A stretch of 64,000 bases of DNA from Oikopleura dioica (GCA_907165135.1 OU015566.1:4960001-5024000); one strand, 5' to 3'; counted from the stretch's first letter, positions 1-64,000 are shown. The notes: generated by a model not told the origin, from the sequence alone. Made by a program: numbers and translations.

Positions 1-419
1 AATTGAGCTTTGTCTCGTAAGAAGTTCCAGCCGGGTTCGGGCAGTTCACATTATCGCATTGAATCTGAGCCCAGCCAAGACGGAGAAAAGCTGATGCTAA
101 CCAAAAGGATAGCATCGCGGTGAAATCTCTTTGAATGAACCGGCAGAATGGGAAAAAGTGTGAAGAAAAGTTTTGCAATTTTATTTTATTTTCGCACTGA
201 GGAATGAAGAAAAATGCTCGTCGATTGCGATTTTATATGTGAAGTTTTATTTACCTCGCGAGAAGTTGAGAAATTCGCGAGATTCTGTACATTCTCTTTT
301 TATTCATTTCATTGTTAAAATATCAGACACGAAAACTCTCCGAATTGACAGTAAACAGAACCGGGTAAGAATTTTCAGCTTCATGATGATAAATAAACAA
401 TCGGGAAAAAACCAAGAAA

Positions 420-780
420 AGACTCCAGTTCTGCGATTCTTTGAAGTCAAACTAAGAAGAAATTGCTTATTCCATTCATCTTTGACTTCAAGAAAATCGA
501 AACACATAAAATCGGCGCTTTCGAAAAATCATCAAATCGAAAAATTTTCATAAAGAAGTACTTCGGAAACAATCTTCTAGAACCATGTTTAATGATATTT
601 GTTATTATTCCATACCAATTTCAAGTGTAAAATTTTGATGTTTTTTCGATAAGAAATATACAATCCCCGCTGGCTTTTTTGAAGACAAAAACGATTCTTC
701 AAGAGTTTATCTGCTTATTTTGACTTCAGTTAAATAAAGATCAGTTGCAAATTGAAACTTTCAAATCGACGACCTGTATT
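420..780. repeat. Degenerate interspersed repeat; second copy inverted at ~35484-36565
   Basis: GACTCCAGTTCTGCGATTCTTTGAAGTCAAACT and TTCGATAAGAAATATACAAT blocks match the reverse complement of ~36530-36565 and ~35600-35620. Confidence 0.7.
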
Positions 781-1132
781 GAAGTTCTAAGTCAAGGTCT
801 GGAAGATCTCTTATGAAAAGCTGTTCTAGAAACGATTCCGTAAAAATTATTTTTCAATCAATAAGCAAATTCTTGCGAAGCCGCTTTACGGCATCATTTT
901 TGGCTCTAGAATCGTAACTTGAAGTGATTTTCGTAAAACTAAGACGGTCAAATTTTTTCTAGATTTTCTCCACTCATTCAATATATGCATGGTGTTCTAG
1001 GTCTTAAAATGAGGAAGTGGGTGAAAAAAATTTATAAGCTCTATTTTTAGAGCTTAGACACCTTCGTCGAAAATCTTCAACAAGAACCAAAGTAAAGAAT
1101 GAATAGGAGAATCAGTGAGAACCTAAAAATAC

Positions 1133-2527
1133 GGTTACACGACGTTTTCAGCAACCGACGTTTTCAGCATACCGACGTTTTCAGCACTGCTGAATTCGTC
1201 GGTTTGCTGAAACGTCGGTTTGCTGAATTCGTTGTTTTTCACCTGGAAACGCGTGGGTGTTTACCGGGACGAAATTTTCAAACCAATTCGATCTAAAGGC
1301 GACGTTCTCGCAATTTACTTGGCTAATTAAAAGTTTAAAAGCATTTCTAAATGAGTCATTAAGAATGCATTATTTAGAAAAAGAATAAGAATTAGCTAAA
1401 TAACTTCTTAATTCATAATTATCATAATAATCATTAGTCACTCTTAGTCACCAGTAAGTTAAGAGTATTAACGTATTATCCAGTTTAGTGAATCTATTTT
1501 TAAAACATTGAAAATAATGATTAATCAATATTGAAAAAGATAAAAATGGTAATATTATTAAATATAATCTTTTGTTACTCATTCATTAATATAGCATAGA
1601 TTTTATGTTATTTTATGGTTACACGACGTTTTCAGCATACCGACGTTTTCAGCAACCGACGTTTTCAGCATAACGACGTTTTCAGCGCTGCTGAATTCGT
1701 CGGTTTGCTGAAAACGTCGGTTTGCTGAATTCGTCGGTTTTCACCTGACAACGCGTGGGCGTTTAGAGAGGCAATCATTTTATCAAACTCCATCAGAAAA
1801 CGATATTTCCGAAATTCGTAAAATAACATAAAATCGATGTAATATTAATGAATCATTTACAAAAGATTACATTTAATAAAAAGTATTCTTTTTATCTTTT
1901 TCAATATTGATCTATCATTATTTTCATTGTTTTAAAAACAGATTCACGAAACTTGATAATTCGTTTATACTGTCAACTTTCTGGTGACTTATAGTTGCTT
2001 ATGATTATTATGATAATAATGTATAAAGAAGTAATTTAGCTAATTCTTACTTTTTCTAAATAATGCATTCTTAATGACTCATTTAGAAATGCTTTTAAAC
2101 TATTAATTAGCCAATTAAATTGCGAGAACCTCGCCTTTAGATCCATTTGGTTTGAAAATTTCGTTCCGGCAAACGCCCACGCGTTTTCAGGTGAAAACCG
2201 ATAATTCAGCAAACCGACGTTTTCAGCAAACCGACGAATTCAGCAGCGCTGAAAATGTCGGTATGCTGAAAACGTCGGTTGCTGAAAACGTCGGTATGCT
2301 GAAAACGTCGTGTAACCTTATTTTATGATCTACGGAAATATCGTTATCAGATGGAGTTTGATAAAATGATGGCCTCTTTTAACGCCCACGCGTTTTCAGG
2401 TGAACAACGACGAATTCAGCAAACCGACGTTTTCAGCAAACCGACGAATTCAGCAGCGCTGAAAATGTCGTTATGCTGAAAACGTCGTTTGCTGAAAACG
2501 TCGGTATGCTGAAAACGTCGTGTAACC
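1133..2527. mobile_element. MITE, outer copy (GGTTACAC...GTGTAACC termini, 8-bp TSD), Merlin-like ends
   Basis: Long TIRs built from GACGTTTTCAGCA subrepeats; TSD AAAAATAC at 1125-1132 and 2528-2535. Confidence 0.9.
1617..2317. mobile_element. MITE of the same family nested antiparallel inside the outer copy, 9-bp TSD
   Basis: Same termini; TSD TTATTTTAT at 1608-1616 and 2318-2326; internal 2040-2160 is the reverse complement of ~1270-1395. Confidence 0.9.
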
Positions 2528-2746
2528 AAAAATACCTCGAAGTCCGTTCTTTTTACCCTAAAATTTTTCTTTCAAAAGGGCAGTGTATTTAACACGGGCT
2601 TGTTAGTCAGCGTGCGCATAATTTCCGCGCAGGTCAATTTGAACAAAAGCCGCTTTCAGGTCGTTACTCCGCTCCGAGGATTTTTGTAGCACTCCGATTA
2701 TATAGTGAGTCAAAGAGAAAAGGATCGTGATCCCCGTGAGACTAAA

Positions 2747-3313
2747 ATGGAGAAATCGTTGATTGAGCTTTTCGAAAAAGTTGATGGCAACAAGGATAGA
2801 ATGATGAGCAAGGATGAACTCAAGGTTAGTCCAAAACAAAGATAAGGGGGCCCCTTATCTGTTGTTGCCAGAAGGAGTCCCCTAAAATATGGATTAAGCG
2901 CTCTCTGATTGGCCTTTTTACTGAGGAGCCTCCGACAAGACGCTCTTAGCGGAAAGAGCCAATCAGAGAGCGCTGAATCCATATTTAAGGGGATCCCCAA
3001 AGTAAAAATATTCAATCTTTCCCATGCCGTAACAGACAGATCCCCTTATTTTCTATTCAAAAACTACCTCAGGATGCTTTGAAACAGCTTTGCGAAACCG
3101 TCAAAAACGACTCCACTTCTCCCTTGTATTTCATTCTCAGCGATGTTGACCTTTCGGACTCCAACTTGGGTAAATCCCATTTTTATCTTTTCAAACAAAA
3201 AATTTTCCCAAGAACGAATAACGCGAAAAGCCTTCAACGAAATCGACACCGATCGCTCTGGAACAATCACTTTTGAAGAATTCGCCAATTCTGATTGGAC
3301 CCTTTCTCTGTGA
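2747..3313 (+). CDS. Small EF-hand calcium-binding protein (at least 3 exons; may extend upstream)
   Basis: EF loops DGNKDRMMSKDE and DTDRSGTITFEE; GT-AG introns at ~2825-3072 and ~3170-3212; stop TGA at 3311-3313. Confidence 0.8.
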
Positions 3314-3337
3314 AATTGACAAGAAATTGAAATATTG

Positions 3338-5661
3338 CTAGCATTTACTGGAATCATGAATTGGGCTAGGCGTAGCAGGAATTCTCGAAGAAGAGCAGGT
3401 TAAAACATTGTTCAGCTTTTCGAGCTTGTCTCCTCGCTCGATGCAGTTGGAGGATTCTAGAGTCGAGCCGAACTCAGCATCTCGGCGGGTGGGTTGGGGA
3501 CTGCGGACGGCGGAAAGATGGAAATTCAGGGATAATCGAGCAATTCGACCCTGAAGATAAAAAATAATTGGGAAATAATTTTTACCTGGAAACTGGACAT
3601 CGTTTTGATCATCAGTTTCTCCAAAAATATAATTATCGTCGGCGCCGAAAAGCCTAGAAAGAACGCGATACTTCCTCCAACATCTGACATGAATCGCTCA
3701 AGCGGATATCGCGGTTTTTCTTCAGTTGATTCGACGCGGGAATTCATTTCGATGAAGACGGAATTGATGGAGACGTCTTTTGGCGCGTTGATGGTGAGGG
3801 AGGGATAGCCATATTGGACTGTGATTGGTTGTTGATATTTTGATAAAAAATTTAATTTTATGGAAATTGCCAAAAATGAATGATAAATAAAAATTAACGA
3901 TTTTGAGTCGAAACCTTTCCTGATGACATTGAAAGCTCTGAATTCTCGCAAGTTGTGGTGCAATTACAGTCGAATCGAAGTAGAGAATCAAATTTCTTAC
4001 AACATAGAAGTCCTTCTCGTTTGTTTTTATATACCTGTAAAATTTCTTTGACGCAGAAAATATGGTCGAAAATCTTGCAATCGGGATAAGTGTATAAGTC
4101 CTCATATTGACGAAAAAACGGAGCTCGGCATCCGCAAGCTTTTAGCACCTTGTCGACTTAAGGGTATAGCCTGTGAGATTGAACAAACGGAAAATTGAGT
4201 TACCCTTGCATTCGTGAAAACAGCTTTCCACAGTGTATTCAGCGCGGCTGTACTTCAGCGTTCCATTTTTGATGCACTGGGAGTACGGTTTTCCGAGCTT
4301 GACGTACTTTGCTCTCGAGAGCTCTAGAATGGCTGCGTTTTTCGGATTGATCTGCAGCGATTTGGATCGAGCAACACTTTTGCTGTCATCTTCTGTGTAG
4401 TAAAGAGTGAACCCGTCGTAGAAGTTTTTCCAGCCGACGGACCAGTCCGTTTTATTGTAGATCGTGACTAGAATTGATGCTCGAAATTGATGTTTTACCC
4501 CTTTCTTACTGATATCAAGCGTTTTCGCGGTGGAACCAATGTAGCTCTTGCACTTTCCTTCTTGAAAATAGTCGTCTCTCCATCCAGCTGAACAATCGAC
4601 TGGTCCAGCGCGGCAGGCGGAAACTTTGAAATGAGAGCTTGTTTTCGTGACGAGCTCCCACATCGTTGTTGATCGGAGGAGATGCTCGACGGAAATGACG
4701 TCTTCGTACATTTTTCTGTCACTGTGTTCTTGAAGAATTTGTTAATTGATCATTTGTCATTTGATCGCATTCCTAGGGGTCGACACTGACTATGTCGTCA
4801 AATGTCGTCAGATGTCGTCAAATGTCGTTAAAGGTCTTCAAATGTCGTCAAATGTCCTCGAATGTCGTCCAATGTCGTCGAATGTCGCTATTTTTCGACG
4901 ATATTCGACGACATTCGAGGACATTTGACGACATTTGAAGACCTTTGACGACATTTGAAGACCTTTGACGACATTTGACGACATTTGACGATATTTGACG
5001 ACATAGTCAGTGTCGACCTTTTTAAGAGATACCTGTCATGAGGCCAGTTTTCATCGCATTGAGAGTTTGTTCATTCAGCTCCATATTGTAATACAAAAGT
5101 CCGAGAATCTTCTCCAATTTCGGGTAATATCGCCTGAGTTTTTCCTTCGAATGCATCGAGTTCAAGCATAGCATTACTCTCGGAAATGGTTGCTTGAAAA
5201 GATGAGGAAAGATGATGGGAAAACAGCTTACTTCTCGAACTTCAACGATGTTTTGCTCGGTGTGCACTTCGAAGGAGAGATATTCCTGGAGACATTTGTA
5301 CAGCGCTAGAATACAACGAAGAAAAAGAGCGACAAAAACGACAGAAGAAAGCTTCATTCTGCCGTCTTGTGCCACCTAGTGCCGGTCGGTGCCGCCAGGT
5401 GCCGTCCCGTCTGTAATAAATCTTTCCGGCATTAGCCGGCTCTATTCGACACTGACCGGCTCTAACCGGCAGAAAGTGGCTCTGGACGGCATTATATAGT
5501 AGCTTACAAAGCAACTTACCAATGGAAGATCCAGAAAGTCCAAAAATCACGACAGAAGCGAAAATAATCCTCTTGAACCTTTTCCCGATCGTTTCACTAA
5601 AAGAATCAATGTATTCCGTCTCAGAGGGCCAAATCTCAAAACTCGAATTTCTGCTGATCAT
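3338..5661 (-). CDS. DEG/ENaC (ASIC-like) amiloride-sensitive sodium channel subunit, multi-exon; 5' end approximate
   Basis: TM1 IIFASVVIFGL, FPRVMLC motif, Cys-rich thumb (PYSQC, YTVESCFHEC, CGC), TM2 SDVGGSIAFFLGFS. Confidence 0.9.
4778..5018. mobile_element. Foldback MITE with 10-bp (AATGTCGTCA)n arms, inside an ENaC intron
   Basis: TIR GGTCGACACTGACTATGTCGTCA...TGACGACATAGTCAGTGTCGACC. Confidence 0.85.
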
Positions 5662-5810
5662 TATTGTATTTCGCGTTATTCAATCGATGCGGCTTCAGTA
5701 TTTCTTTGCCGACCCTTTCTGTCATAGAGGTCAGCCTGATCTAAGAGCTATTCACTTGTCAACCAGAATTGTTCTACTGATAAATCACTATTTCGCTCTT
5801 TTTCCTTTTG

Positions 5811-5924
5811 CCTCGGCTCGGCAAACTGTGTGAAAAACCTGAGTCAGGGCCTTAATGATCTTTTAAGACCTTTCAAATTTTCAAACCCTGACTCAGGTTT
5901 TCCACACAGTTTGCCAAGCCCAGG
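5811..5924. mobile_element. Short MITE of the AAAACCTGAGTCAGGG family
   Basis: Inverted arms CTGTGTGAAAAACCTGAGTCAGGG / CCCTGACTCAGGTTTTCCACACAG; many related copies in the window. Confidence 0.7.
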
Positions 5925-6321
5925 CCTTTTGCTCGCAGTGCGGCGTAAAGTCGTCTTTTTCTCTTTGGAAGGATCCAAAAAACCATTTTCAATAATCATT
6001 TTCGAATAATATCCGAACGATGATCCATTGAACAAGTGTTTTTGTAACTGACTATCGTCAAGAAACGACACATTAGTTGATATGTTTATGTTTTTATAAT
6101 GAAGCGAAAACCGCGATCAAACGAATTCAATTCAATATTGAAATGGTACTATATTTATTCAGAGATAATGTGGTCTGACTAGCATGTTCGTTCCAATTAA
6201 GGATTATGGCAATAATCACCTTGGCAATTAAAAATGCAAATGTCAGCACTGTCAAGGGAAATAAACGAAAATGACTATAAAAGAAGTCAAGGCCTATCCC
6301 GTCCTCCTGGTCCCCTAACCC

Positions 6322-6489
6322 GGTCGACATTGATTATGTGGTCAAATGTCGTCAAATGTCGTCGAATGTCGTCGAGAAATAGCGACTTCCGACGACATTC
6401 GACGACTTGTACGATATTCGACGAAATTCGACGACATTCGACGACATTCGACGACATTTGACCACATTTGACGACATAGTCAGTGTCGA
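6322..6489. mobile_element. Second copy of the AATGTCGTCA foldback MITE
   Basis: GGTCGACATTGATTATGTGGTCAAATGTC...GACGACATAGTCAGTGTCGA. Confidence 0.8.
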
Positions 6490-8003
6490 GTCGATAATGT
6501 CGACTTTAACCCTAACCCCTTTTCGTCAGCTCTTACCACCAAAAAAGCCGATTTATTTTCGGCTCAAAATGTTTTCTCGCGAGCCCAAAGTTATTTCTCC
6601 CTTTTTTCTTCGTTTTAATTTGCCTCACTATACTCATTTCTTACTGTCAACCCCAGCCGCTTATTATGCTCACCCCTGGTCGGGAGAAGGTTTTAATCTA
6701 ACCCAATAACTCGTCTGTCAGAATGAGGAGAGTAATCAAAATTATAATACTCGCCGAGGAAAGGAGGTTTTCTTTACTTACCTCCAAGCCCATTTTTCTC
6801 TCAAATCGGTCCCTATCTAGAATTTTTATTTCATACTGTTTCTGTTAGTTTTTTATTTACCGAGCGATGTCTGATAAAAGCCCTCTTTCTACTCCATTTT
6901 CGCATGTTTTTTTTTTCTTACAATTGACAAAATGTAATGGGGTTCATTTGTTTTTAAAAACAGGAAAATAAGATTCTCTCGGTCATTGGAAAATAATCCC
7001 AGCTGACAGGAAAAACTGATCTAAGTGATTTATTCAATTTATACCGTGGCGTTTTTGAAGACAACGAGGAAACCGCGGGATTGATTATTGAAAAAGAGGG
7101 GTTTCAACATCTTTGATTTCATTTTCGTTAATTTTTTCTCTTCAGCGATTTCTTACTTTTGCTCGATGATGTGTTTAAGCATTTTTAGTTCGATTTTTAG
7201 TCAGATATTTTCATTTTCTACCAGCTTGCCTGACCTAAGCCATTGGCAATTGTCATTCGTTTCTGTTAAATTAGTTTGACAACAAGGTCATCAGAAGATT
7301 CATTGGAATAGGCTAATTAATAATTACTTTTTCATGATTTCTGCCAAGCAAATCCCGCCCCTTTCCAGAGTTCCACACTTAGGGGCTTTGTTTAGTTTCC
7401 TCAATCCCTAACCGAGTTGGGGGGTAAGGGGATTTAAGGGTCCCCCTCATTGCTCTAAAAACAGCTTGTTACAATCACTTACATTATGTTGCATTGATAG
7501 CTGTGTCCTCGAGCAAGTCGCGAGATCTTTTCCGGATAAAAGTTTTTCAAATGAAATTAATTCCAAATAAGCTTAAATCCGCGCCTCATCTCTATACGGT
7601 CCATAGCAAGTGCTCTCCCTTTTCAAATTTTTGCGATCTTTTTTCTCTCCCGATCCTATCATTCCAGCAAACGTTATTTTTGTCTCATTCATTATACCAG
7701 TAGACATCGCTTGCTATTCATAAAATGCTATTTTTCGCGAAAAACGAAGCCGTGTGATTTCATTTTAATTATTCGCTGGCGACGTTAATGCTTTATTATT
7801 GCCGTTTTGCTGTTTTGCTTTGAAAGCATAAGAAAAAAGCAATTGATTATTCTATCGATAATATTGTTGACCACAAATGTTCGATTAAATTGTCGATTAT
7901 GGCATCAGAATTGCGATTTTTGCAGCCAAAGAATGCATTTGTTGATGCCAAGAAGGGGATTCTGCTTTATTATACAGATATTTTTTCCAAAGTAAAAATT
8001 CGC

Positions 8004-8584
8004 TTATTCGTGAGATTCCATCATCAAATCTTCATATTGCCTGAAAATAATCTTCTTTCCTCAAAAATCAATTTTCTTACCTAGCGTCAAAATCATCTTC
8101 AGTCTGCCACGAATCGTCGTAAAGATTGCCGTCTGAGTTATCGTTGTTAGAAGTATAGGCCAGTCCATAAATGTCTCCTCCGGAACTGCCGGAATCACCT
8201 GTCGGCGCATAATGGGCATTTTCCTCGCGACAGGTTTCTTCGGCTCCGGGCATATCAGCACATGCTAGCAGAAAGTTATGTAAATTTTTGAGCCAAAAAT
8301 GATATTTTGAGATTCTTCAGGTATTGGCTTGAATCGACAAAAATAATAAAAATTTCATCAAAATTTTGGTCGAATTTTCGACGAATCAGATTTCGTGCAA
8401 ATTTTCGCGAAAAATTGAAAAAAGGATATTGTCAGATTTTTGTCGATTTTAGCTACCAACAGACATTTTTTATAAAAACATAGAGCAATTTCTTACCAGA
8501 AAGAAAATTTGAAGCTTGTCTCTTCTCAATCTTATGAATCGGCTCTGATAACGAAAACGCCAAAAGCGGGATAAAAATTTTCAT
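8004..8584 (-). CDS. Small secreted acidic prepropeptide (~102 aa, 3 exons: 8584-8497, 8264-8081, 8040-8004)
   Basis: Joining at GT-AG introns gives an open frame: MKIFIPLLAFSLSEPIHKIEKRQASNFLSACADMPGAEETCREENAHY...DDFDARQYEDLMMESHE*. Confidence 0.7.
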
Positions 8585-8780
8585 ATTTTTCGATTTCTTT
8601 GATTTTGAATTTGAGCCCCTCTTTTCCGAAAAAATTCTCACCCCGCTGTTGTCTCTTTTTTGGTTGAAGTTTGTTTGTTTTTCAATTCGAAACTGGATCT
8701 TCTATTTCAAGTTTAGCCTTCAATCAAAATCATCAAATTTGCTTGATTGAGAATCGTTTATTATTTACAGTAGGAAAAAA

Positions 8781-11700
8781 TCAACCAAGAGTCGAATAAG
8801 TGTGATCATCATAAGAGCTGTCTTTTAAATTTTGGTGAAGCTGTTTTTTGATCGGCAAAGTTTCCAGGTCCGAATATTCGTGCGAAAACGGCGCTGGGGC
8901 GGGAGGTAGAGTCGTCATTTTTCGGGCGTGGTGGATGAAGGGGATATTGTAATTTTGCTCTTCGGAGTAGGGAGGGTTGAACATTCGGCCGGGGTGATTT
9001 TGAGGAGCCCCAAGAGGAGGAGGGTTGAAATTGGGCTGCGTGTAGGAGACATATTTCATGTTCTGAAAAAATTGATTGAAAAATGGGAATCAAGGAGGAA
9101 AATTTGAAAAAAATTTTTCGAGAAATCAATTTTTTCGAGCGATTTTTACCTGAATAGTATCCATTGGATTCTGAGTATAAATATTCGGCGCCCGAAAAAC
9201 TGTTTTTGAAAACTTCGCTTCTTTCGACTTCGTCCTTCTTATGAGCAGCAGGGAAACGAGCGCTAGAATCAAGGCGACTCCAGCGAGAGCAATGATCACG
9301 GCAATGAGCACTGCCGAGTTGTCTGAAAAAAGAATGTAAGGGAGGAGTTTGTCTGGAGATTTGTACCGTGAGGAGGGAGGGGAGCTTCGCAGCCGTAGAA
9401 GAGGATGTTCATGGCGGGAACGGGCGAATCAACTGCTGCTTCGGGATAGAGTCGGATTTTTTCGGCGAGGAGGGGGGTCATGAAAGTATGGCTAAATTTT
9501 GCTCTTTATAAAAAAAAAATTTATGGTGCCTTATTCACAAAAAAAAATCATGAAATTATATCTGCAAAAAGACTGTAATTGAAAAAGTCAGAGTTGTCGT
9601 GTGTCATTCAACCCGTCAAAAGTTCAAAGGATCGGGGAAAATCCCCCAAATCCGCTTTCTCGTAAAAATAAGTCTCTTCCTTGATTTCAGTAAATCTCAC
9701 CTTGAAGAAGCAATATCAGCGGAGAAAGACTCTTCAAGACTCGTCCACTCCCCATCTTTGTAAATTTGAATTTCAAATTTCGAAGCGCTCCAGGGGAAAG
9801 GCTTTAGATCTGAGCCCTTGGTTTCAATTCGCTCGAGCCGCATGAGGCCATTGAAGTCGACCTGAATGAAAAGAGGGTTGAAGAAAGGAGGTTTATTATA
9901 TCTTTTCTATTGTTTATTTTTCATTGCTATTTGAGTTAGATTGAAAAATTGATGATTTTACTAAAACCATAAATATTTTTCGAATTTTCAGCATGCTATT
10001 TTTCTTTTGAGGTAAAATTTTTGAGATGAAAAACATAGAATTGTAAACTTTCACTTTTCGAAGAACTCGGGCTTAAAGCTAATTATATTATTTATTGAAC
10101 ATTATATAAAAACAATACTAAAATGCCGAAAGAAAAATTTTTTAAAACAGTTTTTCTGTCAAATCTGCGCTTCAATAATTGAATCTCAAACAAAGCTTTG
10201 GCTATTCAGAAATCTAATTAGCGCTGCCCTTTGGAATACAAAAAGCTAGGCAAATTTGTTTCCACAGCTTGAAAGTTTGACGTTCCATATTGTCAAGATT
10301 ATCTCCCCGCTTATTTGAGCTTTCAATCAATCTCGCTTTACATTCTCTTTTTCTTTCACTTTCTCAATAATTTACCTGAATCCACGGTTTTCTATCCTCA
10401 ATCGCCGGCGCCCAGGGAAAAGCCCCATTGGAAAAAGCATTTTCTCCCTTCCAGTTCAAGACTGTCTCGACTGGCGTCATTTCCGGATCCGACTTGTCCA
10501 AAAACGCCTTTAAAAAGCTACTCGTCTTGATTTTCTCCAAATCGACTTTGAGAATATTTTTGTTGCCACATTTGCTCGGTTCTTTCAAAAAACCAATCGG
10601 GATGAAATTCGTCTTTGAATTCTTGGTTTGAAGACTTTTGATCGAATTTAGAGTCGATCCGGGAATAATGATGACGTCATCACTTCCCGCGGGGACTTTT
10701 CGCAGCTCTAGAATTCCGCCAAATCTGTCGGAAATCTCTCCAGCGTGAATTCCACTGCGGCAAATTGACGATTTCGAGTCAAAACCCATCTTCGAATCGC
10801 CAAAAACGCCCCCGTCGGTTCCAGCACAGCCCGCAGGGCAAAGCACCGAAAAAGCTCGGCTATTTTTCGATTCGATTTGAAGAATCTTCGAAGAAAGGGA
10901 TGAAAAGGAAACGGAGCAGCCGATAAGACGAGGGCCAGGGGGAGAGCGGGAGGAGAAGAAATATGACATTGTGGCGGCCGAAGATGTCCAGTTTGAAGAA
11001 CTGATAAGGACGGTGACTGGGAGCTTTATCGAGGGGGGAAAATCGCTGCCAGAACAACCTGAAATTTCATGATAAATAAATAAAACACTCAACAAATAAA
11101 TTATAAAGTGAAACAGACATGACGATAATGGGTTAAGCCAACTTTTAATCGGAAAAAATAAGGGTGTCACTTCATTAATTTTTCAAGAAAAATCCAATTG
11201 AAAAACAGGTCTGCCCTGCTAAGCCCCGAAAAAAAAGCGTCGTCTTTCTGAGAAACTGTGGCAAAACGATTTTAATACACATGTATTTTGGGTCTCAACA
11301 AATCCTTTTGTCCGGCAATTTTCCGGTTGAGGACTTTTGAAAATTATTTCTAGCTCCTCTGGCCGCTGCCGCTTGTGGGAACCGCGGCATCAGCGATCAG
11401 GGGAAGCGATTTGTCAAAAATCAAGAAATAAAAACGTCAAGAAGATACTTTTTCTCGTCATAGAAAATCACGTGATTTAAGGATTTGCCCACTAGGACAA
11501 TTTTTTTTCATGGTGACTCCCTTATTCATTTTTGGTAAATTAAAGACTCTCAATATTGTGTAAACACCCTTAAGCCGGCACTTTTCGTTGTTGCTTTTTG
11601 AAAGAAACAATGTTCGAAAAAATGTCAAGTTTGAAATTTCCGCCCTTTTATGTTGCCTGTTTGCTAAACTTGAAAAATACAATCAAAAATGAAACTTTCT

Positions 11701-11936
11701 CACTGCTTCGAGACACTCATTCATTTTGTTACCTTTATAAACGCGCTCCTCGCCATTGGATTGATGTTCTTTCACTTTGAGTTGGAGGAAGTCGATGTCT
11801 TTTCTTCCACATCCTCTTGGGAAACTCGTCACCAGCTCGACCGAGGAAGCGCCTGACAGTGACGAAAATTGAATCGACTCATCGGTCGAAAACTCAATCG
11901 TGCCGCTTGGGTTCTTTTCGTCGTTGATTTCAAGCG
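8781..11936 (-). CDS. DCBLD1/2-like type I membrane protein (CUB-like + LCCL + F5/8 type C discoidin + TM + Tyr-motif tail); first exon unresolved upstream
   Basis: LCCL CPAGC...SSICRSGIHAG; discoidin WIQVDF...IETKG...KIRLYP...FYGC; TM AVIIALAGVALILALVSLLL; tail HEYSDL, HTYSTL. Confidence 0.85.
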
Positions 11937-12340
11937 CTAGAAAAAAAAATAATTATGAACCAGGGTAGGTTGGGCAAATCTTTGAAATTATTAGGCAATT
12001 GGGGAAGTGAGGGGTCCTCTCAGCCAATGAGAAGCCGGTATTTTTATATCAGCTAATTATTAACGATTTATCCCCCCCCCCTTGGGACTCCCTCCCCTTC
12101 CGGGGACCCCCCTAGTTTTTTCCCACCCTAGCTTTGGAGTGCGGTCGGTTTGGTTCTCAGCCAATCAGAGGCAAGTATTTTTCGCAACGGCCAATCAAAA
12201 ACGAGCTTCAGCCCCCTCTCCTTCTTAAGACCTTTAGCCAAATTTCTTTCTTTCAAACTCAATTATAAAAAATTAACCCTCCGTCGGCAGGTGTGATAGA
12301 AAGTAGCCCCGAGCGTGCGTGCCTTTGTTTGCATTCGAAG

Positions 12341-12761
12341 CTAGGGTCGGCACCGACCACCGACCAAAACCCGACTTGGTCGGGTTTGGTCGGGTTGATT
12401 TTGGTATCGACCAACCCAACCTGGGAATTTTATTCTATATTTGGTCGGTGGTCGGTTTTGGTCGGTTGATGGTCGGTTTTTGGTCGGTTTTGGTCGGATG
12501 TTGATCGGGTTATGGTCGTGTCGGTCGGTTTTTTGGTCGGAAACCTTCGTATTTTCTTCGCTATTCGAGTATAATTTTCAGCGAATCATAATTTGTTTGG
12601 ATAAAAACCGACCCCACCAGACCAAAAACCGACCACCGACCGACCAGAAACCGACCAAAAAGTAAGGCGACCCGACCAACCAAAGCGACCACGGATTTCG
12701 CCAAATTTCTAGGAGACCGACCAACCCGACCTGGGAAAGTCGTGGTCGGTGCCGACCCTAG
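12341..12761. mobile_element. hAT-like MITE with (TTGGTCGG)n subrepeats
   Basis: TIR CTAGGGTCGGCACCGACCAC; 8-bp TSD ATTCGAAG at 12333-12340 and 12762-12769. Confidence 0.9.
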
Positions 12762-15465
12762 ATTCGAAGGTTCAATGGAAGGAAGAAAAGAAGGAAACCG
12801 TCAAAGCCTTCAAATATTATGAAAGAGCTTTCATTGTAACCTCGAGTGGCGACCCGCCGCCGCTTTCACTTTGTTTTCGACGAAATTTGCTCAAACCGGA
12901 GCATACACTTAACCTAAGCTGTGTAGAAAGCATACAGTCGCGTCCTTGTTCCAAAGAAAAGATTTGATCAGAACAAGCAATTTTTGAAAAAATATTTATC
13001 GACTCGAAAAATTGTTCCCATGAGAAAACAAAAATTTAATGATCTTTTGCGTCAAAAACTTTTGATCGATAACCTCAAAAAATTGGTGGATTTTGATGGA
13101 TTGCTGCTTATATTTAAAAAAAATAGTCCTCTTTTTCGCTTCTTTTTTAATTCCTTATTTTGCGTTGAAACTTTCATAACCCCTTTCTTCATGAAAACAA
13201 AGTAAGCTCATGATTTTCCCAAATTGAAGCCTCAAATGAAGCGAAAACCCAAGTTTTTTCGTCTTGGCAGGGAGCATCGTCCCTAATGAAGCTGAAAATC
13301 CATCCCAGGAATCGATGGTCAGCGATCCTAATTTTTCCGGATTATGGTTTTCGCCCCTGGGATGGACAAACGTCTAGTTAACGGGCGGATTAAAGGGGTT
13401 AAACATGCGGCGAAGGAATATTCGTTTTGTCAGTTTTTTGACCGATATTTTCGAGAAGAAGGATGATATCGCGTTGAAAAAATAACATGTTTCGGAAAAA
13501 AATATAGAGCTCTTAAAGACGAAGACAAAGTGGCAATCAGCGGCCGTGTTCTCACGAAGTAACGCAAAAGTGCCCAAAACGCGAGCAAAGTGGAGCGCGA
13601 AAAATTTCATGGCGAGTTTATTTTCAGCATCATTTTCCCAAGAATTCAAAGCCAGCCTTCTTTTTCTTGGTCTTCTTTAGTGTTATGTTTAGGGCAGTTC
13701 GAAAACTACGGGTATCCGTTGCTTTTTCAAAATGTGTAACTGACTTTCACCTTATCAATCATCCCCTTTTTTATCAAAAGGCTCCTTGAACCCTTTCAAG
13801 CAATGCCGCGGGCCATAAATATCCCCAACAGAAAATCAGCAAAACGATATCACACTTGAAGAGTTGGCCCTATTGTCACGTGTGCCAGCCATAAACACGT
13901 GATCAGCTGATTGATGGAGGCGGATAAGGGTCTTTGTAGCGAGCTCAATCAAGGATTACAAATCTGCATGAATTTCGAGCTTCGAGCTTTTTTTCGGCGG
14001 GTAATTTGAATCCTCTGATTTTGCGCATTTTTGCGTGTAGTCGCATATAGGGTGTACCCAACCGAAACAAGGAAAATAATTGGATTGATGTACTGTTTCA
14101 TGTATGGATTTTATCAACACTTGAGAGAATAGAATAAGGGAGTAGACAGCACTAACCAAAAATTTCTCTGATTAAAATTAACTTTATAAGAGAGGGTATC
14201 CCCTTAAAGTCAATTCTTGTAAAAAAAAGAATAAGGGGATAGACAGCACTTACAAAAATATTTTCTGAGCCGACGAAATTAAATAAGAAGGGGTGTCCCC
14301 TTAAAATCATTTAAAAAACTTGGCATGGAACAAAATTTTAAGCAAAAATTTCAGTGTCAAGTTGGCAGATGGAGCAATATTTGAAAAATTCTTCGTATGC
14401 CAAAATTTCTCGCTCAAAATTTATTCAAAACGCAAACTGTCAATCATTCAACTCTCCTCGCCCATTACTGTAAGAACGTTTCAGCTGTGGATGAATTTAT
14501 AGAGCAATCCGCAGGCGGAAATGTCGCCGGAGAAAGGAACCAGCTGGAGGGCGAGCGGCGGCGAGATGAAAAGCATCGAGCGACAAAGTGGATTAAAATT
14601 GCACCAGAAATTGACAAGGCTGGATAAATATTGTCGCAAATGTACAACTCAAGTGTTCTTTTTTGATCGACGAAAAATATGGAAAAGGGGAGACTCTTTG
14701 TTTTTTTATTGAGAATAATTTGTTAGGGTTAGGCTTCCTGGGCAAAAATTATCAATTTTATTTTTGAATAAGAATTGATTCTGTCATTTACCTGTAGTTA
14801 ACTGTAGAATTGTCGGTAGAAAAATCTTCCAATAAAAAATCTTCATTTTCGGCTCTTTTTCTTTGTTCTCAATTCTTGACTCTTTGGATATAAAAAGTTT
14901 GTTGGGATTTTTGGGGTATATTTTGTACTTGTGTTCACTTAAAAATATATTTCTTCGTAAATGTGCTTCAGCTGTGGTCCAGCTCGCGCTCGTGCCCGGA
15001 CCCCTCCGAAGCGCCACCTAGCGTGAGACACGGCGGCGCCGTAAAAGAGAACGCAGAATTTTAAGCTTTTGCACCTGGTCGGTTTATTTTTATTCTGGAT
15101 TCAGAGGTCGAAATAATATCATTTAGAAAAAAATTTTCTAGATGTCAAATCTCCAAGACCATAAATCTGACGTGGAATCATGTGACTTATATTTTTTTTA
15201 GGTCATAAAATTGATCCCAAGAGTCAACCATAATTTGCATATGTTTGAATAAGCACTTCATAAATTATGAATCATAATGATTAAAAAACCTTCTTTTGAG
15301 CATTTTTCTATCACCAAGGACCTTGCTAAATCGTAACGCTACTTGACCCGAAAAACACGGGGCAGAAAAAATAATACGATTTGTTTACCAAACTGCCTAA
15401 AGCTCCTTATCAGCGACCCGCTTACTTGCCGATCAAGAATCTTCAAATCTTCATCTTGTCGTAAT

Positions 15466-16156
15466 CAGGGTTCGAAATCGCCTAGGCGAATTCGCCTAGA
15501 AGGCTAGGCTAGGCGAGGTTAGGCGAATTCGCCTAGACAACCTAGCCTTGGCATGAAAATTTCCAAGGCGAAAAATTTCGCCTAGCCTAGCCTCAAGGCG
15601 AAAAATATTGGCGACTTAGGCGAATTAAGGCGAAAAGGCGAAAACCTTAATTCGCCTTGAATTTAGGTGAATCAAGGCGAATCTAGGCGAGATTAGGCGA
15701 ATCTAGGCGAAATTAGGCGAATCTAGGCGAAATTAGGCGAATCTAGGCGAATTTAGGTGGAAAGGCTTGATCGTTTTTCGCCTAGGCTAGCCTTGAAGGC
15801 GAAAATAAGGCGAATTTAGGCGAAATCAAGGCGAAAATATTACATATTTCTCTGCCCTGCCCAAAGCCTGTGAAAGAAATCCGAAGATCTCGGACCAAAC
15901 GGTGACCGTCTCTACGCCTTTTTTTGACTTGTTCCCTCTTTTCGACTTTTCGCCTTATTTTCGCCTAAAAATATAGAATTTTCCGATTTTTTCGACTTTT
16001 CGCCTAAATTCGCCTAAGGCGAGTTCGCCTAGCCTAGCCTAGCCTTGAAGGTTGAGCTAGAGCCTTCGCCTAGCCTTTTTTCGCCTAGAAGGCGAAAATT
16101 TCAGAAAACCTAGCCTAGCCTAGCCTTTTGATTTTTCGCTCCGATTTCGAACCCTG
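15466..16156. mobile_element. hAT-like MITE with (TAGGCGAA)n subrepeats
   Basis: TIR CAGGGTTCGAAATCG; 8-bp TSD GTCGTAAT at 15458-15465 and 16157-16164. Confidence 0.9.
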
Positions 16157-18483
16157 GTCGTAATATAAACAAATCGTCTTCTAAATTTCTGAGTCAGCAA
16201 TGGAAATTTGTGAAGAACATAAAAAGGCGAAAAAACGAAGATATGTGTAATCCTCTGAGAGCTTATTTTCTCGCAAAGGAGATAATCCATTTCTCGGAGA
16301 AATATTTTTGCGATTTATCGCTCCACCAGCGCGGCACAGGTGCGCTAGAAACTGACATAAATAATTGTTGCAATTTGAGCGACAATTGAGTGATTGAGGC
16401 CTCATTCTTATCCTCAGTCTTTCTAGAGCTACAATCTAAAAAGCATAAGCAAATAAAAAACAAGAATCAAATTTTTTTCATAAATAATTTTTTTTTTCTT
16501 TATTAACTGCCTCTTCATCATTGATGAATCATCAACAAAAAAAATAATACTTTGCCAACCTTACGTTCAAATTTGAGATCAATAAAATTTTTTCATTCGT
16601 TTAGTAGAACCTAAAGAAATTCTTACGTTTACCCTGTAAAAAATTTTTCTGTTGAAAAAATTTACCGGCGAAGACTAGAAAAAATTCTGGCCAGAAAAGA
16701 TCGGTCAAAAATCCCGTCAAAAAAGGCCCATTTTCCCGAAAATGCACGAAAAATGGTCAATTTTTTTACAATTTTGTTAATTTCATCCTATAAATATTAT
16801 TTTTATCAATTTATTTTAGGCTCAACAGATTTGGTAGAATATGAAGATCCCAAAAATTCAAGATTCATATCCAGACTATGTGTATAAGCAAAGTTACAAT
16901 CACCCAGGAAAAAATTCTTGTTGACCCCCCTCCCCTTAATTCTGAATAAAAATAGACATAGTGTCTTACTTCCGAAAATGTCAGAAAATCGCTGCACCTG
17001 AAAACAAAATTACTTCCACCTGGCAACCTCTTTTTGGCCCCCGCTCCGTGAGAGAGGCCCAAATATTTCCGAAAATATGAAAAATCAAAATAGCGAAATT
17101 GGAAATTCCAACTTGTTGATAAAATAGAAAAAGGTTATTTTGATTACAGAATGGAATTTATAATTTTGCAAGAAAAAAAATGCACAGGAATTTTTTCGTT
17201 CTATGATTTCGTTTTCCATTTTTTCATTTTTAATTTAATTTTATTTTTTCTTAATTATTCTTAAAAAATAAAATAGCTAAGACGGGCTTTTTACTAACTT
17301 TGCGCTTTTCCTCCTGCAAAAAATAAGCCAAAAAATAGCAGTACAAAGTTTTTCCACTCAATTAGTTTTATTGGGGCGCTCGGAAAATCGCTAGATCAGC
17401 ATAAATCTGTCTGGTCAAAGGGAGCATCCGCCCGAGCGCCAGCTTTCCAAACTCTGCGGCTTCGACCCAGAAAGCGTGCCTTTCATCTCCCTGACACCTG
17501 ACAGCACTGTATGTTCCGCCTGTCAAGGAAGTTTTATTTAGGAGAATGATAGAGGACAATCTTTTAAAAATTCATACATCGAATCTGGTGAATTTGAGTT
17601 TGATAGGGTAATAGTTAATAGTTATGAATCGTCGGAAATAATTTTGAGTAAACCGGGAAGTGAAAAATCAAGACATCATTATGGTTCTTTTCGCCTTAAT
17701 TTGTTAAATTTTGCTTTACTATGAACAACTGCTTTTCGTGGTGTTTTTCGACAAATTACAGAAAATCGAATTTCAATCATCCCTTTCTTTTACATTCTCA
17801 TCCCTTTTAACATCTTTTATCCTCCGAAGAATTTATTTTATGGCAAAAAAATCTTCGCAGTTTTTTTTTCAAAGCCGACTTTTCAATAAAAATTTTTTCA
17901 GACCCTGACTCAGATTTATACACAGGTTTTCGAGCCCAGCCCTTACTTTCAGACAATAATACTAACGATTTTTGCCAATCATAATTGTCAAATTCTCACT
18001 TGCAAATTTGCCCTGTCGCCCGATTCATCACCATTCTCCTGTTTATCATCCCACACTCGTGCTTTATTTGCTCCAACAATTTGAAAATTGAACATCAGCG
18101 CCCATCGAACCCGATTTTGGCCAATTTGTGATCGGAAGTGCGCTTCACCTCGCCTCATAAAAACGCCAGGATGAGGACTCCTCACTCCCCGCTGAGCTTT
18201 TAAAATAGAAAATGCGAAGTGCGACCTAATTATTTCGATTCTGGGAAAAGAAGAGAGCTCGTCTCCTAGGGTTTTACAGATAAGCTCCTGCTGGGCAAGC
18301 GCCGATTGGAAAATTTTATAGAAACGTTGAACGAAAAAGTTGAAGTTTGTTCGTTTTCAGTTCATTTCGGGGTCAAATAAAGCCGGAGTAGTATTTGTCG
18401 ATCATGAAAATTTAAAATGATGAAATTTGAACAGCAAAAGATGAACAGAAATTTTTCGAAAAAGAAAGTTTTTTTAGCAAAAA

Positions 18484-21048
18484 ATGAAAAAAATCCTGAA
18501 AATTCTCTTCTTTTTACTTGGGATTTTTGCCGACCCGAAAAACTGCCCGTACGTTTTGTGATTGATTTTAAGTTTTATTGAGAGAAAATTCTAGTGATCA
18601 AGATTTGGGAGATTTGTGCAATAATCACTGCCAGGGAGAGCTTGATATTTGCAGGGAAGACTGTGGAGATGCCAGTTGCGAGACTACTTGCAATCGGGAA
18701 TTTTTGCTTTGCATTGATGATTGGTGAGAAATAGGGTCGAACAAAGTTGCCAAATAATTCTAGCCCCTGTGGAGAAAATTGCGAAAACGGCTGCGAAAAC
18801 TGCCCAAGCTCCTTTTGCGCTTCCACCTGCGACGATCCTGAAAACAACGAGGACTACTTAGTCTGCAAAGACAAAGTAAAGGGAAATCTAAGCGGATGCT
18901 TTGACTTCTGCGACAATTCGATCGACTGTCATCTCAACTGCTCGGAAGAGTACACGAAGGATATTTACAGTTGTCCCTGCATGGAAGGATGTCTAGGCTT
19001 ACCGGACTAAATTTTGACCCTTCTTTCTAGCTTAGTTGGGTGGTCATATGACACAGTTTTAGAAAGCCTAGCTTCTGGGCTTTCATTTGGGCACAAATTC
19101 AAGGGGTCTGGGTCATGCCGTAAAACTCGGTTTTGAGTTCTAAACTCTACAATTATATGTATAAAACATATATAAACAAAAATTAACGCATTAAAAAGTT
19201 GAACCGAGGTCAAACCGGGTGGTCAACCGGGTGGTTCATCGTGGGCCATATTTCCATATATTTGAAGGTTTCTAGAGTTGAAACACCCGGTTCGACCGCG
19301 GTTCAACTTTTAATGCGTTAATTATTGTTTATATATGTTTTATACATATAATTGTAGAGTTTAGAACTCAAAACCGAGTTTCACGGCATTTCCGGATTTT
19401 CACCGCCAACTTCTAGCGCCTCCAGGTGGCCACAAACGGCTTGGCGCTAAGATTTCTTGAGCTCTACTGAAAGCTCAGAGCCTGAGCTTTCTAAATATAT
19501 GACTCTTGACTACTCTCGAGCCCGGACGGGCATCGAAAAATAGTTTGAAGGATTCTAGTACCTATTTTGGGACTTCAGGTCCCATGAATTGCCTTGCGGG
19601 CATGACCCAGACCCCTTGAATTTGTGCCCAAATGAAAGCTCAGAAGCTAGGCTTTCTAAAACTGTGTCATATGACCACCCAACTAAGCTAGAAATAAGGG
19701 TCGAAATTTAGTCCGGTAAGCCTAAGGATGTCCCACCGGCTGCCCAGGATGTGGCGATTACAATTGCGAGTCCAACGAATTCATCGTTTTTCACCCGGAA
19801 GAATCGTATCTCCAAAACACCATTGGTCGAAAAACGCCAGTTCAGTACTCTTTCCCTGACTCTGATAGTGGATATATCAAGTACGCCGCTGGTGTCTATT
19901 TTCAAGGCCGATTTCATGTCTTCGGAGGATATAAAGACTCGAAGGCGATTTTGATTCTGAACGGCTGTGATTTTGAAAAGCAATCTCTTTCGCTTGTCTA
20001 CAGTCATCGATATACCCAGACTGCGATTGCTCTTCAAGACGATTCTAGAGGTACAGTTCTGAAGAGCCCTTTATCAAAATATAGATTTTAAATATGATTC
20101 CCTTAGAAGAGATTTCTTCATTTAGTAATAAATTCTTCCATCAGGTGGAATCCTCCGGGGTCCTCAGAAGATCCACGTGATAAATTTTCTCGATTTTTAT
20201 TTGCTAATGCGCCGAAAAATCAGGAAATCGCAATAATTCCCCGGAAGAGTCTCTTCTTCTTTTGCTTAAATTCTTCCAGTACGGGGGTCCTCCACGCATA
20301 AATAAAATACAATCTACTCGTTTGGTGTCGCTTATTTCGTTTTCGGGGCAATCATCAAAAATCATCGGTAATTTGTAGTCCTCCTATGCTTCTGGTTCGA
20401 CAGCAACTACAAGCACAAGCGATGCCAGTACTACGATGGCCGAACAGTCGGGCTCGATCTTTACTCGACTCAAGCTGATCATCAAAAAGGTTGCGTTGGC
20501 TTCTTTGGGGACGACATCATTACTCTTGGTTCTGAAGATTATGGAAAACAAAACTACGTCGAGATCAGAAATAGCGAAAGTTCTGAGTGGAGTCGAACAA
20601 CTGATTTTCCCGGCGAAGGGTAGAAAATTGACTCTTCACGATTTCGCTTTTCTTTAATCGTTACTTCTAGTGATACTGAGGGAAGATTCTGCCTTGGCGT
20701 CTCTGATGGCTTGATCACTATTGGCGGATATGAAGTCTTCCTCGGCGGACGAGTCAATGTTCATCTTTTCAAGAATCAAGTTTGGACAAAAATCGGCGAA
20801 CTTTTTATGTGAGATATTTTCTATCAAAAAGTGAGGAAAAATTTGCTTTTAGAAGCATTATTTCCCCACCGCGATTTCTTTCGAAAACTACATTTTCACC
20901 GTCGGAGAAGAGTCCAATGAGCGGTTTTTTCTACGATGAAGAAGTCGAAGTTGAGAAAATCGACATCGACCCAGAAGTTCTCAGTCGCCCGGTTGGAGAT
21001 CGAAGATACTCCCTTATTCTCGATGGAAAATACAACACTTGTTTTTAA
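18484..21048 (+). CDS. Secreted Cys-rich repeat + Kelch-like beta-propeller protein
   Basis: Signal peptide MKKILKILFFLLGIFA; CPCGENCENGCENCP repeats; Kelch-like HVFGG and LITIGG; multiple short introns. Confidence 0.8.
18994..19724. mobile_element. hAT-like MITE inserted in coding sequence, with an additional internal hairpin
   Basis: ~120-bp TIR starting TAGGCTTACCGGACTAAATTT; 8-bp TSD AGGATGTC at 18986-18993 and 19725-19732; second inverted repeat at ~19115-19230 / ~19285-19389. Confidence 0.92.
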
Positions 21049-21307
21049 AATATATCAGAGTGATATTTCACGCTGGATTTTCCTAAATTAAAAAATTTAT
21101 CTCTGTAGCAATTTAATTTTATATAAGAATTGCTGTTGCTCATCTCTAATAAACTAGAAAAAAATGATTAAAAGCCTAAATCAATGGATTTAAAGGGCTT
21201 TGGTCACTTTTATTGGTTTTTGAATTTTTTATTTGTGTTATTCGTGCATAAAAATATCAAATTAGTCAGAGAATCAAGATTTCGCTTAGAGTTACTTCTT
21301 GTGTACT

Positions 21308-21545
21308 TCACGGCCAGTCCCATCCACCTCTACCGTTGCGAGTTGGACAAGGGGGATTAATGCAAAGCTCTTTGATAGAGTTTTCTTCTCTTTGAAAATT
21401 GTGAATAATTGAGAATATGAAATACTAATGTACAAATAAAATTCAAAAAACAAGCTCTTTAATACAGAAGAAAACCCATCCCTGGTACACCAGAGAAGCA
21501 GGCGGTAACACTGGAGACGACAGCGAAGAGATTAACAAGTTTCAT
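21308..21545 (-). CDS. Small secreted peptide (2 exons; exon-2 acceptor ambiguous)
   Basis: MKLVNLFAVVSSVTACFSGVPGM then ELCINPPCPTRNGRGGWDWP* with the proximal acceptor; TATA element ~45 bp upstream. Confidence 0.55.
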
Positions 21546-23152
21546 GATGTTTTGAAAACTGTGACTTTTTTAATTTTGGGACTGCATATATAAGCTGCAT
21601 TTGCGTCAATATCGTCCTCGACCTTCAAACTCATCGGATGTTCTTAGTCTATTTTTGCAAATGAAAAAAAACAACATGCGCAATAATCATGGAATACAAA
21701 CACTACAAGGAAAAATTCCTTCTGAGCCTCGAAGGATAAAATCGACGAAATGCCGCATATTTTAGCAAAGTAAGAATAGGAACCCCCCCTCCAGTTTACA
21801 ATTTTCGAAATATCAAAAATCGGGTTTTCATTTTTATGACCCCAGAAATGAAATCTACAGGTCCAAAAACGATTTCAGGGCTTCATAAGTCTTGTCTCTC
21901 TCTCGACTTCTTCACTCTCAAAATCGCTTTTGTAAATTTGACTTTTTGATAAAAATGACGAAAAACTCCAAATTTCAAATAAAATTTTAGATTTTTATAA
22001 GTCAATAATTGCTCTGGACAAGTTTTCATGATGAACTTTACTTCAAGGCACACTAAGAAGCCGAAATATGGCTGTTTTGAAATTTTCGATTTTTTGAGGG
22101 AAAGTGTTGATTTTTTAAGGCAACGGTTATCGATCAGGCTACGTTTGAGGCTGTATTCCTGAAAACCTATTGATGGTTGAAGATTTCTTATCATTTTTAT
22201 ATGAAGATTTATCGTAGATCTTAATTTTGTCAGAAGGAAATTTTCTTCCTCTTAAGAAACAAAGACAACCGTGATGTTTCTTATGCTTTGAGCTTTATAG
22301 CAGCTTACATAAAAACAAAAATGCTCAGAATTTTGCGCAGAATTTAATAGAAGACAAAATAAATGTCTTAAATGCATTATAAATCCCTTTAGAAATCGAA
22401 ACCCGTACCCCTAAAGAGTTAGATATCAAAAATCACAGTTTTCAAGCAGATTTGAAAAAAAGCGAATTCTGACATTCTAAAGGAGGTTCTAAAAGGGTAT
22501 TTTAAGAATAAAATTTACTGTATTGAAGTCCGCGTTTTATTTTGGATTCCCAGAGATTCACCTTTCGCCAAAAGAAAATCGAATATTTTAGAACCATCCA
22601 ACTCAGTCCAAGAATCAACCAATTAAAGGCTATGAACTAAAGCCTATGGTGGTCGATTAAGCTTCAAGCAGAGATTTAAATCTCTGGACTCTTAAATGCC
22701 AGAGTATCTCATACTAGCTTAAAATGAACATCTATTCAAGATATTTGACTAACAGAAGCTTTTTCCGTCATTCAAAGAAAAAAGCCCCTTTTTTTATTTT
22801 CTATTATTTAAAAAAGAAGTCTTCAGGAGGGGTTTCACTGTATTTAAAAGCATTCGGGTCCTATCTGGACTTTTTACCCTCAAAATCCTATTTGAAAATA
22901 AGACTTTGGACAGAAAATGCGCGGTACGTTATTTTGCTGTTTACTGTCTGAATTTTTACTCAAGAACATACTTTGTAATTTGACTAACGTGAATTGACGT
23001 AGGAAATCTCCATCATTTGGGTCAAACTCCGATGCTCTTAGTCGGCATCAAGGACATCTCTCACGCAACAATGCAAACTCGACACTATAAATACGATAGT
23101 TTTTCTTCAACATTCGTGAGAAATATTACAAAAATATTTCGGAGCTCAAAAA

Positions 23153-23382
23153 ATGAAGTTTTTGACTCTTTTTGCGGCTGTATCTTACGGAAGTGCCTGT
23201 TCATTTAAGGGTTTCGAATTTTTTGCCTTTTTAATGTTTTATAAAAATTCAAACCCTTATCAGTTGGCTCGCATGATGGCACTCATGGCGCTTTTTATGA
23301 AAACGACGGCATGTATGCAGGCGGCGGCGTGTCTGACAGCGGAAACCCAAAGATCTCCATTGGATGGAAATTTAAAAAATAG
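23153..23382 (+). CDS. Small secreted Gly-rich peptide (2 exons, intron 23211-23263)
   Basis: MKFLTLFAAVSYGSACSFKVGSHDGTHGAFYENDGMYAGGGVSDSGNPKISIGWKFKK*; TATAAATA at ~23086. Confidence 0.7.
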
Positions 23383-23672
23383 ACATCTTTGATCAATGAT
23401 ATTTCGGATAGTTCCTGAAATTCATACTTTCTGATTTCTTTTTATTCTTTTAGATTTTTATTTCTGCGATTGAAATATATTAAAAATGAGTTTTATGGTT
23501 TATTTTTTAGCCTCTTTGCAATCTGAAAACATAACAAAATAAAGTGGAAATGAACTGCGAATTCAACAGTTCCTGTCCAGCGTCATTTATTATATTGCGT
23601 GGCTTTGCAGCTCAGGTTCTTCCTTTCTGAAAGTTGCAAGTTTTAACTCTTCTGAAATCAACAAAAAACCCC

Positions 23673-24329
23673 ATGTTCGAAAAGCTCAGGAAAATATTCA
23701 AAAACGGCAAAGACAGAGAAATTGACAATGATTCCGGCAAGTCCAGCAAAGGAAATTCCGGCAAGAGGCGGCAAAGTTTGATCGAAAGGGTCAGAAAGTC
23801 GATTATTCCCGATGATATGGACTTGACTTTTTCGAGGTAAGATCGCAAGAAATCATAAAATAAATGTCATTTTTGAAATTTCGATTTTTTGTCTTCAGAA
23901 AACTTTGACTTCCTGAACAAAAACTTAATAATTTGGATAAGACCATCGAGATTTTCTGCCTTCTACTAAATAATGACATCAAAACTAAGTCTGAAACGAG
24001 CAAGCCAGCTGGACACGAAACGCCGCTCAACTAGAAAAACTCAAGAAACGAAGCACGTGACCCTTTCAAAGCAGAAAGTCGACCAAATTCTCGACAAGGA
24101 ACCGCGCGTTTCTCAGTATTTAAAAGTCGAACCATGCAATCGAAGAAAAGGAAGCAACTCGAGAATTTGGGCAGTTTCGGAACAAAAGGTAAACAGAATT
24201 CTAGAGCCCCTTTTTCTTGAAAATCGTCCTTTTGAAGATCAAGAAAAACGATCAAGAGTAAAATTTATACTGTCAGATGTGTACTCCCGCCTGTCAATTG
24301 GCACTGTAAATCATTTCTTCACCTGTTGA
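23673..24329 (+). CDS. Uncharacterised basic protein, multi-exon; 3' end unresolved
   Basis: MFEKLRKIFKNGKD exon with GTAAG donor at 23836, followed by a long open exon. Confidence 0.4.
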
Positions 24330-24760
24330 CAGGGAAGAGTTAAAAAAAGATTAACCAGTCTGATTTCTTGAGTCAGCGTTTGTGACCCCCGGTGGAAGCA
24401 TTTAAAAGATTTTAGGGCATATTTCTCCTTCTCAGTTATTTGTTCTAGGACCACGATGCGAAAGTAAGAAGGCAATTTAAGCACGTCCCGATTGAAGAAA
24501 ATATTCAAGGTAAAATTTCTCCGCAAACACTTTTTCCCCCTTTCTAGAGTCGAGCCAAAGTGATTCGCTGCGAAAAATCTCCACCTCCCCAGCTTTGATC
24601 CGTGCTCAAGAATCTCGTTCCTCGACCAGAAGTCTCCAAAACCGAATCGCCGAAAAAGTGCTCCGACAAATAGAACTCGTTATTAATAAACTTTGCTTTA
24701 TTCGATATTTTTTTGGCAAAATATGAGTTTTCTTCTGCAGGATTGATTTCTTCCTTGATT

Positions 24761-26343
24761 TCATTTTTGCTTGCTTCGTCCAACGAACTAAAAAAATCAT
24801 GAAAATGATTTCAGTCGAGTTTTTTTTTACATCATTCATTGCATCAAGAACTCCTCCCCAGGACAAGAATGTCAAACCAGCGTTTCTCGGAAGCATCTCT
24901 TGAAGAACCTGAATTTTTCATTAATTACCTTAATTCTTTGCTCATCAACCTGTGCCGAAAATATAAGTCAGAGTCTGAAAGGTTCCTAAATAAAAGCCGC
25001 GCGGCGGTTTTTTTAAAATCGAAGCCGCAAAGCGGCTTCGCGAAACATCTTCTCTTGTAAAAGTTAGAATTTTCGCGAAGCTGCTGTGCGGCTTCGTTTT
25101 TAAAAAAAGCCGCTGCGCGGCTTTTCATTTGATGTCTTTCAGACCCTTTCTCAGGCTTTCTACACAGGTTTTCGAACTAAGCCGGTATCAATTAAAAAAG
25201 AAATTTACCGCTAGAATATCAAGAATCTTTGGCAAGAAAATTCTGTCCGCATTCGTCTGAATTCCGTGAATAACACTGTCGACGACTGATTCCGGCGTAA
25301 GAATATCCACCAACCACGGTCGCTTGGCAAAGAAGCCTTCAAACATTCCCGTCGAAATCGCGTAGGGGCAGACCCAGGAGACCTTGACCGCGCTATTTGC
25401 CTTGTACAGCTCCATCGACAGCGACTAAAATTGTTGAAGGGAAATGGTTCATGATTATTTTACGTCGGCAAAGTGGGCGGCGGCGGCTTTACTTGCGCAA
25501 TAATCAGCGAGCTTTGGAACGGCGAAGTAACCAGCAGAGGAGGCGATCGAAACTAGAATAAATAGAATTGAAATTTCGCAAATATTGATGAAGAAAAAAC
25601 GAGCTTTTTGATCTTCAAGGGCATCTTTCATCGCATTTTTTGCGAAAATTTTCGCATTTTTTTCGCAATATTTCGCAATTATTACTGTTTTTTTCGCAAT
25701 TTTCCGCATTTTCTCGCGAAAATTTTCGTATTTTTTCGCAATAAATTTCTATTTTTTCTCAATTATTCGCATTTTTTTCGCATTTTTCGCGAACAACTTA
25801 CTGACATGTCCATGATTATTTTCCACCATTTTTGGCAAAAACGCCTTCGTCGTCCAAAAGTGCGAAATCGCGTTGACTTCAAAAGTCTTCTGAATCACCG
25901 CGTCATCCGACTCCATGAACGTTTTTCCACCAACGATGCCAGCGTTGTTGATCAACATCGTAATATCGCCGGCGAGTTTCGCAGATTTCTTGGCGACTTC
26001 GTAGACTTCAGCGCGGTTGGTCACGTCGCATTTGAAACCATACGCTTCGCCGCCATTTTTTCTAGAAATTTTAAACAAAAACGACGCTGAAAGGGGCTAT
26101 TTACCTGATTTCTTCGACAGTAGCTTCGTTTCCCTTCACATTGACATCCCAAGCGACGATGACACATCCCATGTCGGCGAGTTTCTTGGCCATGAGAGCT
26201 CCGATTCCGCTCCCAGCGCCGGTGATGCAAACGATTTCTCCATTCAGATCTTTCTTCGACTTCGGAAAGGGCCATAAAATGATCGCTTGTAAAATTTGAA
26301 AAAGCGAAACAAAAACTGGCAGAAAATCCTCCGTGAATCCCAT
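24761..26343 (-). CDS. Short-chain dehydrogenase/reductase, SDR16C family (RDH10/SDR16C5/HSD17B11-like)
   Basis: TGAGSGIG, LINNAG, YCASK, CPYAISTGMF motifs; N-terminal hydrophobic anchor. Confidence 0.92.
24947..25170. mobile_element. AAAACCTGAGTCAGGG/AAGCCGC-family MITE in an SDR intron
   Basis: Degenerate TIRs with internal AAGCCGC...GCGGCTT palindromes. Confidence 0.7.
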
Positions 26344-26612
26344 CGCGGCGAGTTTTTCTCTTTCTCCCTCTGAGCGGCGCGAGGATTTCGCAAATAAAAA
26401 AATTGTTCAACAAATATCAAAACGTGTACTAGAATAAACGAAAGCAAAGTCTTCTGAGTCAAAGGTCATAATGTCAGCGAGCCAATGAAAAAATATTATT
26501 AACGAAAATATTTTCATCTCGCTGCGAAATCAACAATGAGTAAATGACTCAAAAAATGAAGAGCTTTTTAGATACTCGTTTTTATAATTAATATTTTCTC
26601 TAATTTTTTTAT

Positions 26613-28799
26613 TTAGGGAGAAGTGAAATTTTTCTTCCGACTTCGGCAAAATCCAAAACAGCATTTTCTTTTCTTTTTCGTCAAATTTTCAATTTCATTC
26701 TGAACAGCAAATGTCATCAATCAATTCGGTCGTAAACCCTGTGAAGAAAACCTTAGTCAGGGTTCTAAAAACAGGCTTTCAGAACCCTGACTCAGGTTTT
26801 TTACACAGGGTTTTCATCCCCAAATCAACAATAACCAAGCAAAACTCACCCGAAGAAACTGATTCTCCCCTCTCAAAAAGTCCAGCTCCGATCTGAGTTG
26901 AATTAAACTCGAGCTGGAAATTCCGCCTTTATCTCGTTTCATCTTTTCGAGCTCCTCAGCAAGCAGCTCGTCAAAGTTCTGCTCAAGTTTCTTTTTCAAC
27001 GCTTCAGATTTTCGGAGCTCTTGGGCGAGGCGCTCTTCGTAATCTTGAGTCAAAAGCTCGATTTCGCGCATTTTTGCCTCTAGAATCGCTTCTAGCTCTG
27101 TTTGGCTCAAATTTGATGGTCGTCGGGACTTTTTCATAGCGCTCTAGAATCAGAATTAGTTTTCAATTTTTCCAGATATTGAGCCTTTAGTCGAGTTATT
27201 TCTTCTTCCAGCTCTTTGATGATCTTTGCCGCCGATTCTTCATTGACAATCGGCTCAGTCGCAAGCTCTTTCATTCGATTTGCATATTTCAGCGTGCTCA
27301 AAGTTTCCTGAAAATTCTCCTCGTCCGCGGAAATCGTCGCGATCATAATTGTCTAAGAAAAAATCAAAGAAGATTTCTCAACTTCTCAATTTCTACCTTC
27401 GAATTTCCAACAAGCGAGCGCTTCAACAACTGAGTCATCACCGATCCCCGGAAAATATGCGAAGGAGTTGGATGGCCAGGCGAATTTCTCAAATCGACCA
27501 GCGCTAGAAACCTATTTTTCCCTTTTCTTTCTCACTTTTCAAACCTTTGATGCACTCCCCAAGCTTCATCAGCGATAAATTGATGCTCACTCCTTCCTTG
27601 AATCTGTTTCCTTTCATTTCTGCTTGCCCAACTCTCTCCGATCCGGCGAGATCGACGAGGACAATTTCCGATCGCTTCACGCGGGTACCCTCGTTTTCCT
27701 TGATTTTTTGAACGAAGCGGATTTTGAAAATCGTGTGCGCTCTTGATGATTTCTCATTTTTATTTGTTGAGGCAATTGATCGTCCCTTTGCTCCTTAATT
27801 CAATTATGAGCTGGGTTATCTGTGAAGAAAACCTGAGTCAGGGTCTAAAAAATCTAAAATAAAAAGCCGCATAGCGGCTTTCTTAAAAAAAAGCCGCTTT
27901 GCGGCTTCAATTTGAAAAAAAGCAGCTACGCCGCGCTTCATTTAACGTCTATCAGACCCTAACTTAGGTTTTCTTCACGAATTTTCGAGCCAAAATTTAA
28001 TTCCTTTAGCATTTTTCTTTCATACCTTCCGCCGCCACCTGTTCAACCTCTTCTCTACTATGAACCACGACTGTGGTCAAATTCAAGACCTTGAAATATT
28101 CGCCAACTTCTCGAACCTTCGCGAAGCCCCCATTTTTCGAGCCGAGAAGATCCCTCACTTTTTCATTGTAAATTTCGAGCATCGAAACTTCCACGTGATA
28201 ATCATTCGTCGGAAATTTCGATCTCAGCGAAGAGATCTTCTCAAACAGCGCGATTAAAAGCCGAGGCACGATGCCGGGTTCTTCGTTGTCTCCAAAAACG
28301 GTGAAGGTCTTTCCGGAGCCAGTTTGGCCGTAGGTAAGAAGTGTTGAGTTGAAACCGGCGAGGGTGTTTTCGAGGATGTTTTGGCCGATGTCGGCGAAGA
28401 TGGTTTCTTGGTCATCTTGTGGGTTGAAGACTTTGTCGAATTTGAAGGAACGGGATTGATGACTTTCCGCGTAAATCGAGTTATTTTGGATCTTTTGATT
28501 GGCTTATTCAAAAATTTTTATTTAATAGAGGAGTCGGGAGCTAGAATCCACAAAAATGCAACAAGAAATACCTTCATTTTTGCGAAAATGATTTAATGAA
28601 ATCCGATTGGCCCATTTGCCGAATGCAGGCCTCTGATTCGCCTTTGAAGGACCAAAATTTTGGTCAAAAATGTCGGATTTCTTGTCAATTTTAACTTCCA
28701 AAAAGAGTCAGTAAAGCCAATTTCCTGTAAAACCGGTCTATCGCCATCGATTCCCAAACTCGGTCTCACCCGAATCCCAACTTGAATTCTCTCTCCCAT
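26613..28799 (-). CDS. Kinesin motor protein (kinesin-3-like) with short coiled-coil tail
   Basis: IQVGIRVRP, YGQTGSGKT, LEIYNE, SSRAH, DLAGSE, ETLSTLKYA motifs across exons. Confidence 0.93.
27820..27980. mobile_element. AAAACCTGAGTCAGGG-family MITE in a kinesin intron
   Basis: Same TIR and AAGCCGC core as the other copies. Confidence 0.7.
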
Positions 28800-29028
28800 C
28801 TCTTCTATCTTCAACGCGCTAGAAACGACCCATTCTACGGCTGGATAGAAGCTGTGAGAAATTTGCGTGTAACGAATTCTGTGAATTCAATTCCAAAGGA
28901 TCGAGATTTGCAACAATCATTTCCTTTGTCTTTTTTTCTATTTCCACTGCTTGACAACACCCTGGTCGCCGCACCCCAACGCCACGGGAGGCGAGCGATT
29001 CTAGAGCCATTTTTGGCTGTCCACGGCA

Positions 29029-29191
29029 ACCTTTGCTGAAACCTGAGTCAGGGTCTGTCAGATCCCAAACGAAAAGCCGTGTAGCGGCTTTTTTAGATTC
29101 GAAGCCGCGAAGCGGCTTCAAAAATTATTTTTCTTATCAATTTTTTTCGAAAAGCGACTAAAGCCACTTCCTGACTCAGGTTTTTGCACAG
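29029..29191. mobile_element. AAAACCTGAGTCAGGG-family MITE
   Basis: CCTGAGTCAGG...CCTGACTCAGG arms. Confidence 0.65.
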
Positions 29192-29529
29192 TTAAAAATT
29201 TATTTTAACATTCAAGAAAAAAACCTTTTTCGGGTCTTTTTATTTCGAGAAAGGTGACAATCAGGCCTGGCCCTCGATCTGTGCCAAGTTTAATCCCTCT
29301 TGCCACATATCTTTCAAAAGCTGAGATAAACTTTCTGACTCAACTGAGAAACTACCCTTATGAAATATGAAATTACTGTTTATTGAACGTCCAAACAGAT
29401 CAAACGACGTCACATTTGCAAAACGTCGAATAATGAGAGCAATTCAAATAGTGGCTGTGGCTTTTTACCGGCTGCCAAATCGAATTATTCTTTTTTTTTC
29501 AAATCGATCATTTCTAGAATCGCCAAAAA

Positions 29530-30346
29530 ATGGGCACTGAAGAGGGAAAAGCACGACGAGCCGCGGCTAGAGAAAAGTACGGACCACAGCTGAAGGAGTC
29601 CTTCAAGGCGCTGGACAAAGATGGAAGCGGTTTCGCTTCCGTCGAAGAAATGACCAAGCATATGGTCGAAAAGGGGATGATCAAGCCGGGAGCGCGAGAA
29701 GCTGATTTTGTCAAATCTTTGGTGAGATTTTTTAATAATATTTTTGTGGGAATAAAAAACAATTTTGGGGAACAAAAATAAATTTGAGAAAAAAAAACCA
29801 TAAGTAAAATTTACAAATTATCGGAAAACATTTTAAAAACAACGAGCGTGTTGAAAATTATAATCATTAAAAATCTCTTTCTTTAGTCATCTGATCAAGT
29901 GATTTGGTAAAGAAACTTATCATCGATTTAAGAATCATTACCTGTCAAAAATGAACTACGGCAAAACCAAGCCCGGGGAGCTGAATGAAGAAGAATTCGT
30001 CAAGTTCTGGGCCGATTTGTACGCTCTTTTTGACAAAATCGACAAGGACGGAGGTAATTCTTTCTTCGCAAATATAAAACTAGCGGAGTTTTCTTGAAGA
30101 TGGTGCGATCGAAATCGTCGAATGCGTCGAGCTCCTTGACGAGCGAGCGGACAAGTTTGGAATTTCCAAGGCTGATCTTTACAAGGTAAGCAAAACCAAA
30201 CAAAAATTGATAAAACCGTGTTTTCCAAGCGCGTGGTTAATTTCTACAACAAAGCAGATGCCGATGGCGACCGAAAAATCTCAATCATCGAGTTTTTCCT
30301 CCGACTTCCCGAGCTCGAGGAGGCGCTCATGAACGCGAAGCTCTAA
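29530..30346 (+). CDS. Four-EF-hand calcium-binding protein
   Basis: EF loops DKDGSGFASVEE, DKDG/DGAIEIVE, DADGDRKISIIE; stop TAA at 30344-30346. Confidence 0.88.
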
Positions 30347-30817
30347 GCAAATGCAATACTTTTCCCAATTCTGACAATTGAATAAATAAGAAATGTTAAA
30401 AAACTGTTTTCATTGACATTTTCGAAAGTTTGTTTTTCTTTGAATCAATATTTTTCTGTTTTATTTTTCGAGAGCTCGATTATTTTGGTCATTTTGTATT
30501 TTGATGACTATGCAAAAAAAGTCATCAAAAGTCAGCTTCAGACTTTTTTTCTCGGAAAAAATTTCTTTTCCGTCACAAACAAAAATTCTAATAAAAAATG
30601 GTATAAAACGAAAAAAAAGCATAACAAAAACATCATAAAACAATAATTTCTTCGATCACGTGACGATCAGGTCAGGTCGCAAGAAGTGGCATCATGAGTT
30701 CTGATGTCTCAAATAAAAGCGACTCTTTAAGGAAAATCAGTCCATACATCAAACTTATTACTTGCGAAATTCAAAGAATTCTCGCAAAAATCACAAACCG
30801 AAAACAAAGAGCTTTTG

Positions 30818-31558
30818 ATGGGGAACGCGGCGAGCTTTTTTAGTTACGAAGACCCGACTTATCAAAACTATCAAGAAAACAAAAGTAAGTAATGAAAAAG
30901 AGCTAGATTGATGAGGAAAAAGAGGCAACCTGTGTTGAAAACCTGAGTCAGGTTCTGAAAATACTAGATGAAAATCTGCGCAGCGGCTTTTCCTTATTCA
31001 AAGCCGCGGAGCGGCTTCGGAAGATGTTAAAAATGAATTTCATTGGAAATTTCGCGAAGCTACTACGCCGCTTTTTATTTAGCGTTTTTAAAAATCTGAC
31101 TCAGGTTTTGATGCAAGGTAGGGAAGCCAGTTCGCCTTTTTTGAAGATTTTTGGAAAAAAATAATTCTCAAAGAATTTTTTTTTATTATCGCTTTTCAGA
31201 TGGAGTCAGCTACAACTACTGGATCAGCGAGCCCTCAGACGTCCCACCCGCGCGAATCACCACGATCAAAGGAAAACCTTCCCGCCGCTATCTCCGCCAC
31301 TTCCAGTTGGTCGATCAGCGCCGCGAAGAGCAGCTCAGACGAAAGTCGCAAAAAGCCAGACATCACAATACAAGACACGTGGGCGATGTCCTCTCGCAAA
31401 AAGAATTTCTGCGACTTGGCGAAATCGACTTGACGGCTTTTCTCGAACGCGCCCCGGCGAAATACAATCTTCGCTCCAAAAAACGAAATCGAAGACGAAC
31501 TGCTTTTACCAAAGCCAGACCTCTGCAACACGATTATTTTGATGAATATGCTTATTGA
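30818..31558 (+). CDS. Uncharacterised basic protein with putative N-myristoylation site
   Basis: Exon 1 MGNAASFFSYED with GTAAGT donor; exon 2 from ~31200 open to the stop. Confidence 0.6.
30927..31118. mobile_element. AAAACCTGAGTCAGG-family MITE in an intron
   Basis: TIRs plus AAGCCGCGGAGCGGCTT core. Confidence 0.7.
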
Positions 31559-33262
31559 ATGCTCAAATAAATATAGTTACGCTGGTTCTTTAGATTAAGA
31601 ATTCTCAAAGAAAAGCATAGACAAGACAACCTCTGTTGAAAACCTGAGTATGGGCAAAAAAGATTTTGATCAAAAAGGCGCGATGAGATCTTTCAGACCC
31701 TGAGTCAGGTTTTTTTCCGAAAATCTGACCCTGTATTCTACTCAGGAAATCACGCAAGCCTAAAATGAGGTCTTTACACTAGATTCAGGATTTTCGCACT
31801 CAGGTCAGACTTTGGAAGCCTGAGTAAGGCTCTGGTTTTTTTTATAGAAGGTTATAAGTATAACTAAGGCCTCGCATGAGAATTCGCATGACACAATTCA
31901 AAGATTTTTTCTGTTCCGTTCGCTTATTATCACACTTCGAAAACACCGATTAAAAAATTTGAAAAAAAATTAAGGTTTTTCCAAAATAAAAATTTGTGAT
32001 CAATTTTCATAATTTAATCTTGATAAGAGAAAGCAAAGAAAGATCGGAAAATCAAGAGAATGATTCTGTCGCTCGTCGAGTTGGTTTTTTCTAAAGAGAA
32101 TTCTAATTGCATTCTTGAATTTTTTCCATTTCCGGTCCAATTTGTTCATGTTCCAAGGCCAAGAGTGGGGATCAATTAATGTCGAATGATTTCATAGTCA
32201 AAGTTGCTGTAATGATAATTGCTGATGATTCAAGAGCGGAAAATTCGCCAATTTTTTCATACTGACACGTCTTGAACCCTTTTCCTTGAATCAACCTTTA
32301 TTCAATTCGAAAAGAAATTTTGAAAAATATTTTTTTCGAGACAAAAGCGGCTCAAAAAGGCGTCAAGGATCATCTCAAAAAGTACAATGATAACTGACAT
32401 CAGTAAATATTTGAAAGAAGCTTAGCGACCACACATTTTTCTGAAGCGACAGACTCCGGCTCTTACTGTCAGATAGAAAAAATGAGCTCGGAAACGAAAA
32501 AAGCTAGGACGAGGAGAAAAACTGTGAGTTTTTCGAAAGACACGAAGAATGAAGATGACGATGAATACAAAAATGTTGTGAGTAAAAACAAATGACGTCA
32601 ATTTGAAAGAAAAAGCTTATAAAAGCCAAAATTTTCAAAGGATTTTGAAAAAAGAGAATGGGGATCGATTTCGAGAGGTTAATCGAGGTCAATAATTTTA
32701 ACCCATGTCTGCTTTTGGCCAAAAATTTGTCAAAAAAACTCGCTTTTTTCCCAAAATTTTTTTATCCGACGATGTTTTTGAAATTTATCCACCGGTCGAA
32801 ACCGGAAATCTGATTGGTCGAGAATTTGACCAAATTTTTGGTCAAAAATAAACATTTTTAAAGAACCTGAAAAACGACGCCATCGATGAATTCTCCTACT
32901 CCGCCCTTCCAAAACGACTCAACGAGCTCGGAGCTGATTTCGGAACTCGCCGGACGATTTCAGAATGCACTGCGGAGAAAGAAGAAGAAGACGAGGACGA
33001 TTTTTCGCTGAATAGAATTTTGAGGTTAGAGTCTAACCGTTAGACTGACTCTTCGCCCCGCGATACCGGCCGCGCGAAGGTCGGTATTTGAGCAGCTTTG
33101 GGGCATCGTTATCTTTCTCAGAAAACCATAAAATGTCTGAGAAGCGATTGATTTATCGAATTTTGATGATTTCAAAAATTATGGGGAAATTGAGAAATAT
33201 CAAATTTTAGCACAAAAACGCTTGCTCCAAGCAAGTCTTTCCAAGACGCTTTGTTAGCAATC

Positions 33263-33670
33263 ATGGCTGAAAATCCCGAATCGCCGAAGAAATTCGACGA
33301 AATCGAATGGGACGAATACGGCTCCGGTTTAATTCAGGTCCGTTTTTTTTTCGACGAAAAAATGAATAAACCGGGAAAGAGGCGAAAAAAGAGCCGACAA
33401 GCTTTTTGGTGAAAAATCGGAGGACGAGTGTAGGTCCGGTTTGAGAAGGAGAAATGCACTTTTTATGAAAATTTTCTTTCATTTCGATTGAAATTGATTC
33501 ACCAACCGTTTTTAAAGATGATAATGTAATTGGACTACGATTAGGGCCGAGAAGAAGAAGGGGTGGAATTATCAGCGAGGAAAGCCAAAAAGGTATGAAA
33601 AAAAGTTTTTTTGAAAAAATATTTTTCAGCCTTTGCGTCGATAAAAGAAAGCCAACCTTTAGAAAAATAA
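33263..33670 (+). CDS. Small uncharacterised multi-exon gene; 3' end unresolved
   Basis: MAENPESPKKFDEIEWDEYGSGLIQ followed by a GT donor and further short exons. Confidence 0.35.
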
Positions 33671-34899
33671 TCACTGTTCATGATGATTAATAAAATATAT
33701 TTTTGATAAATTCTGAATTGATTGATTCTTGAAAATATTTTCAGCCAAACTTTAATTAAGGCGAAGCTTCTTTGAGTGAATATTTTTGTCTTCTCTTTGC
33801 CAAAATTATTGTTAATTTAACAAAAAGAGCGCCTTTTTTCCCAATAAAATCGAAGCACCATAAAGGCTTGTTCAAGTTTATCGGCTACTTTAAAGAAAGA
33901 TTCAAATTATTTTCGGAAAATATAAGACTAGCATCTAAAGTTATGACCGTTAAGCTATATCTTTAATTATTTTAAATAACTATTTTTTATGACGGAGCAA
34001 CTCAGACGGTTCATTGCAGCTCTATCAGAACCCTTCTCAGGTTTCTTTTTTATAGCAGGATTTCAATTGAAAAAAAAACAAAAAAAAATTACTTGAGATA
34101 TCTCTACGCGAAACGGAATTCTGATGGCCTCAATATCGGTTCAAAACTTGCTGATCGTGCATTGTCCGAAGCTACGTAAGGGTAGACCGCCGACTGTTAT
34201 TACATTTGAAATTGAATTTCGTCTTCCCACGGCTAGTTATGTTAATGGGGATCACTTCAGCAAGTATCGTTGCGAAATGGATTTTACGCCGCTCAAGTTT
34301 GACAAGTTGACAAGCACGATTAAAGATATTCAGGAATCTTAGATCTCTGGCCCGTTCTTGACACGCCGGACTTTTACTCACGAAAATTTGTCGGAACATA
34401 AAAAAAAAAGAGAAAAAAGAGAAAAAAATTATGAAATTGAATTTTTTCACATTTTTGATTTTTCAGCAAATTGAAGCCAAAAATAAACTAGTAGAGTTCT
34501 TTTAAATTTTTTTTAAAAAAAAACGCTGTCTGCCAGACATTGTCCAGACAGTGTCTGGTAGACAGAGACCAAGAAAATACAGTAAAAACGCCAAAATAAG
34601 AACTCGTTCCAAGAAAAATCTTTTCGAGAAAAAATCCGCCTCAAATCAATTCGAGAAAAACCGATTCGAGAAGCCCAGTTCCCACGATTTCTCGAAAAGC
34701 TTCATCGTCAGCTTCGAATTTTCCCCGATTTCAAATGCTTGGACCCTTCTCTTACGCCTCGATGGAACGAGCTCACTGCTGGGCAACGATATTTGCGAAA
34801 CCAGCGCTTTAGAAACAATTGCAATGAAGAGATTTTGAGAAAGAAAAAAATCTTTGAAGATGAAGTGAAAAATTACTATTTTGATTTTTCGCCGCATTT

Positions 34900-37800
34900 G
34901 GCGAGAGGATACGCGAAAAATACGCGGAAAAGGAGAGAAGTTGGAGCTTGGCGGAAAGAGTTGGAAAGAGAAATCGAAAGATTTTTCTCAAATCAGCGGC
35001 TTTGGAGAAGAATGGGGAAGAAAAAGGAGCGAAACCGAATGTGGTTTTTATTATGGCAGATGATTTGGGGTACAAAGATGTCGGATACAATAGGTAAAAG
35101 AGCCGCTGATACACATCAAAACAATGGCAATAGTATCTTTTTTCGTTAAAAGATACCCTGAAAAAAAACCTTCGGTGTTTTAAAATTTAAACATTTGTCA
35201 TGGTTCCTTTTTTCGGTTGGATCTTATCTTTCCTCGAGTCTCGAGATGACTTTTCAAAAAAAATTAATTATTTGCGGTGTGAGTTTTGACCGCGAAAAAG
35301 AGTCTACACGGCAACGCAAAGGGTCTTCACCAGAATTTGATAATCGATTGGAAAAATAATTTTTAGAAACCATCTATAGCGAAGCGGCTTTTCCTTAGAG
35401 ATCATCCAGACCTTGACTCAGATTTTCTACTTAGGTTGCCGAGCCCAGGTCATAATCTCCAGAATACGGGCGATTGGAAAGAAATACGGGTTCGACGACA
35501 TTTTTAAACTAAAATTTTCAACTGATTTGCAGTAAACTGAAGTCAAAATTTATAGAAAAATTCTTTAAGTATCATTTTTGACTTCAAAAAAATCAACGTG
35601 AATTGTATATTTCTTATCGAAAAATAATTATCATCTTAAAAATTATACCCTCGAAATTGATATGAAATCATCACCGGTTACCTACGGTTCGTCAGGAAAA
35701 CTACGGTTCGTCAGGAAGGTATTTTTTTTTCCTGACGAACCGTAGTTGAGAGGATATTGTTCTAGAAACTCGATTGTTAACCAAGTTTGAGAGATGATAT
35801 GCGGTCACGAGGAGACTTTTCTCCTTGTTCGTTCATTTCTGAAATGTATCGTGGTACGTGGAGACTTCTTTTAACACATTTTTCCGTAGTTTTTGTTGAT
35901 TGATAATCTGACATATTTTCTTCAAAAGTTTCTACAAGACAGGCGCGGAGCGCATATGCACTCTTTTGTTTTCCAATACTGTTTGGTACGCAAACCGAGC
36001 GCTTCCTGATTGTTACTACTTGTTAAATTAAGGTTTGGGTTAGGGACATCGGGAAAAATGACAGAACAACGTCACCCGAGGGGGATAGGCTAGGGTTAGT
36101 TAGGGTTACTGAAGGTTACTGAAGGTAACCCTGAGTAACCCTAACCCAGACTCCGGCATTTTAGGACCTAAGGGGCGAAGCCCCGTGGTTAGAGGCAATA
36201 AGATTTAAAAAAAATTCCTGCTTTTTCTTCTTGCTGACCCATACGGGGCAAAAAACAAGATCTATGGGGCCGTTCTAGAGATGACCGAAAAATGACCTAC
36301 GGTTCGTCAGGAAGGTATTTTTTTTCCTGACGAACCGTAGCTCTGGGGCATTTCCTGACGAACCGTAGGTCACCCATCATCACAAATAAATCTGATTCTA
36401 GAAATTAATTTTCGAACAAGTTCTTCTATTATTTAAAATTTTTTTTATTTGATGATTTTTTCGAAAGCGCTTATTCTTTGTTTTTCGATTATCTTGAAGT
36501 CAAAAACGATTGAAATGAGCATTGTCTTTTTAGTTTGATTTCAAATAATCGCAGAACTGGAGTACTTTAGTCAGGGACACTGTGTACTTCGCAAAAAAAA
36601 AAAGATATGGCCCCTTTTCTCATAACAGTAAAATATTTTTTCTAGAACGGTTTTTTACGATAAACAATTTGTTTATTTAAAACAACCCTCATCTTTTTCA
36701 TCAAAGAAAAAACCATCCTTTTAGTCTTGAAGCCTTCACTCCGAACATTAACCACCTGGCAAAAAACGGCATCATCCTCGACTCCCACTACAGCCAGCCC
36801 GTCTGTTCCCCTTCACGCTCACAGTTCCTCACCGGCCGGTATTCCTTCCGATATGGAATGCAGCACAGAAATATCCTCCCCACTCAACCTCACGGAGTTC
36901 CTTTGACAGAAAAAATGCTTCCCGAGTTTTTCAAGGAATGCGGCTACTCCGCCCTCGGCGTGGGAAAGTGGCATCAAGGAATGTTCCATCAAGATTTTCT
37001 CCCGACTTCGCGCGGTTTCGACAAATTCGTCGGTTCCTACAGCGGTTCCTCTCAACACGTTACTCACGAAAAATGCTTTGACTCGCCTCAGAAAGACGCG
37101 CCCTTCTCATTTTGCGGTTATGACATGAGGGAGGCGGAAAGAATTAAGGATATTACAACGGGAAAAGATGACAACCGGGAAATTATGCGATTCGACTTGA
37201 ACGGCACGCATTCGAATAAGATTGTGACCGATGAAATCGAGAAAACGCTAGGTTCGGGTTGATTTTTAATTGACAAGATGATGAGTCATCTTTTTTTTCT
37301 TCAAAATGTCCTTGAAGAAGGGGGAGACGGCTATAAGCCAATCAAAAACCACTAGTTTTCGCAACAGCCAATCACAGGCGAGAAAAATTCCAAGGAGCCC
37401 CTGAGCCCATATTTTTTGTAACCCCTTTTCTGGACTCCTTTTGGGCCCAATTCTGACCCCAATTATCCAAATTTCAACCCAAAAAAAGCCGCAAAGAAAA
37501 ATTCCAACGAGCCTTTATTCATCTTCGCCGCCTTCCAAGCCGTCCACGGGCCCCTGACAACCGAGCCCGAAGACGAAAGAATCTACGAAAACCTTTTCGA
37601 GCGAAATCGAAACGAGACGATTTTCAAGCGCACGAAAATGCTCGCCATGGTGACTGGTCTCGACAGAGCAGTTGGCAGAATTATCGAGAGCTTTAAAAAT
37701 TCGGAAAATATGAAAACACGATTTTCGCTTTTGCGAGCGATAATGGCGGCAGTTTGACATACGCTGCCAGCAATCATCCTCTCCGGGGCGGGAAAAACGA

Positions 37801-38904
37801 CTTGTTAGAGGGAGGAGTTCGCACGGTCTCTTTCCTGCACTCTTCGTTGATTCCAGCGGGGAGAATCGGCACTCGCTATTCGAAATTATTCGACATTACC
37901 GACTGGTTTCCGACTTTACTGGAATCTGCGCAGTGCAGTTTTGACTCGAAAAATCCGAACAAATTGGACGGTAAGTCTCATTTTAAAAATTTCTTCAAGG
38001 AAGAGGATGAGGAAGAGGAGGAAGTAAGAGATGAGATCGTTCATCATCTCGACCCGCTGAAAAAATTGGACGATGAAATTGAGGACCCAAGGCCATTTGT
38101 CAAGGTGTATGGGTTTGATTATGACATCAGGAAATGGTTCAGAAGCTTTTGATTGGCTAAACGAGGGAATTGTCGCTTCTTATTAGCAAGTTTTTAAAAA
38201 TTTTACTTATAAAAAATCTCCATTGAAATTTATTTTCAGTTTAAACAGTAAACGATCCCAAAATCAGGAAAAAAATGCGGACCATAAATTGTTTAAAAAT
38301 TTTTAACCATCGAAATAATTTTTCGGGGTACTTCTGAATCAGACTTGGAATCAAAATTAGCAGTGCTTAGTCTATTACGAGTTTTCGAACCATTGAAAAA
38401 AGGATGAAAACCGCGATTCGCGTGGGCAAATACAAACTGATAACGGGAGCAGAAGCAACGAAATCGCCTCTCGAAAATCAAGCCGAGCTTGATGCTCTTT
38501 CAAAGAGTCAGTTGTTTGTCGGAAATCCTTGGCTGAAAAAGAAGCAATATCGAAAATTGGTGGTCCTTTATGATATCGAAAAGGATCCAAGGGAATTGAA
38601 TGATATTTCTGATCAGGATCCCGAAATGGTTGTTCATTTACTTTCAAGGGTAAGGGATTTTCTCGCGCCAATAAGAAGCCTGAATCTTCAATTTTCGCCG
38701 ATCAAAAATCACTTTTTTCAGCTGGTAAGGCATTTCAACTCCGCGACTGCGCCGAATTTCCCATCCTTGGACAAATCAGCTGATCCGAATTTACGAAACG
38801 GAACTTGGGGCCCTTGGATCTCAGATTTATCGAAAGTCGACTCAAAATCAATTGATTTTAGCCTTGTTTATAATTCAAATTTCTACTATCACGCCACAAA
38901 ATAA
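34900..38904 (+). CDS. Arylsulfatase (ARSB/I/J-like); start unresolved; apparent 1-nt frameshift at ~37705
   Basis: KPNVVFIMADDLG, CSPSRSQFLTGRY, GKWHQG, SDNGG, PLRGGK, LYDIEKDPRE, WGPW. Confidence 0.92.
35675..36375. mobile_element. MITE with GG(T)GAC-type termini and 8-bp TSD, nested in an older repeat inside the sulfatase intron
   Basis: TIR GGTTACCTACGGTTCGTCAGGAA / TTCCTGACGAACCGTAGGTCACC; TSD ATCATCAC at 35667-35674 and 36376-36383. Confidence 0.85.
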
Positions 38905-39069
38905 CAGCTTTGAGTCAAAGCCTTTGACGAACTTCAACTTGAATTTGAATTTTTGCATTGTTTATTTTCCGCCTGTACAAATACTTTTCTACAATAGAGA
39001 ATGCGATGAAAAATAAAATCTAAATATAAATCTAGATAAGGATAAAATTTGTTTTATTTTAAAAGATGT

Positions 39070-39701
39070 TTACAGCTTGAAAAAGTCTTCGATTGATTTT
39101 GGTGATGTTCTTCGGTCCTGAAATATATTTTGATTTTTTATTTCTTTCAAGAGCTTACGCTAGAATTTGAAAGTTCGAAGTCCCGGCGGAAGAAGGAATA
39201 AGAATATTGGCTGTGATGAGGATTTTGGAGAGGATAGTAAAAAGACGTGTTTTCACGGCTTTGGTGGTGAACTTCCATTTCGTTGCGCTGCGAGAATTTG
39301 AGAAAGCGAGAAACAGAAGCGTGGTACCTTGTAGTTGTCGAGCTCGATTTTTATTTTTTCCCTCGCTTTGTCTTTTATCTTGTCGATGTCGAGGGACTTG
39401 CACTTTCTGTTGTAGTAGGGGACGGAAAATAAATAAACATTCCTAAATGTTTTTTTTATGAATATATTTATTTTTAAAAGTTTGAATTTTTTCACGAAAA
39501 ATATAAGATAAATTTAATATTAAAATAAAACTTGATGGATAAATAATTGAAAAAAAAAATGATAATAAATCTTAATAAGGGTATCTCCTTGATAAATCTT
39601 AATCATCAATTTTCTTACTTGCACCAAGTAACTTCTTTCTTCTTTTTCTTTCCGTTCTCTTCCTTGTCTTCCTTCGTCAATTCTTCTTTCGTAATTTCCA
39701 T
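39070..39701 (-). CDS. Small protein consisting of a Phactr-like C-terminal PP1-binding domain (4 exons)
   Basis: KKEVTW (RVxF-type) ...YYNRK... IKIELDNYKRNEMEVHHQSRENTSF resembles Phactr [25 protein letters not shown]. Confidence 0.75.
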
Positions 39702-40554
39702 CTCTCCTCTTCACTTCTCTTTCTAAAATTCCAAGGTCTTTCTTTTTTCTAGCTGTTCCGGAATTGACACCGTCAATCACTTTAAAAGCGTGACACGTAA
39801 ACGCTCGATAAATATGCCCGCAAGTGTTAATGCTTTATTTTTCCTGCTCTGAAACGCAATTCTGAGTGGGCAAAGAAAGTAATCTCTACTTTCCGTACTC
39901 TCAGGCAAAACAAAGCAGATCACTGTTCAGCCACGTCCAAAGCGTATTTTCAAAGAATGAGCCGTTTCAGCTCGTCATTAACGCATCGCAAATATTATCC
40001 ATACGACGTCGCCTAATGGCAAAGAATTGACTAATTTGGGAGTTAATTTTTATCTTGGATTTACTCATTTTTAGCTCTCTGATCTTTCTTCTTATTTGAT
40101 GTTTTACCTCTGTAGCTTCTGTCAGTCTATTTTCTTCTCGTCAGAATACCAAAAAATGGGTCTGAAAATATATGCCTGAAGCATCGATTACAGTCTCGTC
40201 AGGCGTTTTATCCCCTTTTTGGAGACGGGAAATGATCCTATATAATAGCCAGCCCGGGTCAAGCCGTCTCCGGTTCTAATTATGCCAGCCTAGCCATCTT
40301 ACGGTTATTTCTTCAATGCAAAAGTGGGTCAGTTAGACTTGAGTTATTCTGATTTATGATAAATTCAAACTCGTTTCGCTTCTTCGAGGTTATTTTTGTC
40401 GTCTATACTGCGTCAAAATGCAAAAATAAGACTCTGAACTTCCTACAAGAAATTATTATGACTGCAAATGCAAATGGTCCCAAGCATAGGCAAATGTCAA
40501 GCATGAGAATAGTGGTCGGAAAACTCGAGTTGTTACGCGAAAGAGAGTTTTCAA

Positions 40555-42913
40555 ATGAGGTGGATTTTCTCGCTTTTTAGTTTTTACGCTCTGGCTCAGC
40601 CAGAATCGGGACCCGGCGTTCAAGTATCAAGACGCAGAATTGATCCTTCTTGTCCGTAAGTTATAAAGTTTTTTGATATTTTGAAGAAAAAAACAAATAT
40701 TTTTTACAAAAGTGATGCTGATCTTGGCGAATTATGCGACGAAGATTGCTTTGAAAAATGGATCAAGTGTAAGGATGGCTGTTTCAGCTCTTCTTGCGAG
40801 CGCCAATGCGCTGGAGAGTGGACCGGTAATTATCTTTTTTTTTTGACTAATCAACATGAGATATAAAGACTGCTACCGAGCTTGCCCGTGTGACGAGCTC
40901 TGCCCGAACGGTTGTGAGAACTGCGCGAATCCAATCTGCAGCTGTAAACATCCTGAGAACGACCCATATTTTAAGCAGTGTCTAAAAGAGGCGGGAGTAC
41001 GATTGGAAGATTGTTTCAAGTCCTGTGCGACGAATAACACTTGTTATGATGGTTGTTATGATGTGTTTGATGAAGAAAAGAGCTTTTGTCCATGTATGGA
41101 CAATTGTCCGATGGGATGTTCTTGTGATGGCGGTTACGAATGTCAGACTCATGTGATGGTGCTTGGCCAGGGGACTACATATTATAACGATTTTCCAAAT
41201 TTTAGTTATTTGATTTCTGCTGACGGAGATTTCAAGGTTGACAAAAATGTCATAATTATTTGAGGAAAATTAAGGAAAAACGGCATTACGAATCTCCTTT
41301 AAATGTAGAATATGGATATCTTTTCGGGTCTGGGCATGCAATCTTAAGAGGAGACGTGTACTTTTTTGGATCAATAGAAGGGCAGGCAAAAAAGGTGAAA
41401 ACTCTTCTTAGGTCCAATATCGATTTTGATTAAAATTCAAGATTTCAAAATTGTCTGGCTGTAAGATTTTGAATACTGGAACTCAACTTGTCGCTGCTTT
41501 TAATGCTCTTTACGGATCCCTCGCAACTGTTTCTGCTGGAACTGAGTCCGTTATTTTATGCAATGGTTATTCGACCAATTGTGAAAGCTTTGACGGAGAA
41601 AAATCTCAGTTTATTAGTTCTACACAAATCAGTCATCGTGAATCTTGCATGGCAGAATTTGAAAATGCGCCGATGATCATTGGATCTTATTCACCGTCTT
41701 CAAATCGTGTTGAAATTCTAACCACAAGGTGATCTTAAGGGGGTGGTGGTCGAGACTAAGACTTTTTTCAACCTAAAAAACTCAAATTTTTTCAAAAATT
41801 TTTTTTTTCTATAATTGAAAATAAGTTGAAAAGGGTCCAATTTATGTGGGCGGCTATGTCTGAAAAAAATATTTTTTCGCAAAGATGGTGAAAAATTCCT
41901 TCAAAGTAGACCCATCTCTTAACCAAAAAAACTCTATCCCCTTATCATTTTTTTCAAAATAAAACTTATTGAGAAGAAAGTTTACACCCTTAAGCGTGTG
42001 GGCGGCTTACTTTCAGAAAGTTCACCTTGTTAGAAAAGAAACTGGTAATTGAATGAAAACATGTTTTTTTCTGAAAAATCGTCATTTTCACTCATTTTTT
42101 CAATGAAATTTTCGAAAACATCACAATAATCGTAATTTTTTAGATTTTTATAATTAAAATATGATCAAGAATAATAACTTCGCAATAAAAAATCAATTTT
42201 GATCAATTTAGTGCAAAAAAACGCGTTTCAAAATTCCCGAAAATAGCGATTTTATAGCATAAAATCGAAAATTTTCTTTAATAAAGTTGGTCCAATCAAA
42301 AAAAGCTAGAGACCAAAAATGCTCCTTTTTTATCAAGGAATCAAAAAATAATATCAAAATTTTAAAAAGTCGAAAAAAATTTTCTTGACCACCACCCCCT
42401 TAAGTCAGATATTATCTTACTATTTGAAAATAAGCGGTTGGCAAGATACTGCTCCTCATCTACATGAGATTTTTTACCATACTTGTCTTTCTGTCTCAAA
42501 CGGAGTTCTTACGATTGGTGGATACTTGAACGATGGCGATGAAAGGGGTTATACGAAAAATGTTTATCTCTTTCGAGATGATCAATGGGCAAAAGTCGGT
42601 GTTTTGCAATCGGTTAAGAAAAAGCTTATTCTTATAATTTATTTTCTGTTAGCCTTTCGATCTTGCGTCATCCATTCATTTTGGCGAAAATTTTCTTGTT
42701 TTTGGTGGAGTTCAAACTCGGTAAAATGCACGTATAAAGAAACTAATTTTTAAAAAATCGGCCAGGAACGTGGAAAGAGCAATGTGGGATGGACAGAATG
42801 TTACTTCTTCCATGATTATAAACGAGCATGGAGGAGACTGTATTCGGCCTATTATCTTCGAAATTAATCTAGATTCCTGTACAGAAGGCTGTGATGATTT
42901 CTGTTACTATTAA
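40555..42913 (+). CDS. Secreted Cys-rich repeat + Kelch-like protein, tandem copy 1
   Basis: Signal peptide MRWIFSLFSFYALA; CPCDELCPNGCENC; VLTIGGY; ends CDDFCYY*. Confidence 0.85.
41739..42399. mobile_element. Kolobok-like MITE (TTAA TSD, GG..CC termini) in an intron
   Basis: TTAA|GGGGGTGGTGGTC...GACCACCACCCCC|TTAA; absent from the paralogous intron at ~44686-44724. Confidence 0.88.
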
Positions 42914-43738
42914 TAAAAGACTGATTATCTTAAAAACTTCGCTCAATATTTTATATCAATACAAGCAAGCTTAGCTCAGCTAAGCTTATTTCCGACCTAT
43001 GCTCAGATAAGAAAAATAATATCGTAAATTTGCAATTCTGCTTCCTGCAAGAAATCATTATTACTGCAAATGCAAATGCTCCCAAGCAAAGGTAATTATC
43101 AAGCATGAGAATTTCGGTGGAAAATTCGAGTTGTTTCGCAAAAGAGACTCTTCAAATGAGGTGGATTTTGTCGCTTTATAGTTTTACCGCTAAGGCTCAA
43201 GTGTCTAGAAGCAGGATTGATCCTTCTTGTCCGTAAGTGTTAGAGGGCGCTTAATCTTAGAGACAAGGAAGACTTTAATTTTTTTATTTTTTAAAGATTT
43301 TTTAAGATTTTGGTCTGAAAATCCATATTGACGACCCCCCTCTTAAAGTGATGCTGATCTCGGGGAATTATGCGACGAAGACTGCTTTGAAAAGTGGATC
43401 AAGTGTAAAGACGGCTGTTTGAGCTCTTCTTGCGAGCGCAAATGCGCTGGAGAATGGACAGGTAATCATCGGTCTTTGCTGAAATTCGCTGAATTTTTTA
43501 GACTGCTACCGGGCTTGCCCATGTGACGAGCTCTGCCCGAATGGTTGCGAGAACTGCATTTATCCAATTTGCGGATGTCAAAGCCCTGAGAACGATCCAT
43601 ATTTCAAACAGTGTTTGAAGGAAGCGAACAGAAGATTGGACGATTGTTTCGGGTCCTGTACGACAAGAACACTTGTTACGATGGCTGCTATGACTTGTTT
43701 GGAGACGAAAAGAGTTTTTGCCCATGTATGGAAAATTG

Positions 43739-44052
43739 GGTAGACGGCGGGTTCCATTCTTTGTGAAGAATGATTCTTTTTTCAAAGAATAGTTCTTTTT
43801 CGCAAAGAATCATTCTTTTTTAAGAATACATGAAAGGACGCATAAAAGACAGTCAAAAGTTCAGAAGCAAAATCCTGTTTATGCAAATAACTCAGGAGCG
43901 AGTCTGCGCTTCGCGCCAGTTATCAGGGAAACTCCGAAGAGTTTCATATCTTAGAATTTCTATATATCCGAAAAACCTTTTTTCGCCTTATTTTCTCTAG
44001 AATATTGAGAAAAAGAATGATTCTTTTAAAAGAATTGAACCCGCCGTCACCC
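43739..44052. mobile_element. MITE (GGGTGACGGCGGG-type TIR, 8-bp TSD) inserted in an exon
   Basis: TSD GAAAATTG at 43731-43738 and 44053-44060; absent from copy 1. Confidence 0.88.
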
Positions 44053-44941
44053 GAAAATTGCCCAATGGGTTCTTGTGATGGCGGTTTTAAATGTCAGCGT
44101 TTTGTGACTGCACTTTGCCAGGGCGTTACATTCGATAGCGATTTCCAAATTTTAGTTATTTGGTTTCTGCTGATGGAAGTTTCAAGGTTGGCAAAAATAT
44201 AATAAATCTTTGACTATTGTTAAGGAGAAACGGCATTACGAATCTCCAATAAATCGAGAAGTTGGATATCTTTATCGGTCTGGGCATGCAATTTTAAGAG
44301 GAGAGGTGTACTTTCTTGGATCATTTGATGGGCAAGCCACAAAAAAGGTGAAAGCTCACCTCAGGTTCGATATCGATTTTGATTAAAATTCAAGATTTCG
44401 AAATCGTCTGGCTGTAAGATTGTGAATACTGGAATTCAACTTGTAAATGCTTTCATCGCTGAATACGGATCCTTGGCAACGGTTTCCTCTGCTGGAACTG
44501 ACTCCGTTATTTTATGCAGAGGTTCTTCGACCGATTGCGAAAGTTTTGACGTGGAAAAATCTCAATCTATCAGTTCTACACAAATCAGACATAGTCGTTC
44601 TTGTATGGCAGAATTTGATAATGCACCCTTGATCATTGGATCTGGTAGCCCAACTTCAAATCGTGTGGAAATTCTAACTTCAAGGTGATTCGTTATTATT
44701 TATTTTCTTACTATTCGAGAATAAGCGGTTGGCAAGATACTACTCCTCATCTTCATGGGATTTATTACCATACTTGTCTTTCTGTCTCGAATGGAGTTCT
44801 TACAATTGGTGGATACTTGAACGATCGCGATGATGAGGGTTTTACGAAAAATGTTTATCTCTTTCGAGATGATCAGTGGACAAAAGTCGGTGTTTTGCAA
44901 TCGGTAAAGAAATAATTTATTATTTTGGTTATAGTTTTTAA

Positions 44942-45694
44942 GGATATAGCCGTTCTCAAGGCACTTTCGTAGCGTCGAAATGGGGCGATAATTTTTTTTC
45001 ATTTCAAGACAGGTCCTACCTAAAATTATGTCTTGAATTCGATTCTGATGTTTTTTAACATTTTTTCAAAGAAAATTTCTCTCTGGAGCGATTTGAAATC
45101 TTACGATCACTTTTTCTCGAAATTTTTCTATTAAAACGCTAAAACTAAACCGTGTTTTAATAAAAATAACTGCTAATCTATTTTCCTAGGGCCTCAAAAT
45201 TTCAAAACCCAAGCAAATTTTCATTCTAGCGTCTTCTTCTTTTTAGCTTTTCTTTTTCATAAATGCTGCGTTCAGGGCGCTCGGCCAATCAGCGCGCTCT
45301 TTCACATGCGCGCCTCACCGCGCGATGGAGGAGGGCGCCCAGCGCAGCAAACCAGAGCGCTGTCTGACGCTTTTGCTTACTCAAGTAAGCCTCATAAAAA
45401 TGGCTCTAGAATCATAAATAATTGGAATCTATTAAACTTTAGACCCTAGGAATGTAGAGAAAGGTCCAAATTTTTAATTTATCAAAATAACTCGACCGAT
45501 TTAATGAAAAAGTCTCGAGAAAAAATGATCGTAAGATTAAAAATTGCTCTAGAGAGAAATTTTTCCATTAAAAAATTAAAAAGAACACTAGAATCTGGTC
45601 TCTTAGGCAATTTTAGGTAGGGTTCCTTTTGAAATTAAAAAATTTTATCGTCCCCTTTTGGCGCTACGAAAGTGCCTTGAGAACGGCTATATCC
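44942..45694. mobile_element. Kolobok-like MITE (TTAA TSD)
   Basis: Perfect ~31-bp TIR GGATATAGCCGTTCTCAAGGCACTTTCGTAG flanked by TTAA; absent from copy 1. Confidence 0.92.
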
Positions 45695-46097
45695 TTAAGT
45701 TTTTTACTCTTGGGTCTTCCATTCATTTCGGTGATTATTTTCTTGTTTCTGATGGTGCTGAAAACGGGTAAAAGTATAAATATAAATTCTGTTTTTAAAA
45801 AATAATTTAGAAACGTGGAAAGGGCAATGTGGGATGGTCAGAATGTAACTTCCTCGATGATTATAAACGAACATGAAGGATACTGTTTTCGGCGTATTCT
45901 CTTCGAATCTGATCCAGATTCTTGCACAGAAGGGTGCGACGATTTCTGTTACTATTAATAAAAGTCTTTTACTTTTGAAATTTCACTCAATAATTCAAAC
46001 AAAGCAAAACTGTGGCTCTTCTTTGATGAAGCTCTCAAGAGGCACTTACCATTATACAACCGAAAACTATCAAAGAGCATCTTTGAATTCTTTCAAA

Positions 46098-46740
46098 ATG
46101 AAAAATTTCGTCAAAATTTTTGTCTTCGTTTCAGTTTTAGATGCTCAGAAAGCGAGAAATTGTGAGTGCACAGCGGGAATATTGAGAAACGAAGATGGAT
46201 TGTTGAATTGCGTCTGCTCTAAAGAGATCATTTGGGTTTGAAAAACGGCGATAAATGGGATTAAAGGGGTGTTATAGAATGTAAAAGAGAAGTTCCCGGA
46301 CTGGTTTTTGCACATTGTGGACAAGACTAACAGAGATTTTCAAACGAAATGCTCCAGAAAGGTACAAAAAAGTGTTTTCTTCTTTATCAATTTTTTGAGA
46401 ATCTCGTTGATCACGCAAAAAAGACGAATATCACCGTTTTCGACTTCTTCAACAAAGACGCCACTGTCTTTCAAGGACTGCGCTCCGATTTCTGGCAAAT
46501 AACGGACATCTTCGAAAGCAAAAGCTGGAGCATCGAAAATGAAGATTTCGAGGAAGAAGGCACTCCTGAAACTCATGTTCTTCTTTTCGAAAACAGGTTT
46601 GTTCGTTTTTTTATTGAAATGATTGAGTATTTTTGATTTAGCTTTTTTGACGACAAAAATCGAGAAAACATCACGATCAATTCAGCTTTTCTGCCGACAA
46701 AGGATTCTGACAAGATTTTTCTGTCATATTTGACCTAATA
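46098..46740 (+). pseudogene. Degenerate secreted-protein gene
   Basis: MKNFVKIFVFVSVLDA signal peptide and CEC/CVC motifs, followed by in-frame stops and a frameshift. Confidence 0.45.
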
Positions 46741-46909
46741 AAGAATCCCCTTCATCATCACTTTCTTAAAAAAATGGTTGAAAAAGGGGACGTGGCTCAA
46801 GTCCCCAAGAAAATTCCATCCGGGGCGGCAAAGAGTTGACACGAGTTTTCAAGCAAAATTGACACCCGCAACTGTCGCTAGAATAAATTTTCGATCGAAA
46901 AAAAGAAGA

Positions 46910-47952
46910 ATGAAGCTTTTTTATTTTTTGCCAATTTCGGCCCTCGCCGGGCATGAGCGAGAATTCGATTGAACTTGCGGCGGAGAGATTTCCTCAGATA
47001 CAGTCATTACTTCTCCTGATTTCGATACGGAGCCCTGGCACTACAAAAATCACAACTGCACTTGGAAAGTCGACTTTGGAGAAGGCGTTGACGGCTTTGT
47101 CATTGTTCCGAAGCATTTTCAACTGGAAGATACGGGGTCGAGCTGCGCGGATTATGTTGAGATTAAAAATGATCAAATGCATCTTTCAATCTGCGGCGGA
47201 ATTTTGGACGATACGGACTACGCGGCTTTCGCGTCTTCTTCTAACTCTTCCTACTCTTCTTCTTCTTCAAGCGAATATCCTGACTACACAGGAGCCTCAT
47301 CTTCCGACTTCTGGGATCGTAGAAAACGACGAAGTGGCGATTTTGAGGGAGAAGTTCAGCATCGAGGATTCGAAGAGCCTCTCTGGGTTCCTGGTTCTCA
47401 AGCGACAATTACGTTCATCAGCGACGAGCACAGAGAATTCAGGGGCTTTGAATTTGAAATTACGGCCAATAAAATGAACGTTATTCAGAATCAAGCAGAG
47501 GTAGGAAAAAAGCCATTAAATTTTTCGAAGAAATATGTTTTTTCCCTGATCATTTATTTTCATGTTTTCAGAAAATCTTCTCCGCGCTGTCGGATGATCT
47601 CAAATGGAAAGATCGTTTCGTCAACCGGCTGACGAAAATCCTCACTTTGGCCAACAGTTCTTACACAGGAGAAAAATGCGCCGAAGAAAATGGCTTTGAA
47701 AATGAAATTCCAAGCGACCTCATTTTCGACGCGGAAGACACGTGTCCTCTAAATGACCAGGTGAACCAAGCGCTGAATTCATTTGCCAAAAGGAACGAGT
47801 TTTCAATTTTTGATCGATTTCTAATATAATGACAGAAAAGTAAAACTCGGGTGAAAAGTTGGGCTTGCCAAGGAAGCGGAAAAGTCTACAAGCAGATCAT
47901 CAATAAAGCCGCGAAAATCAAAACATTTTTCGACAGAAAATTCAACTGCTAA
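46910..47952 (+). CDS. Secreted CUB-domain protein with in-frame TGA at 46970-46972
   Basis: Signal peptide, TCGG...ITSPDF...NCTW...FQLE...CADYVEI...ICG...FISD...RGF; furin site RRKRR; last intron is GA-AG (47793-47858). Confidence 0.8.
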
Positions 47953-48799
47953 AAATTTACTCGCGAAAATAATAAACTCAATTTTTCGAACCCGTTTTCT
48001 TTTTGGCTTTTCCGCTCAGTTCTTATTCGGAATATTGGATTATGGTCGTTTTTCTGGTTTTTCTGCAGTCTTCAATCCTTTCAAGTAAAAAATCGACCCA
48101 GAAATTGACCTGAAATGGCCCCATTTCAACCTTGAAAAAGAATCAACTGGATCATCAACAAACCATGACTTGATAGTGACGCAACTGCCCCTGAGGGAAA
48201 ACTTTTTTTTGCAAAAAAAAATTCCCACTAAAAGCAATTTTCGCGACCAAAAATCAGGCCACACTGTTGTTCAGAGATTGACTGAATTTATTTCGAAAAA
48301 AGAAGAGAAGAAAAATCAAGGTAAATTTGCTAAAAATCCATTTTTTTATTTGATAATAAAAGTAGTTAATATAAGGACCGTATTCTTTTGCATTTTCAAG
48401 CTCTCTGATTGGCTGCTGGATGCTTAGGAATGTGGCTCTGGAAATTCAAATTGCAGACTGGCGCCTTTTTGCAGACAAGTACGTGATCACGTAGGTTGAT
48501 TATATAATGTTTATTACAGGTAAATAGACAGTGAGTCATACTTTACAATGAATAACAATTTTTATAGTAAACATTCAAATAAAACTTCTTGAGCTGCGAA
48601 AAGAGCGAATTCGATTCCGGCTAAAATGGGCTCGTCTTGTGAAAACCATAAATTTGTTTCAAATGTGCTACTCTTTTTAAACAATAAAAATTAATAAATT
48701 GATTAAATGAATAGCCTTATTTATCCTATTATGGAAATTGTCGATCAGCTCATAATCTATTGTTAATTAAAAATTTCCAATTAAAGCCGCAATCGATTT

Positions 48800-49064
48800 C
48801 TATAGAGCAGAGTGATTCGCAGGAGTTTTTGCAGGTTTGATGATTTCTTCATTCTCGCTTTTTCGCTTGTTTGATGGCCTTTCTGTCGGAGAGATGATTT
48901 TCAATGGCTGTGCTTCCCATTGTTTCCATAGTTCTTGTAGATTCTGGCACTTTAATAGAAAAAATTATTACGAATCATAAAATAATGAGTTGACTTACCA
49001 TTTGTTTTGACTTTCTCAGAGAAATTCTTTCTCTAAGTTTTTCTTCAAAAATCCTGTCACTCAT
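48800..49064 (-). CDS. Small orphan protein (2 exons)
   Basis: MSDRIFEEKLRERISLRKSKQM joined by a GT-AG intron to CQNLQELWKQWEAQP...HSAL*. Confidence 0.45.
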
Positions 49065-51112
49065 TTGAATTCTAATAATAGACTGACCAAGCAGGAGTCC
49101 AAGGTCTTTCTTATCAGCAAAAGGTGTGAAGTGCGCATCGTGATGCATCCGTGGGTACTTGACGGCGGGTGACGGCGGCTGGAGTGTCTGCAGGCGCTCG
49201 CAAGACTGTCTGGTGTCGCTTTTTCAGCCTAATTTATAAGTTCAGTCTGAATGGCAAATTGTCAAATATCTAAAATGTTGAAATAATCAGATGAGGCTAG
49301 AAGAAAAAACAAATGAATCAGGAAAAAAGAAATTCAGTAAAATGATCATAAGTAAGTACTATTTGGTTCAGATTGATTACGTTATCATTCTTTAGTCCTA
49401 AATCTTTGGTAAAATTTCTGAACAGTAAAGGCACTTGGCTAACAAGGTAATTTCAATCAATAAATACTGTTCAAATATTCAGTTTTTAGCGTTATATAAG
49501 CAAACGAAATGAAGCGAAATAATATCGAAGCGTATCTTCAATAAAAGCTAATCATGTTCCCATTAATCTAACAAAATGAAGCAAAATCATAACGAATCAT
49601 ATCCGTGTTGTCGAAAATTAATTTCAGTGAAGGTCTTTTTCTACTATTAAATGTTTCAAAAATCGCTGACATTATCGATGGTCATTGTATCGTTAAAACT
49701 CATAATCACATCTTCTACTGAACATTCCTTAGTGTTTTTAAATGTTGACAGAATATTATTTAAATCGATGTTGCGCGTTGCTACCTTTAAATGAAAAAAC
49801 ATAATACTTTATCATAATTCCAAGGGTAATTGAAAATTATAATATGAAACTATATATTCTCTAGTATGTGTCTTAAGGTTACGCATAAAATGTATTCAAA
49901 ATAGCAATAAAAGTTTTGATGAAATAGTTGTCTTCTATAAAATGTAATCAAAAATGTTTTCACGCTTATGCTGATGAATGTTTCTATCAATTAATTAAAA
50001 TGTTACTTTTATTTTTCTTTTGCTTTTTGATTTTCATTCTCTATTATTATAAAATGATTCAACAGTGAAAATCAAGGGATCAAAAAAGTGAATTCGAAAA
50101 TCTGTAAAATGAATACATTATTATCTCTAGAAATTATAACAGTTTTCAAAGCTATGAAATGACAGCTTGATTTTCTCAGTCTGTGTCTAATTTACGTTGT
50201 CAATCTTTGGATACAATCTTTCGCAATCAAATTATAGAATGTGACGAAACGTCGGGCCAATTGTCGACCTTTTGACGTTTCAAAATGGTTCGACTTTTAA
50301 TGTAACTATTTTTTGGGTAATGATTTGATATTTAACCATTATAGCGCTTAACCTACTGCCTCAACAATAAAATGAAAGTATCAATAATGTCTAACGAAGC
50401 AAGAAATTTTTCGCCAATGTTTCAAGGTGAGCTTAACGTCTGTTTTCTTTTCAATCAACTTTTTGTTTTAGCCAATTATTAAAAGAAAAAAAGATTTAAA
50501 TGGTAACTACCTTCGGATGATGAAAAAAACGAATGGTTTTAGTGTGTTTGTATAAAATGAATTCAATAAGATTAGCTTTTGTTAGAACGCTCCAATTGTG
50601 GTAATTTTTTTTTTGTCTTTTCTAGTGTAACTTTTCTTTTAAGCGTTAAAATGCAACAAGATGGAAAATCAAGGATAAGCATAAAAGATAGTAATAGATT
50701 ACAATTCTTTTATGAAGACTAAAATGTTTTTAGGAAAAAAAATTGAAGACAACAACGAACAAATGGCCTGCTCAATGTGAAAAAGCGCTTTCAATAAAGT
50801 CTTTTACTGTTCTTTTGAATATCTTCTTAAAATGGTGCTATGTAAATTTTACTTGTGATATAATGAAAGATACGTTTTACTCTGAAGATTAATTTCCATT
50901 TGAATAAATATGATTTTGATTTATAAAAAAGGTGTTTTTATTGTGTACGCATCTCTAGAATAGTCGCAGGAAAATGCTGTTATTTCGAATTCGGTTGTTT
51001 TCAAAGTTGAGTCGAGCAAAAGTTTCTAGAATAAGTTGATGCATTAGCTGGTATTTGCAGCTAGTGCTCATTCTTCAAAAAAGGTTTTTTTGGAAGGTTG
51101 TAGCTGGCTCCA

Positions 51113-52412
51113 ATGCTCAAGTTTTCTACATCAAAGGTAATTTTCACCGATAAAGTATATGTTAGGATTAATTTGGTATAAAAAATAATTGAAAATTTAA
51201 AATTTTTTTTTTCCAAGGCGTCCAAACCCCAACAAGTCCCATTGCTTCCCGTTAATGGAGAAGTATACGTTCGTTCTTCTGGTAAGTTTATTTGTACAAT
51301 TATTAATTTTAAACTTTTACTGAAGAAGACCATCTGGAGCTTTTGCCCATGAACGAAAGAGCGGTCGACGTTGCTCTCGAACCTCAAGAGGGAGGCGGCG
51401 AAGTGCCTTCTCTCGAATCTGTGCCTCCGGCTGGCACTGTGGAAGAATGGGCTACGATGGAGGATGAGACCGAGGGTCCGATTCGCATCCTCACTCAAGC
51501 GCCAAATGCGGGAGAGGAAGCATCCACGATTGATATCGATGCTGCCGACGTTGCTGCCGACGGCGTCGCTGCTGTGGACGATGGCTCTACTCTCCCCGTT
51601 CCCAATTTTGATGATTTCGTCGATGCTGCCGAGCGATTTCATCGATCTCGAGTTGAGGAAGTTAGCAACGTCCTCAATTCTACGAGAAACAAGCTGTTAC
51701 TCACCCCAGGTCTTGCCGAATCAACACGAGAGTGGTTGGAAAAAGTGGATGACTTGGCTATCAACCAGGCTCTCCAGAACAGCCCTGTTTCCGGTCTCAC
51801 GCAGGCGCAGGAAAACAACGCCACCCAGCGACTACCTCTCAAACGTGCTCGTCCAACCACCGCGGATGCTGCCGCCGAGCCCACCGCCGAGCCCACCGCT
51901 GCTGCTCAACTCTTCCCGAAGCGTCCACGTGCAGGCCAAATCATGTACCATGGCGTTTCGTATCCACTCGAAAGGGTTGATCGAATCCAGAACAAGGGTA
52001 GCGATAAACAAGCCACCCTTTTCGGATTTGGCAAAAATCCAAACACTTTGTCGGTCTGCCCAACTGGCAATTCTTTCTTTACAAAGGAGAAATTGGGCAA
52101 AGACAAGTACGTCAAAGGTAATTTTATTTCATATTTTAAGTATCAAAAATAAAATAAATTCTAGTGCCCGATGCACGCAAGTCTACACGAGCTAAGGCCC
52201 CTCTTCTCGAAAACTTGGCTCAAATCAAGAACCACTTCATTGAGAGAGACGCGCAGTGCACCGACTTTGTCGCTGAATTGCTCAGCGGCAATCTAGCCGT
52301 CTTAGTAGAGACGCCCTTTACGAACCTCCTTTTTGGAGATATCAGTGGATTTATTCAATCGACCTCAGGATGTCATCCAGCTACACCACCACCACCACCA
52401 AAAGACGAGTGA
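51113..52412 (+). CDS. Orphan protein A (acidic N-terminus, basic C-terminal domain), multi-exon; start approximate
   Basis: 269-codon open exon at 51343-52152 flanked by GT-AG introns; final exon ends PPPPPKDE*. Confidence 0.7.
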
Positions 52413-52997
52413 AGAATAAACTTACTCCATTCCGCCCAAGATGAAATGATGATTCTTGACGGGCGAAGAGCACACAAATTTACTCTTTCTGCGTTTCTTT
52501 CTGTGCTAGAATATAATTTAATTTTTTAAAAACCATTTAAATTTTGAATGTCTTTTCAGACATTCAAAATAAAGCGTTTGTTTTCTTTTGTTTGCTTGCG
52601 TTACTTCTAGAAATTCACTTTTTCAAATCAGCGAGGAGAAAAGACGCCGCCGAGATTTCGAGCGAGTTCATTTCCAGATTTCGCATTTTCCGTCATTGGA
52701 GTGGTCAGAATTTAAAAATCACTGCTAATTGGCTAATACCTTTTTCGTAGAGAATTTGAATGTAGAGAAAATGCTGTGTAACTATTATTCGACCACCACC
52801 ATTGACACCGGATGATTTTCTGCGCAAATTTATCACTGATTAGGTTTCGAAATACTTCTCAGCTACCGTATGTTTTTAATGATAACCCTCTTGTTGGACA
52901 ATAACATACACTTGTTATCTTACACTTGTTTCTCACAGGGGTTAATTTATAGATTCTCGCTAAGTAATATCTCCTGCGCCTCTCCATCATCCGCAAG

Positions 52998-53201
52998 ATG
53001 TCAGATGAACCGTTGCGCATAAATGTGCGTTTGAATTTGAGAGAAATGCCAGACCTCGGTCGTATTTTTCAAAGACAGCCGCATCAAATTCGGGCTTTTC
53101 GACGAGGCATTCGACATCTACGACGGCGACAGGTTCTTGTTAGACTTACTCGACGTTACCTCGACGGTTTGGTAGAGAAGCTCAATCGTTTCATCATGTA
53201 A
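52998..53201 (+). CDS. Small Arg-rich orphan protein
   Basis: ATG-initiated 67-aa ORF, MSDEPLRINVRLNLRE... Confidence 0.45.
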   Translation: MSDEPLRINVRLNLREMPDLGRIFQRQPHQIRAFRRGIRHLRRRQVLVRLTRRYLDGLVEKLNRFIM

Positions 53202-53435
53202 GTACCTGGCGAGATTAGTTCCATTTTATTTCCTATAAATCAAGGGAACAACAGCTCAATGAGGGACGATTTCGCATCGACAATTTCGAGTTGGAAGGCG
53301 CGAATAGCCAACAACAGCGTACTCTCTCACTCAGCACTCGAAATTGGCGATTCTATTCTGCAAAGGTTTAAAATTTGTTTCATAATGTTAATTTTTAAAA
53401 AAAAATTTCAGAAGAGCTTCAAAGCCATTCTCAAG

Positions 53436-54800
53436 ATGATTGTTGTTCTTTTGCTTGGAGTTTTGATCGGCGGTTTGATGCTTGGCGGTGTAGCAGTCTA
53501 CTTGTGCCGACAAGGTCAAGAAATCGGTGAGAACTTGGCTTGCAAGCTTGACTTCAACGCGGCTATTTTTGGAACTTCTTCTCAAGCCGACGATATTGCC
53601 TTTGTCGATGAGCGTTCTTTTACAAATATTACGGCTTTGGATGAAGAGGAGCTACGTCGTTTCCGCCGTGATGTCGATTACGGTAATCTTTTGTTTTTTA
53701 TAAAAAAAGTAAAAAAAATTTTAGCTCTTGTTCCAGCGGACGATTCAAGCGATCTCTCGATGGACGAGTTCTACGATCTTATCGTGGACACATATGTCGA
53801 AGAAGATTCAAGCGACGAGATGGGTAATAATGAAATCATGAATAAAGATTTTTAATGAATTTTAAAGTCATTACCACCACTGCTCCCATTGTGGAGATTT
53901 TGTCTGATGACTTTGACGTTGAAGGCAGTGGCGATGAGGGATCATCCGACATTCAGCAGCCTCCTGTGACTTCTTTGGCGACCGCGACCACGACCGTGAC
54001 CACGACCGCGACAACGACCGTCACCACTACTACGTCCAAGACCACGACCACACCTTTCTTGGCTACTACGGCTAAGACTACAGCAATGTCTACTCGTGAC
54101 ACCTTTGCCGTCGATTTTGAAGTCGTTGCTGATGATACCGTCGCCACCGCCGCCGCCGCCGCCGCCGCCGCCACCGGTGTCGAAGGATCAGGTAAAATGT
54201 TAATTCGGAAAAAATGTAAACGCTTGTCATCAAGGTTCCGGCGACAGCGGCGAAATTGACATCGATTTGGTCGACGATTTTGCTTCAAACTCGGCAGCAA
54301 AGAATCACGGTATTATCACATATATAAGTGTCTCGCTTGCCACTGTAATTGGCTACTATTTTGCGCTCGCTTTGCTCAAAGCAGGTAAAAAACGCTGTGA
54401 TTTATCATTTGCTAATTTTTGGGCGCATTCTGTAGCGCAGCTTGCTTGGGATAAACATCGTCGATGCTTCTTCATTCCAGCAGCCTCCTCATTTGATTCC
54501 TCATTCGATGATATGTGCTCTTCTTCTGGGGATGAAATTGTCTCTCTTCATCACCGCCGTCGCCGGGGCTATTTTCAGTCTCCAATTTTAGAAGACGACG
54601 AGGAGGAGGAGCAGGAAGATCTCATTTACGACTACGAGCCAATGGTGGCTCGCAACGTCAAGAATGCAAGTAAGTTTTTTACGTCAAAAAAACGCCCTTT
54701 TTCATACTTTTTTAAGATCCTACTGAGCGCTACAAATACTACAGCAATCTCGTCTAAGTCTCCACCGATTCGGCGTCATCATTTTATCGACAAAAGTTGA
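53436..54800 (+). CDS. Orphan membrane glycoprotein, Thr-rich with acidic Ser-Gly sites (proteoglycan-like); 3' end approximate
   Basis: N-terminal hydrophobic segment, DVEGSGD / VEGSGSGD motifs, TTATTT tract, TM IITYISVSLATVIGYYFALALL; short GT-AG introns. Confidence 0.7.
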
Positions 54801-54991
54801 TACAATTTATTGAAAAAAAATCTTTTCTCTCAACCTTACTAACCCAAATTACTGCTAATTTTAATTGCTCTATCCCTTTTCCTCAAGTGTTTACTAACAA
54901 CCTTCTTTGTGGTTCTAAACTGTTCCGCTCAATGACCTTCTCGTCTTATCAACAATCGATTATTTTTTTTAACTTAAGACAAGTGGTTGAT

Positions 54992-55759
54992 ATGTCTTCC
55001 GATCGTCCTCCATCTGCCGCGCCGTACGGTACTGCTCCTTCGCATGCTGATGCCGAGTCCGTCATCACCACTTCACGAGAGAATGGATTTGAAGTCGCAC
55101 TCGAGCGCCAGGAAGAGCGCCAGTACAACTCTCAGCAGTCAAATCGTCAGCAGAAAACTACAACCAAGAAAAAGAAAAACAAGTAATTACTTTTTTTTCA
55201 GCACAGATTCTTACAGTTAAATTTAAGACTGGTTCTTGGTTTCAAGATTGCCAAGAACATTTGCAAAGTGGCCAAGCGATCGAGACGAAGTAACGCATGT
55301 AAGAGATTTTCAATGCAGTAGCATTTTCTTATTTCTCTATTCAGATCATTCTACCACCAGCACGACGACTGTCGCTAAAAAGTCGAAATTTCGACTGATT
55401 TACGAAAGTGCCAAGAAGGCAGTGAAGAGTAAGTCATTTTTCGTGATGTTTTTGCTAATTGTTATTTTGTAGCAGTGCGGCATTCCAATCCTCGTCTTGT
55501 GAGCACTTTAGCTCTTGGAGATCTTGAAGCTACAGTTTCTTTGGCTTCACGTGGCAACTCTCGAGCCGCCATTGTAGAAGCTACTCGACCTACGTTCCCA
55601 CTTCCCGCAATGGCTCAAGAACAAGCGCGACTCGCTTTACCTGCCACCGTGGATGCTGCCGAGCCGACTGCTCCCGATTTTCAACGGTTCGAGCGTGTGC
55701 CTGCTCACATTGCCTTTCAGCGCGTGATTGAGCAACTTCAAGAGCGAAATTCGCGTTAA
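54992..55759 (+). CDS. Orphan protein, partial paralog of protein A
   Basis: FEVALERQE vs VDVALEPQE; ATVDAAEPTA vs TTADAAAEPTA; 4 short exons. Confidence 0.6.
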
Positions 55760-56033
55760 AAAATTCTCACTGCCACCAACCACCATTTTTAGGTCCATCT
55801 TTAGGTTTTTTACTAATTGAAAATTTAACTGTCATCCTGTCTGCCACTCACTCACATTCGCTCATGTTTGATCAATCCCTTTTACTCGCCCACCACCACC
55901 ACCGCCGCGCGAAAAGAGTTTTATTTATCCAGGATCTAAACTTCTTTTTGTGCATCAGCTCATTCACTGTCATCATTATCGTTTTGGACCACTAAATACT
56001 TATCAAAACTTTTTTAATTTTTTCTACTTTTAG

Positions 56034-56408
56034 GCTGATTGAGGAGCTCGATATTGTGATTGCCATAGAGGAGAATATTGTGCGGAGATCAAACGGCCTT
56101 CCAATGATGGTAATATAAAAAAAACTCGGGCTTTTTGGGTTAATTTTCATCTAGATCACGAGCGGTCCAATGTGCATGGCTCAAGTTCGAAAGACAATGT
56201 ACAACACAGGTAAAAACTTTTGTAAAAATAATGTTTCAACGTTTTTTATTCAGATCATTTGAGCAAGTACACCAAAAAGCGGCAAAGAGACGAAGACGAT
56301 TATCCCGATTTAACAGAGCTTTGGGATGAGAAAAAGTGTCGTTTTGCTGACCCGAGTTTAATCTATACTTCTGCTGTTGCTGCTCGACGTCAATTTTGCT
56401 GTTTTTGA
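56034..56408 (+). CDS. Small orphan multi-exon gene; start unresolved
   Basis: Three short exons with GT-AG introns, ending DHLSKYTKKRQRDEDDYPDL...FCCF*. Confidence 0.4.
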
Positions 56409-56440
56409 TTGCTGTTTCAATTCCTTTTTTTCAGAAAAAA

Positions 56441-59400
56441 ATGCACAATCGAAAAACTGAAATTTTCGAAAATCTCACCAGGTCGCCAGATCCTACATGC
56501 AACACGCCAAGTGCCAAAATTTTGATTCATTCGCCAGCCTCGGTAGGTGATCAATCTGACCAATCTTTTAATTCTATTTATAGGTTTATGAAAATAGCTC
56601 AAGTCAAGACCAATTTGACGAATCAACTCCGTTGAAACGACGCTCACTGCTGCCTCATTCTGCTGGGCCGAGTAAGCATCTTTCCCCTCGGGCTGCTGCG
56701 GCGGCGGCGGCGGCTATTCAACAAACAAGCGGTGGCGTCTTTTCTCTTAGCACGCCCTCACCTCTCAACAGCGTTGGTTCGACTAATTCTTCGCCGCATT
56801 TTCTTTCTCCTGGCTCAATTAATCCAAATCGTCCTACTTTTCCACGTAAGTTAAATTTTTAATAAAAATTGGTTAAAAGAAAATTAGTGTACACACTTGA
56901 AAATGGTGGCCGAAGTCGCTACGATTGGAAAAGCCCTTACAATCCAGAGTACGCAAGAGGGCTGGCATTTGTCAGGGGAACAAGCATGGTGATGGCGCGA
57001 AGAGGTACTCGCCCGCCAACAGGAGGACCCGTCACTCGACGATCAGTCACAAAAAAACAAAAATCTTCCAATGATGAGCCGAAGACGCCACCTCGAAAAA
57101 TTCCTGGTCCGCTTGAGCTAGGTTTTGGAAAAGATTTTTCCGTTTATGAATTTAAAAACACTCCTCTCGAAGATCGTTTTCCGCCTCCTGCACCTTCGGC
57201 GGCTCAAATGGCTGCGGCTCTGGAAGCTTCAAAGACGACTTCGACAGATAATCTCTACCGTCCTTATCGTCCTTTGACTCCTCATCCTACAGCCACGGTG
57301 ACGACTAGAAGTACAAGTAGAGCAACTCGTCGTCTCGATTTTGGCCCGAGTCAAGAGCCGATAAATCTTTCGCTTCCAAAGTCGGCTGATCAATCGCGCA
57401 AACGTAAGCGAGATAGCGATTGTGAAACGCCTCGTGGCGGCGATGAGGATGGTGACACTGCTGAAGACGACAAAATCGTGGAAAATGATTCGCCGCTTGA
57501 TTTGACAACCGCTGCTGCTGGTGGTGATTCAAAAGTTTCGAGCGGTTCTGAATCTGAAACTTGGAGCCCTTCTTATCCAGTCAAGATTCCGGTCACGGAC
57601 CGAAGAAACAAATCAAGACGGCTTGTGACTCAAAAGGAGAAAACACCTATCGTCCAGCAGTGCCGTACGGCGGCCGTACGACACCAGCAGCAGCAGCAGC
57701 AGCAGCAAGATGTCGAGGATCATTCGCCAAAAAAGGAAACATTTATTCCTTGTATGCTCAACGTTCACCGAAATGAAAAGGGTCAATTCGCTAGTAATGA
57801 TTCAACTCCCAAAAAAGCTTCACTTCGCAATTTGGCAAAGAAGAGAGCGCGCGCTCGATTGGATCCGAAGCGAGTTACAGAGTTTGACACTCTTCCAGCC
57901 TGTCCAAAAGTTCCACTTTTGACAAATAAAACGTCTGATGTCGAGCCGTACGGCACCGCCGAGCCGTATGGCACCGGTTCAAAAATGGCTTCAGCAAACA
58001 AGTCGATCGAAATCGATGTGTCTGGGTTGGATTCAATTGCTGAAGATGAGCTTACTTCTGGGGAGCGGCTCAAATTCATGAAAATCTACGCGCATGCTGT
58101 TACTGGACGCCGCGGAATTGTTCCAATGTTGGGCGACACAAATATGGGACATTATTTGCGTCGGCTTTCTTCAGAATTTGCACAGAATTGGCAAGTCTAT
58201 GGAAATCCTCAAAAGAAAGATGCGACAACGATTTTGGCGCAAATGAACTGGGATTGTTTCCGAGCCGATCGCATTGGTCCTCCACAGTACTATTCTCTTG
58301 ACGGTAGCAAGTTTAAAATGCCTGTCAATACGCCAAATTTTAAAAATCTTGGACCAAGACGGGCCACTTTCATGTTCAATGGGGAGTCAATCTTTTGGGC
58401 AATTATGTTTGCCAAGATTTGCGAGTTTGGGTAAGTTGGTAAAATAAAAAGAAAAATTAACATTTTCGATCAAGGTTAAATCAAACAACGGAAAAGAATG
58501 GGAAGCTCGCTCCCTTGGATTCGATTTCAAGGATGAAGAACTGCGCTTGATCATCGAGGATGTCAACAAATTACCAAAAACCGTTTGGCCTTGGCCCTTG
58601 GATCGTAAGCACGATTTTGAGCCTTTTCCAGCTGAACGAGCGGCAATTTTGTTGCTTATGGGCTTTTGCCCTTGTTCCCAGGATCCTCATTATGCTTCGA
58701 CCGTTGTCGCATTTCAAGAGGTAAGACGACGTTACTACTATAACGATTTGGTCATAGTAGTTATTTGTCTTATAGAATTTGTTCAACAGCGGCGTTGCAA
58801 AACGATTAAACGAGCCTCCATCTGCTGTTCAAATGGAATTCGTCTACGATCGCCTCGAAGTTTATCTCCATCGACTCGCCATAGCTTCAGTGGAGCGCGA
58901 TATCTTTGGACAAGTGGACGGATCTTCTGTTGCCCAGATAATTGAAAAACGATTTCAATTTATGGGAGCTGCTCTCGGCGATTACTTTCATACGACGCCT
59001 ACAATTGAAGATGTGATTCCTCAGCCAACGCAAGCAGGTGAAACTGACATTGACGAATGTGCTCTAACAATCGACACATCGTTGACAGAATGCAATCCGC
59101 CAATGTCACCGGCTCTGGAAAATGTGCTCGATTCGTTGCCCACAATCTTCAGATCTGGCCGAAGTTACATGCGCCCCACAAAAGAGCTGCTGATGCGGCT
59201 TACATTTGCACAATCTTTTCAACCGTTTACAGAAAATCCACATATGATGGAATTGGTATGTTTCAAATTTTAAGTTGAGATTCTGATTCTGATTTTAAAG
59301 TTTGGCGCTCGAGAAACTCCCAACAGCTGGTTCCGAAATTGCAAAGAATCAGAGCACACTTACCCAAGGCGAAAAACAAAAACTTTCTGCTGTTATCGAA

Positions 59401-59473
59401 AAGCTCAAAGCAAAATCTAACAAGGTAAATTTACTCAAGTGCGTTTTAATAAATTTACCAATTTTTCTAGTAA
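56441..59473 (+). CDS. Large orphan nuclear protein (~900 aa): disordered N-half with PINLS/PLDLT motifs and NLS, globular C-half; 3' end approximate
   Basis: 521-codon open exon plus flanking exons; RKRKR; probable 1-nt indel in the T-run at ~58393. Confidence 0.75.
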
Positions 59474-59603
59474 TTCCTTCTGCCGCTACCACATCGCTTT
59501 TCGCGCATATTTTTACCCTACGACATTTACTTGCACTTTCATTCTATTTTACTGAAAAATTGAAGTTTTTGAACAAAATTTTTAAAAGATCAATTCAACT
59601 AGA

Positions 59604-60009
59604 ATGTCACATCATCCGCCATTGACGGCACCGCTGGCTTGTTCAACGCCTTCACCCGAGTCAGTGGCAAATTCTGAAATGCGAGAATTGATGCCAAAGG
59701 TAACTGTTGCTCCCTCGCCTATTCCACGAACGGCATCTAATGGCGAATTGTTTCGAAGTCTGTCTCCAATCGTCTACAATGCATACAACTTTTGTGTCTC
59801 TTGTCAACGCGCGTTCACCGATCGGAATAGGCGATTTGTTGCCCATCCCTGCTCGCATGCTGTCTGTCAGAAAAGAGTCCAAAACTTATAAAACTATTTA
59901 GATGAGTTAGTTTTATTATTGGACTCTTTAAAAGTGCTCCTTAAAAACGATTGACATTTGTCTAGTCTGTAAAAGCGAAATTCTTATGCTTTTCAATACC
60001 GAGTTGTAA
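59604..60009 (+). CDS. Small RING-finger (C3HC4-like) protein
   Basis: CVSC...PCSHAVCQKR spliced to CSLKTIDICLVC; stop at 60007-60009. Confidence 0.75.
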
Positions 60010-60075
60010 ATTTTTTTTCTACAAATGAATTCATTCTTTTGAATTTTTTTAACCGGAATCCTGTATTTCAGAATC

Positions 60076-62750
60076 ATGAAATTGGTCTTTCTACTTGGCA
60101 TCATATCAATGGGAATATGTCAAGTCACTAACGACTGGGGATGGATCATGCCGTCGACCGAGCCTAAGTCGACCACGTCGACCGAGTCTACCACGTCGAC
60201 TACGACCACGACCACGTCGACTACGACCACGTCGACCACGTCGACCACGACCACGTCGACCACGACCACGACCACGTCGACCACGTCGACCACGACCACG
60301 TCGATCACGTCGACCACGACCACGTCGACCACGACCACGTCGATCACGACCACGTCGACCACGACCACGTCTACGACGACCACGCCCGAGTCCACGATAT
60401 TGCCTGAAAGATCCCAGCCAAGTACCATTTCCAGCATTGATTTATCAGCCACTACCGACGACGACGACGACGACGACGAAAAGTTGAACGGAACGACGAG
60501 TCCGACAAGTGTGGTTTCAAGGTACGTTTAGAAACTCGTGGTACCAAAAAAAATGCATGGTATAAAAATTTATCCCTCTTGAAAAATTGCGCTAGGAAAA
60601 GGGAAAACCGTCGCCGTCTTCAAGGTTGAGCAGAGTGATTTTTCACATGGCACAATTTTTTATACCATGCATTTTTTTTGGTACCATGAATCCCCAGACC
60701 TACCGCAAGATCCAATTTATTTTTTTTCAGCATCGCTGGCATAAATGAAACTCTGCTCCAACCACCACCTGCTCCGCCAACACCGAAATTCTCGAAAAAA
60801 CAAATTGTTTTGCTGTCAGTCGTTTATCCGATACTGTCCATATTTTCAATTTGTTTCTTTGGAATTGTGGTGATAACGTATTCAACTCACGATTGGAACT
60901 TGTGGGATTCGACAAAATACGCTGCTCGGACATGGCCGATTTTTATTCGAAATTTGTTTATGGATTGCTTATCGTTGATCCCATTCAGAGAGTTTGATCC
61001 AAAGAAACGGTATACAAACTACATACGAATCAACGCAACCATGACAAATTTTGACGGTAAATTTTTATCGGTTTTTTTTATTTTCAACCCATTTTTAGAT
61101 CGAAATCCGGGAAAACGAGTCCGTGGATGTTTTGCATCAATTTGGAAGCGCTGTTGTTGTTGTTTTTATCCACGTCAACAGTACTCGGATGCCATTCACG
61201 AAGAGATTGATCTTCAAAACGAGCGTCATCCAAGAAATTTACGTGGCGCACGATATCAATCTGGTGGTGACGATCATCATGAAACTTCTCGCCTTTTGAA
61301 CAATCAGCAACGCAATTTACCACCAAGACCTTCTCGACCGGTTAAACCTGGCCCACCGCGACCCGATTACCCAAGACCCGATTACGTAAGTCTATCGAAA
61401 GCACCGACACCTGTTGGCGGCGCCGCCCTGGCGGCGCTCAAGATTTTCGAGCAGCGGTGGAGCCGAACGGCGCAACAGCGGCGAGAACCGCGCGATACGC
61501 GCGCTTCTCGAGGGGGGCGCGGGGAGGGGCTTCGCCCCTAGAAAAAGTCGCGAAACCGCCTAGACGGCGGTCTCGGCTCCTTTTTCGTTGGCGTACGCTT
61601 GCGCGTACGCGATCGCGTACGCTTGCGCGTACGCGATCGCGTACGCGTGCGCGTACGCGTGCGCGTACGCGCTCGCGTGTGTGTTTTTGAACGCTTCGCT
61701 AAATTTTATTTCTAGTGCCAAGACGCCCCTTCTGGTAACATCGTGGTGAGCGACGAACGAGAGCTGGAGATTTTGGCTCAAGAGGAAAAGCTCAAAATGG
61801 CAACACAGCGAGTTATCGACAAGGAGCAGCGAAAGTTTGATCTTGAGCACAAAAGATACAAGGCTCGAGTCGAACACAAGCGGCGCAAGCGCGAAAAGGC
61901 AGAAAAACGAGCCAAAGCCAAGTACGAGAAGCGCAAAACCAAACTGGACATGATTCGAAACGCTGCTGCTGCTGCTGCTGCCGTACGGCCGCCGTACGGC
62001 ACCACCGGCACTCCTACAACTTCTGGTGGTGATGAATCGCTGACACCGTCATTTCAGACACCTCCCACCGCTCAAAATCGCTCTGTTCCGGCTCGAGTTT
62101 TTCCACAGCGACTCGAAAGGGAATCGTTTCGATTGTCAACAAAATTATCGCCAAGGGAAAAAGACGCCAAAGGTGAAAGCAAGCATTCGACGGAATCTAT
62201 TTCCCTTTTCGAGGAGCCAGCGATCATCGCCAACTTTGACTCGATCGACGACGACGACGATTCGCTCGCCAGTGACTGCTGCCGCTGCTGCTGCTGATCA
62301 ATCTTCTTCCTTTGACGAATCTGACATTATTCGTCAAATTGACAATGCCAAAACTCCTTCTCCACCACTATCTATGCGACGTCGCTCGCCATCCTGCTCT
62401 GCTCTTAATACGCCAGTCGTTGTCGCTCATGCTGCCACTGCAGCTGCTGATTCGAGTCAAAATTGGTCATACTCGATGCCGGATCTTAGGTAAGACTATT
62501 TCTAATCAAACAATTTTACCCAAAAATTTAGCCAAGCCTACAACACTTTTGTTCGACCGACGGCTTTTGGCAAGCTTCTCGACGTCGCATTTCCAGCCAC
62601 CACTGCCGCCACTGATGATGATGAGCAGCCACAATATGCATCAACTCCAGCAAAAAGAATACAGGCACTTGGGGCGCAGAGAATTTTTTTATATGTTTTG
62701 ATTAATCCTCGGATTGGCATTTTTAACTTGGTTATTGATGCGAGTTGAAA
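60076..62750 (+). CDS. Type I mucin-like membrane glycoprotein with long cytoplasmic tail; 3' end approximate
   Basis: Signal peptide MKLVFLLGIISMGIC, ~70-aa Thr/Ser stalk, TM, CCCC cluster, PPRPDYPRPDY, Lys/Arg/Glu coiled coil. Confidence 0.78.
60168..60385 (+). repeat. Coding minisatellite (ACCACG/TCGACCACG units) encoding a poly-Thr/Ser stalk
   Basis: Directly visible tandem repeats. Confidence 0.9.
60537..60688. mobile_element. Small hairpin MITE in an intron
   Basis: TGGTACCAAAAAAAATGCATGGTATAAAAATT / AATTTTTTATACCATGCATTTTTTTTGGTACCA. Confidence 0.75.
61590..61678. repeat. Intronic tandem array of seven 12-bp units with palindromic GCGTACGC core
   Basis: GCGTACGCTTGC GCGTACGCGATC GCGTACGCTTGC GCGTACGCGATC GCGTACGCGTGC GCGTACGCGTGC GCGTACGCGCTC. 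Confidence 0.9.
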
Positions 62751-63248
62751 ACACCAACCCGAGACATAGTCGACATATTATAATCGACAAACTCTGTTGC
62801 CCCTAAAAGCCATCGCTCGAATCGATACACCAACAATTGGCGCCGCGGGAGCTGGTGCCAGATCCAGATCGCAAACAGGAAACGGGAGGAGCAATCGTCA
62901 TTTGTTAGAAAATGACAAAATTTGTATGCATAGTGTCCGACTTTCCAATTTTTTTTGGTTTGTATTATTGGAACTAGTTGGAGCATGCATATAAATTTGT
63001 TCAACATTCGACGACTAAGCAAAATGATAATTGCTCCTCCCGATTAAAAAGTTGTTGCCACTATTCACGAGCTTCCGGAAGAAGAAGAAGATTATGAGGA
63101 CCAGCGACGCCGTACGGCCAGCCGTGGTGGTACCGTACGGTCTACCGTACGGCCTGGCCGGCGACAACGACGACAAACAGGCATGGGCGGTAAAATTACT
63201 ACCAACGTTACCATTTGTCGTACACAGGAACTTGTCCTTCTCTTGTAA

Positions 63249-63536
63249 ATGAAGCGCAGTCTCTGTGAACGATTAAAGAATAACGTTATAATCGACTTAC
63301 AGTACCGCCCATTCTCAGACAATCTCAACTCTGTCGGCACAACAATTTCTCGCTCTTCTGAGCCTCCACCACTGACAGAGTTTGATGGCGGCGCACTCTT
63401 GAGCGACGAAGAAATTCAAGAAGACGACAGTGTTTTCATTGAAGACGACGAAGATGCTTCTTTCCAGTTTGGACCTTCGTCGCCAAATCGCCCGAAGCGC
63501 GAGCGTAAAAACCAGATAGATTCACTCATTGAGTGA
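63249..63536 (+). CDS. Acidic orphan ORF or terminal exon
   Basis: 95-codon ORF with an acidic tract, same strand as the rest of the island. Confidence 0.45.
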   Translation: MKRSLCERLKNNVIIDLQYRPFSDNLNSVGTTISRSSEPPPLTEFDGGALLSDEEIQEDDSVFIEDDEDASFQFGPSSPNRPKRERKNQIDSLIE

Positions 63537-64000
63537 GCTCCGCAAAAGTTCACTTCCCGCTCCACAAAAGTTCACTTGATTCGGCTTTTTAAAATGTTAC
63601 TTGTAACATAATTTTCTCACTTGTACGACTGCTTATTTCCCCTGTTTTTTCATTTTTAAATGTTACAAAGTGCATTTGACCTAAAACAACTTAGAATACA
63701 TTAGCTCCAATTTAATCAGTTTTTCTTTTATTTAGACTCGAAGTGTTCTTGACAAAGGTGGTGATAATTCAAGGAAAAGGTCTTGTCGACGACTATTGCT
63801 ATATTTTTATTATAGTGCAGTAGAAAATAGTTGGACAACATCTTTTTGTGTTCGTGCTTCATGCAAACTCGATCACAAACAAAAAAGCCAACAAAAAGGA
63901 AAAGGCTGAAGAGGAATCAATCAAGGATGAGCCATCCGACACGTGGACACCAAGATCGCAGCGAGGCCGTTCGGCGCGGAGGAGGAGGAGGATTTCGTCA

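What the first reader, a model, noticed from the sequence alone, without database searches (positions are those of the whole stretch)
48400..64000. Island of co-oriented orphan genes with a virus-like repertoire: candidate endogenous large DNA virus or giant mobile element
Seen: after the CUB gene and an AT-rich, decayed-looking stretch (~49.3-51 kb), about ten tightly packed + strand genes follow. None has a recognisable host domain except a small RING finger. The set includes two Thr-rich membrane glycoproteins, a CtBP-motif nuclear protein and a paralog pair. The DNA signature also changes: CCGTACGG palindromes, (GCC)/(GCT)/(GAC)/(CAC) triplet runs, and only one small MITE versus many upstream. 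Known: small RING ligases, mucin-like envelope glycoproteins and PxDLS regulators are typical accessory genes of large DNA viruses (herpes-like viruses, adenovirus E1A). Inference: this is the left part of an integrated element whose genes carry host-style 40-55 nt introns. No polymerase, capsid, terminase or integrase gene is visible in this window.
Basis: partly seen in the sequence, partly recalled or inferred. Interest (0 to 1): 0.85.

Follow-up and report, generated by a model that had tools for sequence, protein, structure and literature searches.

The report
Young foreign gene island in Oikopleura
In the plankton tunicate Oikopleura dioica, a block of at least 15 kb with about eleven predicted genes that have almost no known relatives starts at a sharp breakpoint and carries its own repeated DNA motif; it is likely a recent insertion present on only some chromosomes, possibly the left end of a large DNA virus or giant mobile element, although no viral core gene was found in the part seen.

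Summary
The island is real. It holds ten predicted + strand genes and one minus-strand gene with 41-58 nt introns. CCGTACGG occurs 8 times inside it, in all three reading frames, and never upstream (0.19 expected). The claimed paralog pair was not found. The shortage of Pfam domains and of MITEs is not significant by count.

New evidence comes from public DNA runs of three studies. All show the same discordant joint at 48555/48644. Beyond it the island assembles into long unbranched contigs (two runs), with 0-0.23% substitutions and single- or two-copy-like depth, while the flank splits into many divergent contigs. The flank gene matches a named O. dioica chr1 gene.

Only one island gene was searched deeply. 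Among 1.84 billion representatives its only real relative lies on a marine metagenome contig with tiny introns (42-59% identity, purifying selection). No polymerase, capsid, terminase, integrase or transposase was found, and the right end lies outside the window.

Best reading: a young presence/absence insertion of a large mobile element or endogenous DNA virus (0.55; viral about 0.35). Main rival: a host orphan operon on a rearranged or hyper-divergent haplotype (0.3).

The parts
46910..47952 (+). Host CUB-domain gene: last host marker before the edge, not part of the island
   Evidence: Pfam CUB E=8e-8; exons 99-100% identical to named O. dioica chr1 gene model P0006
48556..48644 (.). 89-bp segment at the left edge; in another allele the flank (to 48555) is joined to its opposite strand
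   Evidence: Joint 48555 to 48644, opposite strands, one contig each in X1, X3, X4, depths 88, 66, 89.5
48645..64000 (.). The island (left edge here; right end outside the window)
   Evidence: Long unbranched contigs, flat low depth, 0-0.23% substitutions; motif and codon shift
48800..49223 (-). Gene L, about 120 codons, one intron (exact borders not settled), orphan
   Evidence: no Pfam match
49224..51200 (.). AT-rich (28% GC) stretch with intron-like GT-AG pairs but stops in all frames; likely a decayed gene
51349..52412 (+). Gene A, 338 aa, acidic disordered N-terminus and a small C-terminal domain; may have 5' exons from about 51218
   Evidence: Models; no significant family; fold not resolved
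52998..54757 (+). Gene B, 479 aa, predicted two-pass membrane proteoglycan-like protein: furin-type RFRR, Thr-rich stalk, acidic Ser-Gly sites, tail ending in a YxxL motif
   Evidence: Eight-exon model open from ATG to stop; hydropathy and motifs
54992..55759 (+). Gene C, 210 aa, basic low-complexity orphan
   Evidence: Four-exon model
56104..56409 (+). Gene D0, short orphan; start uncertain, may be 5' exons of D
56441..59419 (+). Gene D, about 917 aa: long disordered N-terminus with PINLS and PLDLT (CtBP-type) motifs and NLS-like runs, and a conserved C-terminal domain of about 270 aa; one intron border and the last exon's frame are uncertain
   Evidence: homolog P0001/L001
59604..60009 (+). 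Gene E, 115 aa RING-finger protein split by a 58-nt intron
60076..61541 (+). Gene F, about 404 aa predicted type I mucin-like membrane protein (signal-peptide-like start, Thr run, one membrane segment, Cys cluster, Pro-rich tail); 3' end uncertain
60536..60689 (.). Single host-type foldback element (MITE) inside intron 1 of F
   Evidence: raised depth in that bin in X3 and X4
61591..61671 (.). Array of 6.8 palindromic 12-bp units with a CGTACG core, able to form a long hairpin
   Evidence: TRF; fold -65.6 kcal/mol, z -7.2, inflated because the units are palindromes
61797..62748 (+). Gene G: basic coiled-coil-like N-terminus, Ser/Pro-rich rest; frame break inside a triplet run near 62.27-62.30 kb in the window (left as it is)
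   Evidence: contigs of X3 and X4 over this part carry about 30 gap letters
63066..63536 (+). Gene H, acidic orphan; 5' structure not settled
63824..64000 (+). Gene I, cut by the window end
55022..63152 (.). Eight CCGTACGG palindromes in five clusters (55022; 57663; 57946; 61981, 61992; 63110, 63133, 63145), within genes and in all three frames

Best explanation
The block from 48645 onward is likely the left end of a large foreign element, probably an endogenous nucleus-replicating DNA virus or a giant cargo-carrying transposon, that likely inserted recently at one autosomal site of Oikopleura dioica and is likely carried by only some chromosomes. Shown: the edge joint in three studies, the low diversity, the element-specific palindrome, and coding conservation of gene D. 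Inferred steps: (1) Insertion at a double-strand break left an 89-bp local inversion, as microhomology-mediated repair can; O. dioica lacks canonical NHEJ (PMC11067885, passage). (2) The genes would be processed by the host spliceosome (45-nt introns) and perhaps by spliced-leader trans-splicing (acceptor-like AG within 15 nt of the ATG in 4 of 10 genes, not tested against chance). (3) They would act as host-manipulation cargo. D would be a nuclear regulator recruiting the co-repressor CtBP through PxDLS-type motifs, and E an E3 ubiquitin ligase. B and F would be heavily glycosylated surface or envelope proteins, B with a tyrosine signalling tail. (4) The CGTACG palindromes and the array at 61591-61671 would be binding sites for an element-encoded DNA-binding protein (origin or packaging signal). 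(5) The replication, capsid and integration genes would lie beyond 64000. Split of the 0.55: about 0.35 virus-derived, about 0.2 non-viral giant element.
For: Joint 48555/48644 in 3 of 3 holder runs from three studies. Island in X1: one 11,651-nt contig, 0 substitutions, depth 45, against flank contigs of depth 74-88. X3: six contigs, 34 substitutions in about 14.8 kb (0.23%), depth 53-60 against summed flank about 98-112 at several sites. X4: 13 substitutions in about 9.0 kb of the eight listed contigs. Published heterozygosity of an O. dioica individual is about 3.6% (PMC8008620). All 40 shown of 789 variant sites (the best supported) lie left of 48300. Depth is flat and low, so the island is not a high-copy repeat. 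Motif 8 against 0.19 expected, in all frames. Synonymous codon use differs from flank genes (chi2 111, df 41; 8 of 9 island pieces and 13 of 17 host pieces classified correctly). Gene D has no relative among annotated Oikopleura proteins in an exhaustive phmmer search, while the flank gene found its chr1 counterpart in the word-indexed search. Its one relative (L001) keeps three colinear coding blocks; codon-position identity is 0.55/0.67/0.32 and 7 of 36 fourfold sites agree: an old gene under selection, in a young location. Intron-bearing large DNA viruses and endogenous ones are in print (PMC12768974, PMC10871703; passages).
Against: No hallmark gene in 15.4 kb. No relative in IMG/VR for three parts of D or the domain of A. 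The only homolog lies on a contig that looks like larvacean DNA (40% GC, tiny introns, a co-oriented neighbour) and has 0 CCGTACGG in 2.4 kb (about 1.2 expected at island density), so it could be an ordinary host ortholog. Genes B to I meet the published operon definition of same strand and at most 500 bp apart (PMC11067885). Domain scarcity and MITE scarcity by count are not significant, and the dinucleotide shift (81-127) overlaps the upstream range (30-102). The tool warns that contig depth is no copy number. X1's island depth is only about 0.6 of the window-matching flank contigs, which one diploid carrier does not explain. The empty allele was not seen directly, and 230 loose ends were hidden. 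Flank contigs matching the window in X3 also have 0 substitutions in 503 and 533 nt, so low divergence partly reflects a shared haplotype. No target-site duplication or terminal repeat was seen at the left edge. Only 1 of 11 genes had an exhaustive homolog search.
Confidence: 0.55

Rival explanations
1. Host genes. The block is a fast-evolving lineage-specific operon of O. dioica that sits on a rearranged (inversion breakpoint) or hyper-divergent haplotype. The membrane glycoproteins and RING protein would serve recognition, gamete or immune functions.
For: Host-type intron size (median 45 nt; published median 48-51) and an operon-like layout. A larvacean-looking homolog. The joint is an inversion-type joint in a genome known for scrambling (PMC11067885). 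No viral hit anywhere. Domain scarcity not significant.
Against: No annotated Oikopleura relative of D at a sensitivity that found a 41% identical one. A DNA-level palindrome across four genes and three frames. Single-allele depth with no second allele at 85% likeness over 15 kb in X1 and X3. A plain inversion would keep diploid depth.
Confidence: 0.3
2. A sex-specific (X or Y) segment, or another haploid scaffold, joined to an autosomal flank by translocation or assembly error. Half depth would then reflect male haploidy.
For: Depth like one copy in X1 and X3 and like two in X4 would fit two males and one female. Sex-specific regions have about half depth in a male (PMC8008620 Table S1).
Against: The flank gene matches a chr1 gene at 99-100%. 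The Y region is 55% repeats whereas the island is repeat-poor. Diversity is more than tenfold below published heterozygosity, more than X-linkage alone predicts (inference). In X1 and X3 the island contig starts inside the 89-bp edge segment at the same base where the joint contig ends. No listed contig spans 48555-48556 in the window's orientation, so a misjoin is not excluded.
Confidence: 0.1
3. Nothing special: an ordinary run of unannotated host genes with low-complexity proteins, in a region that happened to be homozygous or swept.
For: Several first-reader contrasts fail significance; the compositional shift is modest.
Against: Motif enrichment; the abrupt change of depth and allele structure at one joint in three studies.
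Confidence: 0.05

Closest known systems
Teratorn (piggyBac-alloherpesvirus fusion, medaka; PMC5601938, passages)
   Same: Large, gene-dense, young element in a chordate genome with many unannotated genes and intact reading frames
   Different: Teratorn has 18-bp terminal inverted repeats, target-site duplications, a transposase, herpes core genes and 30-40 copies. Here there is low-copy depth, an inversion-type edge and no core gene in the 15.4 kb seen
Endogenous nimaviruses of crustaceans (Majanivirus and kin; PMC10871703, passages)
   Same: Endogenous large DNA viruses of a marine invertebrate with eukaryote-like genes, some with introns, and little expression
   Different: They insert into telomere repeats, microsatellites or 28S rDNA through their own recombinase or integrase and carry WSSV homologs. 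No such repeat or gene is at this edge, and here nearly every gene has introns
Intron-rich mirusviruses (PMC12768974, passages)
   Same: Large nuclear DNA viruses with many GT-AG spliceosomal introns and few Pfam-annotated genes (13-14%)
   Different: Hosts are unicellular; introns peak near 80 nt and are enriched in virion genes; no sequence link was found here
O. dioica operons (PMC11067885, passages)
   Same: Head-to-tail genes at most 500 bp apart with about 45-nt introns
   Different: Host operons are not described with a private palindrome, half depth and a shared breakpoint
Syndecan-type proteoglycans, CtBP-binding viral regulators (adenovirus E1A, EBV EBNA3) and viral RING ligases (ICP0-type); recalled, no call
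   Same: Acidic Ser-Gly sites with a Thr-rich stalk (B), PxDLS-type motifs (D), a small RING (E)
   Different: Resemblance of motifs only; no sequence or fold homology was shown

Membership tests
Teratorn-like endogenous herpesvirus | Herpesvirus core genes (DNA polymerase B, helicase-primase, terminase, major capsid) | tested here: inconclusive
   None in the island ORFs and exons scanned; the rest of the element is outside the window and no genome is held
Teratorn-like endogenous herpesvirus | piggyBac transposase, terminal inverted repeats, target-site duplication | tested here: inconclusive
   No transposase match; no short duplication across the left edge; terminal repeats cannot be tested without the right end
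Teratorn-like endogenous herpesvirus | Tens of near-identical copies per genome | tested here: not met
   Flat depth of 35-60 (X1, X3) and 82-106 (X4), against thousands for a flank MITE
Endogenous nimavirus | Insertion into telomere repeat, microsatellite or 28S rDNA | tested here: not met
   No tandem repeat at 48.4-48.8 kb; no Rfam match in 44000-64000
Endogenous nimavirus | WSSV homologs and a tyrosine recombinase or Ginger2 integrase | tested here: inconclusive
   No match in Pfam or IMG/VR for the parts searched; downstream part unseen
Polinton/Maverick | Protein-primed polymerase, retroviral-type integrase, ATPase and capsid genes within about 15-25 kb (size recalled) | tested here: not met
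   15.4 kb from the edge hold none of these by Pfam
Giant endogenous viral element (Nucleocytoviricota or Mirusviricota) | Several phylum hallmark genes in one block | not testable with these tools
   Only the left 15.4 kb are held; none seen there
Recent insertion polymorphism | Sharp junction, with an alternative allele at the same site | tested here: met
   Joint 48555/48644 in 3 of 3 holder runs
Recent insertion polymorphism | Empty allele joining left and right flanks | tested here: inconclusive
   Inferred from depth only; the continuation of the joint contig was not shown
O. dioica host operon | Same strand, intergenic distance at most 500 bp | tested here: met
   Genes B to I by my models; the A-B gap is 585 bp
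O. dioica host operon | Polycistronic transcript with spliced leader | not testable with these tools
   The RNA runs laid did not cover even the host flank gene
O. dioica host operon | Orthologs in other O. dioica annotations | tested here: not met
   For gene D only: none among 1.84 billion representatives; control flank gene found in the word-indexed search. Other genes not searched exhaustively

The most novel reading that the evidence does not exclude
This is the left end of the first endogenous large DNA virus of a larvacean tunicate, from a lineage with no detected relative in IMG/VR. Its genes are written wholly in the host's grammar (45-nt introns, operon-like units resolved by spliced-leader trans-splicing) and are marked by a private CGTACG palindrome code. 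It is young enough to segregate at about half frequency in animals from three studies, and relatives such as L001 circulate in plankton.
Probability: 0.3. Interest if true: 0.85.

Novelty: new variant of a known kind. Interest (0 to 1): 0.62.

Why it matters
Ten literature searches (listings only) showed no report of an endogenous large DNA virus or giant element in Oikopleura, an abundant grazer and chordate model. Published screens for endogenous dsDNA viruses can ignore introns (bioRxiv 10.1101/2025.04.19.649669, passage), so an element whose genes are nearly all cut by 45-nt introns would be missed by design. If viral, it opens a virus lineage close to the vertebrate root and shows a virus using operon-style, possibly trans-spliced expression. 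If non-viral, it is a giant cargo element or a large presence/absence haplotype that may feed the genome scrambling of this species. Either way the mapped edge makes the question testable with existing assemblies and one PCR.

Tried and rejected
Whole genome: not held, so there was no downstream flank and no copy search.

RNA: no RNA holder was listed. Four RNA runs laid only 17, 10, 7 and 0 reads, all partial, and did not cover the host CUB gene; this is no test of expression. Run X13 holds neither island nor most of the flank at 85% (14 contigs laid) and is uninformative.

Protein searches: the word-indexed search with D exon 3 scored none of 550 candidates and covered only 287-914 aa. The profile search returned only P0001 among 6933 candidates. 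P0002 (E 5.8e-4) is a dockerin-repeat bacterial protein, rejected as chance. L002 (30 aa, 43%, Nitrospira contig, E relative to candidates only) was judged chance and not followed. Exact look-up of 10 unspliced island ORFs found 0 of 10, which says nothing on spliced annotations.

Libraries: PDB by sequence gave nothing below E 1.4 in 3 searches. PHROGs gave 3 of 20 pieces at E 0.02-0.09, treated as noise. Phage tblastn: no match. ESM Atlas: no usable hit for two D exons. Pfam PPP1R21_helical on D (E 1.3e-4, below cut-off) was treated as a helical look-alike.

Folds: single-sequence AlphaFold gave pLDDT 34.5 (D piece) and 42.9 (A piece), so no fold search was run. My recalled hunch of a chromodomain-like or PCNA-binding motif in A got no support.

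Other: the paralog pair was not found. The idea that the joint allele is an intact host gene is not decided: it gives a 45-nt intron and an open frame, but the window allele also gives a 48-nt intron and an open frame. Supplement searches for neighbours of the named chr1 gene found nothing. Seven look-ups of earlier findings gave no report on this locus.


Full report
Host and setting. No whole genome is held. The last ordinary gene before the island is a CUB-domain gene (Pfam E=8e-8). A search with it returned 4 proteins among 176 candidates, one of them a named Oikopleura dioica chr1 gene model, P0006, whose exons match the window at 99-100%. The host is therefore O. dioica and the flank is autosomal in that named assembly. 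The report does not state which assembly the window comes from. Upstream, 144 stop-free frames of 78 aa or more gave Pfam matches at 7 loci: sodium channel, LCCL, dehydrogenase, kinesin, EF-hand, sulfatase and CUB.

The observation. Splicing by coordinates gives ten + strand genes (A, B, C, D0, D, E, F, G, H, I) and one minus-strand gene L at 49223-48800. These are predictions; no RNA confirms them. A, B, C, E and F are open from ATG to stop with GT-AG introns only. D needs one off-canonical border, L's borders and H's 5' part are unsettled, G has a frame break in a triplet run near 62.27-62.30 kb, and I is cut by the window end. The 21 short introns are 41-58 nt, median 45, like the published host median of 48-51 (PMC8008620). 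B is a 479-aa two-pass membrane protein with a furin-type site, a Thr-rich stalk, acidic Ser-Gly sites and a YxxL tail. F is mucin-like with one membrane segment. D carries PINLS and PLDLT motifs and basic runs (motif labels recalled). E is a RING finger split by an intron. No paralog pair was found.

Is it more than chance? CCGTACGG occurs 8 times, all in the island; 100 shuffles gave a mean of 0.19 and at most 1. Counted as five clusters against an order-3 Markov expectation of 0.09, P is 5e-8 before correction for picking the motif. The copies fall in all three reading frames of four genes, so this is a DNA feature, not a peptide motif. A 12-bp palindromic array with the same core lies at 61591-61671. 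Synonymous codon use differs from flank genes (chi2 111, df 41), though low-complexity runs contribute. Foldback cover is 1.3% against 14.5%, but by count P is 0.09-0.22, and one Pfam locus in 15.4 kb against seven in 48.5 kb gives P=0.39. The dinucleotide distance of island chunks (81-127) overlaps that of upstream chunks (30-102).

Read evidence. Six runs from five samples and three studies hold 77-95% of the words of 54000-63900. I laid three of the six (X1, X3, X4; one per study) and one non-holder (X13) on 44001-64000 at 85% likeness. Left of about 48.5 kb the sequence breaks into many short contigs with alternative letters; all 40 shown of 789 variant sites lie there, and one alternative contig differs at 22 of 245 letters. 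Right of it, X1 has one contig over 48607-60252 with no substitution and depth 45, against 74-88 for its listed flank contigs. X3 has six contigs with 34 substitutions in about 14.8 kb (0.23%, my sum) and depth 53-60, about half of the summed flank depth at several sites (98-112; other sites sum higher). X4 has sparse variation (13 substitutions in about 9.0 kb of eight listed contigs) and depth 82-106, near twice its single flank contigs. Published heterozygosity of one animal is about 3.6%.

The edge. All three holders show the same joint: the flank up to 48555 continues on the opposite strand from 48644. In X1 and X3 the short side of that contig (38 and 54 letters) ends exactly where the island contig begins (48607, 48591). 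So two forms of this site exist. In one the 89-bp segment is followed by the island; in the other it is joined to the flank in reverse. What follows in the second form was not shown. Reading it as an intact host gene is possible but not decided. Caveats: contig depth is no copy number, X1's ratio of about 0.6 does not fit a single diploid carrier well, the best holder may be the window's own source, and window-matching flank contigs in X3 are also identical to the window, so the low divergence partly marks one shared young haplotype.

Relatives. An exhaustive phmmer search with 151 aa of D against 1.84 billion representatives gave 2 hits: P0001 (E 1.9e-9) and an unrelated dockerin-repeat protein. 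P0001 comes from a 2.4-kb metagenome contig, L001 (1 of 201 pattern matches). It matches D in three colinear coding blocks at 42, 48 and 59% identity, has tiny AT-rich introns, one at the same position, and lacks the palindrome. Identity by codon position is 0.55, 0.67, 0.32, and only 7 of 36 fourfold sites agree. D is therefore a real gene under long purifying selection. No annotated Oikopleura protein was hit, though the collection holds that proteome (a different search tool, so the control is imperfect). Nothing was found in IMG/VR, PDB, the Atlas or phages. The other ten genes had family scans only; A also had one IMG/VR and one PDB search.

How it most likely works. An old, selected gene set in a young, probably hemizygous location, with its own DNA signal and a structural edge, is what an inserted element looks like. 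I infer insertion at a break repaired with a small inversion; O. dioica lacks canonical NHEJ and uses microhomology repair (PMC11067885). The cargo would be processed by host splicing and perhaps trans-splicing. Acceptor-like AG sites lie within 15 nt of the ATG in C, D, E and F (not tested against chance). D would repress host genes through CtBP, E would ubiquitinate host targets, B and F would coat a cell surface or envelope, and the palindromes would be bound by an element protein. All functional steps are inference from motifs. Confidence in a foreign element is 0.55 (virus about 0.35). A host orphan operon on a rearranged or hyper-divergent haplotype gets 0.3, a sex-linked or misjoined segment 0.1, and an ordinary region 0.05.

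Comparison with what is known. It works like Teratorn, endogenous nimaviruses or other giant endogenous viral elements, but it is not filed under any of them. Copy number fails for Teratorn, the target site fails for nimaviruses, the gene content of the first 15 kb fails for Polintons, and core genes cannot be tested. Intron-rich large DNA viruses are in print (PMC12768974), as are endogenous ones with intron-bearing host-like genes (PMC10871703).

What I saw of the papers. PMC8008620: passages and part 1 of 3 of its supplement. PMC11067885: passages and a term search of four supplements; its data archive was too large to read and may hold the alignments that settle presence or absence. PMC5601938, PMC10871703, PMC12768974 and bioRxiv 10.1101/2025.04.19.649669: passages only; the preprint's supplements are closed and might list tunicate regions, although its main text has no mention of Oikopleura or tunicates. 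Ten searches were seen as listings, and none described such an element in larvaceans. Subscription papers are not covered.

Verdict. Observation partly confirmed; interpretation partly supported, with new evidence for a young insertion and none yet for a virus. Novelty: new variant of a known kind. Interest 0.62; 0.85 if the downstream flank shows viral core genes (probability about 0.3 for the boldest reading).

Noticed in passing
window 46970-46972: The host CUB gene has an in-frame stop near codon 21 in the window where relative P0004 has a sense codon; the named model P0006 splices around this part.
   Followed up: no
window 44938-45698: A high-copy foldback element (depth in the thousands) in an intron; several contigs skip 765-900 nt here, so it is itself an insertion polymorphism.
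   Followed up: partly
window 40700-46000: Tandem duplicate genes 81-90% alike with Cys-rich starts and propeller-like repeats, no Pfam match; a third relative seems to lie near 19726.
   Followed up: no
L001 1-389: A second, co-oriented, intron-bearing gene ends about 70 nt before the D homolog; it has no tblastx match in the window and no Pfam match.
   Followed up: partly
PMC8008620 Table S1: Small unplaced scaffolds chrUn_2 and chrUn_7 (about 57 kb, 20 genes each, 3-12% repeats, about half depth) have the profile of haploid gene-dense blocks and might be further islands of this kind.
   Followed up: no
window 48400-48540: Promoter-like cluster just left of the edge: a reverse CCAAT box, a 14-bp palindrome, a TATA-like run and TGAGTCA (labels recalled).
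   Followed up: no
window 52767: All three DNA runs carry one extra base here, so the window has at least some small indel errors; modelled frames near homopolymers may be affected.
   Followed up: no
window 56715 and 61982: Loose contig ends in X1 (255 and 192 letters) start at the GCG run and at a CCGTACGG site; they may be chance matches or related sequence elsewhere in the genome.
   Followed up: no
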